Source: Patescibacteria group bacterium
Lineage (GTDB): Bacteria > Patescibacteriota > Minisyncoccia > Moranbacterales > UBA2206
NCBI GenBank assembly: GCA_022711335.1
Contig: JAKLFF010000003.1
Span: forward strand, 13,508-77,507
Reading direction: 5' to 3'
DNA: 64,000 bases
Shown piece by piece: positions 1 to 64,000 of the stretch. Positions within the stretch are counted from its first letter, which is position 1. Every line of letters starts with the position of its first letter. A program made the translations under genes and the position numbers. Under the pieces are notes generated by a model. That model worked only from the letters and a program-made list of their open reading frames with translations, did not search any database and had not been told where the DNA came from.

Positions 1-65
1 AAAATCATACGATTCTTCGCGCTGCTTTTCCGATAACAATTTAGAGTCGCGGATTAATTCCAAAC

Positions 66-113
66 TCCCCTTCTCCCCTTGGGAGAAGGTGGCCGTAGGC
101 CGGATGAGGGAGG
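66..113. repeat. Family E structured repeat (stem1 CCTTCTC..GAGAAGG, hairpin2 GGCC-gta-GGCC, GAGGGAGG tail), intergenic copy
   Basis: Same three-part architecture as the in-frame copies at 4725-4815 and 11637-11692. Confidence 0.5.
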
Positions 114-146
114 AATCTTTATTAAGCTTTTCTAATTTACTTAGTT

Positions 147-203
147 TTTCCCCTCTCCTGCCCTTCGGGCATCCTCTCCCGAAGGGAGAGGAGGACTTTA
201 ACA
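147..203. repeat. Family E structured repeat, inverted orientation (CCTCTCCC-gaa-GGGAGAGG plus TGCCC-ttcg-GGGCA)
   Basis: Reverse complement gives stem1-hairpin2-GGAGAGGGG tail, matching the other copies. Confidence 0.5.
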
Positions 204-559
204 AAACAGCGCAGGCGACTACCGGCCCGGCTAATGGTCCTCTCCCTGCCTCGTCCACACCAACCACAAAATCATAGCCTTTTTGGGCATATTTTAGCTC
301 AAAATTGAATATTGACTGATTCTTCATAACATGGCAGAATAATATGGTGTTCTTTTTTTAATCCAAGTGAATCTTATCATGAAAGATTGATTCTTGGACA
401 GAAAACTCGAGTTAAAACAAAAAAGAAGCTCCGGACAAACCGGGTCTTTTTTGTTTTGGAAATAAAAAAGAACCCTGACAACATAGCTCGTCTGCTCCAA
501 AGAGTCAGTTAGCATTTTGCTGTCAGGGTCAAACCCGGCAAGTAGATTCAGTGCGGAAT

Positions 560-1042
560 CTACGCCCGCCAGTCGTCCCTTCTGGACTTCGTGTCGACCG
601 CCTGCTTCGTGATGTCGTCGATGGCTATGGAATATCCGATATTGACATAGCTACGCTCCGTTTGACGATTAGCCATCATCGGGCCATCTTCTCCTCGCAG
701 GTCTGTTATCTCGATGAGGGAAAGGCCAGAAAAAGATAATGTCACCGTCCGGTCGTTGGCGGTGATCGCCTTCGATTCCTCCGGAGCGTTTGCTGTGAAC
801 GCGGTTACAGCGGTAGACGCAATAGCCATAGTTGTGGCAGGTGGAGTCGCCAGTCCAGAACAAACGGCCGCAGTATCCCCAACATCGACAGAGCTACCAC
901 CTCCGTTATGCGTCGGAACCGTGATCATCGGCAAAGTAAAAGTGATTTGCGGGTTCATCGCGCCTACCGTCGTCGCGCTCAAAACCATCGCAAGGGTCAA
1001 AAGACAAAGAACCAAACACGGACGACCTCTGTTTCGAACCAT
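560..1042 (-). CDS. hypothetical secreted protein with N-terminal signal peptide and Ala/Thr-rich low complexity; in a ~52% GC island
   Basis: 160-aa ORF preceded by a strong SD (AAAGGAGGAG 5 nt upstream of ATG). Hydrophobic N-terminus. GC is clearly higher than the flanks. Confidence 0.3.
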   Translation of the reverse strand: MVRNRGRPCLVLCLLTLAMVLSATTVGAMNPQITFTLPMITVPTHNGGGSSVDVGDTAAVCSGLATPPATTMAIASTAVTAFTANAPEESKAITANDRTVTLSFSGLSLIEITDLRGEDGPMMANRQTERSYVNIGYSIAIDDITKQAVDTKSRRDDWRA

Positions 1043-1317
1043 CTACTCCTCCTTTTTTTGTGTTCACTTCGGTCGTTCCCTTGCCGGAAACAGTTCCGGC
1101 ACCAATGTGTTGCTTCAATCATACAAAAAAAATAAACACCAGTCAATAAATAAGATTTCGTCAAACCCGATTTTATGCTAAACTATATCTATTGTAAAAA
1201 ATATCCTGCAAGCCCCATGGAGCAATCCGGGAAATGAGGATAAAAAATTATGGATATACTAATACTGCCTTACTAAATATTTTAAACTACTTCTTAGGGG
1301 TAGTTTTTATATTAAAT

Positions 1318-1424
1318 TTAAAAATCAAATCTCAAAATGCAAAATGACAATGTAAAATACAAAATTATTTTTCTTTTTTAATTTTGATTTGTCATTTTTA
1401 TTTTTGATATTTACATTTTGATTT
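1318..1424. repeat. Family G AT-rich palindromic element (AAATGACAATGTAAAATACAAAATT ... TGTCATTTTTATTTTTGATATTTACATTTT), ends at the dnaE ATG
   Basis: Near-identical copy at 16725-16830. Internal inverted repeat. Confidence 0.6.
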
Positions 1425-4400
1425 ATGAAATTCACACATCTTCACGTCCACAGTCACTACAGCCTTTTAGATGGTCTTGCCAAGATCGATGATCTTTTGA
1501 ACCGCGCCAAGGAACTGGGAATGGAGTCTCTCGCCATTACTGATCACGGGGTTCTTTACGGCGGAATTGAATTTTATATCAAAGCCAAAGAAAAAGGCAT
1601 TAAGCCGATCATCGGCTGCGAAATGTATGTTACTGCTGGAGATTATTTGAGCAAAAACAATACAACGGAAGACAAAACCCGCCATCACTTGATTCTGCTT
1701 TGTAAAAATGAAAAAGGTTACAAGAATTTAATGAAGCTTATTTCCATCGCACATTTGGAAGGATTCTATTACAAGCCAAGAATCAACAAAGAGCTTTTGC
1801 GTAAACATTCAGAAGGCCTGATTGGACTTTCTGCCTGTGCCGAAGGCGAAGTTCCCGCTGCTGCTATTTCCGGAGATCTCGAAAAAGCTGAAAAGCTAGC
1901 GCTGGAATATCAAAAAATTTTTGGCAAAGGCAATTTTTATCTCGAAATACAATATCATCCAAAATTCGAAAAACAAGCCATTGCCAACAAAGCTCTCGTT
2001 GAAATATCAAAAAAACATAATATTCCTCTCATTGCAACAAATGATATCCATTACGTCAAAAAGGAAGACGCGCCAATCCAGGATATTTTGCTTTGCATCC
2101 AGACCAACCGGAAAGTAACCGAAACAAACCGGATGAATCTCATGGATTTTGAACTCTATCTCAAGAGCCCGGAAGAAATGGCCGCTCATTTCAAAGATAT
2201 TCCCGAAGCGCTGGAAAATTCCCAAAAAATTGTCGACGCCTGCAATTTGGAAATAAGATTGGGCGAAACCCAGCTTCCCCATTTTGACGTTCCAAAGGGA
2301 TTTACCGCCAAATCCTATCTCCGAAAACTGGTTGAGGAAGGATTTGGAAAAAGATTTGGCAAAAATATAACAGAAGAACATAAAAACAGAATGGAATATG
2401 AGCTGGGAATCATCGAAAAAACCGGCTTTGCTTCCTACTTTTTGATCGTCCAGGACTTTGTCAACTGGGCCAAGGAACAAGGCATCGTTGTCGGCCCGGG
2501 CCGCGGATCAGCCGCTGGAAGTTTTGTTTCCTATCTTATCGGCATCACTAACATCGACCCGATAAAATACGACTTGCTTTTTGAACGTTTTTTAAATCCG
2601 GAGCGGATTTCTATGCCTGATGTCGACATGGATTTTGCCGATGACCGGCGCGATGAAGTTTTGGATTATGTCCGGGAAAAATATGGCAACGATCATGTGG
2701 CGCAGATCATTACCTTTGGAACTATGGCCGCGCGCGCCGCTATCCGCGATGCCGGCCGGGCGCTTGGGCTGCCCTACGACTTTTGCGACAAGACTGCTAA
2801 AATGATTCCTATGTTTTCCACTATTCCCAAAGCTATCGAAGAAGTAAAAGAATTTTCCGATTTTTATGGAAGCGGTCCGGATGCCAAAAAACTGATTGAC
2901 AGCGCGGCACGCCTTGAAGGCGTAGTCCGCCATGCGTCAATGCACGCCTGCGGAGTGGTCATTACAAAAGATCCAGTTGTTGAATATTCTCCTTTGCAAA
3001 AAATTATCGGAAAAGAATCCGGAGCGGTCACGCAATATTCATCTTCCACCAAATCCAGTTATATTGAAAAAATCGGCCTTCTTAAGATGGATTTTTTGGG
3101 GCTGAAAAATCTTACCATCATCCAAAATACTCTCCGCATTGTTCGAAAAATTCACCCTGTTGAATACGCCGCGAAGCGGCGTCCGCCAGAGGCGGAATTC
3201 AACAGGGTAAAAAATTCGGAAATTACCATAGATGATATCCCGCTAGACGACAAAAAAACTTTCGAGCTTTTGCAAAAAGCCAACACGACCGGAGTATTCC
3301 AGTTAGAAAGTTCCGGCATGAAAAGATATCTAAAACAGCTTGCGCCCAATGTTTTTGAAGATATTATTGCTATGGTCGCGCTTTATCGTCCGGGACCGAT
3401 GGATTGGATTCCGGATTTTATCGCCAGAAAGCATGGAGAAAGAGAAATTCGCTATCTCCACCCCGCCTTAAAACCTATTTTGGAAAAAACTTACGGCGTT
3501 GCGGTTTATCAGGAACAAATTATGCAAATCGCCCAGCAGCTGGCCGGATTCTCTTTGGGAGAAGCGGATGTGCTGCGAAAAGCGGTCGGAAAAAAAATCT
3601 TCGCGCTGGTTCAGGAACAAAAGCAAAAATTTATTGAAGGCTGCATCAGCCAAGGCGTAGCAAAGAATGTCGCCGAAAAAGTTTTTTCTTTTATTGAGCC
3701 TTTTGCCGGATACGGTTTTAACAGAAGCCATGCCGCGTGTTATGCGCTCATTGGATATCAAACCGCTTATCTCAAGGCTCATTTCCCTGCTCCATTTATG
3801 GCCGCGCTTCTCACATCCGATCAGGATAATATCGATCGAGTGGCCATTGAAGTCGCCGAGTGCATTGAAATGGGTATTGAGGTTCTTCCTCCTGATGTCA
3901 ATGAAAGTTTTGAGGAATTTGCCGTTATTATGGATAACGGCAAAGCCAGAATCCGCTTCGGCTTAAACGCCATCAAAAACGTCGGCCACACGATCGCCCA
4001 TGAAATTGTTGAAGAGCGAAAAAGAAATGGAAAATTCAAAAACATTACGGACTTCATTGAAAGAATCCAGCACAAAGATCTCAACAAAAAATCCATCGAA
4101 GCCCTGGCCAAAGTCGGAGCGCTCGAAGAAATGGGAGAAAGAAACCAAATCATAGCATCGATTGAAATTATTCTCGCTCACTCCAAAAATATCCAGAAAA
4201 TCAAAAATTCCAACCAGGAAAGCCTTTTCAGCGCTGAAGAAATTTCTCTTCCGGAAATCAAGATGGCTTCTTCAGAACCGGCTGAAAAAAAACAGCGCCT
4301 CGCTTGGGAAAAAGAGCTTCTCGGCCTTTATATCAGCGACCATCCGGTCAAAGAATACATCGAGTATCTCAATAAAATGGCTATCCGGATCAGAGATATA

Positions 4401-5045
4401 AATTCAGCGTATGTAGGAAGAAATATCAATGTCGGTGGCGTAATTTCCAAGGTCCAGAAAATTTTTCTCAAAAATCAAAAAACGATGCTATTTGTCACAA
4501 TCGAAGATATTGATTCGCGGATGGAACTCCTGGTTTTTCCAAAAGTCCTGGAAAATAACGGATCGGTCTTTGAAGAAGAGAAAGTGATTCTCGCAACCGG
4601 AAAAGTATCTGATAAAGACGGAAGTTTCAAAATTCTCCTCGACAGCGCCAAAGTCATAACCCCGCAGGAACTGGAAAAATTCAAAAGAATTTTAGCCACG
4701 CAGAAAAATAATACTTCTCATAATCCTCCTCTCCCCTCGGGAGAGGACTCGCCTCGATTCGACGAGACATCTTATCGAGTCGAAGCGGGTGTCCGAAGGA
4801 CAGGAGAGGGAGAAACTAAAAATAATCAGAATTCTAAATTAATCATTACCCTCCCGCCGAATTTTTCCAAAGAAATCCTGAAAAAACTTTCCGCGCATTT
4901 TGACAAGTGCCAGCTGGGATCAATGAAAGTTTATCTCAAAATCGGCACAACTACCTTGGAAACGCCTTATTGCATCAAAGAAATCGATGGCATAGAGCAA
5001 GATCTCAAAAACATTGTACCAGATGGAAAAATTGAGATAAGTTAG
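1425..5045 (+). CDS. dnaE: DNA polymerase III alpha subunit (PHP domain N-terminus), carrying two in-frame repeat insertions
   Basis: 1206 aa. Begins with a PHP motif (HLHVHSHYSLLDG) and has polymerase core motifs throughout. Confidence 0.95.
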   Translation: MKFTHLHVHSHYSLLDGLAKIDDLLNRAKELGMESLAITDHGVLYGGIEFYIKAKEKGIKPIIGCEMYVTAGDYLSKNNTTEDKTRHHLILLCKNEKGYKNLMKLISIAHLEGFYYKPRINKELLRKHSEGLIGLSACAEGEVPAAAISGDLEKAEKLALEYQKIFGKGNFYLEIQYHPKFEKQAIANKALVEISKKHNIPLIATNDIHYVKKEDAPIQDILLCIQTNRKVTETNRMNLMDFELYLKSPEEMAAHFKDIPEALENSQKIVDACNLEIRLGETQLPHFDVPKGFTAKSYLRKLVEEGFGKRFGKNITEEHKNRMEYELGIIEKTGFASYFLIVQDFVNWAKEQGIVVGPGRGSAAGSFVSYLIGITNIDPIKYDLLFERFLNPERISMPDVDMDFADDRRDEVLDYVREKYGNDHVAQIITFGTMAARAAIRDAGRALGLPYDFCDKTAKMIPMFSTIPKAIEEVKEFSDFYGSGPDAKKLIDSAARLEGVVRHASMHACGVVITKDPVVEYSPLQKIIGKESGAVTQYSSSTKSSYIEKIGLLKMDFLGLKNLTIIQNTLRIVRKIHPVEYAAKRRPPEAEFNRVKNSEITIDDIPLDDKKTFELLQKANTTGVFQLESSGMKRYLKQLAPNVFEDIIAMVALYRPGPMDWIPDFIARKHGEREIRYLHPALKPILEKTYGVAVYQEQIMQIAQQLAGFSLGEADVLRKAVGKKIFALVQEQKQKFIEGCISQGVAKNVAEKVFSFIEPFAGYGFNRSHAACYALIGYQTAYLKAHFPAPFMAALLTSDQDNIDRVAIEVAECIEMGIEVLPPDVNESFEEFAVIMDNGKARIRFGLNAIKNVGHTIAHEIVEERKRNGKFKNITDFIERIQHKDLNKKSIEALAKVGALEEMGERNQIIASIEIILAHSKNIQKIKNSNQESLFSAEEISLPEIKMASSEPAEKKQRLAWEKELLGLYISDHPVKEYIEYLNKMAIRIRDINSAYVGRNINVGGVISKVQKIFLKNQKTMLFVTIEDIDSRMELLVFPKVLENNGSVFEEEKVILATGKVSDKDGSFKILLDSAKVITPQELEKFKRILATQKNNTSHNPPLPSGEDSPRFDETSYRVEAGVRRTGEGETKNNQNSKLIITLPPNFSKEILKKLSAHFDKCQLGSMKVYLKIGTTTLETPYCIKEIDGIEQDLKNIVPDGKIEIS
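3152..3212. repeat. Family F structured repeat inserted in-frame in dnaE (outer stem ACCCTGTTGAAT/ATTCAACAGGGT enclosing hairpins CGCCGCgaaGCGGCG and TCCGCCagagGCGGA)
   Basis: ~62-nt near-identical copy in miaA at 11878-11940. Both encode ..KRRPPEAEFN.VKN.. Confidence 0.75.
4725..4815. repeat. Family E structured repeat inserted in-frame in dnaE (encodes [33 protein letters not shown])
   Basis: CCTCTCCC-ctcg-GGGAGAGG stem, an imperfect internal hairpin, and a GGAGAGGGAGAA tail identical to the miaA copy. Confidence 0.7.
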
Positions 5046-5062
5046 AAATTAATTTCACCGAA

Positions 5063-5100
5063 AAAGCCGGCTATCTCGACGATACCCGGCTCTATTTTTT
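5063..5100. terminator. bidirectional intrinsic terminator between dnaE and the convergent gene
   Basis: Imperfect GC hairpin GCCGGCTATC..GATACCCGGC followed by a T-run, with an A-run on the other side. Confidence 0.5.
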
Positions 5101-5116
5101 AGCAAATTTTGATTCT

Positions 5117-6064
5117 TTACAAAACACCTTCTTTCCCATCCACGGTAATTTCAATATTTTTAACCGTCGGAAATTGCTTTAGCGTCTGGGTTATCTGCGC
5201 TTTGATTATTTCTTTTTCGCAAGAACCTCCTGCCCCATCAACTAGCTCATGGCTGAAATCAACTCTGGCAATTCCTCCCGCGATTGTGATTTTGTTCGCT
5301 TTCGCGTCCCGGCTTATCTGGGAAAAATATCCGTCGTCTTCTTCAGTTGCATAAGTTCCCCGGATCAATTCCAAAAGAGATTCTTTGGCCACGCCGGAAA
5401 CTTTCGGAATCCTTCTCGAAGCCTCATAAACTTCTCCGCAATTTTGGGCATCCGGATCTTCCTTTCTGTTTCCAAAAAACACTTTGACATTCGTTGATTC
5501 CACTTTTTTGAATATGACAGGAATTTCTACTTCGTTTATTTCTGATCCGTCTTTAGCGCTATATTCAAAAACCTCTATTTTCCCCTCTTTTCCTTTCGGC
5601 TCTAAATAATTAAATGATGCTTCAAATGGCCCGAATTCTCCGATATCGGCACCCTCCACTGTTATATAGTTTTCAAGAAGTATCCTGTCATCAGAATCCT
5701 TAATTCTGTAGTTAAATGTGTTTTCAAATACTCTCGCTTTGCCTTTTATCGTTATCGGCAAGCCAACCGCCTCGTTGGCTTTCGGAAAATCAACGATAAT
5801 ATTTTTTTCTTCAGCATTATTTCCTGTTTCTGCTTTCTTTTCCTGATTATCCGCTTCAGTTTTTTGGGCTTGATTTGCCGCTTTTTTCGCTATTTCACCA
5901 CATCCGGTAGTTGGTGCCGGCGCGCTAGGATTTCCATGCTTCACCCATTGGCCATTCTGACAAATCCAATCGTCCTCCCCGCTAAAAAATCTCATTCCCA
6001 ATATAACAAAAAATATTATAATTAAAACTGAAACGACAAGTATAACTGCTTTTTTATTGGACAT
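5117..6064 (-). CDS. membrane-anchored protein, possibly Gmad2 Ig-like plus GerMN-like domains
   Basis: N-terminal TM helix. Domain call comes from sequence pattern only. Confidence 0.45.
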   Translation of the reverse strand: MSNKKAVILVVSVLIIIFFVILGMRFFSGEDDWICQNGQWVKHGNPSAPAPTTGCGEIAKKAANQAQKTEADNQEKKAETGNNAEEKNIIVDFPKANEAVGLPITIKGKARVFENTFNYRIKDSDDRILLENYITVEGADIGEFGPFEASFNYLEPKGKEGKIEVFEYSAKDGSEINEVEIPVIFKKVESTNVKVFFGNRKEDPDAQNCGEVYEASRRIPKVSGVAKESLLELIRGTYATEEDDGYFSQISRDAKANKITIAGGIARVDFSHELVDGAGGSCEKEIIKAQITQTLKQFPTVKNIEITVDGKEGVL

Positions 6065-7304
6065 ATTTGATTGATTTTAAAATTAAATCGAATTGTTCCA
6101 CTATATCGCTGGAAAGAGAAGCACCGATGTCCTTATAGCTGAAAAATATGGTGTGAGCCGTTCCATTTTTCTCAAAACTGGTAAGAACCAGCCTTTCATT
6201 GCCGGAAAATGAGGGATCGATTTCCGGATTGGCTATGTAAGTGGTGACTGTCGTATTTTTACAGGCAATTTTAACTGTTTTTTTAGGGCCGAGCTTGTAG
6301 TTTTCCAGTCCAAATGCCGCCATGTCGCTTTTAATCTGAAAAGTCATCGCTTCGCCTTTGTCTCCCATGACCAAATTATTAGAATTGGAATTTTTTATCT
6401 TCCAATCGTTCGGATACATAAGGCTGAAACCGTATTTGTTATTCGTAAATGTTTCCCAGCCTTTCATATTGAGTTTGTCTTCGTCAGTCAAAGCCAGCGG
6501 GCAATCATCTAAACCGGCAGAAGTTTTATTGATCAGCGTTACGGATTCAAGAATTTTTTCCGTTGTTTTGATATAAGAAAGATTCGGATCGATTCCTGGT
6601 CCGCCATAAGTATCCTCTCGGCTTCCAAAATTAGCACCGAAGATATATTCTCCGTCTGCAGTCTTGCTTGAGTTGACTGCGCCAAAAAAGATTTCATGAA
6701 TTTTTCCCTCATATAAAAGCTGTTCTACTTTCACGTCAGTGTCCAGGACAGTTAAAGTGCCTATTTTCTTTATTTCCCCTGCTCCAACGCCAGTTCTGTC
6801 GGAAATATAAAAGCTGTCATTTTTTCCTTTCAGTCCGAAATGAAGAAAATATTTTTTATCCGGAGTGTCAATGGTGATATTTTTGACATTCGCTTCTGTC
6901 ACTTCGCTAATGCCATCAGTCTCTTTCAAATTCCAGTCAGCCGGATATCGAAGAGCATATCCGATTTCTGAATTGGCGTAGGTCTTCCAGCCGGGATATG
7001 CGTCTGCTGCTGCTTCCTCTGGAACAGCAGTATTTTCATTGCTTATTTGTTTTTCTCCTGTTTTTTCATCCGTCTTTTGCAAGTTCTCAATCTGCGATCT
7101 TAGACTGGATACTTCCTTATCTTTTTGATAATATTTATTCCATATGAAAAATCCCGACACTACGATAACAAAACCCAAGGCCAATCCCGCCACCAGCCAT
7201 TCTGCAATTTTTTCTCCGCTATCTTCATCATCCGCAGACACATCCTCTTCGCGGATTCTTAGATTATTTCCGTTATTTACTTCTTTAAGTTGTTTTTCGT
7301 TCAC
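6054..7304 (-). CDS. hypothetical membrane-anchored protein with two internal repeats (YP[AN]DW[NK])
   Basis: 416-aa ORF with one TM helix and duplicated ~150-aa domains. Confidence 0.45.
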   Translation of the reverse strand: MNEKQLKEVNNGNNLRIREEDVSADDEDSGEKIAEWLVAGLALGFVIVVSGFFIWNKYYQKDKEVSSLRSQIENLQKTDEKTGEKQISNENTAVPEEAAADAYPGWKTYANSEIGYALRYPADWNLKETDGISEVTEANVKNITIDTPDKKYFLHFGLKGKNDSFYISDRTGVGAGEIKKIGTLTVLDTDVKVEQLLYEGKIHEIFFGAVNSSKTADGEYIFGANFGSREDTYGGPGIDPNLSYIKTTEKILESVTLINKTSAGLDDCPLALTDEDKLNMKGWETFTNNKYGFSLMYPNDWKIKNSNSNNLVMGDKGEAMTFQIKSDMAAFGLENYKLGPKKTVKIACKNTTVTTYIANPEIDPSFSGNERLVLTSFEKNGTAHTIFFSYKDIGASLSSDIVEQFDLILKSIKYVQ

Positions 7305-7348
7305 TTTTTTATCTATTATTTTTTTATATTAATATTATACCATAAAAA

Positions 7349-7376
7349 TTGACTATTCCAATCATTTATGTATAAT
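7349..7376 (+). promoter_or_regulatory. sigma70-like promoter TTGACT-N16-TATAAT driving the thrS leader
   Basis: Good -35/-10 match about 8 nt upstream of the leader start. Confidence 0.5.
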
Positions 7377-7383
7377 GATAATA

Positions 7384-7527
7384 GAAAAACTGAATGCCGC
7401 GCTGACGCGGATTCACCAACCGCTGAGCAGCTGCTAAAAGTTAGCAAAATAACTTAAGAAAGTGTCCGCCGATAAGGCGGAAACTTGGGTGGAACCGCGG
7501 GATTTTATCCGCCGATGAGGCGAAAAT
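7384..7527 (+). promoter_or_regulatory. probable T-box riboswitch leader (T-box motif AACTTGGGTGGAACCGCGGG at ~7484-7503; candidate specifier ACC in TTCACCAACC)
   Basis: Close match to the T-box consensus AAnnnGGGTGGnACCGCG. A promoter lies upstream and a terminator follows directly, with thrS downstream. Confidence 0.5.
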
Positions 7528-7590
7528 AAAAGAACCCCGTCCCAAGAATCTGGCTGTTTTCAGATTTTTGTGACGGGGTTTTGCTTTGAT
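7528..7590. terminator. intrinsic terminator (AACCCCGTC..GACGGGGTT plus T-run); T-box terminator, and bidirectional for the convergent small ORF
   Basis: Long interrupted hairpin followed by TTTTGCTTTG. Confidence 0.6.
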
Positions 7591-7591
7591 G

Positions 7592-7825
7592 TCATAATAC
7601 ATCCGCCTGAATGCTGATTTGGGTAATCCTGACGCCAACTCCTCCGTATTTAATTGTAGTTCCGCATACAGGACAATGCATAGTTTGAATGGGTATGATC
7701 ATGTTATACCCGCTGCTTTTTCCTCCTAGCGTTGAATTGCTGTTGTAATACAATTCCCCAGAAACAGGAACATCTTCAGTACAATTCTGATTGCCACAGG
7801 GCAAAAGTACTATAATCCTTTTCAT
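7592..7825 (-). CDS. small zinc-ribbon protein (C-x4-C ... C-x2-C), hypothetical
   Basis: 77 aa. Strong SD (AGGAGG, 5-nt spacer). Convergent with the T-box transcript. Confidence 0.35.
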   Translation of the reverse strand: MKRIIVLLPCGNQNCTEDVPVSGELYYNSNSTLGGKSSGYNMIIPIQTMHCPVCGTTIKYGGVGVRITQISIQADVL

Positions 7826-7900
7826 CTGATCCTCCTTATTTTCAGATCAATGGTTAATGTGTCAACATATACAAATTAAGTTAACATAACAAATAAATTT

Positions 7901-9643
7901 ATGTCAAAAAAATCTACCCCTAACAATTTAGAAATTCTCCGCCATAGCGCATCCCATGTTCTGGCGGCCGCCGTTTTAGAAATGTTTCCCGAAGCGCGCT
8001 TTGGCATCGGACCGGCCATTGAAAACGGGTTTTATTATGATTTTGATCTTCCTCGGACGCTCATTCCGGAAGATTTGCCTCTCCTTGAAGAAAAAATGAA
8101 AGCCATTATTAAAGCCAATCATCCGTTCGAAAGAGCGGAAATTTCCGCAAAAGAAGCATTAGATGATTTTAAAAAACTTGGGCAAGATTATAAAGTTGAG
8201 CTTATTAAAGATCTAGAAAATGAAGGAGAAAAAAAAGTCTCTGTCTATAAAACCGGGGTTTTTGTCGATCTTTGCACCGGACCACATCTGGATTCAACTG
8301 GAGAAATTCCAGCAGATGCGATGAAGCTCACCAAAATTTCCGGCGCCTATTGGAAAGGCGACGAAAAAAACAAAATGTTGCAAAGAATTTATGGCGTGGC
8401 CTTTGAGAATCAAAAAGAACTGGAAAATTATTTAAAAATGCTAGAAGAAGCTGAAAAGAGAAATCACGTTAAGCTGGGAAAACAGTTAAAGCTTTTTTCT
8501 ATCCATCCCGAGGGCCCCGGTTTCCCCTTTTTTCATCCCAAAGGAATGATAATCTGGAATGAATTGATTAAATATTGGCAAGAGGAACACGAAAAAGAAG
8601 GATACCAAGAAATCAACACTCCGATTATTCTTAAAAAAGAACTTTGGGAAAAAAGCGGGCACTGGGACCATTACAAAGACAGTATGTATTTTACAAAAAT
8701 AGATGCTATCGATTATGCCGTAAAGCCCATGAATTGCCCGGGCGGAATACTTATCTACAAATCCGACCTGCATAGTTACAAAGAGCTTCCCTTAAAGCTC
8801 GCTGAAATCGGCCTTGTTCACCGGCATGAACTTTCCGGAACGCTTAACGGCCTTTTCAGAGTCAGGATGTTCCGCCAAGATGACGCTCACATTTATTGCA
8901 CGGAAAGTCAGATAGGAGAAGAAGTCATGAAACTAATAAAGCTTATCGACCGGATATATAAAACTTTCGGCCTTTCCTATCATATAGAGCTTTCGACACG
9001 GCCTCTAAAATCAACTGGTACCGACAAAATGTGGAAAACAGCTGAAAAAGCGCTGGGCGACGCACTTGATAAGATGAAGATTGATTACAAGCTCAACCCG
9101 GGAGACGGGGCTTTCTATGGACCAAAGATTGATTTCCATATCAAAGACGCGATTGGAAGAACGTGGCAATGCGGAACAATCCAGCTTGATTTTTCGATGC
9201 CAGAGCGCTTTAAGCTTTCTTATATTGGAGAAGACGGTAAAGAACATCGGCCGGTAATGCTTCATCGAGTTATTTATGGAGCGGTAGAAAGATTTATGGG
9301 TATTCTCATCGAACACTACGCCGGGGCCTTTCCCGTCTGGCTTTCGCCTGTTCAAGTAATGCTTATTCCGGTCAGCGAAAAATTCAAAAAATACGCCCAT
9401 TCCGTAGAGACGCAATTTATTGCGTCTAATATTCGCATTAAAGTTGACGATTCTGACGAGACTCTTGGCAAGCACATCGCCGAAGCCGAAAAGCAAAAAA
9501 TTCCATATATGGTTGTGGTGGGAGAGAAAGAAGAAAAAGATAATTTGGTTGCAATCAGAACTCGCGGAGAGAAAAAACAAGAAACGATGAAAATTGATGA
9601 ATTTATTGAAAAGATCAGAAAGGAAATTGACGAAAAGAAATAG
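7901..9643 (+). CDS. thrS: threonyl-tRNA synthetase (no N-terminal TGS domain)
   Basis: 580 aa with N2/editing, class II catalytic core and anticodon-binding domains. Confidence 0.95.
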   Translation: MSKKSTPNNLEILRHSASHVLAAAVLEMFPEARFGIGPAIENGFYYDFDLPRTLIPEDLPLLEEKMKAIIKANHPFERAEISAKEALDDFKKLGQDYKVELIKDLENEGEKKVSVYKTGVFVDLCTGPHLDSTGEIPADAMKLTKISGAYWKGDEKNKMLQRIYGVAFENQKELENYLKMLEEAEKRNHVKLGKQLKLFSIHPEGPGFPFFHPKGMIIWNELIKYWQEEHEKEGYQEINTPIILKKELWEKSGHWDHYKDSMYFTKIDAIDYAVKPMNCPGGILIYKSDLHSYKELPLKLAEIGLVHRHELSGTLNGLFRVRMFRQDDAHIYCTESQIGEEVMKLIKLIDRIYKTFGLSYHIELSTRPLKSTGTDKMWKTAEKALGDALDKMKIDYKLNPGDGAFYGPKIDFHIKDAIGRTWQCGTIQLDFSMPERFKLSYIGEDGKEHRPVMLHRVIYGAVERFMGILIEHYAGAFPVWLSPVQVMLIPVSEKFKKYAHSVETQFIASNIRIKVDDSDETLGKHIAEAEKQKIPYMVVVGEKEEKDNLVAIRTRGEKKQETMKIDEFIEKIRKEIDEKK

Positions 9644-9655
9644 TGATATAGAATA

Positions 9656-9682
9656 GAAGGGCGGCAAAACCGCCCTTTTTGT
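9656..9682 (+). terminator. thrS intrinsic terminator (GGGCGG-caaaa-CCGCCC plus T5)
   Basis: Perfect 6-bp GC stem followed by a T-run. Confidence 0.7.
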
Positions 9683-9689
9683 TAATTTT

Positions 9690-9731
9690 ATGCAATACTA
9701 CATAAAAACTTTCGGGTGTCAAACTCCGTAA
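9690..9731 (+). other. 13-codon uORF MQYYIKTFGCQTP, a synonymously recoded duplicate of the miaB N-terminus
   Basis: 10 of 11 residues match MKYYIKTFGCQ with ~10 nt differences, nearly all at third codon positions. Confidence 0.4.
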
Positions 9732-9764
9732 AGTCGTTTCGCGACCATGGGACAAGTGAACTAT

Positions 9765-10964
9765 ATGAAGTATTATATCAAGACATTTGGATGTCAGATG
9801 AATTTTAGCGACAGCGAACGAATCGCTGGGTTTTTAGGATTGCACAAATTTAAGCCAGTCAAAGATATAAACCTGGCTAATTTAGTAATATTTAACACTT
9901 GCGGCGTGCGGCAGACAGCCGAAGATCGGGTTTATGGGCAAATACATAACATTAGGAAGCAAGAAGAAAGAAGTAAGAATAAAGCAAAAAGGGTAATAGT
10001 TTTAACTGGATGTTTGGCAAATCGAAAAGATGTGAAAAGAAGATTAAAAAATAAAGTTGATTTATTCTTTCCAATTAATGATTTTAATAAATTCGAACAT
10101 TTTATCATTAAAAATTGTTTAAAAATTAAAAATTTAAAATTAAAAATTCCGGCAAGGCAAAGTAAATGCAAAAATCTAAGTTATTTATCAATTAAACCCA
10201 AATATCTAAATCCTAAGGAAACCTACGTGCCGGTTATGACCGGCTGCAACAATTTCTGCTCCTATTGCGTCGTTCCCTATGCTCGAGGACGGGAAATCTC
10301 AAGACCGATGGAAGATATTGTGAAAGAAATCAATGCTTTGAATAAAAAAGGGTGCGGAGAAATAACTTTATTGGGACAGAATGTAAATAGTTATAAATAT
10401 AAAAATACGCCTCGCCTGTCATCCCCGCGAAAGCGGGGATCCAGTGAGAAAATTAAATCAAACGACTGGATTCCCGTTTACACGGGAATGACAAATATTA
10501 CTTTTCCCTATCTTCTTGACTTTTTTGCTCATTCTTATCCTCAAATAAATTTTAAGTTCTTAACTTCTCACCCGAAAGACTTTTCTGATGAATTAATCAA
10601 TACTATCGCCAAAAACAAAAACATTTCCCGAGAAATTCATCTCCCGGTTCAATCCGGCAGCGATAAGATTTTAAAAGCTATGAACCGGCCATACACGCAA
10701 AAAAAATATCTGGCGCTAATTGGAAAGATTAGGAAGAAAATTCCGAACGCGACTTTTACCACTGACGCAATTGTCGGTTTTCCAGGCGAAACAGAAAAAG
10801 ATTTTCAAGAGACCGCTAAAATTTTCAAGAAAATAAAATGCAGCGAAGCCTATATAAACAAATATTCTCCCCGTCCGGGAACAACCGCCTGGAAACTGGG
10901 AAATCCTATTTCTTGGGAAGAAAAAAAGAGAAGAGAAAAAGTTTTAAGAGCATTAGTTAAATAG
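9765..10964 (+). CDS. miaB: tRNA-i6A37 methylthiotransferase (radical SAM MTTase), with two in-frame Family D hairpin repeats
   Basis: N-terminal YIKTFGCQMN and radical SAM CNNFCSYC motifs. Lies directly upstream of miaA. Confidence 0.85.
   Translation: MKYYIKTFGCQMNFSDSERIAGFLGLHKFKPVKDINLANLVIFNTCGVRQTAEDRVYGQIHNIRKQEERSKNKAKRVIVLTGCLANRKDVKRRLKNKVDLFFPINDFNKFEHFIIKNCLKIKNLKLKIPARQSKCKNLSYLSIKPKYLNPKETYVPVMTGCNNFCSYCVVPYARGREISRPMEDIVKEINALNKKGCGEITLLGQNVNSYKYKNTPRLSSPRKRGSSEKIKSNDWIPVYTGMTNITFPYLLDFFAHSYPQINFKFLTSHPKDFSDELINTIAKNKNISREIHLPVQSGSDKILKAMNRPYTQKKYLALIGKIRKKIPNATFTTDAIVGFPGETEKDFQETAKIFKKIKCSEAYINKYSPRPGTTAWKLGNPISWEEKKRREKVLRALVK
10417..10445. repeat. Family D 29-nt hairpin repeat (TGTCATCCCCGCgaaaGCGGGGATCCAGT), in-frame in miaB
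   Basis: Exact reverse complement of the intergenic copy at 11026-11054. Confidence 0.75.
10465..10493. repeat. Family D hairpin repeat variant (ACTGGATTCCCGtttacaCGGGAATGACA), in-frame in miaB
   Basis: Same flanks (ACTGGAT..ATGACA) and same hairpin geometry. Confidence 0.65.
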
Positions 10965-11025
10965 CCTTATCACTCCCGCGCCTGTCTACCAGCGAGGCAG
11001 AAAAGCGAGAATCTCAAGTCAAATA

Positions 11026-11054
11026 ACTGGATCCCCGCTTTCGCGGGGATGACA
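11026..11054. repeat. Family D hairpin repeat (ACTGGATCCCCGCtttcGCGGGGATGACA) in the miaB-miaA spacer, 8 nt from the miaA ATG
   Basis: Perfect 8-bp stem. Confidence 0.75.
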
Positions 11055-11062
11055 ACAATAAT

Positions 11063-12085
11063 ATGCGAAGTAAAAATCCTAGAATTATCGTCATTCTCGG
11101 CCCTACTTCATCCGGAAAATCGGAAATAGCCATTCGGCTTGCCAAAAAATTCGACGGAGAAATCATTTCGGCTGATTCCCGGCAAATTTATCGCGGAATG
11201 GACGTAGGCACCGGCAAAGTGCCAAAATCAAAAATCAAAAATCAAAAATCAAAATTACAATTTAAAAATAAAAAGTTCAATCCATATTGGAGCAACGGCG
11301 TTGCTCATTATCTAATCGATATTGTAAGTCCCAAAACAAATTATAATGCGGCTAAATTTAAAAAAGATGCTTATGGAGCTCTTAAATTTATAATTAATCG
11401 TGGAAAAATTCCGATTATCTGCGGCGGAACCGGGTTCTGGATAAAATCCATCGTAGATAATGTAGCTTATCCGGAAGTAAAGCCGGATTGGAAATTACGC
11501 AATAAATTGCGAAATAATTCAGCGGAAAAATTATTTAAGATGCTTGAAAAATTAGATCCAAAGAGAGTTACGAATATCGATAAAAATAATAAAGTCCGCT
11601 TGATTCGCGCAATTGAAATATGCAAAAAACTCAAACATGTTCCCTCTCTCCCCCCGGGAGAGATGTCGCGAAGCGACAGAGAGGGAGAAAACCATAATTT
11701 TCTCCAAATAGGCATTAAACTTCCCAAAGAAAAACTTCATAAAAATATAAAAAAGCGCCTAAAAAAAAGATTCGAGGCGGGAATGATTAAGGAAATTAAG
11801 GATTTAAAAAAACAAGGATTGTCCTGGAAGAAAATCCAGAGCTTCGGCCTGGGATATTTCTGGATTCCGCTATATCTTCACCCTATTAAATACGCCGTGA
11901 AACGGCGTCCGCCAAAGGCGGAATTCAACATGGTAAAAAACAAGAAAGAATTATTTGATAAAATATACCAAGCAGAAAAAGATTATGCCAAACGACAGAT
12001 GACCTGGTTTGGAAAAGACAAGCGAATAAAATGGATCGAAAAATACAAGGATATTGAGAAAGAAGCTATGTCTTTTCTAAAATAA
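11063..12085 (+). CDS. miaA: tRNA dimethylallyltransferase, carrying in-frame repeat insertions
   Basis: P-loop GPTSSGKS and MiaA motifs. 340 aa. Confidence 0.9.
   Translation: MRSKNPRIIVILGPTSSGKSEIAIRLAKKFDGEIISADSRQIYRGMDVGTGKVPKSKIKNQKSKLQFKNKKFNPYWSNGVAHYLIDIVSPKTNYNAAKFKKDAYGALKFIINRGKIPIICGGTGFWIKSIVDNVAYPEVKPDWKLRNKLRNNSAEKLFKMLEKLDPKRVTNIDKNNKVRLIRAIEICKKLKHVPSLPPGEMSRSDREGENHNFLQIGIKLPKEKLHKNIKKRLKKRFEAGMIKEIKDLKKQGLSWKKIQSFGLGYFWIPLYLHPIKYAVKRRPPKAEFNMVKNKKELFDKIYQAEKDYAKRQMTWFGKDKRIKWIEKYKDIEKEAMSFLK
11637..11692. repeat. Family E structured repeat in-frame in miaA (CTCTCCCCccggGAGAG, TGTCGCgaaGCGACA, GAGAGGGAGAA)
   Basis: Same architecture and tail as the dnaE copy. Confidence 0.7.
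11878..11940. repeat. Family F structured repeat in-frame in miaA
   Basis: Near-identical to dnaE 3152-3212, with compensatory loop changes in the hairpins. Confidence 0.75.
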
Positions 12086-12088
12086 ACG

Positions 12089-12117
12089 AGGCAATACGAA
12101 TTACGTATTGCCTTTTG
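12089..12117 (+). terminator. miaA intrinsic terminator (GGCAATACG-aatta-CGTATTGCC plus T4)
   Basis: Perfect 9-bp stem. Confidence 0.7.
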
Positions 12118-12139
12118 AAATCAGAGAAAACATTGTTCC

Positions 12140-12397
12140 CTATAATACCGTTATACTCCCAACCATTTCATTCGCAATCCCTAGAATCTGGAAGAAACGA
12201 TATTGGACAAATCCTCCCTTCATAAAACATGCCACGCAACAAGGCAAGCCTTCTTTCTGCATTTCGCCGTGACAATTAACGAATTCAACTTCAACAAGTT
12301 TTGCATTGTCTTTTCCGCAAGAGCAATGCCCTACCCTGCCGTTCATACTTACAAAAAAATCATATTTCTTAACCATCTTGCCCCTCTCTTTCTCCAA
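12140..12397 (-). CDS. small Cys-rich protein, hypothetical
   Basis: 85-aa ORF, 8 Cys. Confidence 0.3.
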   Translation of the reverse strand: MEKERGKMVKKYDFFVSMNGRVGHCSCGKDNAKLVEVEFVNCHGEMQKEGLPCCVACFMKGGFVQYRFFQILGIANEMVGSITVL

Positions 12398-12403
12398 AAA
12401 GAA

Positions 12404-12431
12404 CTAAAAAAAAATTCCCCTTATCGGGGAA
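12404..12431 (-). terminator. intrinsic terminator of the surface-protein gene (TTCCCC-ttat-CGGGGAA plus U-run on minus)
   Basis: Hairpin with an A11 run on the plus strand. Confidence 0.55.
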
Positions 12432-12538
12432 TGCCACTGTTTAAAATCCAAAAAATGCCTGGCTCTTTTATAATATTTTTTTTAGAATAGTTTTTCATAC
12501 TTTCTATTATACAAAGAAGAATATTTCTTAAATCTTCG

Positions 12539-13480
12539 CTATTCGCAAACAAACCTGATGCATTCAGCTCCAGAACTAGTATGACTGGGATTATCATACA
12601 TTAAGATATTTGTTCCGCAAAAAGCATACTGATCAACTCCATAACCCGCACTTGTGCACACCCAATCCGAACCTAATATTTTACTACAAGCCTCGTTTCC
12701 CGTGGTTGTAGAGTCATTAAGCCGGGTAAATCTATGTTCAACCTTACATTTTTTCCAATTTCCTTTCCCACTGGCATCTGAAGTTAAAACCTTTCCTTCT
12801 CCCTGTGTTCCATTATTCATTCTAATACTTCCGACAATATCCATTCTTACTGAAGGACTTTGTGTCCCAATTCCGACATTTCCCATTTTTGTTACCCTCA
12901 TCGCTTCAGTATTGCCCGTAACAAAAGCTAAGTCGCCCGCTGTATGTCCGGATGACTGAAGATTTACCGTTCCTGCTTCTTCCGACGACGGAGGCCAGGA
13001 ACCTTCGAATTTTTTGTTTATTGAAATGAGTAAATGCTGGTCATTATCTGATATATCTGCCTTAACATACCCCAGACCAAGTATGCCTCCCCCTATTCCA
13101 ACAGCTCCGGAAAAAACAGCATTGCCATTCACGCCAAGTCTTTCTCCTGGAGTCTGGGTATCAATGCCTAAATTGCCCGAAATATGAACCGGGCCCCTGA
13201 CATCTAATTTTTTCCTAGGATCATCTGTACCAATTCCAACTCTCCCGCTATATACAACAAGACTTGGATTAGTACTGCCGACATCCAATCCGATTCCAAA
13301 CGCTCCGTTCTTAATTTGTCCCATGCCTGAAGTGTTTATAGGAGCTCCTATATTGTCGCCTGGAGGAGCAGATATCGGCTCTACCCATGCTCGCACAAAC
13401 TGAAGGGACGCTCCCAGTATTACTCCAATGGAAATTACACCTACCCACCAAGAAACTTGTTTTTGGATTTTTTCTATCAT
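12539..13480 (-). CDS. membrane-anchored protein with Gly-rich tail-fibre-like repeats (VGIGT..P...L.V.G)
   Basis: N-terminal TM helix, about six degenerate ~20-aa repeats, Cys-rich C-terminus. Confidence 0.5.
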   Translation of the reverse strand: MIEKIQKQVSWWVGVISIGVILGASLQFVRAWVEPISAPPGDNIGAPINTSGMGQIKNGAFGIGLDVGSTNPSLVVYSGRVGIGTDDPRKKLDVRGPVHISGNLGIDTQTPGERLGVNGNAVFSGAVGIGGGILGLGYVKADISDNDQHLLISINKKFEGSWPPSSEEAGTVNLQSSGHTAGDLAFVTGNTEAMRVTKMGNVGIGTQSPSVRMDIVGSIRMNNGTQGEGKVLTSDASGKGNWKKCKVEHRFTRLNDSTTTGNEACSKILGSDWVCTSAGYGVDQYAFCGTNILMYDNPSHTSSGAECIRFVCE

Positions 13481-13503
13481 TTTTTTGATTTAAAAAAATT
13501 AAA

Positions 13504-13899
13504 TTATTTATTTAACGCATCAACTGCGCTCTTCTTATCTATTTTAATATTCTCTTCTTCAGGATCCAATTTACTATTTGAACTGCTTGGCTGACTTAGA
13601 GATTTTTCTGCTTCTTCTCTAGTAATTTTAACATTTTCCTCTTCTGGATCAAGTTTAGTCTGATTATTTTCATTTGAAGCTGGAGGATTATTATTCAGAG
13701 TCCTTATTGCTTCCTCTCTGGTAATCTCAACATTCTGCTCCTCCTGCTCCGGCACAGTATTGTTATTTGCATTATTGTTTTGCGCGTTATTATTTTCATT
13801 TCTTGTTTTTCCCCAAATCAAATAAACAAACACCAAAAAAGTCACAACAAGAATCGCCAGTATAAAGAAAAGGATCGCCTTTTTTTTATTTTCTTCCAT
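13504..13899 (-). CDS. membrane-anchored Asn-rich protein with three EEEN[VI]KI.REEA repeats
   Basis: 131-aa ORF with a TM helix. Confidence 0.4.
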   Translation of the reverse strand: MEENKKKAILFFILAILVVTFLVFVYLIWGKTRNENNNAQNNNANNNTVPEQEEQNVEITREEAIRTLNNNPPASNENNQTKLDPEEENVKITREEAEKSLSQPSSSNSKLDPEEENIKIDKKSAVDALNK

Positions 13900-13924
13900 T
13901 TTTGTTTTTTATGTAAAATATTTT

Positions 13925-15166
13925 TTATTGCAGACCTGTTTCTATCCATTCAGTGCAGTCTCTTGATCCTGGGCAGCTATAGCTTCCGCAGTTATCAGGA
14001 AAAAATGAACCTTTACAAGTGGATTCCCTTAAAATTTTTACTGGATCTGTATCTAATTCGCAATAACTGGGATCATGCGTACAGCCGACATTAATCCTAG
14101 TCCAGATATCCTTACCATCATAACTAACATTAATCTGTTCTGTTCCGCTATTTGTTCCCTTGTAGTTTCCCTTGCCAGGCTGAGGGCTAACGGCATCGTT
14201 AGGATTATCAGTTTCGTTCCAAATCGCACTATTGGTAAAATCCCCACTGTTGTCATTGCAAAGTGAAGAAGTATTATAGCAAGCTTTAAGGCTGATAGGA
14301 TCATCCAATGCAATCGATTTAACGATTCCAGTAATATTTTCACCACTTGAACAGCTATTTACACAAATTTTCAAAGTTTTTGCTTTTTCTATTGTCACAT
14401 TGCTAAAATCAAACCAACCAAGACCATTGGCAATATTAGTGAAGACCGCCGGATCATCGTCATTTTCACCGTTCCATGCACAGCTGATCCCCCCAGAACA
14501 AGGTATTATTTTTTCAGGATTGGAAGAACTGTCTATTTGAATGCCGTAAGGCGCACCATTTTTTGCCGTTCCATTCATCTTTATCCAGCCTCTCCAACCG
14601 CCAGAATTTCCGCTAACTGATTCTTGGGCAACACCAACGATTCTAGCCCAGCCAATAAGATTATTTCCACTTCTAGAAACTCCTCCCGTTCCCCCGCTAG
14701 GCGGTGTGCAGGAGGCAGCGCAATATTTTTTCAAATCTGCTGGAACACAAACTCCTGATGTTGGATTTGAATCTCCAGCAGAATTATCTTCAATACAATT
14801 ATTCCCGAAATCAATCCAGCCCAAATTTTCACTCCAAGCATATCCGCTAAGCGCTCCAGATGGCGGAATATCGACCCCATAATCAGCCATTGCAGTTCCA
14901 ACAGCCGGACAATATGAATTTGCCGCCGCACCATTTGATTTTCCATCTCCATCCGTATCGCAATTGACGCTGTTCACTACAATTGCGCCTGCACCAGTAT
15001 CATTTCCGTCCTTCACTCCATTTGACAATCCCAGCTCTGAATCCTCGCTTCCGCCCCAAATAAACCCGCGGGAGCTTTGCCCTTCGCCGGCTCTTACCTT
15101 CAGTGCTGTTCCCAGCGCAAAGAAAATTAAAAATACTATTGCTGAAAGAATTATTTTTTTTCTCAT
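13925..15166 (-). CDS. secreted Cys-rich protein with GW[IF]DF repeats
   Basis: 413 aa, signal peptide, ~20 Cys. Confidence 0.5.
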   Translation of the reverse strand: MRKKIILSAIVFLIFFALGTALKVRAGEGQSSRGFIWGGSEDSELGLSNGVKDGNDTGAGAIVVNSVNCDTDGDGKSNGAAANSYCPAVGTAMADYGVDIPPSGALSGYAWSENLGWIDFGNNCIEDNSAGDSNPTSGVCVPADLKKYCAASCTPPSGGTGGVSRSGNNLIGWARIVGVAQESVSGNSGGWRGWIKMNGTAKNGAPYGIQIDSSSNPEKIIPCSGGISCAWNGENDDDPAVFTNIANGLGWFDFSNVTIEKAKTLKICVNSCSSGENITGIVKSIALDDPISLKACYNTSSLCNDNSGDFTNSAIWNETDNPNDAVSPQPGKGNYKGTNSGTEQINVSYDGKDIWTRINVGCTHDPSYCELDTDPVKILRESTCKGSFFPDNCGSYSCPGSRDCTEWIETGLQ

Positions 15167-15253
15167 TGAACAATTTTGTTTTTATTTATACAGACTTTGT
15201 TCTTTAATATTATACCACAAAAACGCAGGGGAAGTTATGCACAATTGATAAAA

Positions 15254-16720
15254 TTATTTTAGCTTGTTCTTTAGCATTTCCTGCGCTTTTTTAGGATTAG
15301 CTTTGCCTTTCGTTTTGGCCATAACCTGTCCAACCAAAAACTTCAGCGCGTTTTTTTTGCCGGCTTTATAATCAGCAACTGATTTTTCATTATTCGCGAT
15401 TACCTCTCCAACTATTTTTTCCAACTCGCCTTCATCGTCCATTTGAGCCAGATTTTTAGATTCGATTATCTGGGACGGATCTCCTCCGGTTTTGTACATT
15501 TCAGCAAGGACGGTCTGCGCCGCACTGGAATTTATTTTTCCACTGCCAACAAGACATATGAGTTCCGCATAATTTTCCGGCGTGATTTTCAAATCAGCCG
15601 CTGAATGGCTATGCTCGATCAAGTGTTTTCTGATTTCCACTATCATATAATTAGCCGCTAGTTTCATGGCCTTGTTTTCATCTAATTCAAACTCGCCACA
15701 ACTTATTTTTTCCTTAAGTTCGCCAATCACTTCTTCGAAATAAGCCGCCAAGTGCTTGTCAGAAACTAGAATCGCTACGTCATCTACTGGCAAATTATAT
15801 TCCTTTTGAAATCTTTCTGCTTTTCGATCCGGAAGTTCCGGCAATTTGCGTTTTAGCTCTTCGACATATTCTTTTGTAAACTTGAACGGCGGAATGTCCG
15901 GCTCCGGGAAATAGCGATAGTCATGAGCCGATTCCTTCACTCTTTGCGAAACAGTAGTTCCATGATTTGAATCATATCCTCTCGTTTCCTGAACCACTTT
16001 CTTTCCGGCTTCCAAAAGCTCTGTCTGCCGTTCAATTTCATAAGCAATCGCTTTTTCTACAAATTTGAAAGAATTGATGTTTTTCACTTCCACTTTCGTC
16101 CCGGATAATTTATCTTCGCCCTTTTTATAGAGTGACAGATTAACCTCACATCTCATCATTCCTTTTTCCATATCCGCATCGGAGATTTCCAGATACCGGC
16201 AAATTTGCTGAAGCTTCTGGCAAAACAATCTGGCTTCTTCAGCTGATTCAATATCCGGTTCAGTCACCAGCTCCATAAGCGGCACTCCAGCCCGATTGAA
16301 ATCCACGAGCGTATAATCCACGCCTTTGGGATGAATGAGTTTCCCGGTGTCCTCCTCCAGATGGATTCTTGTGATTCCCACCTCTTTTCCGTTTATTTTC
16401 AGTTTCCCGTTTTTGCAAAAAGGCTGATCATATTGGGAAATTTGATAGCCTTTGGGAAGATCGGGATAAAAATAATTTTTCCGGTCAAATTTGCTCTCGA
16501 GCGCAATTTCACAGTTCATGGCCAGTCCAGCCAGCTGGACAAATTCAATCGCTTGCCTGTTGGGCACTGGCAAAGTTCCAGGCTGGCCCGTACAAACCGG
16601 GCAAATATTGACGTTCGGCTCCCGTTCCAGCCCCAGCCCATTTTTCGAATCACAAAACATCTTAGAGGCTGTTTTTAGCTCTACATGCACCTCCATGCCA
16701 ATGACTGGGATATACTTCAT
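15254..16720 (-). CDS. gatB: Asp/Glu-tRNA amidotransferase subunit B
   Basis: 488 aa with GatB motifs throughout. Confidence 0.95.
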   Translation of the reverse strand: MKYIPVIGMEVHVELKTASKMFCDSKNGLGLEREPNVNICPVCTGQPGTLPVPNRQAIEFVQLAGLAMNCEIALESKFDRKNYFYPDLPKGYQISQYDQPFCKNGKLKINGKEVGITRIHLEEDTGKLIHPKGVDYTLVDFNRAGVPLMELVTEPDIESAEEARLFCQKLQQICRYLEISDADMEKGMMRCEVNLSLYKKGEDKLSGTKVEVKNINSFKFVEKAIAYEIERQTELLEAGKKVVQETRGYDSNHGTTVSQRVKESAHDYRYFPEPDIPPFKFTKEYVEELKRKLPELPDRKAERFQKEYNLPVDDVAILVSDKHLAAYFEEVIGELKEKISCGEFELDENKAMKLAANYMIVEIRKHLIEHSHSAADLKITPENYAELICLVGSGKINSSAAQTVLAEMYKTGGDPSQIIESKNLAQMDDEGELEKIVGEVIANNEKSVADYKAGKKNALKFLVGQVMAKTKGKANPKKAQEMLKNKLK

Positions 16721-16724
16721 AAAA

Positions 16725-16830
16725 ATAAAAAATCAAAAATTAAAATGAGAAATGACAATGTAAAATACAAAATTATTAATTATTTTAAATTTTTATCTGT
16801 CATTTTTATTTTTGATATTTACATTTTTCA
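16725..16830. repeat. Family G AT-rich palindromic element, abutting the gatB ATG
   Basis: Near-identical to 1318-1424. Confidence 0.6.
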
Positions 16831-17160
16831 TTATCTCCTGTCTCCGCTTCCGCCCAATTTTCCTCTTTCCATCCGGCTATACAGCTTTTCTATATTATGC
16901 TCCGCGATATCATCAAGCGTCAAACTCAACTCTGAAGCAATCTGGGAAACATACCAAAGAACATCTCCCAGTTCTTTTTTTATCATCTCTCTGGTCTCTT
17001 CGTCAATTATTCCGTTTTTATCGCGGATAACCTTTTTTATCTTCTCTGCCACCTCGCCCGACTCCCCGGCTAGCCCCAAAGTCGGATAGATATAATTATT
17101 CCCGGCATTCGGATATTTGGCCGTTATTCTTGATTTTTTCTGATACTCCTTAAAGTTCAT
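16831..17160 (-). CDS. MazG-like nucleotide pyrophosphohydrolase
   Basis: 109 aa, EExGE motif. Confidence 0.65.
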   Translation of the reverse strand: MNFKEYQKKSRITAKYPNAGNNYIYPTLGLAGESGEVAEKIKKVIRDKNGIIDEETREMIKKELGDVLWYVSQIASELSLTLDDIAEHNIEKLYSRMERGKLGGSGDRR

Positions 17161-17845
17161 TTTTTACTTTTTTCCAAATTAAATTATTAATCTCATTAAT
17201 GCTCATTAGTTTTCCCTTGTCCACACAATCAATCCTGTGCCAATTATTATATTTTTTTACCAGCATGACAGCGCTACTTTGGGAATCATTCAGATGTTTA
17301 GAGTTGCTTTCAGCCAAGTCTCCTTTTCCTTCCATATATTTTTTTCTTTTCGAAGCCGTCTTTTTTTTGAGCAACTTAAGAGTTATTTCCACTGGAACAT
17401 GCAAATAAACGATAAGATCAGGTCTGGGAATATTGAATGTTTTAAATTCCATTTTTTCCAACCATTTCAGAAATTCAGTTCTTTTTTTACTGTTACGAAT
17501 TTTCGCTCCCTGGTGGATTTGGTTGGAACTGGCGTATCGATCAGCAATCACGATATTTCCTTCTCCCAGCCATTTTTTAATTATTTTGCTTGACTCCCAC
17601 CTGTCCGCCGCGTAAAGCACAGAGGCGATATGCGGATCAACCGAAATAAAATCTCCATATTTTTCCGCCAGACATTCTCCGATCAACTTTCCGAAAAAAT
17701 TATCATAATAGCGTGGAAAGTCAATTGTTTTTACTCCGTACCCATCTTTTTTTAGTTTCTTAACTAATAGTTTGGTTTGGGTCGCCTTTCCGCTCCCGTC
17801 CGTACCATCTATGACAATAAATTTTCCTTTTTTTCCTGATTTCAT
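17150..17845 (-). CDS. tmk: thymidylate kinase-like
   Basis: P-loop IDGTDGSGKAT. Confidence 0.75.
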   Translation of the reverse strand: MKSGKKGKFIVIDGTDGSGKATQTKLLVKKLKKDGYGVKTIDFPRYYDNFFGKLIGECLAEKYGDFISVDPHIASVLYAADRWESSKIIKKWLGEGNIVIADRYASSNQIHQGAKIRNSKKRTEFLKWLEKMEFKTFNIPRPDLIVYLHVPVEITLKLLKKKTASKRKKYMEGKGDLAESNSKHLNDSQSSAVMLVKKYNNWHRIDCVDKGKLMSINEINNLIWKKVKNEL

Positions 17846-17934
17846 AGCTATTTTATATTATCACAGCGAAAATAAATTTAAAAGGCGCGTGAAATCTTCT
17901 TTAAAAAATCACGCGCCAGATCTTCGATGTTATT

Positions 17935-19311
17935 TTATACCTTTCTTTCTGGAAAATAATCGCCGGTTTTTCGAAGCTTTAAATCCCGCCCGCAATAACG
18001 CGCTCCTTCCGCACATTTTCCGGTTCTGTAGCAGGGCGGTTCGAATATGCCAAGCAACTCATTGTGCTTCTTAATCGCAAAACGAAGCGCGCGACCCACA
18101 TGGTAGATTTCCTCCTGAGCGCACCAGCAAAGCCTCTTCGCTTGTTCATGAGCAATGGCATTTAGAGACCCGGTTTTATCGTATTTAACCATTGCGCCAT
18201 AAGGAGCAAGAATCATAGCAAGGGTTTGCGGAATGCTTTTCGATATGTCAACCCATTGCTTCATATATGCCTTTGCTACCGCGTGAAGCCCCATTTCGCT
18301 AGGAACTGGGGGCAAATAGAAAAATCCAATGAATTCCGGTTTTGATCTTCGCAGCGTGCGATGGCGCTGATCTTGACCCATTGTTGCTACGGAAATCTGA
18401 ATTTGAGTCTTTATCTCGGCAATCGCATTATCCATAAACAACGGATGGAAATGCAACAAATCAACAGGGTGAAGACTGCTAGAATTTGGCGGAACAAAAC
18501 CGGCGCCGCTTGCAAAATGCAGACTGTGAACAGGTTTTTTCGCAATTCCAATTAGATTAAGCGCAGGGATTTTTATTGCCCAGTAAGACTGGCTCTCTGT
18601 TTGCGATTCAAACATAAATGCAAGTTTGGGAAATTTTTCCAAAACACTAGAAACCATTTCTCCAACAACATATTGCATCGCCGGAGTCCAGGCGGTTCGA
18701 TACATAGCCGCAAGAACAGTAAGATTAATTGTATAGTCAAGCCCGGTCGGAAAGATGACTGGAATAAACATGCGCATCTGCTCTTGAGCAATTTTCGGAG
18801 CGTTCATTTGATCACCAACATAAGGACGCTCTTCTTTTATAAACCTCTCCGCAATAGCTGTAGCCGTAGAGATATTTGATTGATAAATATCAACGCCTTT
18901 TTTGACATACTCTACCACTTTTTTCAGTATCGATCCTCCAACAGACGGCCAAAAAGTTATAATGTACTTCTCAATTTCACCAAAATCAGGTTCGGTAAAC
19001 ATTTTAGCGCAATAGCGCCCGGATCGCTGATCTGAATTGTAAAAAGGATGGGTCAGATGAAGACCAAACGTGACATCCCCCACCGCAATTCCTTCAATAG
19101 AAAACGTGAAGAAACTGTGCTGAAGAGTTGTGTGATGGCCGACGTCAAAAAGTCTGCCTTTGACATCAATTGTTTTTCCCAATTGCGGATCCTCTGCCTG
19201 ATAGCACTTGAGGGCAGCATGAGAAGTCAGCTCCAATGGATCAGTGTTGGTGTGAGCAATAAGTTTTACGGAAACCATCTCTTTCTCCTTCTTTTTTCCC
19301 TTGGTTGGCAT
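17935..19311 (-). CDS. thyX: tandem-domain ThyX-like FAD-dependent thymidylate synthase; first RHR motif degenerate (THP), second half keeps QRHRTLRRS
   Basis: 458 aa. N-terminal half matches the ThyX pattern (HTTLQHSFFTFSIEG...QRSGRY). Confidence 0.5.
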   Translation of the reverse strand: MPTKGKKKEKEMVSVKLIAHTNTDPLELTSHAALKCYQAEDPQLGKTIDVKGRLFDVGHHTTLQHSFFTFSIEGIAVGDVTFGLHLTHPFYNSDQRSGRYCAKMFTEPDFGEIEKYIITFWPSVGGSILKKVVEYVKKGVDIYQSNISTATAIAERFIKEERPYVGDQMNAPKIAQEQMRMFIPVIFPTGLDYTINLTVLAAMYRTAWTPAMQYVVGEMVSSVLEKFPKLAFMFESQTESQSYWAIKIPALNLIGIAKKPVHSLHFASGAGFVPPNSSSLHPVDLLHFHPLFMDNAIAEIKTQIQISVATMGQDQRHRTLRRSKPEFIGFFYLPPVPSEMGLHAVAKAYMKQWVDISKSIPQTLAMILAPYGAMVKYDKTGSLNAIAHEQAKRLCWCAQEEIYHVGRALRFAIKKHNELLGIFEPPCYRTGKCAEGARYCGRDLKLRKTGDYFPERKV

Positions 19312-19352
19312 ATAATTTCCCCAAAATAAAGACAGTTTGTCAAAGAAACTGC

Positions 19353-19904
19353 CTAATTCTTGCAGTTTCTAATTATTTTGTCAATCTGGCTGTATAATTC
19401 TTCAAAAGTCCCAGTATTATCAACATTATATTCAGCCATAGAAATTGGTCCGGCTTGGAATAAGTTCTCGATTTGGGCATAATCTCGGCTTTTTGCTTCT
19501 TCCCGAGTCAACGGTCTCACTGGGCGCTTACTTATTCTTTCATATCTAAGTTTTGGCGGAGCATAAACAGATAGAGTTATGAAGTTATCACCAAATTTTT
19601 CTTTAAATAAAAGATACTCGCTCCAATCATATAAGCTTTCAACAAGAACTATTGGTTCTTCAATCGCTTCTATTTTCTTTATTACTTGACTAGCATAATG
19701 CAATCGACCATATTTTTCTCTCAAGCCTTCACGGATTGCTCTTTCATTTTTTTCATTAATTTCTAAGCCTTGCCTCCTCATTTCATCAAAAGTAACCTCG
19801 CCAAAATAAACCTTTGGCCAATTGCGTTTCTTCATTAAATAATTTATAACTTCTGTCTTCCCTGACCCCGGTAAACCCAAAATTGCTATGACTTCTCGAT
19901 TCAT
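19353..19904 (-). CDS. P-loop nucleotide kinase-like (dNMP kinase family?)
   Basis: GLPGSGKT Walker A. Paralog of 20566-21126. Confidence 0.45.
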   Translation of the reverse strand: MNREVIAILGLPGSGKTEVINYLMKKRNWPKVYFGEVTFDEMRRQGLEINEKNERAIREGLREKYGRLHYASQVIKKIEAIEEPIVLVESLYDWSEYLLFKEKFGDNFITLSVYAPPKLRYERISKRPVRPLTREEAKSRDYAQIENLFQAGPISMAEYNVDNTGTFEELYSQIDKIIRNCKN

Positions 19905-19920
19905 TGTTTTTATTTGTTTC

Positions 19921-20484
19921 TTATAAATTAATATTATTTTTTACCTTGCTTTTCACCGTCTTCACCCCGTACTGCACCATGTCGTCCAAAAGATCCTTCT
20001 TCTGCCATTTTTTTGCCCAATCTTTTGTTTTATAGACTTTTATCGAGCCATCGGTCTGATGGCAGGCCATTTCACTGATTCCGGCGTTAACAATTTCTTT
20101 TTTGCAAATAAAACAAGGAAAAGCATTAATGGGAACAACCTTCCCGTTTTCATCCAGTTTTACGGAATACAGATACATTCTTGAACCTATTGTACTCACC
20201 CCGGCTCTTGCCGCGTTGATTATGGCATTTTGCTCCGAATGAACGCTCCGGCAAAGCTCATATCTCTGTCCGGATGGAATATTCATTTCGCGCCGAAGAC
20301 AGCTATTTCTCTCAAAGCAATCTTTGGTATTCCTCGGCGCTCCCGTATAACCGGTAGAAATTATTTGATCATTTTTTACAATAATTGATCCGTGCTGGGC
20401 TCGAAAACAGGAAGTGCGGAGAGATACAACGCGCGCAATGTTCATATAATGCTGCTCTTTGGAAATTCTTTTTCTTTTGGCCAT
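19921..20484 (-). CDS. dCMP deaminase
   Basis: HSEQNAI and PCFICK zinc motifs. Track ORF extends to 20538. Confidence 0.8.
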   Translation of the reverse strand: MAKRKRISKEQHYMNIARVVSLRTSCFRAQHGSIIVKNDQIISTGYTGAPRNTKDCFERNSCLRREMNIPSGQRYELCRSVHSEQNAIINAARAGVSTIGSRMYLYSVKLDENGKVVPINAFPCFICKKEIVNAGISEMACHQTDGSIKVYKTKDWAKKWQKKDLLDDMVQYGVKTVKSKVKNNINL

Positions 20485-20565
20485 ATTTTTTATATTTACA
20501 AGTTCTTTAATTTTACAATTTTTAAATCTTTCCGTCAAAAAAGCGGATTTGACATCCGCTTTGGT

Positions 20566-21126
20566 TTATTTCATTATCTTTTCCATCATTTCATCCACCT
20601 GCCTTATCAATTCTTCCTGCGCTCCGCCGTTATCCAGCTTGAAATCAGCCTGTTTTCCAATTTCGTGAATGGAAATTTCAGTGAGCTTTCCTTCCTCCTC
20701 AAGAAATTGCTCCAAAGTAGTTTTATCCTCTCCGTCGTTCTGCTTTCTGAATCTGGTTCGATTATAGCGCACTTTTATGTCCGCTGTTACGTACACCAAA
20801 TAGAATTTGTTTCCATACTTTTTCCGAAAAGGCTCCACATCGCCGTGCATCCTTATACCGTCCGCTATGATTACATCTGACCCGTTCTTTTCCATGTCCT
20901 GTATCAGAGAGTCGATAATCACTGAAGGACCGTATCCCTCTTTAAGAACTAGAGCCAATTTAATCAAATTGTCCCGGGTAATTGGCAATCTCAAATCTTC
21001 AAGCGTTCTTCTTAAAATCTTGGAGGTTCCATAATGAACGGCGCCGTATTTTTCTTTGAGATGGTCAGAAACCGTGCCTTTCCCGGCACCTTTTTCGCCT
21101 ATTAAACCTATAACTATTTTTGCCAT
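20566..21126 (-). CDS. P-loop nucleotide kinase-like paralog
   Basis: GLIGEKGAGKGT Walker A. Track N-terminus (to 21165) is translated Family C repeat. True start MAKIV abuts the repeat. Confidence 0.45.
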   Translation of the reverse strand: MAKIVIGLIGEKGAGKGTVSDHLKEKYGAVHYGTSKILRRTLEDLRLPITRDNLIKLALVLKEGYGPSVIIDSLIQDMEKNGSDVIIADGIRMHGDVEPFRKKYGNKFYLVYVTADIKVRYNRTRFRKQNDGEDKTTLEQFLEEEGKLTEISIHEIGKQADFKLDNGGAQEELIRQVDEMMEKIMK

Positions 21127-21276
21127 TTTTGTCCGCGAGGCACGAGCGGCTACAAAAATAAGCATCCCGCACCAATTCTATAATCAAAATTTAATATTTC
21201 TTAAAAACTGAGCCGCAGGCGATTCCGTGGCAGAAGCTATGCGTTAAGCATTATTTCATTCGGAATTTGGTGCGGG
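21127..21276 (-). repeat. Family C ~150-nt element (5' module TTTTGTC.GCGAG..ACAAAAATRAG; 13-14-bp terminal inverted repeats CCCGCACCAATTC ... GAATTGGTGCGGG)
   Basis: Three copies, each filling a co-directional intergenic gap and ending at a start codon. Confidence 0.7.
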
Positions 21277-21358
21277 AAAAACACCCATTAATCCTATCAA
21301 ATAAAACTTGGCTGGTCAATATAAAAAGGCACTCGAAGCGCCTCTTTATTTTCCAACC

Positions 21359-22051
21359 CTAAATTTTCACCTTTAGTCCTGCTCCCATAGTCGAACAAAT
21401 GCTGATATTTTTCACAAGTTTTCCCTTGAGCCCCGCCGGCTTAGCTTTCTCGACGCTGTCTATAAAAGTCTTCACATTTTCAACAAGTTTAGCTTCATCG
21501 AATGATATTTTTCCAATCAGCTGATGCACATTTCCATTGCTGTCATTTTTATAGGCTGCCTTTCCTTTTTTAAGCGCTTCGACGGTTTCCTTGACCTTGG
21601 TTGTAACCGTGTCAGTCTTCGGATTCGGCATAAGCCCTTTCGGACCGAGAATTTTGGCAACTGGAGCCAGTTTTGGCATCATTTCCGGCGTAGCCACCAA
21701 GATATCAAATCCTCCGCCTTTTCCTGAAAATATTTTTCCGCTTTTGATTTTTTCAATCATTTCTTCCCCGCCGACAATATCCGCTCCCGCTTTTTTGGCA
21801 GCATCAGCTGAAGTTGAAGTAATAACAGCAATCCTTTTGCTCTTTCCGGTTCCATGCGGAAGATTAACCATTCCCCGAACTTGCTGATCGCCTTTTTTCG
21901 GATCGATGTTAGTTTTTATATGCACTTCCACCGACTCGTCAAACTTGGCAGTTCTATTTTCTTTGATAAACTTTACCGCTTCCTCGAGCGTATAAATCTT
22001 ATTCTTATCCAGTTTTTCGAGCACAGCTCGATATTTTTTTCCGTGTTTCAT
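21359..22051 (-). CDS. rplA: ribosomal protein L1
   Basis: L1 motifs. Confidence 0.95.
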   Translation of the reverse strand: MKHGKKYRAVLEKLDKNKIYTLEEAVKFIKENRTAKFDESVEVHIKTNIDPKKGDQQVRGMVNLPHGTGKSKRIAVITSTSADAAKKAGADIVGGEEMIEKIKSGKIFSGKGGGFDILVATPEMMPKLAPVAKILGPKGLMPNPKTDTVTTKVKETVEALKKGKAAYKNDSNGNVHQLIGKISFDEAKLVENVKTFIDSVEKAKPAGLKGKLVKNISICSTMGAGLKVKI

Positions 22052-22103
22052 ATGTTTTCAGTGGTGCAAACGACATTATTGGTCTCCCACTTATTAAATA
22101 TTA

Positions 22104-22526
22104 TTATTCTACTTTTATTCCCATCGATTTCGCCGTTCCTTCGATTATCTTGGCCGCGCCTTCGACATCATTGGCATTGAGATCTTCCATTTTTCGCCCG
22201 GCAATTTCCCGAATTTTTTCTTTGCTGACTTTTCCCACTTTTGTTTTCAGAGGATCTCCAGATCCTTTTTGAACACCGGCCGCTTTTCGAAGTAAATCAG
22301 AAGCTGGAGGAGTTTTCAGAACAAAGGTAAAAGTCCGGTCTTCAAAAACCGTTATTTCCGCCGGGATTATATCTCCGCCCTTGTCCTTGGTCGCTTCATT
22401 AAATTTCGTGCAGAATTCCTGAATATTAAGCCCGTGCTGGCCCAAAGCCGGACCGACTGGAGGCGCCGGATTGGCTTTCCCGGCCGGGATTTGAAGTTTG
22501 ATAATAGTCTTGATTTTCTTGGCCAT
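22104..22526 (-). CDS. rplK: ribosomal protein L11
   Basis: [16 protein letters not shown] motif. Confidence 0.95.
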
Positions 22527-22674
22527 GATTATAGAATATTGAATTTAGTATTTTGAATTTTGAATGGAAATAATGAATATAGAATCGCGATTTCTCTCTT
22601 TTTAATCGACTATATTCAAAATTCTATATTCCTATTCTAAATTCGCAATTCACAATTCTAAATTCAGTAATAAA
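22527..22674. repeat. Family B palindromic AT-rich element (GAATTT/AAATTC units)
   Basis: A 55-nt segment is near-identical to 26945-26998. Confidence 0.55.
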
Positions 22675-23220
22675 TTAAATCTTACTAACTTGCAGGAAGT
22701 CCAACTCAACTGGCGTTTCTCTCCCGAATATCGAAACCAAAACCTTAATTCTTCCCTTTTCTTCGTCCACTTCACTGACTTTTCCATCAAAATCCTTGAA
22801 AGGTCCGTCGTTTATTTTTACCGCTTCTCCGGCTTTGATGTCAATTTTATACTTCGGTTCAGACACGCCCATGCGTTTTTTGAGCATCTCGATTTCTTTC
22901 GGATCAACAGGGGTCGGAGTGGTTCCAAGGCCGATAAATCCGGTAACATTAGGAGTATTTCGAACAACGTACCAGGAAGCATCCGTCACAATCATATCCA
23001 CCAGAACATAACCGGGGTAGATTCGCTCTTCAATAATATTTCTTTTTCCGCTTTTTATTTTGATTTTCTTTTCCACCGGAACCATGACATCAAAAATCAA
23101 ATCCTGCATATCCATGGATTCGATTCTTTGTTTGAGATTTCTAGCAACATTATCTTCGTATCCGGAATAAGTATGGAGCACATACCACGCCCTTCCGTGG
23201 TGCTGACTTTGCTTTGCCAT
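22675..23220 (-). CDS. nusG: transcription antiterminator NusG
   Basis: NGN plus KOW domains. Confidence 0.9.
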
Positions 23221-23221
23221 A

Positions 23222-23410
23222 TTATTTTAATATAAATGTTTTTAATAAATATTCAAAAATAAAATCCAATCCGCCCAAAAAAAGAGAAACTGCGATGCTT
23301 ATGCCTATCACCGCCAACGTATAATTCATGGTTTGCTGTTTGGTCGGCCAGTTGACTTTCATAAGTTCCGCCCGCGCATCTTTTAGAAATGTTTTGACTT
23401 TATTAAGCAT
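23222..23410 (-). CDS. secE: preprotein translocase SecE
   Basis: 62 aa, single TM, sits upstream of nusG. Confidence 0.7.
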
Positions 23411-23491
23411 ATTTTAAGCTTTTTTAAAAGCCCTTCGGGGGCTTTCTTTTGTGATTTAATAATATATTATATTAGTATTTATGTCAAACCG

Positions 23492-23520
23492 TTGGACAAA
23501 ATCAATCTTTCCTGTATAAT
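23492..23520 (+). promoter_or_regulatory. sigma70 promoter TTGGAC-N17-TATAAT for the tRNA pair
   Basis: About 40 nt upstream of tRNA-Ala. Confidence 0.55.
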
Positions 23521-23559
23521 AATTTTTAGTTGTTATTGTATTATTTAAAGCTCAAATTC

Positions 23560-23632
23560 GGGCTCATAGCTCAGTTGGTAGAGCGCCTCGTTTGCACCGA
23601 GGAGGCCAGGAGTTCGAATCTCCTTGAGTCCA
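23560..23632 (+). tRNA. tRNA-Ala (anticodon TGC), G3:U70 identity pair, no encoded CCA
   Basis: Full cloverleaf folded by hand. Confidence 0.9.
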
Positions 23633-23635
23633 CAT

Positions 23636-23712
23636 GGGCGTATAGCTCAGTTGGTTAGAGCGCGTCACTGATAATGACGAGGTCTCTGGTTCGAGTCCAG
23701 ATACGCCCACCA
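23636..23712 (+). tRNA. tRNA-Ile (anticodon GAT), CCA encoded
   Basis: Full cloverleaf folded by hand. Confidence 0.9.
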
Positions 23713-23717
23713 ATTTT

Positions 23718-23751
23718 TAAAAAACCCCGCTTGGCTTTAGCGGGATTTTTT
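23718..23751. terminator. bidirectional terminator after the tRNAs and murD
   Basis: AAACCCCGC..GCGGGATTTTTT. Confidence 0.6.
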
Positions 23752-25150
23752 ATTTCAAACTATTTACTGCCGCCTTGAATTTGTCCCCACGGTCGAACTC
23801 ATTGGCAAACATGCCAAAACTGGCCGCGCCAGGTGAAAGCAAGATCACATCCCCGTTCATTGCTTCAATTCTAGCCAATTCTACCGCTTTTTCCATAGAT
23901 TCAGCCATTAAAAACTCTTTTTTTGAGTCTTCAGCTGGCAGGTTTTTTCTAATCGCATCAATTAATTTATCTGTCGCCTGTCCTTTCAAAAACACTGCGC
24001 TTTTAACTTTTTGGGATATTATTTTTTCCAGCTTTGACATGTCCAAATTTTTGTCTGATCCCCCGCAAATTAGTACGATCGGCTCGAAAAAAGCGTTGAT
24101 TCCAGCTTCGGCTGATTCTGGAGTCGTCGCGGCCGTATCGTTATAATATTTAACCCCTTCGACCTCTCTCACAAATTCCAACCGATGTGGAATTCCCCTA
24201 AATTCCGCAATAGCCTTTTTTATCGCTTTTGGATCAATTTCCAGCGCAGTCGCTGCAGAAACAGCCGCCAAAATATTAGAAGCATTATGAACGCCTTTCA
24301 ATTTAATTTCAGAAACATCAATGACTTTTTTTTCGTCAATGCCATTGTTTATATAAACCGCTCCTTCGTTCAAAAATACGCTTTTTCCGTGATTGACTTT
24401 GTTTTTTGAAAATTTTATCAGATTGGATTTTATTTCTCCGTCTAATTTATTGAGAACTTCATCGTCCCAGTTAGCCGCGAAAAAATCTTCCGGTTTTTGA
24501 TTGAGAAATATATATTTTTTGTCTTTTATATATTCCTCCATATTTTTATAATAATTAAGATGATCCGGAAAGATATTAGTGAAAACTGCAACGCGGGGGC
24601 TTATTTTATATCGCCCGAGAGCCGAAAGCCGCCAGCTTGAAAGCTCAAAAACAACCGTATTATCCTTCTCAAGATCTTTCAGTTTGTCAAGAACCGGCGC
24701 TTGTCCAACTCCGGCCTTTACTGGTTTTTTTCCAGCCGCCTTCAAAATCTCATAAATTAGCGTTGAAGTTGTTGTTTTTCCCTTTGTTCCCGTAACGCCG
24801 ACAATCGTATTTTTGCAAAGTTTGAAAAACAGGCTAGAATCCACTTCCACTGGCACTTTATTTTCCAGAGCTATTTTCACATATTTATTGCTCCAGGAAA
24901 CAGGAGGAGTTTTTATCACCATATCAGCCTTTGCAAAATCCTCCGGCCGATGCTGATTGAAAACATAAACTATATTTTTTATGTCCTTTAACTTTTCAAG
25001 AGACGGCGCCAATTCTTCTTTGGATTTAAGATCCGTAACAGTAATGATTGCCCCTGCCCAAGATAAAAAACGGACGGTTCCGATTCCTCCGCCGTGAAGA
25101 CCCAGACCCATGACAGTTATCTTCTTGCCCTTTAAATCGCTTAGCTGCAT
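23750..25150 (-). CDS. murD: UDP-N-acetylmuramoylalanine--D-glutamate ligase
   Basis: MurD N-terminal glycine-rich motifs and Mur ligase core. Confidence 0.9.
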   Translation of the reverse strand: MQLSDLKGKKITVMGLGLHGGGIGTVRFLSWAGAIITVTDLKSKEELAPSLEKLKDIKNIVYVFNQHRPEDFAKADMVIKTPPVSWSNKYVKIALENKVPVEVDSSLFFKLCKNTIVGVTGTKGKTTTSTLIYEILKAAGKKPVKAGVGQAPVLDKLKDLEKDNTVVFELSSWRLSALGRYKISPRVAVFTNIFPDHLNYYKNMEEYIKDKKYIFLNQKPEDFFAANWDDEVLNKLDGEIKSNLIKFSKNKVNHGKSVFLNEGAVYINNGIDEKKVIDVSEIKLKGVHNASNILAAVSAATALEIDPKAIKKAIAEFRGIPHRLEFVREVEGVKYYNDTAATTPESAEAGINAFFEPIVLICGGSDKNLDMSKLEKIISQKVKSAVFLKGQATDKLIDAIRKNLPAEDSKKEFLMAESMEKAVELARIEAMNGDVILLSPGAASFGMFANEFDRGDKFKAAVNSLK

Positions 25151-25298
25151 ATAAAAAATTTTACTTATTTATTCAATTAGCGCTATTTAATTTCTAATTT
25201 TTAATTTTATAATTTTTAATATCTAAACTTACAATGTTTAAAAATTATAAATTTAAGCATTATTTACAAAATTAAAAATTCAAAAATTAAAAATTATT

Positions 25299-26870
25299 TT
25301 AGCGCGTAATCATTTCCCCATTTCTTATCCCCAGATATTTTCCAGCAGACAAAACTATCTTTCCCCCTACGAGCAAATATTCGACTCCCCGGCAATATTG
25401 ATAAGGATTATCTTTTGTTGCCGGACTATCGAGCTTATTTTTATCCAAAATTATAATATCAGCGAAGTTTTTTTCTTTCAACTCTCCTCTTTTTTCCAGC
25501 CCGAATTTTTTGGCTGGAAGAGATGTCATCTTTTTTATCGCCTCTTCAAAGCTTAATAATTTCTCCCCTGCCACATATTCAGACAGAACTTTGATAAATG
25601 TTCCAAAACTTCTTTGATGGACCAGTTCTCCGCTGGATCGATGATCAATGCTGTACCCTGCTCCATTCGTGGAAATAATCGACAACGGATGCATTATGGC
25701 TTTTTTTACGTTATCCTTGGAAAGTATTTCCATGGAAGTTATTACTCTCCCTTCGCTGGCAATTAGGATGTCGATTATAGCATCCTCGACCGATTTTTCC
25801 TGCGAAATTGCAATTTCCAAAATTTTTCTCCTGGCCAGGGTTTTGTTCAACGGAGAAATAGCAATTTCGACTTTGCTGTAATCAAAACTGGATTTTTTTA
25901 TTTCGGCAATTACTTTCGCCCGAACTACTGGATCTTTGAGCCGGTGGATCATTATCTTTTTCCCGCCTTCCGCCACCCAGTCCGGAAGCAGCGTATAAAG
26001 AACAGAGCCAGTGTTGATGTAAGGATAGATATCGAAAGTCACGTCAATTCCGTTTTCATAAGCATGGTCAATAATATCCAGCGCTTCATCCATTTTTCCC
26101 CAATTCTTCCTGCCCATAGCCTTCAGATGAGATATGTGCAGCTTCGCTCCCGATCTTCTTGCAATTTCAACTGCTTCTTCACAGGATCCCACCAGTTCCT
26201 CATCTTCCCCTCTTATGTGAGTGGCATAAACTCCGTCATATTTTTTTACTATCTTTGCCAATTCTGTAAGTTCTTCAATCGGTGCTAGTTTGGCATGAGT
26301 GTAAACAAGGCCTGTTGACATTCCAAATGCCCCCGAACCCAGTGAATTCGCCAGCTCTTTTTTCATAAAATTCAGCTCTTTCGGAACGAGATTCCTGACT
26401 TCATCATGCAAAATTCCCCGCCGCATAGTTCCATGCCCGACAAGCGTCGCGAAGTTCACTGAAAATCTCTTATTTTCCATAAAACCTGTAAATTCTTTGA
26501 ATTTCAGCCAATTTACATTTATTTTTTTGAGATCTGCCCATTTTTGGATAGATTCAATATTTTTGGAGCTGGTTAGCGGCGCCAGAGACGATCCGCAATT
26601 CCCTCCAACTATTGTTGTTATTCCCTGATAGACCAGGCTTTCCAGATCCGGGTTTAAAAACAATTGCCAATAGGTATCGCTGTGGTTGTTGACATCAATA
26701 AAGCCGGGGCAGACATATTTTCCGCCGGCATCGATGATCTCATCCGCCTTTTCATTTCGAAGATCGCCAATTTTGGCGATTTTTTCTTCTTTTATGCCGA
26801 TATCGCCTAAAAACATCGGCGCCCCCGTACCATCGATAATTTGTCCGTTTTTTATTATGATATCGTACAT
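25299..26870 (-). CDS. amidohydrolase family (N-acyl-D-amino-acid deacylase-like)
   Basis: N-terminal metal-binding motif. Confidence 0.65.
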   Translation of the reverse strand: MYDIIIKNGQIIDGTGAPMFLGDIGIKEEKIAKIGDLRNEKADEIIDAGGKYVCPGFIDVNNHSDTYWQLFLNPDLESLVYQGITTIVGGNCGSSLAPLTSSKNIESIQKWADLKKINVNWLKFKEFTGFMENKRFSVNFATLVGHGTMRRGILHDEVRNLVPKELNFMKKELANSLGSGAFGMSTGLVYTHAKLAPIEELTELAKIVKKYDGVYATHIRGEDEELVGSCEEAVEIARRSGAKLHISHLKAMGRKNWGKMDEALDIIDHAYENGIDVTFDIYPYINTGSVLYTLLPDWVAEGGKKIMIHRLKDPVVRAKVIAEIKKSSFDYSKVEIAISPLNKTLARRKILEIAISQEKSVEDAIIDILIASEGRVITSMEILSKDNVKKAIMHPLSIISTNGAGYSIDHRSSGELVHQRSFGTFIKVLSEYVAGEKLLSFEEAIKKMTSLPAKKFGLEKRGELKEKNFADIIILDKNKLDSPATKDNPYQYCRGVEYLLVGGKIVLSAGKYLGIRNGEMITR

Positions 26871-26994
26871 GAAATAAGAATCTTGAATTTAGTATTTAGA
26901 ATTTTGAATCAGAATCAAGAACAAAAGAATCAAGATTTTCTATATTCAAAATTCCATATTCCTATTCTAAATTCCAAATTCACAATTCTAAATT
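26871..26994. repeat. Family B palindromic element
   Basis: Near-identical to B1. Confidence 0.55.
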
Positions 26995-27987
26995 CTACTT
27001 ACCATTAATATACTCCGCCAACTCCACCAGCCTATTGGAGTATCCCCATTCATTATCATACCACCCGACCACTTTCGCTAAATTTCCATTAACCATAGTC
27101 AAAGGCAAATCGACAATTGCGCTGTGCATATCGCCCTTAAAATCCATTGAAACCAAGCTTTCATCGCTCACTGCCAGCACGCCCTTCATTTCATTTTGCG
27201 AAAATTCTTTGAAAGCAGCGTTGATTTCTTCCGCAGTTGCCTCCTTTTTAAGCGTGCAGATAAAATCCGCGATTGAAACCACCGGAGTTGGAACGCGGAG
27301 TGAAATGCCATCCAATTTTCCTTCCAGGTGCTTTATCACTTTTCCAACGGTCTTGGCTGCACCAGTGGTTGTTGGGATAATATTCAAAGCTGCTGCCCGA
27401 GCACGTCTTAGATCTTTATGCGGTAAATCGAGCACTCGCTGATCGTTAGTATAGGAATGGGTCGTGGTCATGAAACCTTTTTCCACGCCGAATTTGTCAT
27501 CGAGCACTTTTATCATCGGTGCCAGACAATTGGTCGTGCATGAACCGTTGGAAATAATTTCTTCTCCGTCATATTCATTCTCATTAACTCCGAGAAGAAA
27601 AACCGGCGTGTCGTCTTTGGCGGGAGCACTGAGAACAACCTTCTTCGCGCCGGCTTTTATGTGCTTCCCCGCTTTTTCCTTGTCTTCAAAGACTCCGGTG
27701 CATTCCAAAACCACATCTACGCCAAGCTTCTTCCAGGGCAATTTTTCCGGATCAGGTTCAGACAGAAATTTAATCCGCGTTCCATCAATAATCAATTCGG
27801 AATTTTTATCATCGATTGCCACGTCTTTATCATATCTTCCATAAGATGAATCGTATTTCAAAAGATGCGCGGCAGTTTTGAGATCCCCAAGGTCATTTAT
27901 AGCTACTACTTCCATGTTTTCATTTGCAAAAGCGATTTTCAGCGACGGCCTCCCGATGCGCCCAAATCCATTAATAGCAATTTTCAT
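26995..27987 (-). CDS. gap: glyceraldehyde-3-phosphate dehydrogenase
   Basis: NGFGRIGR and SCTTNC motifs. Confidence 0.95.
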   Translation of the reverse strand: MKIAINGFGRIGRPSLKIAFANENMEVVAINDLGDLKTAAHLLKYDSSYGRYDKDVAIDDKNSELIIDGTRIKFLSEPDPEKLPWKKLGVDVVLECTGVFEDKEKAGKHIKAGAKKVVLSAPAKDDTPVFLLGVNENEYDGEEIISNGSCTTNCLAPMIKVLDDKFGVEKGFMTTTHSYTNDQRVLDLPHKDLRRARAAALNIIPTTTGAAKTVGKVIKHLEGKLDGISLRVPTPVVSIADFICTLKKEATAEEINAAFKEFSQNEMKGVLAVSDESLVSMDFKGDMHSAIVDLPLTMVNGNLAKVVGWYDNEWGYSNRLVELAEYINGK

Positions 27988-28069
27988 TGTTATATTGTTA
28001 AATCGTTAAATTGTTAAAAATATATCTAACAATCTAGCAATTTATCTATTTAACCATTTAACAATTTAA

Positions 28070-28342
28070 TTATACTGCTATATCCGTTATTTTCCAATGA
28101 TCGCCTTTAATTTTACTGATTTCAAACTTCGTATTTTCAAAAACAGTCCCTTTGGCGATGCTTTTTAGACCAAATTGAAGATTTTCAAGGCTTATATCCT
28201 CAGTATGTTCTGGATGGCCATCATGAGCTAGGCTTATACTTCCAATTTCAATACTAACACTTTTTGGCTTATTAAAGCCTTCTTCTTGAGATATTTTCTT
28301 AAGCTCGTCGATAATTTCTTTGGCTAAAAAAAAGTCATGCAT
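28070..28342 (-). CDS. HypA-like hydrogenase nickel-insertion protein lacking the C-terminal zinc finger
   Basis: MHD start and the HypA N-domain pattern, but no Cys. Track ORF extends to 28378 through Family C repeat. Confidence 0.45.
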   Translation of the reverse strand: MHDFFLAKEIIDELKKISQEEGFNKPKSVSIEIGSISLAHDGHPEHTEDISLENLQFGLKSIAKGTVFENTKFEISKIKGDHWKITDIAV

Positions 28343-28346
28343 GCCA

Positions 28347-28498
28347 TTTTTGTCTACGAGCGAAGCGAGTAGCCACAAAAATGAGCACCCCGCACCAATT
28401 CGAAGATGAATTTTAGGTTAATTATATTTTAAGCCGAAGGTGACGACGCACACAATACTCTGCGTTAAGCCTAAACCCAGCCGGAATTGGTGCCGGGG
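28347..28498 (-). repeat. Family C element
   Basis: See copy at 21127-21276. Confidence 0.7.
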
Positions 28499-28508
28499 TC
28501 AAAACTTT

Positions 28509-28883
28509 TTAATTTGAGCTCCACAATCCATGAACATTGCAATAAGCCCTGGCCCTAATATGCTTGGCTTCCAGAAAAAACTCCGCCCAAGGCTCATAGG
28601 CCAGGTTCAATCCTTTTCGATAGGTCCTGTGCTCTGTAATAACTTCGATCCACGAAATATGATGCGCGCTTTCCATAGGATGCGGTTCTAATCCCACTCT
28701 TACAATCACTCCGGTTGCGGTTTTTTCAATAACTGGCTTATGCTTTTCGACTCCTTCCTCTTCTTCTGTTTTTTCCTGCTGAAGTTCCATCGGCTGTCCG
28801 CAACAGACAAGTTCTCCCGATCCGCCATGGACCATCTCTACAATGTTTCCGCAGACATTGCACTTGTAAACTTGATTTAATTC
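28509..28883 (-). CDS. dfx: desulfoferrodoxin / superoxide reductase
   Basis: N-terminal CNVCGN..CCG desulforedoxin domain and an SOR domain. Confidence 0.75.
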   Translation of the reverse strand, partial: ELNQVYKCNVCGNIVEMVHGGSGELVCCGQPMELQQEKTEEEEGVEKHKPVIEKTATGVIVRVGLEPHPMESAHHISWIEVITEHRTYRKGLNLAYEPWAEFFLEAKHIRARAYCNVHGLWSSN

Positions 28884-29038
28884 AGTCATAAAAAATATTA
28901 AACTCGAAATTCGAATATCGAAATTCGAAACAATATATAAATCAAAATACTTAAAATTCAAAACAGTTTTGGTCATTTGAATTTAGTATTTTTAATTTGT
29001 TTCGGATTTCTGATTTCGTGCTTCGGATTTATAAATTA

Positions 29039-30298
29039 TTAGTGTACTGCGCAGCTTATGCATGGATCATAGGCCCGGATAAAAGCGCGCAGTTTTCTTT
29101 GGCGCGCCGTGTCGCTAAGCCCGATAATTTTGGGAATGTATTCAGAAATGTCATCTTCCAAATTAGACAGAAACTGGGCCGTCGGGGTTATAATGTTCAC
29201 ATTTCGAATATATCCCTTTGCATCCACGTCCACATGATAATATAGGGTTCCGCGCGGCGCTTCCACTGCCGCTACTCCAAAACCAGACTTAGTTTGATAT
29301 TCCCTGGTGATAACCTCATTAAGATTAAGATGCATAAGTTCCATCATAATCCTGGAAGATTCTTCAACGCAGTGGATAACTTCCGCCATTTGAAACCAGA
29401 TATTGTGAAAAGGATTATAATCGGGAAATCTGATTCCCAGGCTTTCTACGTATTTGAAAGATTTTTCTCTCAATCGGCTGCGATTGTTATTGATTCTGGC
29501 GATCGCCCCCACCATATAACTTTGTCCGTCATGTTCTATTCTTTTTATCACTTCCCGCTGTTTTTGAAGTTCATGAAAATTATTTTCAAACTTGTCCACC
29601 GGAATATGCAAGCCGCGGTTAGAAGAAATATCTCCGTCGTAAATAGCGTATCCTCCGCCCTTTTCAAGACAGACGTATTCCGTTTCCCGAGAAAAATCGG
29701 GAAGTTTTATCGTTTTAAAAAATTCTCCCAATTCCAGCGCCATGTCAAGAATATCTTTCGAGTTTATTATCAGTTTTTGAAGCGCGTCCCTGTCCGGAGC
29801 TTTTTTGAATCCGCCGACCTCATTGGTCAGCGGGTGCACCACTCTTCCGCCAACAACTTTCACAATTTCCATCCCATATTCCCGAATTTTGATTGCTATT
29901 TGGGCCTCCCTGGGATATTTTCCGATAAGTTTGATGTCATTATCGATATCCAAAAAATCAGCCAGCGACAAAAAGAACAGATGCAAGGCGTGGGAATGAA
30001 TTATTTGCGCATGCTCCATAAGAGTCCGAAGCTTCACAGTCTCTGGAGCAACGGTTATATTCATGGCATTTTCAAGCGCTTTCACAGCCGTAAGATTGTG
30101 GACCACCGGACAAATTCCGCAAATTCTCTGCGCAACGACAGGCATATCCTGATATTCCCGGCCCACAAGCACGCCCTCAATCAGCCGAATGCCTTCTTGC
30201 ACCTCCAATTTCGCCGATTTTACATCACCATTTACAACGCTCGCCATAAACCCGGCATGCCCTTCCATTTTCGCGATATGATTGATTTTGATATTCAT
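29039..30298 (-). CDS. hoxH: [NiFe] hydrogenase large subunit (group 3, NAD(P)-coupled type)
   Basis: N-terminal RICGICPVVH and C-terminal DPCISCAVH nickel-site motifs. Confidence 0.9.
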   Translation of the reverse strand: MNIKINHIAKMEGHAGFMASVVNGDVKSAKLEVQEGIRLIEGVLVGREYQDMPVVAQRICGICPVVHNLTAVKALENAMNITVAPETVKLRTLMEHAQIIHSHALHLFFLSLADFLDIDNDIKLIGKYPREAQIAIKIREYGMEIVKVVGGRVVHPLTNEVGGFKKAPDRDALQKLIINSKDILDMALELGEFFKTIKLPDFSRETEYVCLEKGGGYAIYDGDISSNRGLHIPVDKFENNFHELQKQREVIKRIEHDGQSYMVGAIARINNNRSRLREKSFKYVESLGIRFPDYNPFHNIWFQMAEVIHCVEESSRIMMELMHLNLNEVITREYQTKSGFGVAAVEAPRGTLYYHVDVDAKGYIRNVNIITPTAQFLSNLEDDISEYIPKIIGLSDTARQRKLRAFIRAYDPCISCAVH

Positions 30299-30320
30299 AA
30301 GCTGATTGCTTATAAGCTAA

Positions 30321-31304
30321 TTATAAATTGCATATTTGCTTTAACGCTAAAATATCTTCATTTGAAGCCTTTGGATTTTCCAGATCCTGTTCACCCATCA
30401 TATAATACATGATCGACGCTGGCTGACTCAAATGATCAAGCCCCAAAGCATGCCCCAACTCATGGACAACAACCAAGCGAAGATCGGCTGCGGCTTCAAA
30501 CTGGTAGATATTTATCGACTTCCCATCATACACGCCTTTATCAAATTCCCGCGATTCGCCAAACTTGTTTTTATATGTATTGAGATTACTGTTGTAGATC
30601 TGCGCTGTCTGATTGCTTTTTTGAGCTAAAGAATTGGCTTTGTTTATGAGTTCATTGATTTCTTTCCTCTGTTTTTCCAGTTTTCTATACGCATCATCCA
30701 GGTTCTCCTTTTCCTCCTTGAGTTTTTCATACTCATCCTCTGGCGCTCCGCCCTCCTGATTCCATTTCCTTACTTCTCTGTTGTAATCATCCAAATCATC
30801 CTTATATTTATCAACCACTTTGTTGTAATCGCTGATTTTTTTCTTTGACTGGACGCTCAATGAATCATACTCCTCCGTTGCTTCATCATGTTTGAGTTCC
30901 AGACTGTTAAGCTGATTTTCCATCTCTTTCGCTTCTTCAGTAGTTTTTTGACGGTCATCATAAACCAGATTTATTCTAAATTCGGCGCTTGAATCATATT
31001 CAAAAAGATTTTTTTTTGCCGGATCTTCCCAGACAATTTCCGCTTGAGAGATTATTTTTTGAAAATCAGCTTGAGTTATGTCAAATCTTGCATCAACTGT
31101 TCCGATTGAATATTTGATCGGCTGCGTACAAGGCTTGTCAATATATTGCCTTCTTATCTGCTTAAATTCTTCCCGAAAAGATTCCCTGTTGGTCAACATT
31201 GTTCCCCAAAAAGAAAAAAGCAGGATAACAATGAGATATTGAAAAAATTTCTTCATCCGATTGTTTGCCATTCCAGACTTTTCGCCTATCAGCAGAGCTA
31301 GCAA
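30321..31304 (-). CDS. membrane-anchored metzincin (matrixin-like HELGHALGLDH plus Met-turn) split by a ~130-aa coiled-coil insert
   Basis: HExxHxxGxxH motif and SIMYY. Confidence 0.6.
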   Translation of the reverse strand: MLALLIGEKSGMANNRMKKFFQYLIVILLFSFWGTMLTNRESFREEFKQIRRQYIDKPCTQPIKYSIGTVDARFDITQADFQKIISQAEIVWEDPAKKNLFEYDSSAEFRINLVYDDRQKTTEEAKEMENQLNSLELKHDEATEEYDSLSVQSKKKISDYNKVVDKYKDDLDDYNREVRKWNQEGGAPEDEYEKLKEEKENLDDAYRKLEKQRKEINELINKANSLAQKSNQTAQIYNSNLNTYKNKFGESREFDKGVYDGKSINIYQFEAAADLRLVVVHELGHALGLDHLSQPASIMYYMMGEQDLENPKASNEDILALKQICNL

Positions 31305-31335
31305 GCTTAGGATGGCAAAATAATTTTATATTTAT

Positions 31336-32217
31336 TTATTTCTCACGCGCTTCAATATCATCCCTAAGGCCATAAATTTCTGCTGTATTTTCAAACTGCT
31401 CGTCTGTTATCATAGTTTTCAGCATATTTTTCATAGCCGCTACGTTGCCAGTCGGACGCAGTCCCCGGCAGCCCTGGCATATCATGCGAGAAGTCGGACA
31501 AACCGCATCGCATCCGCCCAAAATCATGGGACCGAAGCAGGGTTTTTTATCGAGAAGAAGGCATCTATTTCCTTTTTTCTTGCATTCCACGCAAACCGGC
31601 TGGTCGGGAATAACTGGAATGTTTCCTTTGAGCAGTTCCGGAATATAGCGCAAAAATTCTTCGCCAGATATGGGACAGCCGGGAAAAGTGAAATCCACTT
31701 TCACGAAATTATCAATTTCTTTTATGGGAGGATTTTTTATCCCGTGGATATATTTATAAACATGCTTTATCGTACTTGCGCCTTCATGATAATTTTTTAT
31801 CTCTGGAATTCCTCCCATTGCCGCGCAATTCCCAAGAGCTATTAGGATTTTGGACCGTTTTCGAGCAGCTAGCAATAAATTAAAATTATCTTCCGTCACC
31901 GGATTTCCTTCCACTAAAACCAAATCGAGATTAACACCAGGATCGTCTTCGTCTTCTAAAAGTCTGAAATCCACCATTTCCACTTGGTTTATGAGATCCA
32001 AAAATTTTTGCCCGAGATCCAAAAGCACAAACTGGCATCCCTCGCATGAAGTCAGGCTGATAATGGCCATCTTCGGTTTTTTGGAAATCTCTCCGGCAGA
32101 TTTATTTTTTTTAACAGAATTAGAAATAACAGCGGTGGTTTTCTTTTTTGCAGCTTTTTTTTCGGCTGCCTTTTTCTTAATTATTTTTTTCTTTTTTATA
32201 ACTTTTTTCGTTGCCAT
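31336..32217 (-). CDS. hoxY: [NiFe] hydrogenase small subunit
   Basis: Fe-S cysteine motifs. The first 49 aa are Lys-rich and may not be translated (alternative ATG at 32070). Confidence 0.75.
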   Translation of the reverse strand: MATKKVIKKKKIIKKKAAEKKAAKKKTTAVISNSVKKNKSAGEISKKPKMAIISLTSCEGCQFVLLDLGQKFLDLINQVEMVDFRLLEDEDDPGVNLDLVLVEGNPVTEDNFNLLLAARKRSKILIALGNCAAMGGIPEIKNYHEGASTIKHVYKYIHGIKNPPIKEIDNFVKVDFTFPGCPISGEEFLRYIPELLKGNIPVIPDQPVCVECKKKGNRCLLLDKKPCFGPMILGGCDAVCPTSRMICQGCRGLRPTGNVAAMKNMLKTMITDEQFENTAEIYGLRDDIEAREK

Positions 32218-32282
32218 ATAATTATTTTACCATAATTTGGACAAAAAAATAAGCGAGGTTGGACAAAAGTCTTTCCTCGCTG

Positions 32283-32939
32283 CTAGAAGCACCTGCCAAT
32301 CAGATTCTGCGTCCAATTTTTGAGATCCCAGAATGATCCGTAGTCAATTTCAGAGATTCTCTGGCAAACACTGGTAAATTCCTGGCTTGATTCCTGCTCA
32401 CCAAAAAGATATTCGCAAATATCTTCGCAAGCAACTCCGACAATAACAGCGTAGTGGACGAGAACCATGTCTCCAGCTTTAAACTTTACATGGATACATG
32501 GATGGATCAGGAGATTTGAAATATCAACAGCTACATTCTTATTGACATATTTCGCCGATACATTTTCGCCAGAAACAGCGGTTAAGATAACAGGCTTCAG
32601 TATATGGGCGAATACATATCCGTCAGCAAATTTTCCTTTTTTTCCAACTGCATTAATTTGGTCAAAAACAAAGTCAATATGGACAGCTCCTCCAAAAAAC
32701 CTATAGATGATATCCGCATCGATTTTTTTTGCGCCGACACTCAGAGCGAATGCCCAAATTCCGGAATACATAGAGCTTTTTTCCGGCAAATTTTTCTGGA
32801 GTTCTAAAACATCAAAATCACGTCCTGTCATCACGCATCGGAAGAGGTACTTCAAATTTTCTTCCTTTTTATTGTTAAAAGTGCGACAACCGGAATTTAT
32901 CATAACCAATTTCGCTAGCGCTGAATTAGTTATTACCAT
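32283..32939 (-). CDS. hypothetical protein embedded in the hydrogenase locus
   Basis: 218-aa ORF, co-directional, overlaps hypC by 14 nt. Confidence 0.4.
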   Translation of the reverse strand: MVITNSALAKLVMINSGCRTFNNKKEENLKYLFRCVMTGRDFDVLELQKNLPEKSSMYSGIWAFALSVGAKKIDADIIYRFFGGAVHIDFVFDQINAVGKKGKFADGYVFAHILKPVILTAVSGENVSAKYVNKNVAVDISNLLIHPCIHVKFKAGDMVLVHYAVIVGVACEDICEYLFGEQESSQEFTSVCQRISEIDYGSFWDLKNWTQNLIGRCF

Positions 32940-33159
32940 TGTATTTTTCCTCCTTCCTTATTGCGATAATCTCATTAATAATTTTTCCGGCATCTTCTTC
33001 ATCCATTTTCTCAATAGCCACATTCTGCTGTGTTAAGCAGAAGTCGCCAATATTCAATTCTACTATGCTTTTCACAGTTTGTCTATCGCCAGCAGGATTT
33101 TCAACAATAACACCGCCTTTTTCAATTGATATAACTTTTTTGGGAATTGTGAGACACAT
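32926..33159 (-). CDS. hypC: hydrogenase maturation factor HypC
   Basis: MCLTIP N-terminus, 77 aa. Confidence 0.8.
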   Translation of the reverse strand: MCLTIPKKVISIEKGGVIVENPAGDRQTVKSIVELNIGDFCLTQQNVAIEKMDEEDAGKIINEIIAIRKEEKYNGNN

Positions 33160-33177
33160 GCCTTTGTTTTCTTTTTG

Positions 33178-34200
33178 CTAAATTATTTTCCTGTCCCTCG
33201 CCAGCCTCGCAATTTCCCGCTCTGATAGAATATAATCCAAATATTCATCTTTATTCGCCTTTTTCTCTATTTTATTAGAAATAAAAAATATAACTATACT
33301 CTCGGGATTTATTTTTTCTTTCCTGGCATAGTCAGCTTTGATGTTTTTTATCGCTTCATTTTTAGTCTCTTCTTTGGAAAGATTTATAATTTTTTCAAAA
33401 CCAAGCTCGGTCAGCAAATCGTCAAAATTCTTCTGGCTTTTCATGTTTTTAAGTTGCCTAAGGACTCCTTTTTCCATCTCCCAGTCCACCACAGCCACTG
33501 CCATTTTCTTTAGATTATCCAGATCTTTTATAATTTTTCCAAAATCATTCTGATCCGTCAGCGCCGCCGTTGGACAAACTTCGACGCATTTTCCGCAAAA
33601 ACTGCAATCCAGCGTTTTTTCATATGGCGTTCCGACAACCACATCGCCAGCACGATGATTAAATCCAAAGGCTTTATCGGGACAAATATTGATACAGCGT
33701 CGACATTCAATGCAATATTCCGTTGTGCGGAAAATGGCTGGATTTTTGTTGTCAATTACCACTCTTGATTTATTGTCTTTGAGCAAATCGCGCTCCTCGA
33801 CATCCGTAATTTCCTCTTTCCTCGGCACAAAATGGAAATTTTCAATTTTGTATTCTTCCGCCAAATTTTGCAGTTCACACATCCGGTTTTTCCGGCAGCC
33901 CGCGCATTTACCGGCATGATCCGCCCAAAGAAGTTCCAGATTGATTCTGCGAGCCTTATTTATCCTCTCGCTCTCTGTCGTTACTTCCAATTTTTCACAA
34001 ACCTGAAACGCACAAGATGGCACCAGCTTATCGGTAAGATTTATTTCTACAAGGCATAGCCGGCAAACTGTTTCTTTCGGCAATCCAGAAAACGCGCAAA
34101 GAGTGGGGATTCTAATCCCCTCTCTCCGGCAGACATCAAGGACGGTTTCTTCTTCCCGCGCTTCGTAAATTTTGTTATTTATTCTTATATTCATGCACAT
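33178..34200 (-). CDS. hoxU: hydrogenase diaphorase Fe-S subunit (2Fe-2S plus 4Fe-4S)
   Basis: NuoG-like N-terminus and ferredoxin cysteine motifs. SD GGAGGAGG lies before the ATG at 34200. Confidence 0.75.
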   Translation of the reverse strand: MCMNIRINNKIYEAREEETVLDVCRREGIRIPTLCAFSGLPKETVCRLCLVEINLTDKLVPSCAFQVCEKLEVTTESERINKARRINLELLWADHAGKCAGCRKNRMCELQNLAEEYKIENFHFVPRKEEITDVEERDLLKDNKSRVVIDNKNPAIFRTTEYCIECRRCINICPDKAFGFNHRAGDVVVGTPYEKTLDCSFCGKCVEVCPTAALTDQNDFGKIIKDLDNLKKMAVAVVDWEMEKGVLRQLKNMKSQKNFDDLLTELGFEKIINLSKEETKNEAIKNIKADYARKEKINPESIVIFFISNKIEKKANKDEYLDYILSEREIARLARDRKII

Positions 34201-34253
34201 TATCCTCCTCCCCCTTTCCAGGGGCAAAAATTAAAGGAGGCGTTTGAAAAAAA

Positions 34254-35480
34254 TTATTTTAATATCTTTAGTTTTTCTACCGCATCTCGAAACGCCGCAG
34301 CCGCGAATTTTCCAAAAGGGCAAAAAGTCGTATTTTCGAGCGTCCAAAGTATATCTTTGACGGCTTTTTTATCAGCTTCAGAAATTTCCCCGTCCTGGAG
34401 ACGCTTGGCAATTTCCCAAAGCCGAAATGTTCCTTCCCGGCAAGGAACGCATTTCCCGCAAGATTCCCGCCGGAAAAATCCAGTCCAAGACAATAATAAA
34501 TCATAAATATTGGTCGTTTTATCAACTACCAAGATCGCGCCTGAACCGATGGAGAAATCTTTATTTCCAAATTCTAATTTTGCGTCCAATTCTTTTTCCA
34601 TAATAAGCCTTCCGGATGACCCGCCAATTTGCGCGAACCAAAATTCTTTTCCCTTAGCCAGTCCTCCTCCAATTTCAAATATCAATTCACGGATTGTTAC
34701 TCCCAATGGTAATTCATAAACACCCGGTTTTTTTACCGCTCCGCCCAGAACAAATAATTTCGTCCCGGGAGAATTTTTTGATCCGATTTTTGCATATTCT
34801 TCCCCACCGTAAATTACTATCCAGGAAATATTGGAAATCGTTTCCGCGTTGTTTACAAGCGTCGGTTTTCCAAAAAGCCCTTTTTCAGTCGGATATGGCG
34901 GCCGCATCTTCGGCTCCCCCCGGCTTCCCTCAATTGAATTTATGAGCGCCGTTTCCTCTCCGCAAATGTATGCTCCGGCTCCGGAAAAAATCCCTATCTC
35001 CAGATTGTAATCTGATTTTAATATTTTTTCTCCCCAATATTTTTTTTTATACGCTTCTTCCAGCGCATTTTCTAAAATTTCTTCCTGTTTTCCATAATTA
35101 CCATTTATATAGATGAAAGCTTTTCTCGCACCAATGATCAAGGATAGAATGATGATTCCTTCAATGAGTTTATGCGGATCATTATCGACTATTGCCCGGT
35201 CTTTGTATGTTCCCGGCTCCGATTCATCTAAATTACAAATAAAATACCTTTCTTTTTCTCCGCTTCCCGCCACTGCTTCTAGCTTATCGCCCGTTGGAAA
35301 TCCGGCTCCTCCCCGACCCAAAAGACTGGAATTTTTTATCTCATCCGCAAATTTATCGGAATTTTTGTCCTTGATAAATTTATGAAGCGCTTTATAACCA
35401 CCAAAAGACTCGTAGTTTTTTATCTTTTTCAAGTCCGCTACGTCCCAATATTTAGTTATGATTTTGATATTTTTATTCAT
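34254..35480 (-). CDS. hoxF: hydrogenase diaphorase NAD/FMN-binding subunit (NuoF-like)
   Basis: GRGGAGFPTG motif and C-terminal 4Fe-4S motif. Confidence 0.9.
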   Translation of the reverse strand: MNKNIKIITKYWDVADLKKIKNYESFGGYKALHKFIKDKNSDKFADEIKNSSLLGRGGAGFPTGDKLEAVAGSGEKERYFICNLDESEPGTYKDRAIVDNDPHKLIEGIIILSLIIGARKAFIYINGNYGKQEEILENALEEAYKKKYWGEKILKSDYNLEIGIFSGAGAYICGEETALINSIEGSRGEPKMRPPYPTEKGLFGKPTLVNNAETISNISWIVIYGGEEYAKIGSKNSPGTKLFVLGGAVKKPGVYELPLGVTIRELIFEIGGGLAKGKEFWFAQIGGSSGRLIMEKELDAKLEFGNKDFSIGSGAILVVDKTTNIYDLLLSWTGFFRRESCGKCVPCREGTFRLWEIAKRLQDGEISEADKKAVKDILWTLENTTFCPFGKFAAAAFRDAVEKLKILK

Positions 35481-35590
35481 TTAATTCCAAATTCACCTAA
35501 TTGCCCAATTCACCTAATAAAATTCCTAATTCTCAAAAAATAAAAATTAGACATTTTATTAGAAATTAGGTGAATTAGAAATTAGAAATT

Positions 35591-36034
35591 TTATAACCAC
35601 TTCTCCAAAATCCCATGCACGCTGCTCTGTGTAACATTATTATAAACTTTATTATTGATAACCATAATTGGTCCTTCTCCGCACTGACCCAGGCAGCTTA
35701 TTATTTCAAGTTTAACTTTAGCATTAAATTCATCGCCAGCCTTTATTTTGAAATAATTTTCAATTTCTCTGATAACGGCAAATGAATTGTTCATAGCGCA
35801 ATTCGCCCCGGAACACACTTTTATAACCAGATTTGGCTGCTTTTTAATCTGAACCTGGTCGTAAAAACTGGCCGTTTCATACGCTTTCGAAAGAGGCACT
35901 TCAAAATAATCCGCCACTTTTTGCATATCTTTTTCGCTAATATGCCCAAAAGCGGCGCTAATTTTTTTTAGCGCCGGCAACAAGCTGATATTTTCTGGAT
36001 CAAATTCCAATAATATTTTTTCTATAGTTTTACT
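35591..36034 (-). CDS. hoxE: hydrogenase diaphorase 2Fe-2S subunit (NuoE-like)
   Basis: Thioredoxin-like 2Fe-2S cysteine motifs. Track ORF extends to 36061 into the A repeat. Confidence 0.75.
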   Translation of the reverse strand, partial: SKTIEKILLEFDPENISLLPALKKISAAFGHISEKDMQKVADYFEVPLSKAYETASFYDQVQIKKQPNLVIKVCSGANCAMNNSFAVIREIENYFKIKAGDEFNAKVKLEIISCLGQCGEGPIMVINNKVYNNVTQSSVHGILEKWL

Positions 36035-36035
36035 C

Positions 36036-36085
36036 ATAAAACATATGCTTTTTTGTTGCATGTTATATGTTTCATGTTCTATGAT
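36036..36085. repeat. Family A palindromic element (CATATAACAT/ATGTTATATG units)
   Basis: One of 8 copies. Confidence 0.6.
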
Positions 36086-36952
36086 TCAGGCTTTTCCATC
36101 GCTGCCGAAGAATTTTATTTTCTTCTTAACTGCTTCTTTGACTGCTTCGCGCGCCCCGCCCAGAAGTTTTCGGACATCGAAAGAAACGTTGCCCTGATTG
36201 CGGACTGAATTGATCAAGTCATTGATAAAAGCTATCCTGGTGGCTGTATCAACATTAAAACATGTGACGCCACGCTTGATTGCTTCTCCCACTTTTCCAT
36301 TCTCCCAATCCGATGCGCCGTGCAAAATTAAAGGCAGATTGGGACAGCTTTTATTAATCATTTCCAGTCTTTCAAAATCCGGTTTTTCCCTTTCTTTGAA
36401 AAAATCATGCGCATTTCCAATAGCCACCGCTAAAGCATCAATTCCTGTTTCTTTTGCGAAAGAAGCGGCTTGCCCAGGATCGGTCATGTATTTTTCCCAC
36501 TTCACTTCGCCCATTTCGTACTCGCCCAGATATGGAACGCTCCCGAGTTCCGCTTGCACTTCTACTCCTTTTTCATGGCAAAAAGCAACCACTTTTTTGG
36601 TTATCTCGAGGTTATCCACGTATTTTTTTCTCGATCCGTCATACATCACAGAAGCAAAGCCGATTGCCACCGCGCGTTGAATAAACTCAAAACTGTGCCC
36701 GTGATCAAGATGGATTCCGATCGGAAGTTCCGGCGCATAAAATTCCGCGTCATTCTTCACCAGATGATAAATCAGCCGTCCGCCGGCATATTCCATGGTT
36801 TTTTCCGTAATTTGAATGATTACCGGCGAACGCATCTCTTGGGCAGCTTCAACGATTGCCCTTGTCATTTCCAAATTAACGGTGTTAAAAGCTCCGACGG
36901 CATAACCGCCTTCCCGGGCTTTGGTTAGAATTTCTTTAACTGATGTTATCAT
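36086..36952 (-). CDS. fba: class II fructose-bisphosphate aldolase
   Basis: FbaA motifs. Confidence 0.9.
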   Translation of the reverse strand: MITSVKEILTKAREGGYAVGAFNTVNLEMTRAIVEAAQEMRSPVIIQITEKTMEYAGGRLIYHLVKNDAEFYAPELPIGIHLDHGHSFEFIQRAVAIGFASVMYDGSRKKYVDNLEITKKVVAFCHEKGVEVQAELGSVPYLGEYEMGEVKWEKYMTDPGQAASFAKETGIDALAVAIGNAHDFFKEREKPDFERLEMINKSCPNLPLILHGASDWENGKVGEAIKRGVTCFNVDTATRIAFINDLINSVRNQGNVSFDVRKLLGGAREAVKEAVKKKIKFFGSDGKA

Positions 36953-37056
36953 AAAAATAGAATTTTGAATTTGGAATTTGGAATTTTGAATAAGAATTAA
37001 GAATAATGAACCTGGATCATAATATTCTAAATTCTATATTATTCCCATTCTAAATT
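36953..37056. repeat. Family B palindromic element
   Basis: Similar arms to B1 and B2. Confidence 0.5.
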
Positions 37057-37824
37057 CTAATTTGAATTACTAATTATTTCAGCAATTTTTATAAACTCGT
37101 GCGGCACCAGCGATTCCCGTCCAACTAAAATCCCGTCCATTTCCGGATCATTGCACAAATTTTTGACTGTCCTTGAATTTACCGATCCGCCATAGAGGAT
37201 TGGAACCTTTTCAGCATATTTCTTCCCAAAACCCTCTACTAAAATTTTTCTAATTAAAACTTTCGCTTCCATAATTTCATGCGCAGTCGGAGTAATGTCG
37301 GTTCCCACCGCCCAAACAGGCTCGTAGGCAACAACGATATTTTCCAGTTTCGGCCGAGTCACGCCTTCGAGCGCTTTTTTCAGCTGCTTGGTAATTACGC
37401 TTAGCATCTGCTGCGTTTCCTTTTCTATCCTGGTCTCCCCGATGCATATTATCGGTTTGAGGTCGGCCTTTACGGCAGACTGGACTTTCAAATTAACCTC
37501 TTCGTTGTTTTCACAAAAATATTTTCTTCTTTCGCTGTGCCCGATTATCACATAATCGCACCCGAAATTTTTGAGCATTGCCCCAGAAATTTCTCCGGTA
37601 TAAGAGCCGGAACCTTCCCAAAACATATTCTGCGCTCCTATTTTAGTTCTTTTGCTCAAGGTTTTTTTAAAAACTTCCAGATGAATAAACGGCGGACATA
37701 AAACTATTTCGCAATCTCCCAATCTCTTCCCGCTGATTTCTTTTTTGAACAATTCAAAATACTTTTCCCGTTCGTCAGAAGACAAAAGATTCATTTTTAA
37801 ATTTCCAACAACTAGTTTACCCAT
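37057..37824 (-). CDS. tpiA: triosephosphate isomerase
   Basis: GNLKMN and GHSERR motifs. Confidence 0.9.
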   Translation of the reverse strand: MGKLVVGNLKMNLLSSDEREKYFELFKKEISGKRLGDCEIVLCPPFIHLEVFKKTLSKRTKIGAQNMFWEGSGSYTGEISGAMLKNFGCDYVIIGHSERRKYFCENNEEVNLKVQSAVKADLKPIICIGETRIEKETQQMLSVITKQLKKALEGVTRPKLENIVVAYEPVWAVGTDITPTAHEIMEAKVLIRKILVEGFGKKYAEKVPILYGGSVNSRTVKNLCNDPEMDGILVGRESLVPHEFIKIAEIISNSN

Positions 37825-37883
37825 AACTTTATATTTTCCACTATTAGTTTTTGCATAATATTTTTTGAATTTGAGATTTATTT

Positions 37884-38519
37884 TTAATTTGGGATTTGAG
37901 ATTTGGAATTTCTAATATTCAAATGCCTTTTAACAAACCAAACAACTCCGATTAGTATTATTGTTCCGATTACCAAATCAAACTTATGAAAATACACTCC
38001 TAGCGTATTCCAATTATCTCCTAATTTTTTTCCGATATAGGCGAGAATAAAGCAGAACGGCAATGATCCAAGAAAAGTATAGGCGATAAACTTGGAAAAA
38101 TTCATTCGAGCAATTCCCGCAGGAAGAGAAATAAAGGTTCTAACTACCGGAAGCATCCGGGAGATAAACACAGCGGCATTTCCATATTTATTGAAAAAGT
38201 TGTCTGCGATATCCAAATCATGATGAGTGACCAGAACATATTTCCCGTATTTTTCCGCCATCGGCCTTCCGCCGTAATATCCAACCCAATATGCCAAAAC
38301 TGATCCGATTACACACCCAGCCGCTCCAGCCAAAGATACTCCGAGAAGCGTAAACTGGCCCGTTGAAACCAAATATCCTGAAAAAGGCATGATTATTTCG
38401 GAAGGCAGCGGAACACAAGCCGATTCAATCGCCATCATAACCGCCACACCGGAATATCCCATGAGAGATATTCCCCAAATGATAAATCCCGCCAGAACTG
38501 AAATAATTTTTTCAATCAT
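37884..38519 (-). CDS. DedA-family membrane protein
   Basis: VTT/DedA domain pattern. Confidence 0.75.
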   Translation of the reverse strand: MIEKIISVLAGFIIWGISLMGYSGVAVMMAIESACVPLPSEIIMPFSGYLVSTGQFTLLGVSLAGAAGCVIGSVLAYWVGYYGGRPMAEKYGKYVLVTHHDLDIADNFFNKYGNAAVFISRMLPVVRTFISLPAGIARMNFSKFIAYTFLGSLPFCFILAYIGKKLGDNWNTLGVYFHKFDLVIGTIILIGVVWFVKRHLNIRNSKSQIPN

Positions 38520-38520
38520 T

Positions 38521-38618
38521 CTTCATGAAACATATAACATGCAACATAAAACAATTATTTTAAGAAAAGCTCCATCTGTTGTTATATGTTATATGCCGTA
38601 TGTTGTATGTTATATGCT
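38521..38618. repeat. Family A palindromic element, abuts the dedA ATG
   Basis: Arms of 8-10-nt units. Central AACAATTATTTTAAG shared with A3. Confidence 0.65.
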
Positions 38619-39620
38619 TCTTAGATATTCCGCCGCATCTTCCGGCCGAATTGTTGAAATCTCAATCCCGGTTGACATTTCCAGTCCCGCCCAGGTGGAT
38701 GTATGCGGGATTATTTCAATATGCCAATGATAATGCGGATAGTCCCGCCCATCGCAGGGCGAAGTATGGACATAAAAATTGTAAGCGGGATCTTTGAGGC
38801 CCTTAAAAATTTTAAAAATAGCTTTCTGCAGAGCCTCACCTGCTTTCACTTTGCTCTCAACCGGCGTCCTTTCGAAATAAGGCTTGTGTTTTTTGGGAAT
38901 AACCCAGGTTTCGAAAGCCATCCTTGAAGCAAACGGACAAAAAACCAGAAATTCATCATTTTCGAAAACAATTCTTTTTCGCTGCTCTGTCTCCCAGTCT
39001 ATCATCGTGCAATAAACACATTTTCTATTTGTTCTATAATAATTTTCCGCGCCGGTAAGCTCCAGGTTTATATAGGGAGATATGACCGGAATAGCTACCA
39101 GCTGCGAATGAGGATGAGAAATTGATGCGCCAGCTTCCACGCCGTGATTATGAAAAATTTCGATAAAATTAACGCTTTTTTTGTTCATAAGGCTGATGTA
39201 GCGGTCCTGATAAGCGTCGAAAATTTCCGCCACCTGATATCCGTCCAGCTCGGCAATCTGCTTTTTATGATCGCGAGTAACAACAATCTCATGGTAGCCG
39301 ACTCCGTCCATCATAAAATAAGGACCCTCTTCAATGTGCTTCACGCGGGCGCCTCTGGAGAAAGCCGGATATTTATTGGGAATAACCCGGAGCGTCCACT
39401 CTCCCTCGGAATTTTGGTACATAAGAACATCTTTTTCCTGCCCGGTTTTTTCCGGACAGCAAAAGAAACACAGCTTGTCCGGATTCTCTTTCATTTCCTG
39501 CCTACCATGTTCGGAAAATTCTTTCGGCCTCTTAGACCTTCCGGTCGCAATTACTACCCAGTCTCCAGTCACCAAATCTTGTCGAAGTTCTGAAATTTTA
39601 TTTTTATTTGTCTCTTCCAT
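38610..39620 (-). CDS. galactose-1-phosphate uridylyltransferase-like (HIT family, HPHSQ)
   Basis: Two half-site HIT motifs. Track ORF to 39680 is translated Family C repeat. True start MEET abuts the repeat. Confidence 0.6.
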   Translation of the reverse strand: MEETNKNKISELRQDLVTGDWVVIATGRSKRPKEFSEHGRQEMKENPDKLCFFCCPEKTGQEKDVLMYQNSEGEWTLRVIPNKYPAFSRGARVKHIEEGPYFMMDGVGYHEIVVTRDHKKQIAELDGYQVAEIFDAYQDRYISLMNKKSVNFIEIFHNHGVEAGASISHPHSQLVAIPVISPYINLELTGAENYYRTNRKCVYCTMIDWETEQRKRIVFENDEFLVFCPFASRMAFETWVIPKKHKPYFERTPVESKVKAGEALQKAIFKIFKGLKDPAYNFYVHTSPCDGRDYPHYHWHIEIIPHTSTWAGLEMSTGIEISTIRPEDAAEYLRSI

Positions 39621-39771
39621 TTTTGTCTGCGAGCGAAGCGAGCAGGTACAAAAATGAGAACCCCGCACCAATTCACTCAAAAGACTTTTTTTATTTTTAA
39701 ATTTAAGCCGTTAGGCGACCACACGCATAAAACTATGCCTGAGTAAAATTAAATTTGGAATTGGTGCGGGG
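39621..39771 (-). repeat. Family C element
   Basis: See copy at 21127-21276. Confidence 0.7.
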
Positions 39772-39785
39772 CAACTTAACAACTT

Positions 39786-40541
39786 TTATTTTCGATCTTT
39801 CAAATTGTACTTTCCTGTCCACAGCCTCATCCTGGTTTTAAATAAATCAATAAGCACCTGGGTATACCCATTTGGACCGGTAAGTTTCACAGTAGAGCCT
39901 TCTTCATTAAGCCATCTAACCGGCATTTGCTTTATTTTAAAGCCTAATTTTTTCGCAAGAACAATAAGCTCAAAATCGAAACCGAAACGATCCACTACCA
40001 TCCGGCTGGCCACTGCCTCGGCCGCTTTCGCATTTAGCATTTTAAAACCGCATTGCGTATCCGGATAGCTCCAAAGCCCTAAAACTATTCTAATCGCCCA
40101 GTTTCCTGAATCTCCAAAAATTTCTTTCCACTTGGCCTGATGCACTTGCACAAAAGCGCCCTTAATATCGCGAGATCCGATTACGACATCATAGCCATTT
40201 TTAAACTCCGGTAAAAATGCATCCAGATGCGTAATTGACGTTGATCCGTCCGCATCTAAAAACAGCCTTACCTCTCCATTGGACTCCAAAAGCCCCTGGC
40301 GGATTCCATATCCCTTGCCATGATTTTCCTTGTTATCGAAAAATCTCAGGTTATTGATTTTGCCTTCGTAGCTCCTTACCACTTCGGCTGTTTTGTCCGG
40401 AGATCCGTCGTTGACTATTACAAATTCATAAGTAAAGCCTTTGGACTTCAAAAATTCGTCCATTTCGATAAGATTCTTACCAATTCTTTTTTCCTCTTTG
40501 TAGGCAGAGATAATAACGGACAGATATGGTTTTTGATCCAT
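39786..40541 (-). CDS. family 2 glycosyltransferase
   Basis: GT-A motifs. Confidence 0.8.
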   Translation of the reverse strand: MDQKPYLSVIISAYKEEKRIGKNLIEMDEFLKSKGFTYEFVIVNDGSPDKTAEVVRSYEGKINNLRFFDNKENHGKGYGIRQGLLESNGEVRLFLDADGSTSITHLDAFLPEFKNGYDVVIGSRDIKGAFVQVHQAKWKEIFGDSGNWAIRIVLGLWSYPDTQCGFKMLNAKAAEAVASRMVVDRFGFDFELIVLAKKLGFKIKQMPVRWLNEEGSTVKLTGPNGYTQVLIDLFKTRMRLWTGKYNLKDRK

Positions 40542-40589
40542 TTTTTTCTAAATATTAATGGTTATTTCTAAGGTTATTGTACCACAACT

Positions 40590-40710
40590 TCATGAAACAT
40601 GGAACATAAAGCATATAACATAAAACATAGAACATATAACATGAAACAATTATTTTAAGGGAAACTCCGTCTTGTTGCTATATGCTATATGTTTTATGTT
40701 CTATGATTTA
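40590..40710. repeat. Family A palindromic element
   Basis: Shares the central spacer with A2. Confidence 0.65.
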
Positions 40711-41117
40711 TCCAACCACGATTGCAGAATTATTCTGGCCGCTTCCTGATCATCCTGGTTCTTCACATGCTTCACTCCCCGTTCAATAAGATTATCCTGA
40801 GCCATTTTAGTCGTAAACATTTCGTTTTGATATTCTATATCAATATCAACCAGTTTTTTAATTAGTTTTCCCAAATGCTCTCCTTCGTATTCAACGTTTT
40901 CTTTGTTGATATAAGCCGGAAAACCAATTATAATTTTGTTAATACTGTTTTCTTGAATTATTTTAACCAGTTTTTGTAAAAAATCCTTATCATTGTCAAT
41001 TGTAGTATAGGCAAAAGCGATTTTGGTTTCGGAGTCTGCCATAGCCAAGCCAACCTTGGATCTCCCAAAATCTATGCCCAGATAGTGGCTTGTTTTAGGA
41101 TCGTTTGACTCTGTCAT
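40701..41117 (-). CDS. ruvX: Holliday junction resolvase-like RuvX/YqgF
   Basis: HYLGIDFG N-terminus. Confidence 0.85.
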   Translation of the reverse strand: MTESNDPKTSHYLGIDFGRSKVGLAMADSETKIAFAYTTIDNDKDFLQKLVKIIQENSINKIIIGFPAYINKENVEYEGEHLGKLIKKLVDIDIEYQNEMFTTKMAQDNLIERGVKHVKNQDDQEAARIILQSWLDKS

Positions 41118-41203
41118 TGACTTTTTGGTAAATTTGGTGTATAATTAAAAGTTAGTGTTTGCAGTGTCTGTTTTTGTTTATTTCTTGTTTAGGGGAGGAA
41201 AAA

Positions 41204-41302
41204 ATGGACCATAGTTTTTTGAAATTTTTTAGTAGGATCGGCTTGTCTTTCGGGCTGGCCTGTCTGGCTGGCCCTATCGTTTTTAAGTTTTTCTTACCAT
41301 AA
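41204..41302 (+). CDS. 32-aa hydrophobic peptide
   Basis: Strong SD AGGGGAGG before the ATG. Not present in the ORF track because it is under 60 aa. Confidence 0.3.
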   Translation: MDHSFLKFFSRIGLSFGLACLAGPIVFKFFLP

Positions 41303-41310
41303 AGGAGGTA

Positions 41311-41538
41311 TTGATGTTAAAGTATGCTGTTTTTTATTTACTGTTTATCGGATTTTTTATTTTCGGAATTTTTGGTATTGATGCCACATGGCATAAGTGG
41401 CATTTGCACCAGTCGGTTGCGGGAGATTTTGAGTCTTCTGTCTACTGGGTTCTCATGTTAATCTGCGGATTCGGCGCATGGATTGTATCCAAGTATCTGC
41501 GTCCACGCCGGAATCGCTACGTCGCCTGGCGCGAATAG
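41311..41538 (+). CDS. 75-aa membrane protein with two TM helices
   Basis: SD AAAGGAGG, directly follows the 32-aa ORF. Terminator downstream. Confidence 0.4.
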   Translation: MMLKYAVFYLLFIGFFIFGIFGIDATWHKWHLHQSVAGDFESSVYWVLMLICGFGAWIVSKYLRPRRNRYVAWRE

Positions 41539-41582
41539 TGCCAGAACCGCTACTGAAATATCGCAACATCGCAGCAGCGTTA

Positions 41583-41632
41583 AAGCCCCTGTTCCAATTT
41601 TCATCGGAACCGCTCAGGGGCTTTTTATTTTT
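41583..41632 (+). terminator. intrinsic terminator of the small-peptide operon
   Basis: AAGCCCCTG..CAGGGGCTTTTTATTTTT. Confidence 0.55.
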
Positions 41633-41676
41633 GAATTTTGATTTGTCATTTTGACTTTTGATTTTTGAATTTTGAA

Positions 41677-42438
41677 TTATCTGGTAAGTATTTCACACCC
41701 ATTTCTGGTCACAACTACCGTATCTTCAAAATGTGCGGAGAGTTTTCCGTCTTTCGTTACATATGTCCAACCGTCTTCCATCAGCTTTATATACCTCGTC
41801 CCTTCGTTTATCATCGGCTCAAGCGCCAGCGTCATTCCCTCTTTTAGAATTATATCCTTTTCATTCGACTTGAAATTGGGAATCTGCGGATCTTCATGAA
41901 GTTCCCGCCCGACGCCATGCCCTACCAGTTCTCGAACAGCTGAAAATCCGTGCGATCTCACATAGCCGTCCACCGCAATGGAGTATTCGCTAAGTTTCGC
42001 ACCGGCTTTTATTTTGGAAATTCCCTGTTCCAAGCTTTCTTTGGTAACTTTCAGCAATTTATAGGCATTGGGTGCGATTTTTCCACAAGGGAAAGTTCGC
42101 GACATATCGGTTATCATTCCTTCATATTTCATCCCGATATCGATTTTCACTATATCGCCTGATTTCAAAACTCGGTCCTTGCTTGGAATCCCATGGACAA
42201 TTTCGCTGTTGATCGAAGTGCAGACCGCTCCCGGATAAGGATTGTCCCGATCGCCATAACCTTCGAAAACCGCAATGCCCTCAATTTCAAAAACAAGCTC
42301 GCGAGCGAGCTTATCAATTTCATGAGTGTTTTCTCCCGGCACAATTTTTTTCTCAATTTCTCCCATAATTCTGGCTAGTTCTTGCCCGCCTCTTCTCATG
42401 GCTTCTATTTCTTTTTCAGTTTTGACGATAATGCTCAT
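41677..42438 (-). CDS. map: methionine aminopeptidase type I
   Basis: Metal-ligand motifs. Confidence 0.95.
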   Translation of the reverse strand: MSIIVKTEKEIEAMRRGGQELARIMGEIEKKIVPGENTHEIDKLARELVFEIEGIAVFEGYGDRDNPYPGAVCTSINSEIVHGIPSKDRVLKSGDIVKIDIGMKYEGMITDMSRTFPCGKIAPNAYKLLKVTKESLEQGISKIKAGAKLSEYSIAVDGYVRSHGFSAVRELVGHGVGRELHEDPQIPNFKSNEKDIILKEGMTLALEPMINEGTRYIKLMEDGWTYVTKDGKLSAHFEDTVVVTRNGCEILTR

Positions 42439-43094
42439 TTTTCGACTATATCCTTAATTTTCACTAGTATTTCCTCAAAAACTTTTTCGATAGATTGATC
42501 CCCGTTTATCTCTGCTAATTTTCCCTGCTTTTTATAATAATTTACTACCGGTACCGTTTCTTCCTTAAAAATACCCAGCCGCTTTCTGACTCCCTCTTCG
42601 CTGTCATCCGGACGAAGAATTATTTGTCCCCCGCATTTGGGGCAAGTTTTTTTTTCATCTTCGATATCTTTTCCCAAAATATAAGTTGTTTTGCACTTTT
42701 CACAAATTCTTCTGGCAGATATTCTTTTTATCGATTCTTTTTCTGATAAATCGATAGTCACTATTTTGTCGATTTTTCTTCCAAATTCAAGCATAGCTTC
42801 CTCAAAGTACGCCATCTGATCTTCTCTTCTCGGCACTCCGTCAAAAACAATTCCTTTTTCGCGCCCAAGATCCTGTAATTTCACATGAAGCACCTTCTTT
42901 AGAATTTTATCATCAACCAGCTCTTTTTTTATATTTATAATTTCGTTTATTTCCTTCCCGAGAGGAGTATCCAAAAGCGCCACTTCGCGCAAAAACTTCC
43001 CCATGTCAATATGCTCTAAATCAAACTTCTCGGCTAATTTTTCCGCCTGAGTTCCTTTTCCAGACCCTTGCGGCCCTAATATTACTAAATTCAT
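42435..43094 (-). CDS. adk: adenylate kinase with zinc lid
   Basis: GPQGSGKGTQ motif and CEKC..CPKC lid. Track N-terminus to 43115 is translated A repeat. Confidence 0.95.
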   Translation of the reverse strand: MNLVILGPQGSGKGTQAEKLAEKFDLEHIDMGKFLREVALLDTPLGKEINEIINIKKELVDDKILKKVLHVKLQDLGREKGIVFDGVPRREDQMAYFEEAMLEFGRKIDKIVTIDLSEKESIKRISARRICEKCKTTYILGKDIEDEKKTCPKCGGQIILRPDDSEEGVRKRLGIFKEETVPVVNYYKKQGKLAEINGDQSIEKVFEEILVKIKDIVEK

Positions 43095-43163
43095 GAAACA
43101 TGGAACATGGAACATGGAACAATTTTATATTTTTGTTTCATGTTATATGTTTTATGTTATATG
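43095..43163. repeat. Family A palindromic element between secY and adk
   Basis: CATGGAACAT x3 and ATGTTATATG arms. Confidence 0.65.
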
Positions 43164-43164
43164 G

Positions 43165-44442
43165 CTAGAATCCTTCATAATCCCGCATCACCAGCTGGCC
43201 TTCAATCTGTTTCATAGTTTCAATCACCACTGAAACAACGATGAGAAGTCCAGTGCCCCCGATAGAAACCTGTTGAATGCTGGTAAAACTTTGGACGATA
43301 AAGGGCAAAATAGCGATAAGCCCCAAAAAAACCGAACCTGACAGAGTCACTCGGTTCATTATTTTGTAAAGGTATTCGGCCGTATTTTTCCCCGGACGGA
43401 TTCCAGGGACATATCCGCCTTGTTTTTGAAGGCTTTCAGAAATTTTGTTCGGATCAAAAACCACCGCCGTATAAAAATAAGTAAAGGCCACTACCAGCAA
43501 AAAATAAATTCCCCAATAAAGCCAGCTGGAGGGAGAAAGAAGCACAGAAGCCTTGCTCGCAATAGCTGCAATAGCTGTTCCTTCGTATTTTGTCGCCAAA
43601 AATCCGGAAATCATTCCCGGAAAAAGCATTATGGAAAGAGCGAAGATAATGGGAATAACTCCAGCCTGATTGATACGAAGAGGAAGATGGGTCGAAGTTC
43701 CGCCATACATTTTATTACCTCGAATCCTTTTCGCATAGGAAACGGGAATGTTTCTCTGGCCTTCTGTCATGAAAACCACCGCTCCAATAGCTCCGATTAT
43801 CACCGCCAAAAAAATCAGATAAGTAAAAATCTTGGAAGAATCCATGGTGGCATATAAATTGACCGCGGATGAAGGAATTCCGGAAACAATTCCAGCAAAG
43901 ATAATAAGCGAAACTCCGTTTCCAATGCCTTTTTCCGTGATAAGCTCTCCCAGCCACATGAGAAATACGGTTCCGGCGGTCGCAACAATTATTATCGCAA
44001 AAATATCGGAAAATCCCGCATCTGCTATGATGTTTTGGGATCTAAAAAGCGCAATCATGCCAAATGTCTGCATGGCCGCCAAGGGAACAGTGAGCCATCT
44101 TGTCCACTGGTTGAATTTCTGCCTTCCGGCTTCCCCCTCTTCCTTGTATATTTGCTCGAGCCGCGGAATAATCATGGTAAGAAGCTGCATTATGATTGAA
44201 GAAGTAATGTAGGGTCCGACTCCCAAAAGCACGATTGAAATACTTGAAAGGCCGTTTCCGGAAAAAAGGTTAAGAAGCCCGAAAAACTGATTATTTTCAA
44301 AAAACATTTTAAGCCTTTCTTGATCTACTCCCGGAATAGGAATGTTGGCTGCCAGACGAAAAACCACAAGCAGAGCCAGAATGAAAATTATCTTGTTTCT
44401 AAGCTCCCTTATTTTGAAGATTTGTGTAACTTTTTCAAACAT
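43165..44442 (-). CDS. secY: preprotein translocase SecY
   Basis: 10-TM SecY pattern. Confidence 0.95.
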   Translation of the reverse strand: MFEKVTQIFKIRELRNKIIFILALLVVFRLAANIPIPGVDQERLKMFFENNQFFGLLNLFSGNGLSSISIVLLGVGPYITSSIIMQLLTMIIPRLEQIYKEEGEAGRQKFNQWTRWLTVPLAAMQTFGMIALFRSQNIIADAGFSDIFAIIIVATAGTVFLMWLGELITEKGIGNGVSLIIFAGIVSGIPSSAVNLYATMDSSKIFTYLIFLAVIIGAIGAVVFMTEGQRNIPVSYAKRIRGNKMYGGTSTHLPLRINQAGVIPIIFALSIMLFPGMISGFLATKYEGTAIAAIASKASVLLSPSSWLYWGIYFLLVVAFTYFYTAVVFDPNKISESLQKQGGYVPGIRPGKNTAEYLYKIMNRVTLSGSVFLGLIAILPFIVQSFTSIQQVSIGGTGLLIVVSVVIETMKQIEGQLVMRDYEGF

Positions 44443-44543
44443 ATTTCAAGCTAAAAATTAAAAGCTACAGCTGAAAGCTAAAAAATGGCAATGAAAGTCA
44501 AGAACTCTTAATTTTAAACTTCTAACTTTAACTATATTTTTAT

Positions 44544-44963
44544 CTATTTTTCAACTGTCTCTTTAACTGATTTGCTAAGAAGGATTTTTTTATCGAAAGA
44601 AAGCTTGATTTTGATGTCTTTTCCTCCCAAGACTTTAATTCCGTTCTTTGCTTCCATTTTATCAACTAATCCGGCTTTAATCAAAGATTCGGCACTAACT
44701 AGATCTCCGCTTTTGAATTTTTTGGAAATATTTTCCAGATTTATAATGGCTTTTTTACAGTTAAGCGCCTTAAATCCCCTCTTTTTTTTCATATGATCAA
44801 TAAGCGTCGAGCGTCCGCCTTCAAAGAGAGGATCTACTTTTGCTCCGCTTCTGGCTTTTTGCCCTTTGTTTCCTTTACCTGAATATGTGCCTTTTTTACC
44901 TCCTCGTCCGATTGTCTTTCTTTTCTTTCTACGATTTTTAAGTTTTAAACTATTTATCTGCAT
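44544..44963 (-). CDS. rplO: ribosomal protein L15
   Basis: Gly/Lys-rich N-terminus. Confidence 0.9.
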   Translation of the reverse strand: MQINSLKLKNRRKKRKTIGRGGKKGTYSGKGNKGQKARSGAKVDPLFEGGRSTLIDHMKKKRGFKALNCKKAIINLENISKKFKSGDLVSAESLIKAGLVDKMEAKNGIKVLGGKDIKIKLSFDKKILLSKSVKETVEK

Positions 44964-44977
44964 TTGTTTGAAATAAA

Positions 44978-45487
44978 TTATTCTCCTACTTTTTTAATTC
45001 CCATCCTTTCCGATCTGGTTCTGGAATTTCCGAAAGAATTAAGAGCAAAAAGTGTTGCTCTGGCGACATTGAGCTTGTTGGATGTTCCTAACGATTTTGA
45101 AACAATGTCTTTTATCCCGGCAAACTCGACTACCGTTCGCACCGCTCCTCCAGCCACAATTCCCCTTCCAACCTTTGCCGGCTTCAAAATAATCTTGACG
45201 CTTCCCTGCTTCAAAAAAATTTCGTGAGGAATAGTATTTTTGCTGATTTTTATGAAAATCATATTTTTCTTGGCATTATCAAAAGCCTTCTTAATTGAAT
45301 CAGAAACATCGGCTCCTTTTCCTGTTCCCACTCCTACCTTCCCTTTCCTGTTTCCAATAACAAGGGACGCCCTAAATCGAAATCGCCTCCCGCCTTTCAC
45401 CATGCGGGTAACTCGCGCCAAATCCAAAAGCTTCTGGTCATACTCGGGTTTTTCACGTTTTGATTTAAATCGTTTGTCTCTGCTCAT
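44978..45487 (-). CDS. rpsE: ribosomal protein S5
   Basis: S5 motifs. Confidence 0.9.
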   Translation of the reverse strand: MSRDKRFKSKREKPEYDQKLLDLARVTRMVKGGRRFRFRASLVIGNRKGKVGVGTGKGADVSDSIKKAFDNAKKNMIFIKISKNTIPHEIFLKQGSVKIILKPAKVGRGIVAGGAVRTVVEFAGIKDIVSKSLGTSNKLNVARATLFALNSFGNSRTRSERMGIKKVGE

Positions 45488-45500
45488 TAATTTAATTTTA

Positions 45501-45845
45501 TTAGAATTTTATCCCCACTTCTCTGGCGCCCTCCGCCAAAGCCTTCACTTTCCCATGATATTTATAGCCTGATCTGTCAAATACCGCTTCCTTTATTTTT
45601 ATCTCCAGGCATTTTTTAGCGATCAGCTTTCCTAAAATTCTGGCTCCCTCTATATTATTTTTTGCTTTAGCTGATTTAGTATCACCGAAAACTAAGGTAT
45701 TTCCTTTTAAATCATCAATTACCTGGACCTCCATTCTTTTGAGACTTCTGAAAACCGACATTCTCGGTCTTTTTGTAGTACCAAAAACCTTGGCTCGAAT
45801 GCGCCTCTTTCTGTGCAATCTTAACTTATTTCTGCTCTTTATCAT
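45501..45845 (-). CDS. rplR: ribosomal protein L18
   Basis: L18 pattern. Confidence 0.9.
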   Translation of the reverse strand: MIKSRNKLRLHRKRRIRAKVFGTTKRPRMSVFRSLKRMEVQVIDDLKGNTLVFGDTKSAKAKNNIEGARILGKLIAKKCLEIKIKEAVFDRSGYKYHGKVKALAEGAREVGIKF

Positions 45846-45868
45846 AATTTTCTTTCTCTATAAATTAC

Positions 45869-46423
45869 TTATTTTGCCGTTCCGGCTTTCTTTCCAACTT
45901 TCCTTCTCACTTTTTCTCCCTGATATCTGAATCCTTTTCCTTTATACGGTTCAGCTTTTTTCAAAGACCGAATTTCCGCCGCAAACTGCCCAACCGCTTG
46001 TTTGTCAATTCCTGTTATAGAAAGCACGTTATTTTCTTCTATTTTAGCATTGATACCTTCAGGAACCATAACTTCCACCGGATGAGAAAATCCAAGAGCC
46101 ATTACTATTTTATTTCCCTGGACAGACATCCGAAATCCTACTCCTTGCAGTTCCAGTTTCTTTTCATATCCTTCCTTCACTCCGATTATCATATTGTTTA
46201 TAAGGGAACGGGTAAGCCCCCAGACAGCTGCCGCCAGCTTTGATTTATCATTCTCACTGAATTTTTTGACAGCTATCGTCTTTTCGGAAACTTCAACTTT
46301 CGCTTTCTCATGAATATCCAAACTTAAGGTCCCCTTGGGCCCTTTTGCTTCGATGTGGTTCTTTTCGAGTTTTACCTCTACTCCATCTGGTATTTCTATT
46401 ATCTTTTTTCCGATTTTTGACAT
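45869..46423 (-). CDS. rplF: ribosomal protein L6
   Basis: L6 pattern. Confidence 0.9.
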   Translation of the reverse strand: MSKIGKKIIEIPDGVEVKLEKNHIEAKGPKGTLSLDIHEKAKVEVSEKTIAVKKFSENDKSKLAAAVWGLTRSLINNMIIGVKEGYEKKLELQGVGFRMSVQGNKIVMALGFSHPVEVMVPEGINAKIEENNVLSITGIDKQAVGQFAAEIRSLKKAEPYKGKGFRYQGEKVRRKVGKKAGTAK

Positions 46424-46462
46424 AACTTTTTCTTAAAACTAATTTTAGCGGCTTCGCTTAGC

Positions 46463-46864
46463 TTACCATACCTCGCAAACGTATTCCCCGCCTAACCCTT
46501 GCTTTTTAGCTTCATAATCAGCCATAAGTCCCTTGGATGTCGAAATTATCGCTATTCCATACTTATTTCTTACACTTTTAATATCCTTGTTTTTGATGTA
46601 TATCCGCTGTCCTCCTCTGCTTATCTTCTTTATTCCTTTTATGGCAGGATCTTTCTGCATTCCGGAAACAGAAAAATATTTTAGAGCTATCTTTATTTTT
46701 TCTGCGTTTTCTGTTTTTTCTTTTGCAGCGTCTTCAACAAAACCTTCCTTTTTGAGAATTTCTGCCAAAGCCATCTTCAATTTAGAAGCTGGGATTTCCA
46801 CTTCCTTGTGCCCGGCTAGCTGGGCGTTTTTTATTTTGGCAAGCATATTGGCAATTGTGTCCAT
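46463..46864 (-). CDS. rpsH: ribosomal protein S8
   Basis: MDTIANMLAKIKNAQ start. Confidence 0.9.
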   Translation of the reverse strand: MDTIANMLAKIKNAQLAGHKEVEIPASKLKMALAEILKKEGFVEDAAKEKTENAEKIKIALKYFSVSGMQKDPAIKGIKKISRGGQRIYIKNKDIKSVRNKYGIAIISTSKGLMADYEAKKQGLGGEYVCEVW

Positions 46865-46890
46865 ATTTTGTGATTTTAATAAATTCTTCT

Positions 46891-47076
46891 TTACCAGGAA
46901 GATTTTTTGACTCCCGTAATTTGTCCTGTATCGGCCAATTCTCGAAAACAAATCCTGCAAATGTCAAAAGCCCTTAGATATCCATGCTTTCTTCCGCATC
47001 TCCAGCATCTTCTCACGATTCTGGTCGAAAATTTCGGTTTTTTTTGGGCTCTTGCCTCTACTGATTTTTTGGCCAT
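46891..47076 (-). CDS. rpsN: ribosomal protein S14 type Z (Zn)
   Basis: 61 aa, CWRCGRK..CRIC. Confidence 0.9.
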
Positions 47077-47088
47077 ATTTATTCTAAA

Positions 47089-47643
47089 TTAATTTATTAT
47101 TTCTTTATTCTCTATGGGAAATCCTAGCAATCTGAATAACGCCATTCCTTTTTCCTTGTTTTTGGCATCCGTAACGATATTTACCTGAAAACTGAATATA
47201 TTTTTCACTTGCTCCGGCATGATCTGGGGAAAAATCAAATGTTCTTTTATGCCGATATTGAGATTGCCGCTTTCATCCACTGATGTTTCCTTTATGCCTT
47301 GAAAATCGCGGATTCTGGGTATGGCTGCACCAACTAAAATTTCCAGAAAATCCCACATTCTCCGACCCCGCAGGCTCACTGCTGCGCCGACTTCCAGCCC
47401 TTCCCTCGTTTTAAACCCAGCAATTGATTTTTTCGACTTGGTCATAACTGGCTTCTGGCCGGTAATTAAAGTTATTGAATCAACGATTTCTTTCACCTGA
47501 TTGGAATCTTTCAAAAATTTTCCTATTCCGATATTAACCACGACTTTGGATATTTTGGGAACTTCAAAATCATTCTTGAACCCAAAATCGGCTTTCATTT
47601 TTGAAATCACTTCTTTATTATATTTTTGGCGAATGTTTGTCAT
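47089..47643 (-). CDS. rplE: ribosomal protein L5
   Basis: L5 pattern. Confidence 0.9.
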   Translation of the reverse strand: MTNIRQKYNKEVISKMKADFGFKNDFEVPKISKVVVNIGIGKFLKDSNQVKEIVDSITLITGQKPVMTKSKKSIAGFKTREGLEVGAAVSLRGRRMWDFLEILVGAAIPRIRDFQGIKETSVDESGNLNIGIKEHLIFPQIMPEQVKNIFSFQVNIVTDAKNKEKGMALFRLLGFPIENKEIIN

Positions 47644-47667
47644 AATTATTTTCAGCTAAGTTTTTTC

Positions 47668-47973
47668 CTAAATCTCTGCCTTGCATTTTTTGCACAGCCG
47701 GATCTTTTTATCTCCGCTTTTTCCATATTCCACTCTCGATGTTTTTCCGCATTTAGAGCATACCAGCATAAGATTTGAAACGTCTACGGCTCTGGGTATT
47801 TCCACTCTCTGTCCCTTTTCCCCTTCTTTTCTCGGTCTTTTGTGTTTTTTCACCAAATTCAATCCATCTATTACCGCTCTCTTTTTTTCAAAAATAACGC
47901 GCAAAACTTTTCCGGTCTTGCCTTTGTCCTTTCCAGCAATCATTTTTACCAAATCGCCTTTTTTAACTTTCAT
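47668..47973 (-). CDS. rplX: ribosomal protein L24
   Basis: KOW motif. Confidence 0.9.
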   Translation of the reverse strand: MKVKKGDLVKMIAGKDKGKTGKVLRVIFEKKRAVIDGLNLVKKHKRPRKEGEKGQRVEIPRAVDVSNLMLVCSKCGKTSRVEYGKSGDKKIRLCKKCKAEI

Positions 47974-47978
47974 ATGAT

Positions 47979-48344
47979 TTATAGCACCTCTGGAGCCAAT
48001 GAAATTATTTTATTATATCCTTTATCCCTTATCTCTCTTGCAATCGGCCCGAAAATTCTGGTCCCTTTCGGTTCTTTTCCTTCGACAATAACCGCCGCAT
48101 TTTCATCAAATCTTATGTAAGATCCGTCGTTTCTTCTAAATTCTTTTCTTTGTCTGACTATAACAGCCCTGACTTTATCTCCTTTCTTGACTGTTCCCCG
48201 GGGTTCAGAAATCTTTACCGACGCTACCACGATATCTCCTATTCTTGCATACCGCCTTCTGGTTCCGCCAAGAACCTTGAAACACTGGATCATTCTTGCT
48301 CCAGTATTATCAGCTACTTTCAATTTTGTCTGTGCTTGTATCAT
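47979..48344 (-). CDS. rplN: ribosomal protein L14
   Basis: [16 protein letters not shown]. Confidence 0.95.
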
Positions 48345-48363
48345 ATTCGTGAATCCTTAATAG

Positions 48364-48603
48364 CTAAACTGCTTTATAAAATTTCCCTTTGCTTATCGGT
48401 TTTGCCGCGACAAATTCAATTTTATCGCCGACCTTAAGCTTATTTTCCTCATCATGAACCTTATATCTTTTTGTTGAGATATATCTTTTCCGATATTTCT
48501 TATGAGCCATTAAATTATCCACTGCGACAATGACAGTTTTGTTCATTTTGTCACTGACTACAATGCCTTTTTTTCTGGCTATTTTTTTATCATTACTTTC
48601 CAT
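48364..48603 (-). CDS. rpsQ: ribosomal protein S17
   Basis: S17 pattern. Confidence 0.9.
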   Translation of the reverse strand: MESNDKKIARKKGIVVSDKMNKTVIVAVDNLMAHKKYRKRYISTKRYKVHDEENKLKVGDKIEFVAAKPISKGKFYKAV

Positions 48604-48790
48604 TTTCTTTTTCTTCTTTGATTATATTTAATATCCTGCTGATATCTTTTTTTTCCTTTCTGATCTGCCTGTTGTCCTTTACCTGTTTTGTAGCAATATC
48701 GAATCTAAGCTTTCTTAAATTTTCTCTTTTTTCAGCTAAAAGTTTCCCGAGCTCTTCAATATTTTTGTCCCTTAATTCTTTCGCCTTCAT
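48593..48790 (-). CDS. rpmC: ribosomal protein L29
   Basis: L29 pattern. Confidence 0.85.
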   Translation of the reverse strand: MKAKELRDKNIEELGKLLAEKRENLRKLRFDIATKQVKDNRQIRKEKKDISRILNIIKEEKENGK

Positions 48791-48818
48791 AGTTTTTTAT
48801 CATTAATCAAAATAATGG

Positions 48819-49235
48819 CTATTCTTCGTTCTTAACGACAAACCTGGTTTTCAATCCCAGCTTGTGGGACGCCAAGCGCATAGCTTCTTGGGCAATTTCT
48901 TTTTTTACCCCGTCCATTTCAAACATTACTCTGCCTGCTTTTACTACCGCGACAAAATGATCGACGCTTCCTTTACCTTTACCCATTGGGGTTTCATCGC
49001 CCTTTTTGGTCATTGGTTTATCTGGAAATATTCTTATCCATATTTTTCCGCCTCTTTGGATGTATCTAGTCATAGCGCGCCTTGCTGCTTCTATTTGCCG
49101 AGCCGAAACCAGGCTGGAACCCGTAGCCTTGAGGCCATAGCTTCCAAAGCTAACGGCATTGCCGCGATTAGCTGTCCCGTGAATGCGTCCGCCTCTTTGG
49201 ACTTTTCTGTGTTTTACTTTTTTCGGCATCAACAT
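48819..49235 (-). CDS. rplP: ribosomal protein L16
   Basis: L16 pattern. Confidence 0.95.
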
Positions 49236-49318
49236 ATTTGCAAATTCTTTGTGAATTTAGACGAATGCTTACAAATAGATTTGTAATTTTATTCGCTTTC
49301 GTTCGCAATCATTTTTAG
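49236..49318. repeat. Family H element (TTCGCAA/TTGCGAA, GCGAAT..ATTCGC palindromes) in the r-protein intergenic region
   Basis: Related copies at 53463-53638 and 55235-55380. Confidence 0.45.
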
Positions 49319-49966
49319 CTACTTATCAAATACTTCCCCTTTATAGAGCCAAACCTTCACTCCGATTGTTCCATAGGTGGTATAAGCTGTCGCCCGGGCA
49401 AAATCTATATTGGCTCTCAAGGTATGCAGTGGCAATGTTCCTTTGGACAGCCACTCTCTTCTAGACATTTCTGCTCCTCCTAATCTTCCGCACATTTCCA
49501 CTTTTACTCCTTTTATAAGATTGTTCTTTATCGCCTGGTCCAGCATTGATTTCATGATCCTTCGAAAAGGCATTCTTTTTTCTATTTGGTCAGCAGCATT
49601 TTGAGCTAAAACCTGAGCGCTTTCTTCAAAATTCCTGATTTCCTGGACATCTATGCTCAGGGGAGCTTTTTTATCATTTTTGAAAAAATTTTTCTGAATA
49701 TGTCTTTTTATATCCTCTATTCCGCTCCCTCCGCGCCCTATAATAACTCCCGGACGGGCGGTTTTTATGATAATTTTCACCGTAGCTTGCGACCTTTCAA
49801 TCTCAACTTCGGAAATAGCGGCATTTTTCCACTTTTTCATGATATCCTTCCGAATCTCCACATCTTTTCTCAAATTATCCTTGTATTCTTTTTTGCTAAA
49901 CCATTTGGACTTCCAGTTTTGGTTGATTCCCATCCGAAGTCCGACCGGATTTACTTTGTGTCCCAT
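49319..49966 (-). CDS. rpsC: ribosomal protein S3
   Basis: KH domain and S3 C-terminus. Confidence 0.95.
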   Translation of the reverse strand: MGHKVNPVGLRMGINQNWKSKWFSKKEYKDNLRKDVEIRKDIMKKWKNAAISEVEIERSQATVKIIIKTARPGVIIGRGGSGIEDIKRHIQKNFFKNDKKAPLSIDVQEIRNFEESAQVLAQNAADQIEKRMPFRRIMKSMLDQAIKNNLIKGVKVEMCGRLGGAEMSRREWLSKGTLPLHTLRANIDFARATAYTTYGTIGVKVWLYKGEVFDK

Positions 49967-49969
49967 GCT

Positions 49970-50024
49970 AGTTCATATCGCATGTATCATATATATGTTA
50001 TATGTTTTATGCTATATGTTATAT
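49970..50024. repeat. Family A element between rplV and rpsC
   Basis: ATGTTATATG units. Abuts the rpsC ATG and the rplV stop. Confidence 0.6.
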
Positions 50025-50027
50025 AAA

Positions 50028-50582
50028 TTACATCGATTTCCTTCTAAATATCTTGCTTGTCCAATTCTTTTTTCCTTCTTTTTTTATTTCTTCCCCTTTT
50101 ATCTCCTTATCAAACGCCGGCTTCTTTTTTTCCTCTTTCTCTTTCTTATCTTTTTCTTCTGTCTTTTCCTTTTCCTCTTTTTTTCTGGCTTCTGCTCTTT
50201 GTTTTCTTTCTTTCTCCATTTGTTCTTTAGTTTTTCTGCCTTTTCCTTCAATTCTTTCTTCTAAAACAATCGTTATTTTTGAGGTTCTTTTCAAAATCAT
50301 AGATGCTCGTCCGTAAGCTCTTGGCATCCATCTCTTATAGCTGGGCCCTGCTTCAACAATCGCGTCAAAAACATACAAATTGTCCTTATCAAGTCCAAAA
50401 TTATTTTCTGCATTGGAAACAGCGCTTTCGAGAAGCTTCTTAACATGAGGGTTGGATCTCTTAACAACAGCGTCCAGCTGCCTGGCCGCATCAGCAACAT
50501 CAAGATTCTTTATCAAATCAGCAACCAGCCTCGATTTTCTAGGAGCTATTCTCAGATTATTCAGTTTTGCGGATACTTTCAT
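50028..50582 (-). CDS. rplV: ribosomal protein L22 with ~70-aa Lys/Glu-rich C-terminal extension
   Basis: L22 core followed by a polypurine tail. Confidence 0.9.
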   Translation of the reverse strand: MKVSAKLNNLRIAPRKSRLVADLIKNLDVADAARQLDAVVKRSNPHVKKLLESAVSNAENNFGLDKDNLYVFDAIVEAGPSYKRWMPRAYGRASMILKRTSKITIVLEERIEGKGRKTKEQMEKERKQRAEARKKEEKEKTEEKDKKEKEEKKKPAFDKEIKGEEIKKEGKKNWTSKIFRRKSM

Positions 50583-50637
50583 GATATTGAGTTCTATTTA
50601 TAAATTACTGACTATCCTCGTTTTTTATTATTTTCAC

Positions 50638-50979
50638 TCATTTTTTTGCTTCTGAACTGGCTTTTTCCGCCTTCGCTGCATCCAATTCTTTCTGCTTCGC
50701 TGCCATTTCCAATTCTTTCTGCATTTTTCCTCCGTGTCGCGTAAATTTCCTGGTTAAAGAAAATTCTCCCAGTCTATATCCAACCATTTCTTCGTTTACA
50801 AAAACCGGAATAAAATCCTTTCCATTATGAACGGCAAAAGTAAATCCAACCATTTCCGGAGAAATTACCGCAGCGCGAGACCACGTCTTGATCGGAGTCC
50901 GATCGCCCGGTTTTTTATCTTTGATTTTCTTTATAAGCCTTTCGTCAACATAAGGCCCTTTTTTTAGACTTCGTGTCAT
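50638..50979 (-). CDS. rpsS: ribosomal protein S19 with short C-terminal extension
   Basis: S19 pattern. Confidence 0.9.
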
Positions 50980-50984
50980 ACTTT

Positions 50985-51815
50985 TTATCTCTTGCTTCTT
51001 CTCTTAATTATAAATTTATTGCTATATTTATATTTTCTTCGAGTTTTCTTGCCAAGCGCCGGTTTTCCCCAAGGAGTTTTTGGATGCTTAAGTCCGATTC
51101 CCTGCCGTCCTTCCCCACCACCATGCGGATGGTCAACCGGGTTCATAGCGCTGCCGCGAACTGTTGGACGGATTCCCATGTGGCGCGATCTTCCAGCTTT
51201 TCCAATGGTTATAGCGTTATTTTCAAAATTGCTTACCTGTCCGACTGTAACATAACATTCGCTGCTGATCAATCTTATTTCCCCTGACGGCATTTTAATC
51301 TGGGCTTTTTCCTTCTCAACCGCCATAAGAACCGCTCCGGAACCAGCGCTTCTGACAATTTGCCCCCCTCGTCCAGGAAACAATTCAACATTGCAAATCA
51401 TAGTTCCTATCGGAATATTCTTTATTTTTGTTCTATTTCCCTCCTTTATCGGAGCTTTTTCTCCGGCTAAAATTTCCTGGCCTGTTTTCATTCCGCAAGT
51501 AGCTAAAACATATCTTTTCTCTCCATCTTTATAGACCACGAGCGCAATGAAAGAACTTCGGTTGGGATCTCTTTCGATAGCTATTATTTTTCCCGGAATC
51601 TCCAACTTATCCTGCAAAAAATCAACCAGCCTGTATCTCTGCTTGTGCCCACCTCCCTGGTGCCGGACAGAAATCTTGCCATGCGATCTTCCGGCTTTTC
51701 TCACCTTTTTGGAAAGCAAAGACTTTTCCGGTTTCTTGTCGGTTACCATATCTGATTTTACAATAGACATGTTTCGCCTGCCTGCCGTATTTCGTTTGTA
51801 GACTTTAATCGCCAT
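50985..51815 (-). CDS. rplB: ribosomal protein L2
   Basis: L2 motifs. Confidence 0.95.
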
Positions 51816-51901
51816 AGCTTTCTTTAATTAATTTCAAATAAGCGGTAAACCCTGTTGTTTATGGGCTGGATTCTTCGCTCCGCTTAGGATGACGTTTTGC
51901 G

Positions 51902-52213
51902 TCATTTTCCCTCAAAAAATTCTATTTTTCCTCCCTCTTTTACCGTTATAATCGCTTTTTTATATCCCGATTTCCATCCAGCAATTCTTCCTCGCATTCT
52001 TTTTTTAGACGGTATGTTGATTATATTTACACTAGCAACATCAACTTTGTATACATCCTCTACGGCCTTCTTGATCTGCTTTTTGTTGGAACGGGAACTG
52101 ACTCTGAATATATATTTATTCAATTCGCCAATTCTCGTCGCTTCTTCAGTGATCCAGGGTTCCATCAGGATCTTATGCGCGATCTGTCCGATTTTATTTA
52201 AATTCTTTGCCAT
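51902..52213 (-). CDS. rplW: ribosomal protein L23
   Basis: L23 pattern. Confidence 0.9.
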   Translation of the reverse strand: MAKNLNKIGQIAHKILMEPWITEEATRIGELNKYIFRVSSRSNKKQIKKAVEDVYKVDVASVNIINIPSKKRMRGRIAGWKSGYKKAIITVKEGGKIEFFEGK

Positions 52214-52214
52214 T

Positions 52215-52850
52215 TTATTCGTCTGCTTTATTATATTTCTTTTCCAGTTCTTTTATGGAATCTTCAGATATCAATAAATATTTATTATTCAGCATATCCA
52301 AAACGTTAAGCTGTTCAACTAAAGAATTTTCACAATTTTTAATATTTCTGCTGGCAATCCTGAAATCTCTTTCTCCGGAGCCAAAAATTGCTAAAGTTTT
52401 GCCTTTTATTTTCAAATTTTCAAAAAACTTGGAAAATTCTTTCGTTTTTTTGCTTTCAATTTTCAGGTTGTCAACTGCATAAATCTCATTTTCTTTCAGT
52501 TTTCCGCTCAAAACTATCGCGATCGCCTTGGCATTCATTTTTTTGTTTATCTTTTTCTTGAAATTTCGTTCTGATCTGGGACCAAATACGATTCCTCCTT
52601 TTTTCCAAATTGGAGTTCTGACCGATCCAACTCTTGCTCTTCCTGTTCCTTTTTGTTTCCAGGGTTTTCTCCCGGACCCTGCCCGTTCCCCTCTGGTTTT
52701 GGTGTGGGCCAAAACTTGCCTTCGGTTGGCCATTATTGAAACTGCTACTTGATGAACCAAATCATTGTTTTTAGAAAGGCCAAAAATCTCTTTGGATATT
52801 TCCATTTTCTTAACTTCTTTTCCTTCTAAATTGTATATGCTTATTTTCAT
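52215..52850 (-). CDS. rplD: ribosomal protein L4
   Basis: L4 pattern. Confidence 0.9.
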   Translation of the reverse strand: MKISIYNLEGKEVKKMEISKEIFGLSKNNDLVHQVAVSIMANRRQVLAHTKTRGERAGSGRKPWKQKGTGRARVGSVRTPIWKKGGIVFGPRSERNFKKKINKKMNAKAIAIVLSGKLKENEIYAVDNLKIESKKTKEFSKFFENLKIKGKTLAIFGSGERDFRIASRNIKNCENSLVEQLNVLDMLNNKYLLISEDSIKELEKKYNKADE

Positions 52851-52859
52851 GAAAATAAA

Positions 52860-53423
52860 TTAAGCCTGTTTGCTTCTTATTTCAACAATTCCGCCCGGAA
52901 TTCCAGGAACAGCTCCTTTGAGCCCCAATATTTTTTTTCCTTTGTCTACATAAACAATTTTTATATTTATAGCAGTTGAACGCTCTCCGCCCATTCTTCC
53001 TGCCATTCTTTTTCCTTTAATGACATGTTCTGGAAATCCAGCGCCAATTGATCCCGGAGCACGGAGATCATGCTTGTGGCCGTGGCTTTTAGGGGATCCC
53101 TTGAACCCATGCCTTTTTACTCCTCCTTGAAAACCTTTGGCTTTGGTTATGCCGCTTACTCTCACTTTTTCTCCTTCTGAAAAAACAGAAACATCGATTT
53201 CATCGCCGCTTTTTAATTCTGTTCCGCCTATTTTGAATTCTTTCTTAAATGTTTTTTTCGCCGTCTTTGGAATTTCCAGCTGCACCGCATCATATCCATC
53301 CTTTTCTTTTGTTTTTATATGGCTCACTTTTGAAAAACATTCAACCAGAGTCACGTTTAGCGCTCCTTCATTTCCATATATCGTAGTCATTCCAATTTTT
53401 TTTCCCAAAATAAACTTATCCAT
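52860..53423 (-). CDS. rplC: ribosomal protein L3
   Basis: L3 pattern. Probable start at MDKFILGKK. Confidence 0.9.
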   Translation of the reverse strand: MDKFILGKKIGMTTIYGNEGALNVTLVECFSKVSHIKTKEKDGYDAVQLEIPKTAKKTFKKEFKIGGTELKSGDEIDVSVFSEGEKVRVSGITKAKGFQGGVKRHGFKGSPKSHGHKHDLRAPGSIGAGFPEHVIKGKRMAGRMGGERSTAINIKIVYVDKGKKILGLKGAVPGIPGGIVEIRSKQA

Positions 53424-53462
53424 AAAATTCAAATAAAAAAACTGACTCCACGCGCCAGTCAA

Positions 53463-53638
53463 AACTCAAAGAGAGCTTGTTTTTCTCTACTGGCTAGTTG
53501 AGTATCCGCAAATAGACACAGACGAGGCGGACTTTAACTAGAATTACAAATTTCTGCGAATTTCAGCGAATGAAGTTATGAATATTTATTTATAACTTCA
53601 TTCGCCTTAATTTGCAACCATTCGCAACTACTACATTA
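53463..53638. repeat. Family H element with a perfect 14-bp hairpin (GCGAATGAAGTTAT / ATAACTTCATTCGC) between rpsJ and rplC
   Basis: Plus TTCTGCGAATTTCAGCGAATG repeats. Confidence 0.5.
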
Positions 53639-53965
53639 TTACATCTTTATTTCTATATCAACACCCGCCGGCAAGCCAAGATTAGTAAGGCTATCAATCG
53701 TTTTCGGAGTTGGATTCAAGATATCTACAAGTCTTTTGTGTATTCTCATTTCATACTGATCCCTGGCATCTTTGTAAACAAAAGTTGACCGGTTAACCGT
53801 AACCTTTCTTATTTCCGTAGGCAAAGGAACGGGCCCAGTAATATCAGCTCCTGACCTCTGGGCCGTTTCAACTATTTGTCTGGCCGACTGATCAATAATC
53901 TTATGGTCGTAGGCTTTGATCTTGATCCTGATTCTTGGTTTTACTTCTTCTTCCTTTTTGAGCAT
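53639..53965 (-). CDS. rpsJ: ribosomal protein S10
   Basis: S10 pattern. Confidence 0.95.
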
Positions 53966-54040
53966 CTGATTTTTTAATGAATATCTTAATTTCTTGCTCT
54001 ATAAAACCCGCCTTGAGCCAAGACAGGTTTTAAGAATAAG

Positions 54041-55234
54041 CTATTTTAATATTTTAGTTACTACTCCCGCGCCTACAGTTCTTCCGCCTTCTCGAATTGC
54101 AAATCTCATTCCTTCCTCCATTGCTACTGGAGCTCCTAATTTTACTGAAAAATTCACTGTATCCCCGGGCATAACCATTTCCGTTCCTTCAGGAAGAATA
54201 ACTTCTCCGGTTACATCTGTAGTTCTAACATAAAACTGCGGCTTGTATCCCTTAAAAAATGGAGTATGTCTTCCACCTTCTTCTTTGGTCAGAATGTAAA
54301 CTTCGCTTTCAAATTCGATGTGCGGAGTGATCGATCCCGGCTTTGCAAGAACCTGGCCTCTTTCCACTTCTTCTTTCTTGGTTCCTCGCAGAAGCACTCC
54401 GGCGTTGTCTCCAGCCTGCCCTTTATCCAGTGATTTATTGAACATTTCAATCCCAGTAACGGTTGTTTTTTGAGTAGGATTAAGACCGACAATCTCTACT
54501 TCTTCATTAATGTTAACGATTCCTCTTTCAATTCTTCCGGTAACCACCGTTCCTCTTCCTTCTATTGAAAAGATGTCTTCAATCGGCATAAGGAACGGCT
54601 TGTCCACTTCGCGAACCGGTTCGGGAATTTTTTCATCCAAAGCGGAAATCAAATCAAAAATTGGCTTGGCATCTGCATCATCGGCATTCTTAGAATTAAG
54701 CGCCTTAAGAGCCGAGCCCCGAATGACTTTTGCGTTATCGCCGTCAAAATTATATTTGGTCAAAAGTTCTCGAACTTCCGCCTCAACCAAGTCAACCAAT
54801 TCAGGATCATCAACCATATCAACTTTGTTTAGGAATACGACGATTTCGGGAACTCCCACTTGATAAGCTAAAAGGATATGTTCTCGAGTTTGGGGCATAG
54901 GACCATCAGTAGCAGCGACAACCAAGACAGATCCATCCATTTGAGCTGCCCCAGTGATCATGTTTTTGATGTAATCAGCATGGCCTGGGCAGTCCACATG
55001 GGCGTAATGGCGTTTTTCAGATTCATATTCACAATGTGCCGTAGCGATAGTGATTCCCCGTTCTCGCTCTTCCGGCGCTTTGTCAATTTCGTCAACGCCC
55101 TTCTCTTTGGCCTGGCCTTTAAAAGCCAAGACATGCAAAATCGCCGCTGTAAGAGTGGTTTTTCCATGATCAACATGGCCGATTGTGCCGACATTGACAT
55201 GAGGTTTAGTTCGTTCAAATTTTTCCGCTGCCAT
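54041..55234 (-). CDS. tuf: elongation factor Tu
   Basis: [19 protein letters not shown] motifs. Confidence 0.98.
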
Positions 55235-55380
55235 AGTTTTGAATAATTTTGACGCAAATTCTGCAAATTATGTCCGTAAAACGCAACACTAATTCGCAAT
55301 AAATTTACGAATTTTTATTATTAAATTTTATTATATAGCTCGGGTTCAGTTTACAATAAATATCTGAATTTGGCAAGCAC
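55235..55380. repeat. Family H element (CGCAAATTCTGCAAATTA ... CGCAACACTAATTCGCAATAAATTTACGAATTT)
   Basis: TTCGCAA/TTGCGAA motifs. Confidence 0.4.
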
Positions 55381-55659
55381 CTAGGCTTTTTCATATCTGA
55401 TTTCCTCATTTTCCTTGATATCGGATATTTCTCCCAGTTCCAGATTTTCTATTTTTTTCTCTTCCTGGACAAACTTCCAGCTGGCGATATCGTTGTTTAT
55501 CTTATCAACCAATTCTTGCTTTGTCAAGCCTTCAACGCTTGTCTTTTGGAGTTTTCTGAACTCCCGAAGAGTTAGAAGCACATAATACTGGTCTTGATCC
55601 TTCAAAACCGCCTTCCCTCCAATAAGTTCCAGCGCTTCTTTGAGTTTCTTATCCAACAT
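55381..55659 (-). CDS. Phd/YefM-like antitoxin-family small protein (uncertain)
   Basis: 92 aa. Pattern KAVLKDQDQYYVLLTLREFRKL resembles the antitoxin fold. Inserted between tuf and fusA. Confidence 0.35.
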   Translation of the reverse strand: MLDKKLKEALELIGGKAVLKDQDQYYVLLTLREFRKLQKTSVEGLTKQELVDKINNDIASWKFVQEEKKIENLELGEISDIKENEEIRYEKA

Positions 55660-55814
55660 GATCTTAGAGTTAATTTATCCTTTATTACGCAAAGAAATAG
55701 TAGCTTAATAAATATTTTGTGTCAATAGAAAATAAAAAGTTCCCACTTTCATTCCTGCATGCGCAGGTTTGAAAACGGAAACTTATCAACAAGATAGAAG
55801 GCTAGGCTTCTTCG

Positions 55815-56135
55815 TTAAAATTTATATCCGGGTGTAAGCCGAAGAATGTCCAAAACTCGATAGTAACTGACAGGCGGTTTGAGTTTGGGTTCCTCTCCCT
55901 CCTTTAGCCAGCGAAAATATTCTTGCTCTCCTCTGAGACTACCCAAGGCCAGAAATAAAATTTCCAGTAAATCGCCGTTCTCTCCTTTTCTGATTTGCTC
56001 GTAACCCTTATAAAGTTCCATCCCGAAGAAAACTCCTTCCGAAGTAACAATTGTCATGGGAATAGGAGACATATCGCCTGTACATTGAACATAAACGACG
56101 CTTCCAATTGTGCTTCCATAACAATAACAATCCAT
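55815..56135 (-). CDS. hypothetical 106-aa protein
   Basis: ORF between fusA and the YefM-like gene. Confidence 0.35.
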   Translation of the reverse strand: MDCYCYGSTIGSVVYVQCTGDMSPIPMTIVTSEGVFFGMELYKGYEQIRKGENGDLLEILFLALGSLRGEQEYFRWLKEGEEPKLKPPVSYYRVLDILRLTPGYKF

Positions 56136-56162
56136 GGCTAGCTCCTTCTTTTTTTCAAATAG

Positions 56163-58250
56163 CTATTTCTTTCCCCCTATTACTTCTTCCGCTACATTTT
56201 TCGGAACTTCCGCATAATGGCCGAATTCCATAGAATAATTGGCGCGACCCTGTGTCATAGAACGAAGCGCCGTAGCATAGCCAAACATGGAAGCTAGCGG
56301 GACTTCTGATTCAATCACTTTTACCCGCGCGTTTCCTTCGCCTCGATCGTTCATTTCCCGAATAATTCCCCGCTTTGAATTGATATCACCGACGACATCT
56401 CCCATAAATTGTTCCGGAGTAATCACATTTACTTTCATAATCGGTTCCAAAATAACCGGCTTTGCCCTTCTCACCGCTTCTTTAAACGCCATAGAACCGG
56501 CAATTTTGAAGGCTGCTTCGGACGAGTCCACTTCGTGAAAGGATCCATCATAAACAGTCGCCTTGACATCTACGATCGGATATCCGGCTAAAACTCCGTT
56601 ATCCATTGCTTCTTTCACTCCTTTTCCGATTGGCGCAATATATTCCTGCGGAATTATGCCGCCCTTAATTTCATCCACAAATTCAAAACCTGCTCCCGGC
56701 TCCTGGGGCTCAACTTTAATCCAGCAGTGTCCGTATTGTCCGCGTCCGCCAGATTGGCGGATATATTTTCCCTCCGCTTCCGCTATTTGCCTTATGGTTT
56801 CCCGATAAGCTACCTGTGGCTGGCCGATGTTAGCTTCCACCTTAAATTCTCTTTTCATCCGATCAACAATGATGTCAAGATGAAGCTCTCCCATTCCCTC
56901 GATAATAGTTTGTCCGGATTCTTCATCGGTATGCACCCGAAAAGTCGGGTCTTCCTCCGAAAGCTTCCGGAGAGCCAATCCCATTTTTTCCTGATCTGCT
57001 TTCGTTTTCGGTTCGATCGCAATTGATATAACCGGTTCGGGAAAGGTAATCGATTCGAGAAGCACTGGTTTTTCCGGGTCGCAAAGAGTATCTCCGGTTG
57101 AAGTATTTTTCATCCCCACGAGAGCTCCGATTCCTCCGGCGTAAATTTCTGAAATTTCTTCCCTGTGGTTGGAATGCATTTGAAGGATTCTTCCCACTCT
57201 TTCCTTTCCCCCTTTTGAAGAGTTGAGCACATATGATCCAGCTTTCAGCATCCCGCTATAAACCCGGAAAAAAGTCAGCTGCCCTACAAAAGGGTCGGTT
57301 GCAACCTTAAAAGCCAGCGCGGCGAAAGAAGCGTTATCATCGCATTTAATTTCTACTTCTTTTTCCGGATCCTTAACATCCATCCCTTTGATATTAGGAA
57401 CATCCAGTGGAGACGGCAAATAATCAATTACGCCGTCCAAAACCAGCTGAACTCCCTTGTTTCGAAGAGCTGTTCCCGTAAAAACCGGCATAAGCGTAGT
57501 GCTAACAGTTGCTTTTCTAAGCGCCTTTTTTAATTCTTCTTCTGTTATTTTTTCTCCATTCAAATATTTTTCCGTTAGCATATCGTCAGTTTCGGAAATT
57601 TTTTCCACCATTTTTTCCCGCCATTCTTTGGCTTTTTCAGCAAGTTCCGAAGGAATTTCCCCTTCATTCACAATTTCTCCCATTTCTCCGGAAAAAGTAT
57701 AAGCTTTCATTTTGACAAGATCCACTACGCCTGAAAAATCATTCCGTTCCCCGATAGGAATCTGGACTGCGACAGCATTCGGAGTGAGGCGGTTCCAGAT
57801 AGTATCTAAAGAATAATAAAAATCGGCGCCTTCTTTGTCGATTTTATTGATAAAACAAATCCTTGGAACATTATATTTGTCAGCTTGTCTCCAAACTGTC
57901 TCTGACTGTGGCTCCACGCCTTCTTTTCCGTCAAAAACCACCACGCCCCCGTCAAGCACTCGGAGCGATCTTTCTACTTCCACCGTAAAATCTACATGTC
58001 CCGGAGTATCGATTATATTTATCTGATGATCTTTCCAGAAACAAGTTGTCGCAGCCGAAGTAATAGTGATTCCGCGCTCTTTTTCCTGATCCATCCAATC
58101 CATAACCGCCTCGCCTTCATGCACTTCTCCGATTTTATGCGTAATTCCGGTATAGAATAAAACCCGCTCGGTCGTGGTCGTTTTTCCGGCGTCGATATGG
58201 GCGATAATGCCTATATTTCTATATTTTTCGATTGGATACTGTCGTGCCAT
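56163..58250 (-). CDS. fusA: elongation factor G
   Basis: AHIDAGKTT and all five EF-G domains. Confidence 0.98.
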
Positions 58251-58392
58251 AAGTTTTTAGTTTTTTGTGTATAATTTAAAAAACGAATTTCTAATTTTGA
58301 ATTTTGAAATAATGCCTTAATTTCGAATGTTTTAAACATTTTACCATTCAAAATTGATTCGAAATTCAAAATTCCAAATTCAAAATTCGATA

Positions 58393-58860
58393 TTATGCGA
58401 AATGCGCAAACGCTTTGTTGGCTTCCGCCATCCGATGCACATCCTCTCTTTTTTTCATGGCTGCTCCAGTTTTATTCGCTGCATCAATCAGCTCTTCCGC
58501 CAGTTTTTGAGCCATTTTTTTGCCTTTTTTGGAATCAGCTGCTGCTTTTATCCAGCGAATAGCCAAAGTTGTTCTCCGTTCGCCGATTACTGATACCGGA
58601 ACCTGGTAATTGGCTCCGCCGATTCTCCGCGATTTGAGCTCCACGAGAGGAGAAATATTTTTTACCGCTTGTTCAAAAATATTAAGTCCGCCCCTTTTGG
58701 TTTGCGAGTGAATAATATTGAAAGCTTCATAAACAACTTTCTCCGCCAAATTTTTCTTGCCGTCTCTTATCAGGCTGTTCATAAATTTTCCCACCAGCAT
58801 ATTGCCGTATTTTGAATCCGGTCTCACGCTTTTCTTATAAATTCTTTTTCGTCTTGCCAT
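58393..58860 (-). CDS. rpsG: ribosomal protein S7
   Basis: S7 pattern. Confidence 0.95.
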   Translation of the reverse strand: MARRKRIYKKSVRPDSKYGNMLVGKFMNSLIRDGKKNLAEKVVYEAFNIIHSQTKRGGLNIFEQAVKNISPLVELKSRRIGGANYQVPVSVIGERRTTLAIRWIKAAADSKKGKKMAQKLAEELIDAANKTGAAMKKREDVHRMAEANKAFAHFA

Positions 58861-58881
58861 GCGATTATTTTCTACTAGTTA

Positions 58882-59301
58882 CTATTCTTTAGATTTTTCC
58901 CTTTTCGCTCCGTATTTGCTCCTTCCTCTTTTTCGATTAGAAACTCCGGATGTATCCAGAACACCCCTTACAACGTGGTATCTCACTCCCGGAAGATCTT
59001 TCACTCTTCCGCCGCGGATCATTACAATCGAATGCTCCTGGAGGTTATGCCCGATTCCGGGAATATAGGCCGTAACTTCCATGCCGTTTGTCAAACGGAC
59101 TCTGGCGATCTTTCTAAGGGCCGAGTTAGGCTTTTTTGGCGTTGTTGTGCTGACCTTAAGACACACTCCGCGCTTAAAAGGGCCGGCTGTGTCCATTGGC
59201 TTATTCTTGAGAGTATTGAAAACATACTTAAAAGCCGGGGTTTTAGTTTTTTTCCTTGTCAGTTTTCTTGGTCGTCTTTTTAATTGGTTAATAGTCGGCA
59301 T
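58882..59301 (-). CDS. rpsL: ribosomal protein S12 (with ~14-aa internal insertion near the N-terminus)
   Basis: PTINQL start and S12 core. Confidence 0.95.
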
Positions 59302-59469
59302 GATTTTTTTTATTAATTACCCGCCTGCTGGCAGGCTAATCAAATGCTAATATGCTAATTTTATTCATACATTGATATATTCGTATAAAATTCGTACTAA
59401 CAAAAACAGCGCCATCGGCTGCAAAACCAGAATAAAGCATATTTCAAAGAATGTCAACACTCTGTGCGG

Positions 59470-60165
59470 CTAGACCGTTATTCCCAAAAACAAATTGAGC
59501 ATGGAATTTAGGAACACTCCCAGCGGTCCGGAAAAAAATATTATGAACGCAAGAAGAATTATAAATCCAAACTGTTCGAGCATCGCCATCGTTTCAACCT
59601 TTATATTGGCGGCTGCAAAAAGAAGTTTGGAGCCGTCCAGAGGCGGAATGGGGATAAGATTGAAAAAAGCCAGAAAAACATTCCAAAAAATTACCATGAC
59701 CAGAATTTCATAAAATATCGCGCCCATGGAACCGGCGATAATATTAGAAATCACGCTCCAATCGTTGAAATTATTGATTATATCAACCTTGGCAGAAATC
59801 GGGAGCACGATAAATTTTGCCAGTATTGCGGCAACAACCGCAATTAAAATATTCGACAAAGGCCCAGCTAGAGCCACTAATGCCGGTCCCCATTTTTGGT
59901 TTTTGAGATTATATGGATTATAAGGAACCGGTTTTGCCGATCCAAAGGCAAATCTTCCGCCGGTAAGAGCCAGCATAACTATGGGCATTCCCAAAGTGAG
60001 CCAGGGATCTATATGCTTAAGCGGATTAGCCGTCACTCTTCCAGCATATTTGGCCGTCAAATCTCCCAGCCACATCGCCACAACACCGTGCATCACTTCG
60101 TGGATGATCACGGTATAAAGCAATATCGCTACGTAAAAAAAGATTAAAACAATTTCATTTGCCAT
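59470..60165 (-). CDS. site-2 protease family (M50) membrane metalloprotease
   Basis: HEVMH in a TM helix. The track's M at 60180 is a TTG codon. ATG at 60165 is more likely. Confidence 0.75.
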   Translation of the reverse strand: MANEIVLIFFYVAILLYTVIIHEVMHGVVAMWLGDLTAKYAGRVTANPLKHIDPWLTLGMPIVMLALTGGRFAFGSAKPVPYNPYNLKNQKWGPALVALAGPLSNILIAVVAAILAKFIVLPISAKVDIINNFNDWSVISNIIAGSMGAIFYEILVMVIFWNVFLAFFNLIPIPPLDGSKLLFAAANIKVETMAMLEQFGFIILLAFIIFFSGPLGVFLNSMLNLFLGITV

Positions 60166-60224
60166 ATTTTTTCTTGCCAAATTTACTTTTCCATGCTAAC
60201 TTAAATTTTGTAATAAATCAACTA

Positions 60225-60307
60225 GGCCATGGAACATGTAGCATACAACATGTAACAGAATTTTCTCTGTTTTTGTTTTTTGTCATATGTTTCATGTTAT
60301 ATGTCAT
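60225..60307. repeat. Family A element in the divergent region, abutting the rpmB ATG
   Basis: CATGGAACATG..ATGTTTCATGTTATATGTCATATG. Confidence 0.6.
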
Positions 60308-60481
60308 ATGTCTAGAGTCTGTGAAATTTGCGGCCGAGGATCGCAATCGGGCCACAAAGTCAGCCATTCCAACATTAAAACCCTTCGAAAATTCATGGTC
60401 AATCTTCAGACTAAAAAAGTTAACGGAGAAAGAAAAAGGGTCTGCACAAAATGCATAAAAACTTTGTCTAAAGCGGAGTAA
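60308..60481 (+). CDS. rpmB: ribosomal protein L28
   Basis: [10 protein letters not shown] start, 57 aa. Confidence 0.85.
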
Positions 60482-60505
60482 TTTATTCTTGCTTCCAGGC
60501 GATGA

Positions 60506-60546
60506 AAAAATCTTTCTCATTTCGAGAAAGATTTTTGTTTTTTTTG
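60506..60546. terminator. bidirectional intrinsic terminator (rpmB / ndk)
   Basis: 13-bp stem AAAAATCTTTCTC/GAGAAAGATTTTT plus T-run. Confidence 0.7.
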
Positions 60547-60558
60547 CAATAAAAAATT

Positions 60559-61176
60559 TTATTCCAATATTCCGTCCAGATTCACATCGTAAAGGATTTC
60601 ATCCTGTATCAGCCGATAACTTAAAATTTCGTTTTTGGAAAACCAAATCGGAATTTCTTTTTCCGCTTCTTCTGTATTTCCGGAAGCATGGATTAGATTC
60701 CGGATGCTTCTTTGGCCCAAATCTGCCATTTGATAAGTGTCCAAAGTAAAATCTCCGCGGATAGTTCCCATATCGGAGGATAATGGCTCGGTTCCTCCGG
60801 TAATTTTTCTGACCAAACCCACAGCTTGATTGCCTTGCCAAATCATCGCGATAACCGGTCCGGAACTTAAATATTTAGCGTTGGCATTCATAATAGCCGT
60901 ACCGTTCTCCCTAAAAGTTTTAAACGGCGATTTCAACCCTTTTTTTTCATAAGACGCCGCCGCCTTTCTCCCGACTTCCTCCAGCCATGCGTCCCCGCCA
61001 ACTTCGTAATAATGCTTGATGGCCATTTCTTCCGTGGGAATAAGCATTTTTAAAGCCAGCATTTTTAATCCCACTCTTTCATATCTCTTGATTATTTCAC
61101 CAATTAGGCTTCTTTGAACTCCGTCCGGCTTTATGACTACCAGCGTCCGTTCTTTTGATGGATGATCTTTTTTCAT
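60559..61176 (-). CDS. ndk: nucleoside diphosphate kinase with C-terminal extension
   Basis: LVVIKPDGVQR and NLIHASG motifs. Confidence 0.85.
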   Translation of the reverse strand: MKKDHPSKERTLVVIKPDGVQRSLIGEIIKRYERVGLKMLALKMLIPTEEMAIKHYYEVGGDAWLEEVGRKAAASYEKKGLKSPFKTFRENGTAIMNANAKYLSSGPVIAMIWQGNQAVGLVRKITGGTEPLSSDMGTIRGDFTLDTYQMADLGQRSIRNLIHASGNTEEAEKEIPIWFSKNEILSYRLIQDEILYDVNLDGILE

Positions 61177-61238
61177 GATTTATAAATTTATTTCTTATAA
61201 TTGGATACTACCAAATAAAAATAATTTGGACAAGAAAA

Positions 61239-62246
61239 TTATTCTTCTGATTCTTTGAGTTTTTTATAAATTTCTTTTCCAATTTCTTTCATAAGTTTTG
61301 CATCCGCCTTAAGAGCGGCTTTAGCTATTTCCCGGCCAACTCCCAGCTTTACTTCCCCGAAAGAATAAGAGTTGCCTTTTTTCGCAGCTACTTCATATTT
61401 CACCGCCGTATCCAAAACATCGCCAGAAGCGGAAATTCCTTCGTTGTACATAATATCAAACTCCGTTGTTTTAAAAGGGGGGGCTACTTTATTTTTCACT
61501 ATTTTGACTTTCACTCGGTTGCCAACGACATCCTCGCCTTTTTTAATCTGCGCCGCCCTTCTCACTTCAATTCGTACGGATGAATAAAATTTTAGTGCAT
61601 TGCCTCCAGTCGTTGTCTCCGGATTGCCGAACATCACGCCAATCTTCATTCGGATCTGGTTTATAAAAATAACCGTGCAATTGGATTTGGAAATAATCGA
61701 GGTTAATTTTCGAAGGGCCTGCGACATAAGCCTGGCTTGGCGCCCCATGTGCTGGTCGCCCATCTCGCCTTCGATCTCTGCTCGCGGAACCAGCGCCGCC
61801 ACGCTGTCTACAACGATAATATTGACCTCTCCGGAACTTACCAGCGTTTCCACAATATCAAGCGCTTGCTCGCCGTTATCTGGCTGGGAAATCAAAAGGT
61901 CATTGATGCTCACTCCGATTTTTTTGGCATATTCGGGATCCAGGGCATGCTCTGCATCAATAAACGCCGCCACGCCTCCTGCTTTCTGGGCATTGGCGAT
62001 TATATGAAGAGTTAGCGTCGTTTTTCCGGAAGATTCAGGTCCGTATATTTCTACCACTCTTCCTCTTGGAATTCCTCCGATGCCCAGAGCGATATCAAGC
62101 GAAATTGAACCGGTTGGAATCGATTCAACATCCACTTTCTTAATATCTCCCAGTTTCATGATAATCCCTTCTCCAAATTTTTCTTTAATCTCAGTTACCA
62201 CATTCTCCAAGCCCTTATTGCCCCCTTTGTTTTCCTCTTTCGCCAT
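61239..62246 (-). CDS. recA: recombinase RecA
   Basis: GPESSGKTT motif and loop regions. Track N-terminus to 62291 is translated A repeat. Confidence 0.95.
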
Positions 62247-62358
62247 AACTTTATATAACATATAACATGAAACGTATAGCATTTCATCCAATATGTTTGA
62301 AAAAATTAATTTTTAATTATATCTTCATGTTCCACATTATCTGCTATATGCTACATGA
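62247..62358. repeat. Family A element
   Basis: Fills the rodZ-recA gap. Confidence 0.6.
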
Positions 62359-63363
62359 TTAGTATTTGGTGTCCCTATTAAATACTACGCCTCTCACTGC
62401 TCCCGGATCTTGCCCAAGCGTTCCAATATCCTTGCCATTAAATTTAACATAGGTGGCGTTAGCTCGTCCAGAATTTATAACGATTTTATCCCCGGCACGG
62501 AAGCTCTGAACCGCTCCTGACAGCATTGTTCCTGAAAAAACCAGATTTTCATCGGCCTCAACCGAAAGCCAAACTGGACCTGGGTCAACTTTTATCTCAA
62601 TTTGAATTTCGTTCAATTCAGCCAAAACTGACTCCTCTTTTGATCCATCCTGGCCGCCTTGCGCCGTATCTTCCTTAAAGTTAGACCGGATTGACAGAGA
62701 GCTTAGCGTTTCTTTTCCGAACTTATTTATCGCTTTCATATTCAGAGCATTGATCCCGGATTGCAGAGTGATATTTTCGGAGAATTTTCCATCATCTCCA
62801 ACCAAAATCGGCTGATCGTTCACAAAAACTCGAACATCTTTATCAGTAACCCCCTCTACGCGCAAGCTATTTCCATCCACCGAAGTGTCCGGCTGTGGAT
62901 TGAGGATAATAAGCCGCGGAGCATCGGTAAACGACCCAATTTCCTTGTATAAATAAAATAATCCGGAAAATATCAAAATTGCGATTAACGACATAGCTAT
63001 TTTTTGGGGAGTAAAAACAAAGGAAGAAATGTTAATCGGTTTTTGAACAGATTTTTCAGCTTGCGGATTTTTGCTTTCTTCGAGATTTTTTTTAATCCCC
63101 TTCTCCTTCTCGTACAGCTTTATAAGCACATTCCCGTCTACTCCTAAAAAATCCGCATAGCTTCGAAGAAATCCTCTCACATAAACATCAGCTGGAAGCT
63201 TATCCCATCTGCCTTCTTCGAGATATTCAAGATAAGCAATTTGAATTTTTGTAATTCTGGAAACTTCGTTGAGAGCCATCCTTTTTCCATTTCTAAGCTG
63301 CCTCAGCTTTTCCCCCAGTGTTAGCGTTCCAACTCTCTTTTTTGTAAAACTGTTTCTAAGCAT
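62359..63363 (-). CDS. rodZ: RodZ-like (HTH plus TM plus C-terminal DUF4115-like)
   Basis: HTH LGEKLRQLR...YVRGFLRSYA. Confidence 0.7.
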   Translation of the reverse strand: MLRNSFTKKRVGTLTLGEKLRQLRNGKRMALNEVSRITKIQIAYLEYLEEGRWDKLPADVYVRGFLRSYADFLGVDGNVLIKLYEKEKGIKKNLEESKNPQAEKSVQKPINISSFVFTPQKIAMSLIAILIFSGLFYLYKEIGSFTDAPRLIILNPQPDTSVDGNSLRVEGVTDKDVRVFVNDQPILVGDDGKFSENITLQSGINALNMKAINKFGKETLSSLSIRSNFKEDTAQGGQDGSKEESVLAELNEIQIEIKVDPGPVWLSVEADENLVFSGTMLSGAVQSFRAGDKIVINSGRANATYVKFNGKDIGTLGQDPGAVRGVVFNRDTKY

Positions 63364-63464
63364 AAAACATGAAGCATATAACATGAAACATATAACAAGG
63401 TACACCAGCATAAATGTTTCACTCTATGCTAAATGTTATATGTTATATGTTTCATGTTTTATGT
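63364..63464. repeat. Family A element
   Basis: Fills the ftsK-rodZ gap. Confidence 0.6.
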
Positions 63465-64000
63465 TTATATTTGCCATTTGTCCCTCTTTTCCTGATCTTC
63501 TGTTGTATTCTCGTAATTTGTTTCTTCCGGATTGCCATTCGCATAAACTTCTCTCGGTTTGGCGCCATCAGCCGGACCAACTATTCCTTTATCTTCCAAG
63601 ACATCCAGGAGCCGAGCCGCCCGGGCATAACCAACGCGAAGACGGCGCTGGAGGAGAGAAGCGGAAGCTTTTTTAGCCCTGATCACTTCTTCTTTTGCCG
63701 CTTCGAAAAGCTCGTCTTCCTGATCATTGCTTGCCGCATTACTTTCAAACTTCAAAAGGCTCGTTTTCATTTCTCCAATAATATTTTCTTCTTTTTCAGA
63801 GTCTTTTACTTTTTGCTCTTTTATGAATTTTACCACTCTTTTCACTTCTGATTCGCTTACCAAAGCGCCCTGGATTCTTTTTGGTTTTGGAGAAGCTGCA
63901 GAAAGGTACAACAGATCACCATTCCCTAAAAGCTTCTCTGCTCCAGCCATGTCGAGGATAGTCCTTGAATCAATTTGGGTCGCCACTTGAAAGGCCACTC
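63465..64000 (-). CDS. ftsK: FtsK/SpoIIIE C-terminus including gamma winged-helix domain (partial, continues beyond the window)
   Basis: SASLLQRRLRVGYARAARLLDVLE gamma-domain motif. Confidence 0.75.
   Translation of the reverse strand, partial: VAFQVATQIDSRTILDMAGAEKLLGNGDLLYLSAASPKPKRIQGALVSESEVKRVVKFIKEQKVKDSEKEENIIGEMKTSLLKFESNAASNDQEDELFEAAKEEVIRAKKASASLLQRRLRVGYARAARLLDVLEDKGIVGPADGAKPREVYANGNPEETNYENTTEDQEKRDKWQI

What the first reader, a model, noticed from the sequence alone, without database searches (positions are those of the whole stretch)
21127..21276. Family C: three ~150-nt elements with 13-14-bp terminal inverted repeats, each filling an intergenic gap and ending exactly at the downstream start codon
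The copies are at 21127-21276, 28347-28498 and 39621-39771, all oriented with the minus-strand genes. Each begins, in gene orientation, with a long stem (CCCCGCACCAAUUC ... GAAUUGGUGCGGGG) around a ~85-nt interior. Next comes a U-rich tract (CUCAUUUUUGU) and a conserved 25-nt segment (CCUGCUCGCUUCGCUCGCAGACAAAA) that ends at the ATG of three unrelated genes (a P-loop kinase, the HypA-like gene and the galT-like gene). The interiors differ in sequence but share sub-motifs (AAGCCGnAGGnGAC, CTGCGTTAAGC). The layout suggests a portable terminator-plus-5'UTR/promoter cassette or a cis-regulatory leader. The ORF track reads through the elements (MLIFVAARASRTK, MWLLASLVDKNG, MSELVRGSHFCTCSLRSQTK).
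Basis: partly seen in the sequence, partly recalled or inferred. Interest (0 to 1): 0.75.

Follow-up and report, generated by a model that had tools for sequence, protein, structure and literature searches.

The report
Structured leader repeat enclosing start codons
The three elements belong to a previously undescribed, many-copy, ~160-nt folded RNA module of Moranbacteria-type (CPR) bacteria that sits just before genes, many of them for ribosomal proteins, and holds their start codon inside a conserved helix; it most likely controls translation start in genomes that largely lack Shine-Dalgarno sites.

Summary
A covariance model finds exactly three copies in the window (minus strand, 21121-21277, 28342-28498, 39615-39771).

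It also finds about 140 further distinct copies in roughly 40 Moranbacteria/Parcubacteria assemblies and in metagenomes. There is no Rfam match and I found no paper describing it.

The "U-rich tract" and the "conserved 25-nt segment" are the two strands of one hairpin, P4. Its 3' strand is ACAAAA-AUG-GCA, that is, the start codon plus three more bases.

P4 abuts a 14-15-bp long-range helix, P1. P1 closes a junction holding a variable hairpin (P2), a 3-bp helix (P3) and a 22-35-nt linker that is 84% A/U.

Both P1 and P4 covary strongly, including the start codon and the second codon. All copies whose downstream gene could be identified are sense to it. In 86% the gene starts inside P4 or at its last base.

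The element lies between cistrons, even inside the spc ribosomal operon, or just downstream of promoter-like sites. It is therefore transcribed whole. It is neither a terminator nor a promoter cassette.

Best reading (about 0.45): a portable cis-acting module that gates translation initiation and spreads or homogenises like a MITE. Rivals are a selfish DNA-level repeat and an RNA processing or stability element.

The parts
21121..21277 (-). Copy c1, whole element (P1 5' strand to the last base of P4), between the L1 gene and a P-loop kinase gene
   Evidence: CM hit of 140.7 bits, E 6e-30. The MFE fold is P1+P4, z -2.85. Coordinates.
21263..21277 (-). c1 P1 5' strand, UCCCGCACCAAAUUC (one bulged A)
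   Evidence: covariation
21221..21262 (-). c1 P2 region (variable hairpin plus the conserved CGGAAUC junction)
21212..21220 (-). c1 P3, GCC-UGC-GGC
   Evidence: G-C to C-G flips in divergent copies
21179..21211 (-). c1 A/U-rich linker, predicted to be mostly single-stranded
   Evidence: Family-wide the linker is 84% A/U and 22-35 nt long. Coordinates.
21165..21178 (-). c1 P1 3' strand, GAAUUGGUGCGGGA
21121..21164 (-). c1 hairpin P4. The 5' strand is UGCUUAUUUUUGU, the apical stem-loop spans 21133-21151, and the 3' strand is ACAAAAAUGGCA (21121-21132). The kinase start codon is at 21126-21124.
   Evidence: The ORF MAKIVIGLIGEKGAGKG starts at this AUG.
21291..21319 (-). Promoter-like site TTGACC-17-TAGGAT (TG-extended) directly upstream of c1. 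It may be the site from which c1 is transcribed as a 5'UTR.
   Evidence: a consensus match only
28342..28498 (-). Copy c2, whole element, 10 nt after the desulfoferrodoxin stop codon and ending at the first base of the HypA-like start codon
   Evidence: CM hit of 112.8 bits, E 1e-23; fold z -3.77
28484..28498 (-). c2 P1 5' strand, CCCCGGCACCAAUUC (bulged G)
28388..28401 (-). c2 P1 3' strand, GAAUUGGUGCGGGG
28342..28387 (-). c2 hairpin P4. Its internal AUG (28347-28345) opens a 7-codon out-of-frame ORF. The real HypA-like start, AUG 28342-28340, begins at the last paired base.
39615..39771 (-). Copy c3, whole element, 14 nt after the GT2 stop codon; the GalT-like gene starts at AUG 39620-39618 inside P4
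   Evidence: CM hit of 162.6 bits, E 6e-35; fold z -5.65
39758..39771 (-). c3 P1 5' strand, CCCCGCACCAAUUC (perfect, no bulge)
39661..39674 (-). c3 P1 3' strand, GAAUUGGUGCGGGG
39615..39660 (-). c3 hairpin P4. The second codon is GAA rather than GCA, and the 5' strand carries the matching G-to-U change (UUCUCAU...AUGGAA).

Best explanation
Family C is a lineage-specific, multi-copy, ~157-nt structured RNA module. It is transcribed as part of the mRNA, either in an intercistronic spacer or in a 5'UTR.

It folds into a strong long-range helix, P1 (14-15 bp, about -25 kcal/mol). P1 closes a three-way junction made of a variable hairpin (P2), a 3-bp helix (P3) with conserved flanks (CGGAAUCGCC-loop-GGCUUAG), and a 22-35-nt linker that is 84% A/U. 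With no spacer after P1 comes hairpin P4 (about -13 kcal/mol). The 3' strand of P4 is the downstream gene's A-rich initiation region, its start codon and the next three bases (ACAAAA-AUG-GCA).

Most likely the module acts in cis on translation initiation of the downstream cistron, in a genome that mostly lacks Shine-Dalgarno sites. It carries a ready-made initiation region but keeps the AUG paired, so that ribosome entry is gated. Candidates for opening the gate are a common trans-acting factor (for example S1 or another RNA-binding protein using the A/U platform), or the ribosome that terminates on the upstream cistron, since P1 brings that stop codon and the start codon together. This would put many ribosomal-protein and growth genes under one shared control.

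The family multiplies and homogenises like a MITE, by duplicative insertion or by gene conversion.

Shown here: the structure and its covariation, the position relative to start and stop codons and to promoter-like sites, the orientation, the copy number and the taxonomic range. Inferred: that the RNA rather than the DNA is the functional form, that the effect is on translation, and the identity of whatever opens P4.
For: (1) Structure under selection. On 99 copies from genome assemblies, 96.7% of cells are paired and 23 of 33 pairs show compensatory changes. None of 500 shuffles reaches this, and slid controls give 35-52% paired. In an independent metagenome set anchored on the junction motif, and so unbiased for P1 and P4, 12 of 14 P1 pairs and 15 of 16 P4 pairs show compensatory changes, with 96% paired.

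(2) The covariation includes coding bases. The terminal P4 pair is U-A with GCA and C-G with GCG. Window copy c3 has GAA with a matching U. The AUG triplet changes to UUG, AUU, AUC or AAG with matching changes on the other strand. In L139 the HypA-like start becomes GUG where the pair is C-G.

(3) Tight coupling to start codons. Of 142 distinct copies, the long ORF starts at the P4 AUG in 92 and at the last base of P4 in 30. All 122 of these are sense to their gene. Two copies 1.3 kb apart on opposite strands of L062 each face their own gene, S7 and L28. Orientation therefore follows the gene and not replication direction.

(4) The P4 triplet behaves like a usable start. When the true start lies at +5, the P4 triplet is non-AUG in 15 of 30 copies, against 0 of 92 when it is the gene's own start. 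Where AUG is kept, the uORFs are short, and five are AUG-GCA-UGA overlapping the real AUG.

(5) The whole element is transcribed. It lies between cistrons of the spc operon. The median distance from the upstream stop codon to P1 is 17 nt. At operon starts, strong promoter-like sites lie 6-170 nt upstream of the element, and none lies at a fixed place inside it.

(6) SD-poor setting. Most window genes have A/T-rich, SD-free upstream regions. A published survey detected the anti-SD motif in only 48% of Parcubacteria (PMC9297842).

(7) Downstream genes include many for ribosomal proteins and other housekeeping functions. Pfam confirms S14 x7, S7 x4, L20, L27, L11, L10, L3, SecY, MreB, an EPSP_synthase-family (MurA-like) protein, DnaJ and NusB. 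GroEL, EF-Ts, EF-G, IF-1 and NusG were identified only from their N-terminal sequences. No comparison with gene frequencies in these genomes was made.

(8) The same genes carry the element in several species, with compensatory differences between them (S14, L11, L3, the MurA-like gene, the kinase and the HypA-like gene).
Against: There are no transcript or structure-probing data.

Wobble statistics do not favour the sense RNA. Outside two apical pairs, G-U counts are 17-22 and A-C counts 24-32, whereas a typical RNA family shows many more G-U than A-C.

The helices are conserved in sequence, not only in pairing. The 'variable' interior can be 100% identical between different loci in different species (L062:1773 versus L075). 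Both patterns fit recently spread DNA repeats.

A -13 kcal/mol hairpin over the AUG should by itself repress genes that must be highly expressed.

Two copies are followed by a separate canonical SD plus AUG 19 nt downstream (L087:4474 and L144). A few copies lack P4 altogether (L113, L160, L001:5793), so the P1 domain can exist without the start-codon hairpin.

The window's own ribosomal operons lack the element entirely, so it is not essential for these genes.
Confidence: 0.45

Rival explanations
1. A selfish DNA repeat, MITE-like, REP-like or a small integrative element. On this reading the inverted repeats and hairpins serve transposition or recombination, as ssDNA or cruciform structures or as recombinase sites. 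The position at start codons reflects a target preference for ATGGC, which is the common Met-Ala gene start. Any effect on expression is incidental or merely tolerated.
For: - The element has 14-15-bp terminal inverted repeats, is small and has many copies per genome: at least 11 exact pattern hits in CAVZKT01 and at least 8 in JBAZPT01.
- Interiors can be identical or near-identical at different loci and in different species.
- Orthologous junctions show presence or absence: the window's spc operon is empty while that of L041 is filled.
- There are nested insertions, including a P1-type hairpin inside a P4 loop in L077.
- A start-like ATGGC lies in the left flank of 26 of 144 copies against a 0.5% background, which fits a duplicated core or target.
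- ATGGC is a frequent native gene start in the window.
- A-C mismatches are at least as common as G-U.
- P1-only relatives exist.
Against: - Every copy with an identifiable downstream gene is sense to it, and 86% touch the start codon. Known MITEs insert in both orientations.
- In L062 the orientation follows the gene on both strands, not the replication direction.
- Compensatory changes involve host coding bases at orthologous sites.
- The spacing between the left-flank ATGGC and P1 varies by 0-2 nt, and most copies lack that motif.
- No autonomous partner element was seen, and no copy was found in viral contigs.
Confidence: 0.25
2. An mRNA processing or stability element. The P1 helix, extended to about 21 bp in copies with the AUGGCUA left flank, or the stacked P1-P4 helix, would be cut by RNase III or a similar nuclease. 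Alternatively it would protect transcript ends. Either way long operon transcripts would be separated into independently stable and independently translated units.
For: - The element lies between cistrons in long ribosomal operons.
- P1 and P4 abut with no spacer, giving about 28 bp of stacked helix.
- In some copies the left flank pairs with GGGAUGCUCAU, extending P1.
- By analogy with Correia elements of Neisseria, whose inverted repeats are RNase III substrates (my own knowledge, not tested here).
Against: A processing role does not explain why the helix must include the start codon and the second codon, nor why the P4 AUG is lost in half of the +5 copies. Many copies sit in 5'UTRs with no upstream cistron to separate. 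No cleavage data exist.
Confidence: 0.15
3. One reading: a portable intrinsic terminator for the upstream gene, fused to a promoter and 5'UTR for the downstream gene.
For: P1 is G+C-rich at its base, and a U run follows a few bases later. The linker is A/T-rich and gives a weak 9-of-12 promoter-like match in c1.
Against: The U run is one strand of P4 and covaries away from U. It lies 6-7 nt from P1, whose loop is about 100 nt. Copies sit inside essential operons with no promoter after them. Fourteen of 15 strong promoter-like sites lie upstream of the whole element, and none lies at a fixed internal position.
Confidence: 0.05
4. A metabolite- or ion-sensing riboswitch, or an RNA thermometer. 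The P1-P2-P3 junction would be the sensor, and P4 would be a start-codon-sequestering expression platform.
For: The architecture resembles a translational riboswitch: a junction domain closed by P1, followed by a hairpin that sequesters the start codon. The lower stem of P4 is A-U-rich and so could melt, as in fourU thermometers. Some junction nucleotides are conserved.
Against: The downstream genes are functionally very diverse. The 'platform' and P1 are the most sequence-conserved parts, while the junction loops vary; this is the reverse of known riboswitches. There are dozens of copies per 1-Mb genome. No Rfam family matches.
Confidence: 0.07

Closest known systems
Bacterial MITE-type structured intergenic repeats (Correia/NEMIS elements of Neisseria, ERIC/IRU of enterobacteria, bcr1 of the Bacillus cereus group, RUP/BOX of pneumococcus)
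   Same: Size of about 100-200 nt, terminal inverted repeats that form a long stem in the transcript, tens of copies per genome, co-transcription with neighbouring genes, near-identical copies at different loci, and presence or absence at orthologous sites.
   Different: Family C copies are sense to the downstream gene wherever that gene could be identified. They end within or at its start codon and carry a second hairpin that covaries with coding bases. They are frequent before ribosomal-protein and other housekeeping genes. No clean target-site duplication and no autonomous partner element was found.
REP/BIME elements and their RAYT transposases
   Same: Dispersed palindromic repeats in transcribed intergenic regions. 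Their sequences are homogenised within a genome, and they can stabilise mRNA.
   Different: REPs are 20-40-nt single palindromes with a conserved GTAG end, usually lie 3' of genes and occur in either orientation. Family C is a ~157-nt multi-helix element placed 5' of genes. RAYT association was not tested.
Ribosomal-protein autoregulatory mRNA leaders (for example the L1, L10, L20, S8 and S15 leaders, and the SD-less structured rpsA leader bound by S1)
   Same: Structured RNA immediately upstream of ribosomal-protein cistrons that overlaps the initiation region. The rpsA leader likewise pairs hairpins with A/U-rich single strands in place of an SD site.
   Different: Known leaders are one per operon. 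Each is specific to one repressor protein and mimics an rRNA site, and they are not repeats. Here a single sequence family precedes dozens of different cistrons, including non-ribosomal genes.
Start-site-sequestering expression platforms: translational riboswitches and fourU/ROSE RNA thermometers
   Same: A U-rich strand pairs with the initiation region so that the start site is hidden in a hairpin of moderate stability.
   Different: The regulon is not coherent. The hairpin is the most conserved part, there is no SD site to hide, and there are many copies per genome.
Rickettsia palindromic elements (RPE)
   Same: Palindromic repeats of about 100-150 nt in a reduced genome. They have co-evolved with host genes and can contribute coding bases.
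   Different: RPEs insert in frame within ORFs and are translated as peptide segments. Family C stays upstream and contributes at most Met-Ala.
Ribosome shunt of the cauliflower mosaic virus 35S RNA leader (a functional analogy only)
   Same: An upstream ORF ends a few nucleotides before the base of a strong stem. The stem brings the take-off site and the landing site next to each other.
   Different: The shunt is a eukaryotic scanning mechanism. No evidence for shunting exists in bacteria or for this element.

Membership tests
MITE (miniature inverted-repeat transposable element) | Short, non-coding, with terminal inverted repeats | tested here: met
   About 157 nt with 14-15-bp inverted arms. 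The ORFs that read through it are artefacts.
MITE (miniature inverted-repeat transposable element) | Flanking target-site duplication | tested here: inconclusive
   ATGGC lies at the right end in most copies. It lies in the left flank in only 26 of 144 copies (background 0.5%), with 0-2 nt of variable spacing. Comparing empty and filled sites shows no clean duplication.
MITE (miniature inverted-repeat transposable element) | Multiple near-identical copies, with presence or absence at orthologous sites | tested here: met
   Interiors are 100% identical at different loci in two species. The spc-operon junctions are filled in L041 and empty in the window.
MITE (miniature inverted-repeat transposable element) | Insertion in either orientation, without a fixed relation to gene starts | tested here: not met
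   122 of 142 copies start the downstream ORF within or at the end of P4, and all of these are sense to the gene.
MITE (miniature inverted-repeat transposable element) | A cognate autonomous element or transposase with the same ends | not tested
   Only 2-14-kb pieces around the copies were available. None was seen in them, and no copy was found in viral contigs.
REP/BIME | A 20-40-nt imperfect palindrome with a conserved GTAG-type end, mostly 3' of genes | tested here: not met
   The element has four helices, spans about 157 nt and lies 5' of genes. GUAG in P4 is not conserved (GUAU, GUUC, GUGG and GCAG variants).
Intrinsic (rho-independent) terminator | A G+C-rich hairpin with a short loop, followed within 0-2 nt by a U run that is functionally required | tested here: not met
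   The P1 loop is about 100 nt, and the U run starts 6-7 nt after P1. The U run is paired in P4 and covaries to A-containing variants. Copies sit inside the spc operon. The scans give no consistent call.
Sigma-70 promoter cassette | -35 and -10 hexamers at a fixed position inside the element | tested here: not met
   Fourteen of 15 strong matches lie upstream of the element. The one internal match is in a copy with a long insertion. None recurs in the linker.
Any Rfam 15 family (riboswitches, ribozymes, leaders, sRNAs) | Score at or near the family's gathering threshold | tested here: not met
   Only two tRNAs pass the gathering threshold in the window. Permissive scans of c1 and c3 give nothing or noise, at most 16.5 bits.
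Riboswitch | A conserved ligand-binding core with a variable expression platform, upstream of functionally related genes | tested here: not met
   P1 and P4 are the most conserved parts, while P2 and the linker vary. The downstream genes span ribosomal proteins, chaperones, glycolysis, the cell wall, secretion and kinases.
Ribosomal-protein autoregulatory leader | Binding by a specific ribosomal protein through mimicry of its rRNA site | not testable with these tools
   Only the position upstream of ribosomal-protein cistrons could be shown.
Conserved structured RNA (generic) | Base pairs maintained by compensatory substitutions beyond shuffled and shifted controls | tested here: met
   (0 of 500 shuffles reach the observed values; slid controls 33-52% paired against 96-97%). 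Caveat: the copies are related repeats, and A-C is at least as common as G-U.

The most novel reading that the evidence does not exclude
One shared RNA structure acts as a genome-wide translational operator and as a portable initiation site. A mobile cassette supplies an SD-independent start region (A-rich tract, AUG, GCA) locked in a helix. It has been placed in front of dozens of ribosomal-protein and growth genes. A single factor, or coupling to the upstream terminating ribosome through P1, would then set the output of the whole translation apparatus. That would be a bacterial counterpart of the eukaryotic 5'TOP regulon, assembled by a transposable element in a reduced CPR genome.
Probability: 0.22. 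Interest if true: 0.9.

Novelty: new variant of a known kind. Interest (0 to 1): 0.78.

Why it matters
CPR/Patescibacteria are a large, uncultured part of bacterial diversity with tiny genomes, few known regulators and, in many lineages, weak or absent Shine-Dalgarno use. How they select start codons and balance ribosomal-protein output is unknown.

This element is abundant and well defined, with strong covariation support. It physically encloses start codons, including those between cistrons of the ribosomal-protein operons. It therefore offers a concrete, testable handle on SD-independent initiation and on global control of translation in these organisms.

It is also an unusually clear case of a repeat family co-evolving with the first codons of host genes. 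On the practical side, it explains wrong N-terminal extensions in public gene calls. It also provides a covariance model that marks true start codons in these genomes.

Tried and rejected
- Rfam, at gathering thresholds and in permissive mode: no family matches.
- tRNA or tmRNA-like element: ARAGORN finds only the two tRNAs at 23560-23712.
- Integron attC site: an RYYYAAC-like GCTTAAC occurs in c1 and c2 only, there is no inverse core, and the flanking genes are housekeeping. Rejected.
- Hammerhead, twister, pistol or hatchet ribozyme cores: not present by eye, and Rfam is negative.
- Pairing of GGCU (3' side of P3) with AGCY in P4: no covariation. Dropped.
- Complementarity of conserved loops to the anti-SD or SD sequence: none is convincing. 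The apical internal loop of P4 (CUCG...CUCG) is pyrimidine-rich and unexplained.
- RNAalifold on a plain MAFFT alignment of 55 copies missed P1, because the single bulged base shifts position. This was solved by building the model from six bulge-free copies.
- P1 extension by the left flank (AUGGCUA pairing with UGCUCAU) as a conserved switch. The motif is enriched, but its spacing varies by 0-2 nt and its covariation with the U/C position is weak (3 copies fit, 7 do not). It is left as unexplained.
- Viral contigs: one chance pattern match that is not a copy.
- Literature searches on Moranbacteria, Patescibacteria and CPR combined with structured RNA, RNA motif or MITE, and on start-codon sequestering repeats, found nothing relevant. 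One paper gave useful background on SD and anti-SD loss in Parcubacteria.
- P2 as a thermodynamically significant hairpin: only weak support (mean z -0.8). The topology recurs but the stem is A/U-rich.
Full report

Yes. Read on the minus strand, the three stretches align over about 165 nt at 79% mean column identity. The ends are nearly invariant and the interiors diverge.

I built a covariance model from six bulge-free family members. It finds exactly three copies in the 64-kb window:
- 39615-39778, 162.6 bits
- 21121-21284, 140.7 bits
- 28342-28505, 112.8 bits

The only other hits are weak echoes of the palindromic arms on the opposite strand. Each copy folds much better than dinucleotide shuffles, with z = -2.9, -3.8 and -5.7. 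The minimum-energy fold contains the same two helices in all three. Pfam confirms the neighbours: L1 then a P-loop kinase; desulfoferrodoxin then a HypA-like protein (just under the Pfam cut-off); GT2 then a GalT-like protein.

**2. What the anatomy really is**

It reads 5'-UGC(U)CAUUUUUGU, then a short apical stem-loop, then ACAAAAAUG-GCA-3'. The structure therefore does not stop at the start codon. It contains the AUG and the next three bases (coordinates).

P4 follows the 3' strand of the long-range helix P1 with no spacer. P1 pairs (U/C)CCCGCACCAAUUC with GAAUUGGUGCGGG(A/G) over 14-15 bp, often with one bulged base at a varying position.

P1 encloses three things:
- a variable A/U-rich hairpin region, P2;
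- a 3-bp helix, P3 (GCC-loop-GGC), with conserved flanks CGGAAUC...CUUAG;
- a 22-35-nt linker of 46% A and 38% U.

P1 is strong (duplex about -25 kcal/mol). P4 is moderate (about -13 kcal/mol).

In c2 the P4 AUG is not the gene's start. It opens a 7-codon out-of-frame ORF, and the HypA-like ORF begins at 28342, the last paired base of P4.

**3. The family outside the window**

An exact-pattern scan of one genome per species returned 96 loci. About 80 are true copies, nearly all in assemblies labelled Candidatus Moranbacteria/Moraniibacteriota, Parcubacteria or Patescibacteria. Several copies occur per genome: at least 11 exact pattern matches in CAVZKT01 and at least 8 in JBAZPT01.

The model then found 99 copies in those loci, including many that the pattern had missed. 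Examples are four copies in a 4.9-kb spc-operon contig and five in one 8-kb locus.

A second, independent scan of metagenome contigs was anchored on the junction motif, so it is unbiased for P1 and P4. It gave 65 loci and 66 more copies.

One viral-contig pattern match is not a copy. Rfam has no matching family, and five literature searches found no description. Contigs carrying an identical L1 protein show that the window's organism recurs in several metagenomes.

**4. Covariation**

| Set | Cells paired | Pairs with compensatory change | Shuffles reaching this | Slid controls paired |
|---|---|---|---|---|
| 99 copies from genomes | 96.7% | 23 of 33 | 0 of 500 | 35-52% |
| Independent metagenome set | 96.0% | P1 12 of 14; P4 15 of 16 | 0 of 500 | 33-50% |

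The changes reach into coding sequence:
- The terminal P4 pair is U-A when the second codon is GCA and C-G when it is GCG.
- Window copy c3 has GAA, with the matching G-to-U change on the other strand.
- The AUG triplet itself becomes UUG, AUU, AUC or AAG with matching changes opposite.
- In L139 the HypA-like start is GUG exactly where the terminal pair is C-G.
- P1 shows double compensations, such as CCCGCAUCAGUUCC with GAACUGAUGUGGG, and CCCAGUAUCAAUUCC with GAAUUGAUACGGG.

Two caveats apply. The copies are related repeats, so counts are not independent events. And G-U pairs (17-22) are no more frequent than A-C mismatches (24-32) outside two apical pairs that carry many A-C. The wobble test therefore does not identify the sense RNA as the selected strand.

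**5. Position and orientation**

I classified 142 distinct copies by where the downstream long ORF begins.

| Where the ORF starts | Copies | P4 triplet |
|---|---|---|
| At the P4 AUG | 92 | AUG in all 92 |
| At the last base of P4 (...GGC-AUG) | 30 | AUG in 15, non-AUG in 15 |
| Other | 20 | mixed |

The 20 'other' cases are contig ends, one-base alignment shifts at EF-G starts, two copies followed by a canonical SD plus AUG 19 nt downstream, and degenerate copies.

In the +5 class, the retained AUGs open uORFs of 2-31 codons. Five of these are AUG-GCA-UGA, which overlaps the true AUG. Loss of an out-of-frame AUG in half of the copies, with the helix preserved, is what one expects if ribosomes can start at that triplet.

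The upstream gene's stop codon lies a median of 17 nt before P1, and 66% lie within 30 nt.

All 122 copies in the first two classes are sense to their downstream gene. In L062 two copies 1.3 kb apart lie on opposite strands, each facing its own gene, S7 and L28. Orientation therefore tracks the gene and not replication direction.

**6. Is it transcribed whole?**

In L041 the element sits at four junctions of the spc operon: L24|L14, L5|S14, S14|S8 and S5|L15. It begins 1-20 nt after the upstream stop codon. A terminator there would be lethal.

Where the element starts an operon, strong sigma-70-like sites lie just upstream of it: TTGACA-17-TATTAT in L001, TTGACG-17-TATATT in L058, and TTGACA-18-TATAAT in L007. 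Fourteen of 15 strong matches lie 6-170 nt upstream. The fifteenth is inside L064, a divergent copy with a long insertion. None recurs in the linker. Window copy c1 has such a site at 21319-21291.

The U run covaries away from U, so it is conserved as a helix strand and not as a terminator tail.

**7. Setting**

The window genome is SD-poor. Most of its roughly 70 genes have A/T-rich upstream regions ending in runs such as 'aaaaaATG', and only a handful have GGAGG. A published survey detected the anti-SD motif in only 48% of Parcubacteria and reports shortened S1 proteins in CPR bacteria (PMC9297842).

Downstream genes include many for ribosomal proteins and other housekeeping functions. Pfam confirms S14 x7, S7 x4, L20, L27, L11, L10, L3, SecY, MreB, an EPSP_synthase-family (MurA-like) protein, DnaJ and NusB. 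I identified further ribosomal proteins (S3, S8, S12, S13, L4, L14, L15, L24, L28, L36) and GroEL, NusG, EF-Ts, EF-G, IF-1, GAPDH, aldolase and pyruvate kinase only from their N-terminal sequences. I did not compare these frequencies with a genome background.

**8. Repeat dynamics**

Orthologous placement is conserved across species for S14, L11, L3, the MurA-like gene, the kinase of c1 and the HypA-like gene of c2.

The 'variable' interior, however, is often most similar between different genes. It is 100% identical between L062:1773 (upstream of S7, assembly JBAZPT01) and L075 (upstream of aldolase, assembly CAVZKT01). Several copies within one contig are 84-91% alike.

The window's own spc, S10 and str operons have none. 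G+C-rich hairpins are nested in the loops of P2, P3 or P4, and a P1-type hairpin sits inside a P4 loop. P1-only relatives exist (L001:5793, L002:705, L046:478).

A start-like ATGGC occurs in the left flank of 26 of 144 copies, against a 0.5% background, but its spacing varies. These are the dynamics of a mobile or gene-converting repeat.

**9. Interpretation**

Firmly shown: family C is a conserved multi-helix element, sense-oriented wherever its downstream gene could be identified and transcribed whole, whose last helix encloses or touches the start codon.

My preferred explanation (about 0.45) is a portable, cis-acting module that gates translation initiation in an SD-poor lineage. It carries an A-rich initiation region with AUG-GCA but keeps it paired, next to a displayed A/U platform. 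P1 also places the upstream stop codon beside the start codon. Opening by a shared factor or by upstream termination is inferred, not shown.

The main rival (about 0.25) is a selfish DNA-level repeat with an ATGGC target preference. It explains the repeat dynamics and the wobble statistics. It does not explain the strict sense orientation, the coupling to start codons on both strands in L062, or the compensatory changes in host codons.

A processing or stability role (about 0.15) and a sensor role (about 0.07) remain possible. The terminator-plus-promoter reading is largely excluded (about 0.05).

**10. Novelty**

The nearest known things are MITE-type structured repeats (Correia, ERIC, bcr1, BOX) on one side, and start-site-sequestering leaders on the other (ribosomal-protein leaders, the SD-less rpsA leader, fourU thermometers).

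None of them combines a dispersed repeat with strict sense orientation, inclusion of the start codon in a covarying helix, and placement between ribosomal-protein cistrons. I rate it a new variant of a known kind, with a realistic chance that it is something more.

Noticed in passing
window 36059-36085, 38529-38618, 40610-40700, 43097-43158, 49994-50020, 60240-60305, 62257-62269, 63359-63465: A second repeat family: arrays of the heptad AACATA(N), often as inverted pairs of arrays, in many intergenic gaps and running into the 5' ends of called ORFs. This produces odd N-termini such as [12 protein letters not shown] and MFHVPCFMN. There are 27 matches against 1.5 expected.
   Followed up: partly
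window 22532-22564, 26883-26997, 36958-36990, 41651-41676, 58283-58390: A third repeat family: A/T-rich 7-nt periodic arrays (TTCAAAATTCnAAATnCnAAATTCAA), partly as inverted pairs, just upstream of L11, EF-G, aldolase and other genes. There are 11 matches against 0 expected. They may be promoter or UP-like elements, or another leader family.
   Followed up: partly
window 53555-53605 (minus strand), in the gap upstream of the L3 gene (the preceding ORF was not identified): A near-perfect ~40-nt palindrome, GCGAATGAAGTTATAAATAAATATTCATAACTTCATTCGC, followed by a further G+C-rich segment in a 215-nt gap inside the ribosomal operon. It is not related to family C.
   Followed up: no
window 23560-23712 (+): A tRNA-Ala(UGC) and tRNA-Ile(GAU) pair on the plus strand, opposite to almost all neighbouring genes. 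The order is Ala then Ile, with no rRNA gene nearby.
   Followed up: no
window 20566-21165; L098, L099 and L101 versus L100: Public gene calls for the kinase disagree, at 199 aa versus 186 aa. The longer call reads through the element from a spurious upstream start.
   Followed up: yes
left flank of many copies, e.g. L031:301-307, L057, L063, L140:305, L145: A start-like ATGGC (often ATGGCTA) lies 0-2 nt upstream of the P1 5' strand in 18% of copies, about 36 times the background. In S14-upstream copies it overlaps the L5 stop codon (TGATGGC). It may be a relic of the original start, a duplicated core, or a competing partner for the UGCUCAU strand.
   Followed up: partly
L024, L068, L076, L096:897, L121:7489, L127 (P4 loop); L005:4850, L007, L008, L044 (P3 loop); L040, L046 (P2): G+C-rich hairpins of about 25-45 nt, such as CCCGCCTCGACTCGC...GCGAGGCGGG and CTCGCCTCG...CGAAGCGGG, are nested in the loops of family C copies. 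They look like a separate small palindromic insertion family.
   Followed up: no
L001:5793-5956, L002:705-819, L046:478-617, L077:2415-2516, L113, L160: Relatives exist that have P1-type arms (CCCGCAC...GUGCGGG) but no P4. One lies directly before a consensus promoter (TTGACA-17-TATTAT) and one is inserted inside the P4 loop of another copy. The P1 domain therefore seems to be an independent module.
   Followed up: partly
P4 apical stem, e.g. window 21133-21151, 28354-28374, 39627-39647: The apical part of P4 has a recurrent pyrimidine internal loop (CUCG...CUCG) and frequent A-C oppositions at two positions (CUAC...GCAG and CUGC...ACAG). Some subfamilies replace the whole tip with a perfect 6-7-bp stem. 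This is unexplained and may be a protein-recognition site.
   Followed up: partly
L087:4474-4660 and L144:894-1075: Two copies have a non-AUG P4 triplet (UUG, AUU) and are followed by a textbook SD (AAGGAGGUG) with an AUG 19 nt downstream. These organisms can therefore use SD sites, and the element is not always the initiation site.
   Followed up: no

What the first reader, a model, noticed from the sequence alone, without database searches (positions are those of the whole stretch)
28070..36061. [NiFe] hydrogenase (hoxEFU-hypC-x-hoxY-x-hoxH) interrupted by non-canonical genes
The gene order on the minus strand is hoxE, hoxF, hoxU, hypC, a 218-aa unknown, hoxY, a membrane-anchored metzincin with a ~130-aa coiled-coil insert splitting its catalytic domain, hoxH, desulfoferrodoxin, a Family C element, and a HypA-like protein. 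The HypA-like protein keeps the MHD nickel-binding N-domain pattern but has no cysteines, so it has no zinc finger. The gaps between the hydrogenase genes are filled by Family A/B repeats. Structural hox genes are normally contiguous, so a protease and an unknown gene embedded among them is unusual. A zinc-free HypA is also unusual. The large subunit ends in DPCISCAVH, which is normally the final motif before the cleaved C-terminal extension. Here the ORF stops right after the H, so it appears to need no endopeptidase, and no hoxW/hycI is seen.
Basis: partly seen in the sequence, partly recalled or inferred. Interest (0 to 1): 0.55.

Follow-up and report, generated by a model that had tools for sequence, protein, structure and literature searches.

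The report
Moranbacteria hydrogenase locus with stripped-down helpers
This is the nickel-iron hydrogenase locus of an ultra-small (CPR, Moranbacteria) bacterium: the enzyme is a known kind, but its helper proteins are unusual (a nickel chaperone without its zinc domain and a new protein built around a HypC-like domain), and the embedded protease is an unrelated passenger gene.

Summary

- **Catalytic pair:** it is group-3b-like (closest solved relative: Pyrococcus sulfhydrogenase I), not a true Hox (3d) pair. It sits next to a minimal NuoE/F/G-type NADH module, inside a TPI-FBA-…-GAPDH glycolysis string. That placement is shared by about 130 Moranbacteria loci.
- **Large subunit:** it stops right after DPCISCAVH here and after DPC(I/V)(S/A)CAVH in 53 of 53 genome relatives.
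- **HypA-like protein:** it is a real HypA nickel domain; the 14 best fold matches are all HypA. It is 90 aa, has no cysteine, and lacks the zinc domain. It carries a conserved His/Asp/Glu loop, forms a family of at least 211 clusters, and lies beside the large subunit in nearly all relatives.
- **218-aa unknown:** it contains an internal HypC-like domain with a near-invariant Cys + 3 His signature. It always follows a HypC variant that lacks His51.
- **Metzincin:** it is membrane-anchored and probably extracytoplasmic. It occurs in only a sub-clade and also outside hydrogenase loci, so it is a passenger.

Relatives fill the slot upstream of the small subunit with alternative cassettes: hypCDE plus a truncated hypF; DUF6390; or, remarkably, a HypC-HydE fusion plus HydG.

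Verdict: new variant of a known kind, moderately interesting.

The parts
35591..36061 (-). NuoE/HoxE-like [2Fe-2S] thioredoxin-like subunit of the NADH module (156-aa ORF; the true start may be M9)
   Evidence: PF01257, E 1.9e-31. NCBIfam NuoE and HoxE models match but score below their equivalog cut-offs.
34254..35480 (-). NuoF/HoxF-like FMN- and NADH-binding subunit. It is a minimal 408-aa form without the extra Fe-S domains of bifurcating HydB.
   Evidence: PF01512, PF10531 and PF10589. The best solved match is Aquifex NuoF, aligned over nearly its whole length. The 600-aa HydB/NfnB proteins match only through their cores.
33178..34227 (-). HoxU/NuoG-N-terminal-like Fe-S subunit (true start about 34194), with a C-terminal extension of about 100 aa of unknown function
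   Evidence: Fer2_4, NADH-G_4Fe-4S_3 and Fer4 domains. NCBIfam HoxU, E 5e-41, and [FeFe] group A6 N-terminal part, E 3e-52. PDB matches.
32926..33159 (-). HypC variant ('HypC-prime'): MCLTIPKKV... It keeps Cys2 and Pro6, but the VH(A)GFA motif is replaced by TQQN, so His51 is missing.
   Evidence: PF01455, 41 bits, above the cut-off of 28.5. Two HypC types are distinguished in relatives. The roles of C2 and H51 are described in PMC12134894.
32283..32939 (-). 218-aa accessory protein. It has an N-terminal helical part and an internal HypC-like OB domain (residues about 113-181). Near-invariant residues are C18, F82, H87, H112, Y131, H162 and Q182. It overlaps the hypC stop by 14 nt.
   Evidence: - No Pfam or NCBIfam hit.
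- 122 cluster representatives among 1.84 billion proteins; the full-length ones are about 190-275 aa, and a few shorter ones are fragments.
- Conservation analysis.
- hhalign against HypC: probability 86%, score 35.8, against at most 13.7 in 30 column shuffles.
- Foldseek matches to HypC 2z1c/3vyt with probability 0.97-0.99 but E about 0.04.
- 3 of 91 family members hit PF01455.
31336..32217 (-). [NiFe] hydrogenase small subunit, 3b (delta)-like, with the cysteines for three Fe-S clusters. It has a Lys-rich N-terminal extension of about 48 aa whose translation is uncertain.
   Evidence: PF01058. NCBIfam sulfhydrogenase delta, E 1e-46. PDB 9e15_A SHI delta, E 6e-35, aligned over residues 48-253.
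30321..31304 (-). Membrane-anchored metzincin (true start 31256, 311 aa). It has an N-terminal hydrophobic helix, HELGHALGLDH, a SIMYY Met-turn, invariant Cys43 and Cys309, and a conserved coiled-coil insert of about 130 aa with a Tyr heptad ladder. It is a passenger gene.
   Evidence: PF00413, 44.6 bits, above the cut-off of 24, spanning residues 63-324. Ortholog alignment A6. Present in 17 of 53 genome loci. The family also occurs outside hydrogenase loci.
29039..30298 (-). [NiFe] hydrogenase large subunit, 3b-like, 419 aa. It has L1 RICGICPVVH and L2 DPCISCAVH followed directly by the stop codon.
   Evidence: - PF00374.
- NCBIfam HydA/ShyA are the best matches.
- PDB 9e1j/9nez SHI alpha, 221 bits. 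The 428-aa precursors align to residue 424, leaving a 4-aa extension.
- Motifs and an immediate stop in 53 of 53 relatives.
28509..28976 (-). Desulfoferrodoxin (superoxide reductase); true start about 28889, 126 aa
   Evidence: TIGR00320, 170 bits, above the cut-off of 146.9. Present at this position in about half of the relatives.
28344..28401 (-). It contains a hairpin with compensatory changes between copies.
   Evidence: Three copies in the window: 28344, 21121 and 39617 (family D12; alignment). It also lies upstream of hypA-like, hypC-prime and GAPDH genes in related loci.
28070..28378 (-). Mini-HypA (true start 28342, 90 aa). It is the nickel-binding domain of HypA with N-terminal MHD, no Zn domain and no Cys, plus an extra conserved loop LAHDGxxEHxED.
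   Evidence: - PF01155, 27.0 bits, below the cut-off of 28.9.
- 211 clusters, most with a precomputed PF01155 hit.
- Alignment A3.
- AF2 model with pLDDT 80.
- The top 14 Foldseek PDB hits are all HypA, with query TM-score up to 0.80.
26995..27987 (-). GAPDH, the conserved downstream neighbour (context)
36086..37824 (-). Fructose-bisphosphate aldolase (36086-36952) and triose-phosphate isomerase (37057-37824), the conserved upstream neighbours (context)

Best explanation
The region is the cytoplasmic [NiFe]-hydrogenase locus of a Candidatus Moranbacteria (Patescibacteria/CPR) genome. It lies between the glycolytic genes TPI-FBA and GAPDH.

**Enzyme (inferred from families and adjacency).** A group-3b-like catalytic dimer (small subunit with three Fe-S clusters, large subunit with the NiFe site) is wired to a minimal NuoE/NuoF/NuoG-N-type NADH module. 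Electrons would flow from NADH to FMN, through the Fe-S chain, to the small subunit and the NiFe site, giving H2. The enzyme would re-oxidise glycolytic NADH by evolving H2, possibly reversibly. Bifurcation is unlikely.

**Maturation (partly shown, partly inferred).**
- The large subunit is made in 'pre-processed' form, with no C-terminal extension, so it needs no endopeptidase.
- Nickel would be delivered by a 90-aa HypA that keeps only the nickel domain. Its MHD N-terminus and a family-specific His/Asp/Glu loop may together form the nickel site. In Thermococcus that role falls to a histidine (His98) near the Zn domain, recruited when HypB binds; this point is recalled from memory and was not checked with a tool.
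- A HypC variant lacking His51 and the 218-aa HypC-domain protein (Cys + 3 His signature) form a translationally coupled pair. It probably handles or holds the iron moiety or the apo-large subunit.

**Embedded genes that are not hydrogenase parts.**
- The metzincin is a membrane-anchored, probably extracytoplasmic protease. It was inserted between the structural genes in one sub-clade.
- Desulfoferrodoxin is a superoxide reductase. It plausibly protects the O2-sensitive system.
For: **Taxonomy and synteny.** 53 genome loci and 80 metagenome loci were fetched. The named genome loci are Moranbacteria, Parcubacteria or Patescibacteria. They share hoxY-hoxH-miniHypA-GAPDH, with TPI-FBA upstream.

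**3b-like dimer.**. All four Cys motifs and the immediate stop are present in 53 of 53 relatives.

**Minimal NuoF.**

**Mini-HypA.**. Partial T. kodakarensis and H. pylori HypA sequences show that the Zn domain is replaced by a short turn and that an 11-residue loop is inserted after strand 1.

**HypC-prime and the 218-aa protein.**
- They always occur together, often with 4-nt overlaps.
- HypC-like domain: hhalign score 35.8 against at most 13.7 in shuffles and 12.7 for the reversed alignment.
- Fold hits to HypC.
- Near-invariant C18, H87, H112 and H162 in a family with 22% mean identity. H112 aligns with HypC Cys2 and H162 with His51, the two iron-binding residues (PMC12134894).

**Metzincin as a passenger.**
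- Present in 17 of 53 genome loci.
- TM anchor and invariant Cys pair.
- The family occurs with unrelated neighbours in L071, L082, L095, L101 and L121.
- In other relatives the same gaps hold GIY-YIG, PD-(D/E)XK, 23S-IVS, EamA and pilin-like genes.

**Desulfoferrodoxin.** It passes the equivalog cut-off.
Against: - Nothing here is biochemical. Coupling of the NuoEFG-type module to a 3b-type dimer rests on adjacency and short gaps only.
- Many relatives lack that module next to the hydrogenase: 16 loci have FBA directly followed by hypC.
- No hypD, hypE, hypF or hypB was found in the window or in 18.5 kb of flanking contig. How the Fe(CN)2CO group is made in this genome is therefore unknown.
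- The 218-aa model is only moderately confident (pLDDT 66), and its Foldseek E-values to HypC are weak.
- The window's mini-HypA scores just below Pfam's gathering threshold.
- The metzincin sits between hoxY and hoxH in more than 50 loci. That stability could hide a functional link.
Confidence: 0.72

Rival explanations
1. The cluster is a decaying or non-functional hydrogenase remnant in this genome. Unrelated genes have been inserted, and the hypD/E/F maturation cassette that close relatives carry at this site has been lost.
For: - Close relatives (L002, L005, L009, L001, L011, L053) carry hypC-hypD-hypE and a truncated hypF exactly where the window has only hypC-prime and the 218-aa gene.
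- No hypD/E is in the window or its flanks.
- Unrelated genes are embedded in the cluster.
Against: - All ORFs are intact.
- L1 and L2 Cys motifs are conserved in 53 of 53 relatives, including every locus of the window's type.
- Mini-HypA has 16 invariant positions in an alignment of 39 of its 211 clusters.
- The 218-aa family keeps its length and a Cys/His signature across 122 divergent representatives.
- The hypC-prime/218 arrangement recurs in many distinct species.
Confidence: 0.08
2. The metzincin is a working part of the hydrogenase system, for example a substitute maturation protease or a regulator, which would explain its stable position between the small- and large-subunit genes.
For: - It sits between hoxY and hoxH in 17 genome loci and in roughly 50 metagenome loci.
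- No canonical endopeptidase is present.
Against: - The large subunit has nothing to cleave.
- The protease has an N-terminal membrane helix and an invariant Cys pair, typical of exported proteins.
- The same family lies next to unrelated genes in other contigs.
- About two thirds of related hydrogenase loci lack it.
- Other relatives carry nucleases and similar genes in that gap.
Confidence: 0.05
3. The 218-aa protein is unrelated to HypC. It could be a lineage-specific regulator or a structural subunit, and the similarity would reflect only the common OB fold.
For: - No Pfam or NCBIfam hit.
- Foldseek E about 0.04, with proteasome and NusA OB domains ranked alongside HypC.
- hhalign probability is only 80-86%.
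- It has no N-terminal cysteine.
Against: - The profile score is far above the shuffled, reversed and unrelated-family controls.
- The alignment is in register for HypC's signature positions (Cys2→His112, Pro6→Pro116, VHxG→VLVHY).
- PF01455 is the only Pfam family hit by more than one member.
- It always follows a hypC gene.
- A second family in the same slot (DUF6390) also ends in a HypC-like domain, with probability 96%.
Confidence: 0.2
4. The enzyme is an electron-bifurcating [NiFe] hydrogenase of the HydABCSL type, using NADH and ferredoxin together.
For: - The subunit set (NuoG-like, NuoF-like, NuoE-like, small, large) parallels Acetomicrobium HydABCSL (PDB 7t2r), which appears among the matches for four of the subunits.
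- Bifurcation has been proposed for CPR 3b enzymes (PMC10811913).
Against: - The NuoF-like subunit is 408 aa and matches plain NuoF end to end. Bifurcating HydB/NfnB proteins are about 600 aa with extra Fe-S domains.
- The NuoE-like subunit is a plain 156-aa protein.
- The catalytic subunits are closer to 3b than to 7t2r.
Confidence: 0.08

Closest known systems
Group 3b [NiFe] hydrogenase (Pyrococcus furiosus sulfhydrogenase I, Thermococcus kodakarensis Hyh; CPR 'hyd1' clade of Jaffe et al. 2020)
   Same: - The large and small subunits are most similar to SHI alpha and delta (221 and 124 bits).
- The L1 and L2 motifs match, and the small subunit has three clusters.
- Moranbacteria large subunits were already classed as 3b (HydDB, PMC5037454; PMC7304191; PMC10811913).
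   Different: - No HyhB/HyhG (beta/gamma) genes are adjacent; a NuoE/F/G-type module is there instead.
- There is no 4-residue C-terminal extension, and the N-terminus is 5 residues shorter.
- NCBIfam equivalog cut-offs are not reached (231.8 against 880).
- The accessory genes differ.
Group 3d bidirectional NAD-linked hydrogenase (HoxEFUYH with HoxW)
   Same: [quoted passage not shown]
   Different: - The catalytic subunits are not 3d-type. The solved 3d large subunit (5xf9) scores 139 bits against 221 for 3b.
- The 3d small subunits are about 180 aa (the 5xf9 chain is 189 aa; that 3d small subunits carry a single Fe-S cluster is recalled from memory); here the core is about 245 aa with cysteines for three clusters.
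- There is no HoxW and no C-terminal extension.
- HoxE and HoxU equivalog cut-offs are not met.
HypA / HybF nickel metallochaperone
   Same: The nickel-domain fold matches (query TM-score 0.80 to 3a43 and 5yxy). The N-terminal M-H-acidic motif is kept. The gene lies next to a hydrogenase large-subunit gene.
   Different: - The whole Zn domain and its CxxC...CxxC motif are missing, and the protein has no cysteine.
- A family-specific loop (H40, D41, E45, H46, E48, D49) is added.
- It is 90 aa, against about 113-139 aa.
- A 2019 review states that all HypA proteins have both metal sites (PMC7055735).
HypC / HybG / HupF / HoxL chaperone family
   Same: - The 77-aa gene is a HypC with Cys2 and Pro6.
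- The 218-aa protein has a HypC-like barrel with the VHxG-type motif.
- HupF sets a precedent for HypC paralogs with added segments (PMC12134894).
   Different: - The 77-aa variant lacks His51.
- In the 218-aa protein the HypC-like domain is internal. Cys2 is replaced by a conserved His, and a helical N-domain of about 110 aa contributes a conserved Cys and His.
- No described family matches it.
Extension-less [NiFe] large subunits (H2 sensors of groups 2b/2d, CooH 4c, Ech 4e, 4g)
   Same: The large subunit ends at the His of DPCxxCxxH, and no dedicated protease is needed (PMC7294309).
   Different: Those belong to other groups, and group 3b is not on that list. In those organisms the canonical Hyp machinery, with a normal HypA, is used.
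Matrixin (M10) metzincins
   Same: It has HExxHxxGxxH, a Met-turn, and a Pfam score above the cut-off.
   Different: The catalytic domain is split by a conserved coiled-coil hairpin of about 130 aa. The protein has an N-terminal membrane anchor. Its position inside a hydrogenase operon appears incidental.

Membership tests
Group 3b [NiFe] hydrogenase | Large subunit with L1 (RxCGxCxxxH) and L2 (DPCxxCxxH) NiFe-binding motifs | tested here: met
   RICGICPVVH and DPCISCAVH are present in the window and in 53 of 53 relatives.
Group 3b [NiFe] hydrogenase | Large and small subunits closest to 3b references | tested here: met
   - PDB large subunits: SHI alpha 221 bits, against 3c 165, 3d 139 and 3a 126.
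- PDB small subunits: SHI delta 124 bits, against 3c 92 and 3d 60.
- The best NCBIfam models are HydA/ShyA and ShyD/HydD, but they score far below their equivalog cut-offs.
Group 3b [NiFe] hydrogenase | Heterotetramer with HyhB (Fe-S) and HyhG (FAD/NAD(P)) subunits encoded alongside | tested here: not met
   No such genes are in the cluster. The same-strand upstream genes are NuoE/F/G-like. Many relatives have only the small and large subunit genes.
Group 3d Hox hydrogenase | HoxE, HoxF and HoxU diaphorase genes adjacent to the hydrogenase genes | tested here: inconclusive
   The domain content fits. The HoxE (85.9 against 224) and HoxU (140.6 against 333) equivalog cut-offs are not reached. 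HoxF is a plain NuoF.
Group 3d Hox hydrogenase | 3d-type HoxY/HoxH and the HoxW protease | tested here: not met
   The subunits are 3b-like. There is no protease gene or motif and no C-terminal extension.
HypA | N-terminal Met-His-Glu nickel-binding motif | tested here: inconclusive
   The motif is MHD, with H2 and D3 at least 90% conserved. This is a conservative Glu-to-Asp change. Nickel binding was not tested.
HypA | Nickel-domain alpha/beta fold | tested here: met
   The AF2 model has pLDDT 80. The top 14 Foldseek PDB hits are all HypA, with query TM-score up to 0.80 and rmsd about 2 Å.
HypA | Zinc domain with CxxC...CxxC | tested here: not met
   None of the 39 aligned family members has a cysteine. 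The protein is 90 aa long. Pfam aligns only profile positions 1-70 of 112.
HypA | Pfam PF01155 gathering score | tested here: not met
   The window protein scores 27.0 against a cut-off of 28.9. Most family members carry a precomputed PF01155 hit.
HypC/HupF (77-aa gene) | N-terminal Cys2, Pro6, and Pfam PF01455 above cut-off | tested here: met
   The sequence starts MCLTIP; PF01455 scores 41 against a cut-off of 28.5.
HypC/HupF (77-aa gene) | Conserved His51 (iron coordination together with HypD) | tested here: not met
   The VHAGFA motif is replaced by TQQNVA here and in the other variant HypCs found in relatives. The role of H51 is described in PMC12134894.
HypC/HupF (218-aa protein) | Free N-terminal cysteine on an OB barrel | tested here: not met
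   The HypC-like segment is internal (residues about 113-181). The position of Cys2 is occupied by His112, conserved in 89 of 91 members.
HypC/HupF (218-aa protein) | HypC-type OB fold and sequence profile | tested here: inconclusive
   hhalign probability is 86%, with a score of 35.8 against at most 13.7 in controls. Foldseek gives probability 0.97-0.99 but E about 0.04. PF01455 is hit by only 3 of 91 members.
Matrixin (Peptidase M10) | HExxHxxGxxH zinc site and Met-turn | tested here: met
   HELGHALGLDH and SIMYY are conserved in 16 of 16 orthologs. PF00413 scores 44.6 against a cut-off of 24.
Desulfoferrodoxin | NCBIfam equivalog TIGR00320 | tested here: met
   170 bits against a cut-off of 146.9; both the N-terminal FeS4 domain and the ferrous-iron domain are matched.

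The most novel reading that the evidence does not exclude
Moranbacteria whose hydrogenase locus carries the window's cassette (HypC without His51, the 218-aa Cys/His3 HypC-domain protein, and the Zn-free HypA) may mature a fully liganded [NiFe] site by a non-canonical route.

- That route would use no endopeptidase and no HypB, and might not use HypD/E/F.
- The Fe(CO)(CN)2 unit might come from radical-SAM chemistry. Sister loci place a HypC-HydE fusion and HydG in exactly the same slot upstream of the small-subunit gene (L116, L092, L100).
- The variant HypC and the 218-aa protein would then be the receivers or carriers of an iron synthon made without HypD.
Probability: 0.1. Interest if true: 0.85.

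Novelty: new variant of a known kind. Interest (0 to 1): 0.55.

Why it matters
**Maturation model.** [NiFe]-hydrogenase maturation is taught as a fixed six-protein (HypA-F) pathway followed by a proteolytic check. This lineage contradicts two textbook statements.
- It has a HypA without any zinc site, conserved in hundreds of sequences.
- It has a group-3b-type large subunit that needs no cleavage.

It also adds two uncharacterised families built on a HypC-like domain with conserved Cys/His residues: the 218-aa family and DUF6390.

**What can be tested.**
- A 90-aa nickel chaperone is an attractive minimal system for studying nickel delivery.
- In sister loci the same slot holds a HypC-HydE fusion plus HydG. 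This raises a testable idea on the long-open question of where the CO ligand of [NiFe] sites comes from in anaerobes.

**Physiology.** The hydrogenase sits between aldolase and GAPDH. That supports H2 evolution as the NADH sink of these fermentative, host-dependent bacteria.

**Annotation.** The protease is a caution for gene-neighbourhood inference. Operons in CPR genomes readily carry unrelated passenger genes.

Tried and rejected
- **Word-index protein search** with the 218-aa protein alone and with a 17-sequence alignment gave only 2 and 6 hits. The exhaustive profile search was needed.
- **Profile search of mini-HypA against PDB sequences** found no HypA. Only the fold comparison did.
- **hypD/hypE search:** tblastn against the window and inspection of 8.5 kb and 10 kb of the source contig beyond the window ends found none. 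One RecA look-up returned only short contigs, and one look-up failed on a wrong start codon.
- **Rfam** on the whole window found only two tRNAs. Nothing matched the repeat or leader elements.
- **Promoter and terminator scan** of the cluster was no better than shuffles, so no transcription units can be claimed.
- **Homology between the 218-aa family and DUF6390** was rejected: hhalign probability 3%.
- **Metzincin as a maturation protease** was rejected (see rivals).
- **The 218-aa gene as a degraded HypD/HypE remnant** was rejected. It has no similarity to either, and it coexists with hypCDE in L053.
- **Literature searches** for a Zn-less HypA, for HoxEFU with a 3b dimer in CPR, and for HypC-HydE fusions found no description.

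Full report
**What is there.** Pfam and NCBIfam identify them as follows:
- a NuoE/HoxE-like [2Fe-2S] protein;
- a NuoF-like FMN/NADH subunit;
- a HoxU/NuoG-N-terminal-like Fe-S protein;
- a HypC;
- a 218-aa protein with no family;
- a [NiFe] small subunit;
- a Peptidase_M10 protein whose match spans residues 63-324 on a 159-position profile;
- a [NiFe] large subunit;
- a desulfoferrodoxin that passes its equivalog cut-off;
- a HypA-like protein scoring just under the Pfam threshold (27.0 against 28.9).

The flanking genes are GAPDH on one side and fructose-bisphosphate aldolase and triose-phosphate isomerase on the other.

**Origin and conservation.**
- A genome scan with the large subunit returned 53 loci. 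The named ones are Candidatus Moranbacteria, Parcubacteria or Patescibacteria MAGs, at 62-78% identity.
- A metagenome scan with the metzincin returned 80 more loci.
- Mapping the window's proteins on these loci shows a constant core: small subunit, large subunit, HypA-like, GAPDH. TPI-FBA lies upstream wherever the contig reaches that far.
- Everything else varies. The NuoEFG-type genes are adjacent in only some loci, and 16 loci have FBA directly followed by hypC. The metzincin is in 17 of 53 genome loci, desulfoferrodoxin in about half, and the 218-aa gene in 16.
- The source contig is ena:ERZ795055 NODE_122 (95,851 bp).

**The enzyme.**
- The large subunit's closest solved relatives are the alpha subunits of Pyrococcus furiosus sulfhydrogenase I and the Thermococcus kodakarensis cytosolic hydrogenase. 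They score 221 and 209 bits, ahead of 3c (165), the bifurcating HydL (165), 3d (139) and 3a (126).
- The small subunit likewise matches SHI delta across the cysteines of three clusters.
- The dimer is therefore group-3b-like. This agrees with earlier classifications of Moranbacteria enzymes (HydDB, PMC5037454; Jaffe et al. 2020, PMC7304191; PMC10811913).
- The partner genes, however, are not the HyhB/HyhG genes of 3b enzymes. They are a NuoE/F/G-type module.
- The NuoF-like subunit is a plain 408-aa NuoF, aligned over nearly its whole length to Aquifex NuoF. Bifurcating HydB/NfnB proteins match only through their cores.
- From adjacency and short gaps I infer an NADH-linked, non-bifurcating, H2-evolving or bidirectional enzyme. 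Its place between aldolase and GAPDH suggests it recycles glycolytic NADH. This is inference, not demonstration.

**No C-terminal extension.**
- The ORF stops right after DPCISCAVH. All 53 relatives also end DPC(I/V)(S/A)CAVH followed by a stop, and all keep RICGICP(V/I)VH.
- The solved 3b precursors are 428 aa and align to residue 424, so they carry only four extra residues.
- Large subunits that naturally lack an extension are known in groups 2b, 2d, 4c, 4e and 4g (PMC7294309). This case extends that list to a 3b-like clade, which is a small step.
- No HycI/HoxW-type motif, HypB motif or canonical MHE...CxxC...CxxC HypA occurs in 1.29 Mb of the window and fetched loci.

**The Zn-free HypA.**
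- The real start is the MHD methionine (28342), giving 90 aa.
- A database search found 211 clusters, nearly all about 90 aa, most with a precomputed PF01155 hit. Some pipelines annotate them, ironically, as 'Zn finger protein HypA'.
- An alignment of 39 members has no cysteine. H2 and D3 are near-invariant. Sixteen positions are invariant, including H40, D41, E45, H46, E48 and D49 in a loop LAHDGxxEHxED.
- The AlphaFold model (pLDDT 80; the loop has low confidence) has the order helix, strand, helix, two strands.
- Its 14 best PDB matches are all HypA structures, with query TM-score up to 0.80. They include HypA bound to the immature 3b large subunit HyhL.
- Comparison with the T. kodakarensis and H. 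pylori sequences printed shows two differences. The zinc domain is replaced by a short turn, and the His/acidic loop is an insertion after the first strand.
- Reviews state that HypA has both a nickel and a zinc domain, and one says this of 'all HypA proteins' (PMC12134894; PMC7055735). I found no description of a natural Zn-less HypA.
- A plausible mechanism, which is inference: the inserted loop supplies the extra ligand(s). In Thermococcus those ligands come from the region near the zinc domain when HypB binds.
- The large subunit also starts five residues later than its archaeal relatives. In those enzymes the N-terminal tail, displaced by the C-terminal extension, acts as the arm that docks HypA (PMC7294309). 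Both partners of the nickel step are therefore trimmed here.

**The 218-aa protein.**
- It has no library hit, but it is a real family. There are 16 orthologs in the genome loci.
- 122 representatives turn up among 1.84 billion proteins; the full-length ones are about 190-275 aa, and a few shorter ones are fragments.
- Mean identity is 22%, yet C18, F82, H87, H112, Y131, H162 and Q182 are at least 94% conserved.
- Profile-profile comparison aligns residues about 113-181 with HypC residues 3-63. Probability is 80% with 17 sequences and 86% with 91.
- The hhalign score of 35.8 compares with 12.7 for the reversed HypC alignment, at most 13.7 for 30 column shuffles, and 16-22 for unrelated families.
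- In that register His112 takes the place of HypC Cys2, Pro116 that of Pro6, and VLVHY (His162) that of the VHxGFA motif with His51.
- Cys2 and His51 are the residues proposed to hold the iron on HypC-HypD (PMC12134894).
- The AF2 model is moderate (pLDDT 66, better for residues 80-200). Foldseek places HypC structures among the top hits with high probability but weak E-values.
- PF01455 is the only Pfam family hit by more than one member (3 of 91).

**Its HypC partner.**
- The 218-aa gene always follows a particular HypC variant (MCLTIPKKV..., with TQQN instead of VHAGFA, so no His51). The two genes often overlap by 4 nt (14 nt in the window).
- Canonical HypC (MCLAIPGKI...VHAGFAIEK) is instead followed by hypD and hypE.
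- I read the pair as a specialised chaperone couple for the iron moiety or the apo-large subunit. What it actually does is unknown.

**Alternative cassettes in one slot.** The stretch between FBA or hoxU and the small-subunit gene holds one of four sets in different Moranbacteria.
- **Set A:** canonical hypC-hypD-hypE plus, on the other strand, a HypF reduced to its Kae1-like domain (PF17788 and PF22521).
- **Set B:** the window's pair.
- **Set C:** the variant hypC, an EamA transporter and a DUF6390 protein. The DUF6390 C-terminus is also HypC-like: PF01455 E 8e-6 and hhalign probability 96%.
- **Set D:** in three metagenome loci, a 425-aa fusion of a HypC domain to HydE, followed by HydG, directly upstream of the small subunit. 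HydE scores 295 bits against a cut-off of 254.6, and HydG 564 bits against a cut-off of 312.

Further points on the cassettes:
- Sets A and B are interleaved on the large-subunit tree, and L053 has set A plus the 218-aa gene.
- I found no paper describing [FeFe]-type radical-SAM maturases fused to a [NiFe] chaperone.
- No hypD/E/F/B lies in the window or in 18.5 kb of flanking contig. I could not examine the rest of the genome. Whether this organism makes Fe(CN)2CO canonically therefore stays open. That gap is the basis of the 'novel case'.

**The metzincin.**
- Orthologs show the true start MKKFF followed by a hydrophobic helix of about 20 residues.
- They keep HExGHxxGxxH, a SIMYY Met-turn and two invariant cysteines (C43, C309).
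- They also keep a conserved insert of about 130 residues with tyrosines spaced every seven residues (Y130, 137, 144, 151, 158).
- An anchored protease with a conserved Cys pair is most simply an exported enzyme, and the large subunit offers nothing to cleave.
- The family lies between the small- and large-subunit genes in many loci. It also lies next to unrelated genes (release-factor methyltransferase, ribonucleotide reductase, sigma factor) in L071, L082, L095, L101, L121 and others.
- Relatives without it carry other genes in the same or neighbouring gaps: a GIY-YIG nuclease, a PD-(D/E)XK nuclease, 23S-rRNA-IVS four-helix proteins, pilin-like proteins and an IS200-like transposase. In L002 the whole hypCDE cassette sits between the two structural genes.
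- I conclude that the locus tolerates insertions and that the metzincin is an old, stable passenger in one sub-clade.

**Repeats.**
- Heptamer-periodic AT-rich repeats and a 58-nt element occur in the outer gaps of the cluster and elsewhere in the window.
- The 58-nt element ends just upstream of the mini-HypA start codon. It also precedes two other genes in the window, with compensatory changes in its hairpin.
- It is found upstream of hypA-like, hypC and GAPDH genes in relatives. Rfam has nothing for it.

**Verdict.** The enzyme class is known. The accessory set is a new variant: a Zn-free HypA, the His51-less HypC with a HypC-domain Cys/His3 protein, and no protease. The protease is a passenger. 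The most interesting lead, HydE/HydG inside sister [NiFe] loci, lies outside the window.

Noticed in passing
L116:332-1609 and 1638-3071; also L092:5-736 and 1543-2919; L100:10-819: In three related metagenome loci the slot directly upstream of the [NiFe] small-subunit gene holds a fusion of a HypC domain to HydE, followed by HydG. HydE scores 295 bits on TIGR03956 (cut-off 254.6) and HydG scores 564 bits on TIGR03955 (cut-off 312). These are the radical-SAM maturases of [FeFe] hydrogenases, here inside a [NiFe] operon. No paper describing this was found.
   Followed up: partly
L018:5464-6219, L075:1311-2066, L085:2479-3210, L098:998-1723, L099:1949-2674: Another cassette in the same slot consists of the variant HypC, an EamA transporter and a DUF6390 (PF19927) protein. 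The C-terminal ~85 residues of DUF6390 are HypC-like (hhalign probability 96%), with an internal Cys and His at the Cys2 and His51 positions. This may give the DUF a functional context.
   Followed up: partly
L016:5422-6579 (-), and the equivalent gene in L001, L005, L010, L011, L027, L046, L066: Relatives with hypC-hypD-hypE carry, on the opposite strand, a HypF of about 370-470 aa. In the one scanned against Pfam (L016) only the Kae1-like domains were found (PF17788, PF22521). No acylphosphatase or YrdC domain was hit, and no HypF zinc-finger motif occurs in any fetched locus.
   Followed up: partly
window 28344-28401, 21121-21178, 39617-39674: A 58-nt conserved element (GAATTGGTGCGGGGTGCTCA, then a hairpin, then ACAAAAATG) ends at or just before the start codons of three unrelated genes. 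Its copies differ by compensatory changes in the stem. It also precedes hypA-like, hypC and GAPDH genes in L012, L031, L055, L060 and L116. Its antisense strand reads like a tRNA 3' end (...CCCCGCACCA). Rfam has no match.
   Followed up: partly
window 36050-36083, 38522-38609, 40589-40705, 43090-43163, 60226-60303, 63366-63463; also 22535-22566, 26879-26910, 36961-36992: Families of intergenic repeats with a 7-nt period (ATGTTAT/ATGTTTC units and GAATTTT/GAATTTG units) lie upstream of many genes, often as inverted pairs.
   Followed up: no
window 3151-3214 and 11877-11940: A 64-nt palindromic sequence, 91% identical between its two copies, lies inside two different long ORFs: the DNA polymerase III alpha ORF and the miaA-like ORF. 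It looks like a small mobile insertion within coding sequence.
   Followed up: no
window 32071-32217 (N-terminus of the small subunit ORF): The small-subunit ORF begins with about 48 Lys/Ala/Thr-rich residues before the conserved MAIISLTSCEGCQ. Relatives have similar tails of 9-60 residues. It is unclear whether this tail is translated or whether translation starts at the internal Met.
   Followed up: no
window 30321-31256 (metzincin), residues 130-158 of the 311-aa protein: The coiled-coil insert has near-invariant tyrosines every seven residues (Y130, 137, 144, 151, 158), further conserved Asn and Leu positions, and an invariant Cys43/Cys309 pair. This is an unusual architecture for an M10 protease.
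   Followed up: partly
L002:3816-9257; L041:9286-16163; L066:4973-8263: The locus shows extreme plasticity. In L002 the hypCDE cassette and the truncated hypF lie between the small- and large-subunit genes. In L041 about 7 kb of secreted-protein genes and an IS200-like gene separate the large subunit from mini-HypA. In L066 two 530-550-aa secreted proteins follow the metzincin.
   Followed up: partly
L043:8001-8066 and 8168-9415: The first 22 codons of the large-subunit gene appear twice, about 100 nt apart. This could be a duplication or an assembly artefact.
   Followed up: no
window 33178-33480 (C-terminal ~100 aa of the HoxU-like protein): The HoxU-like subunit has a C-terminal extension of about 100 residues beyond the HoxU/NuoG Fe-S domains. 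The extension is conserved in relatives and has no family match. It may be the docking piece for the 3b-type small subunit.
   Followed up: no
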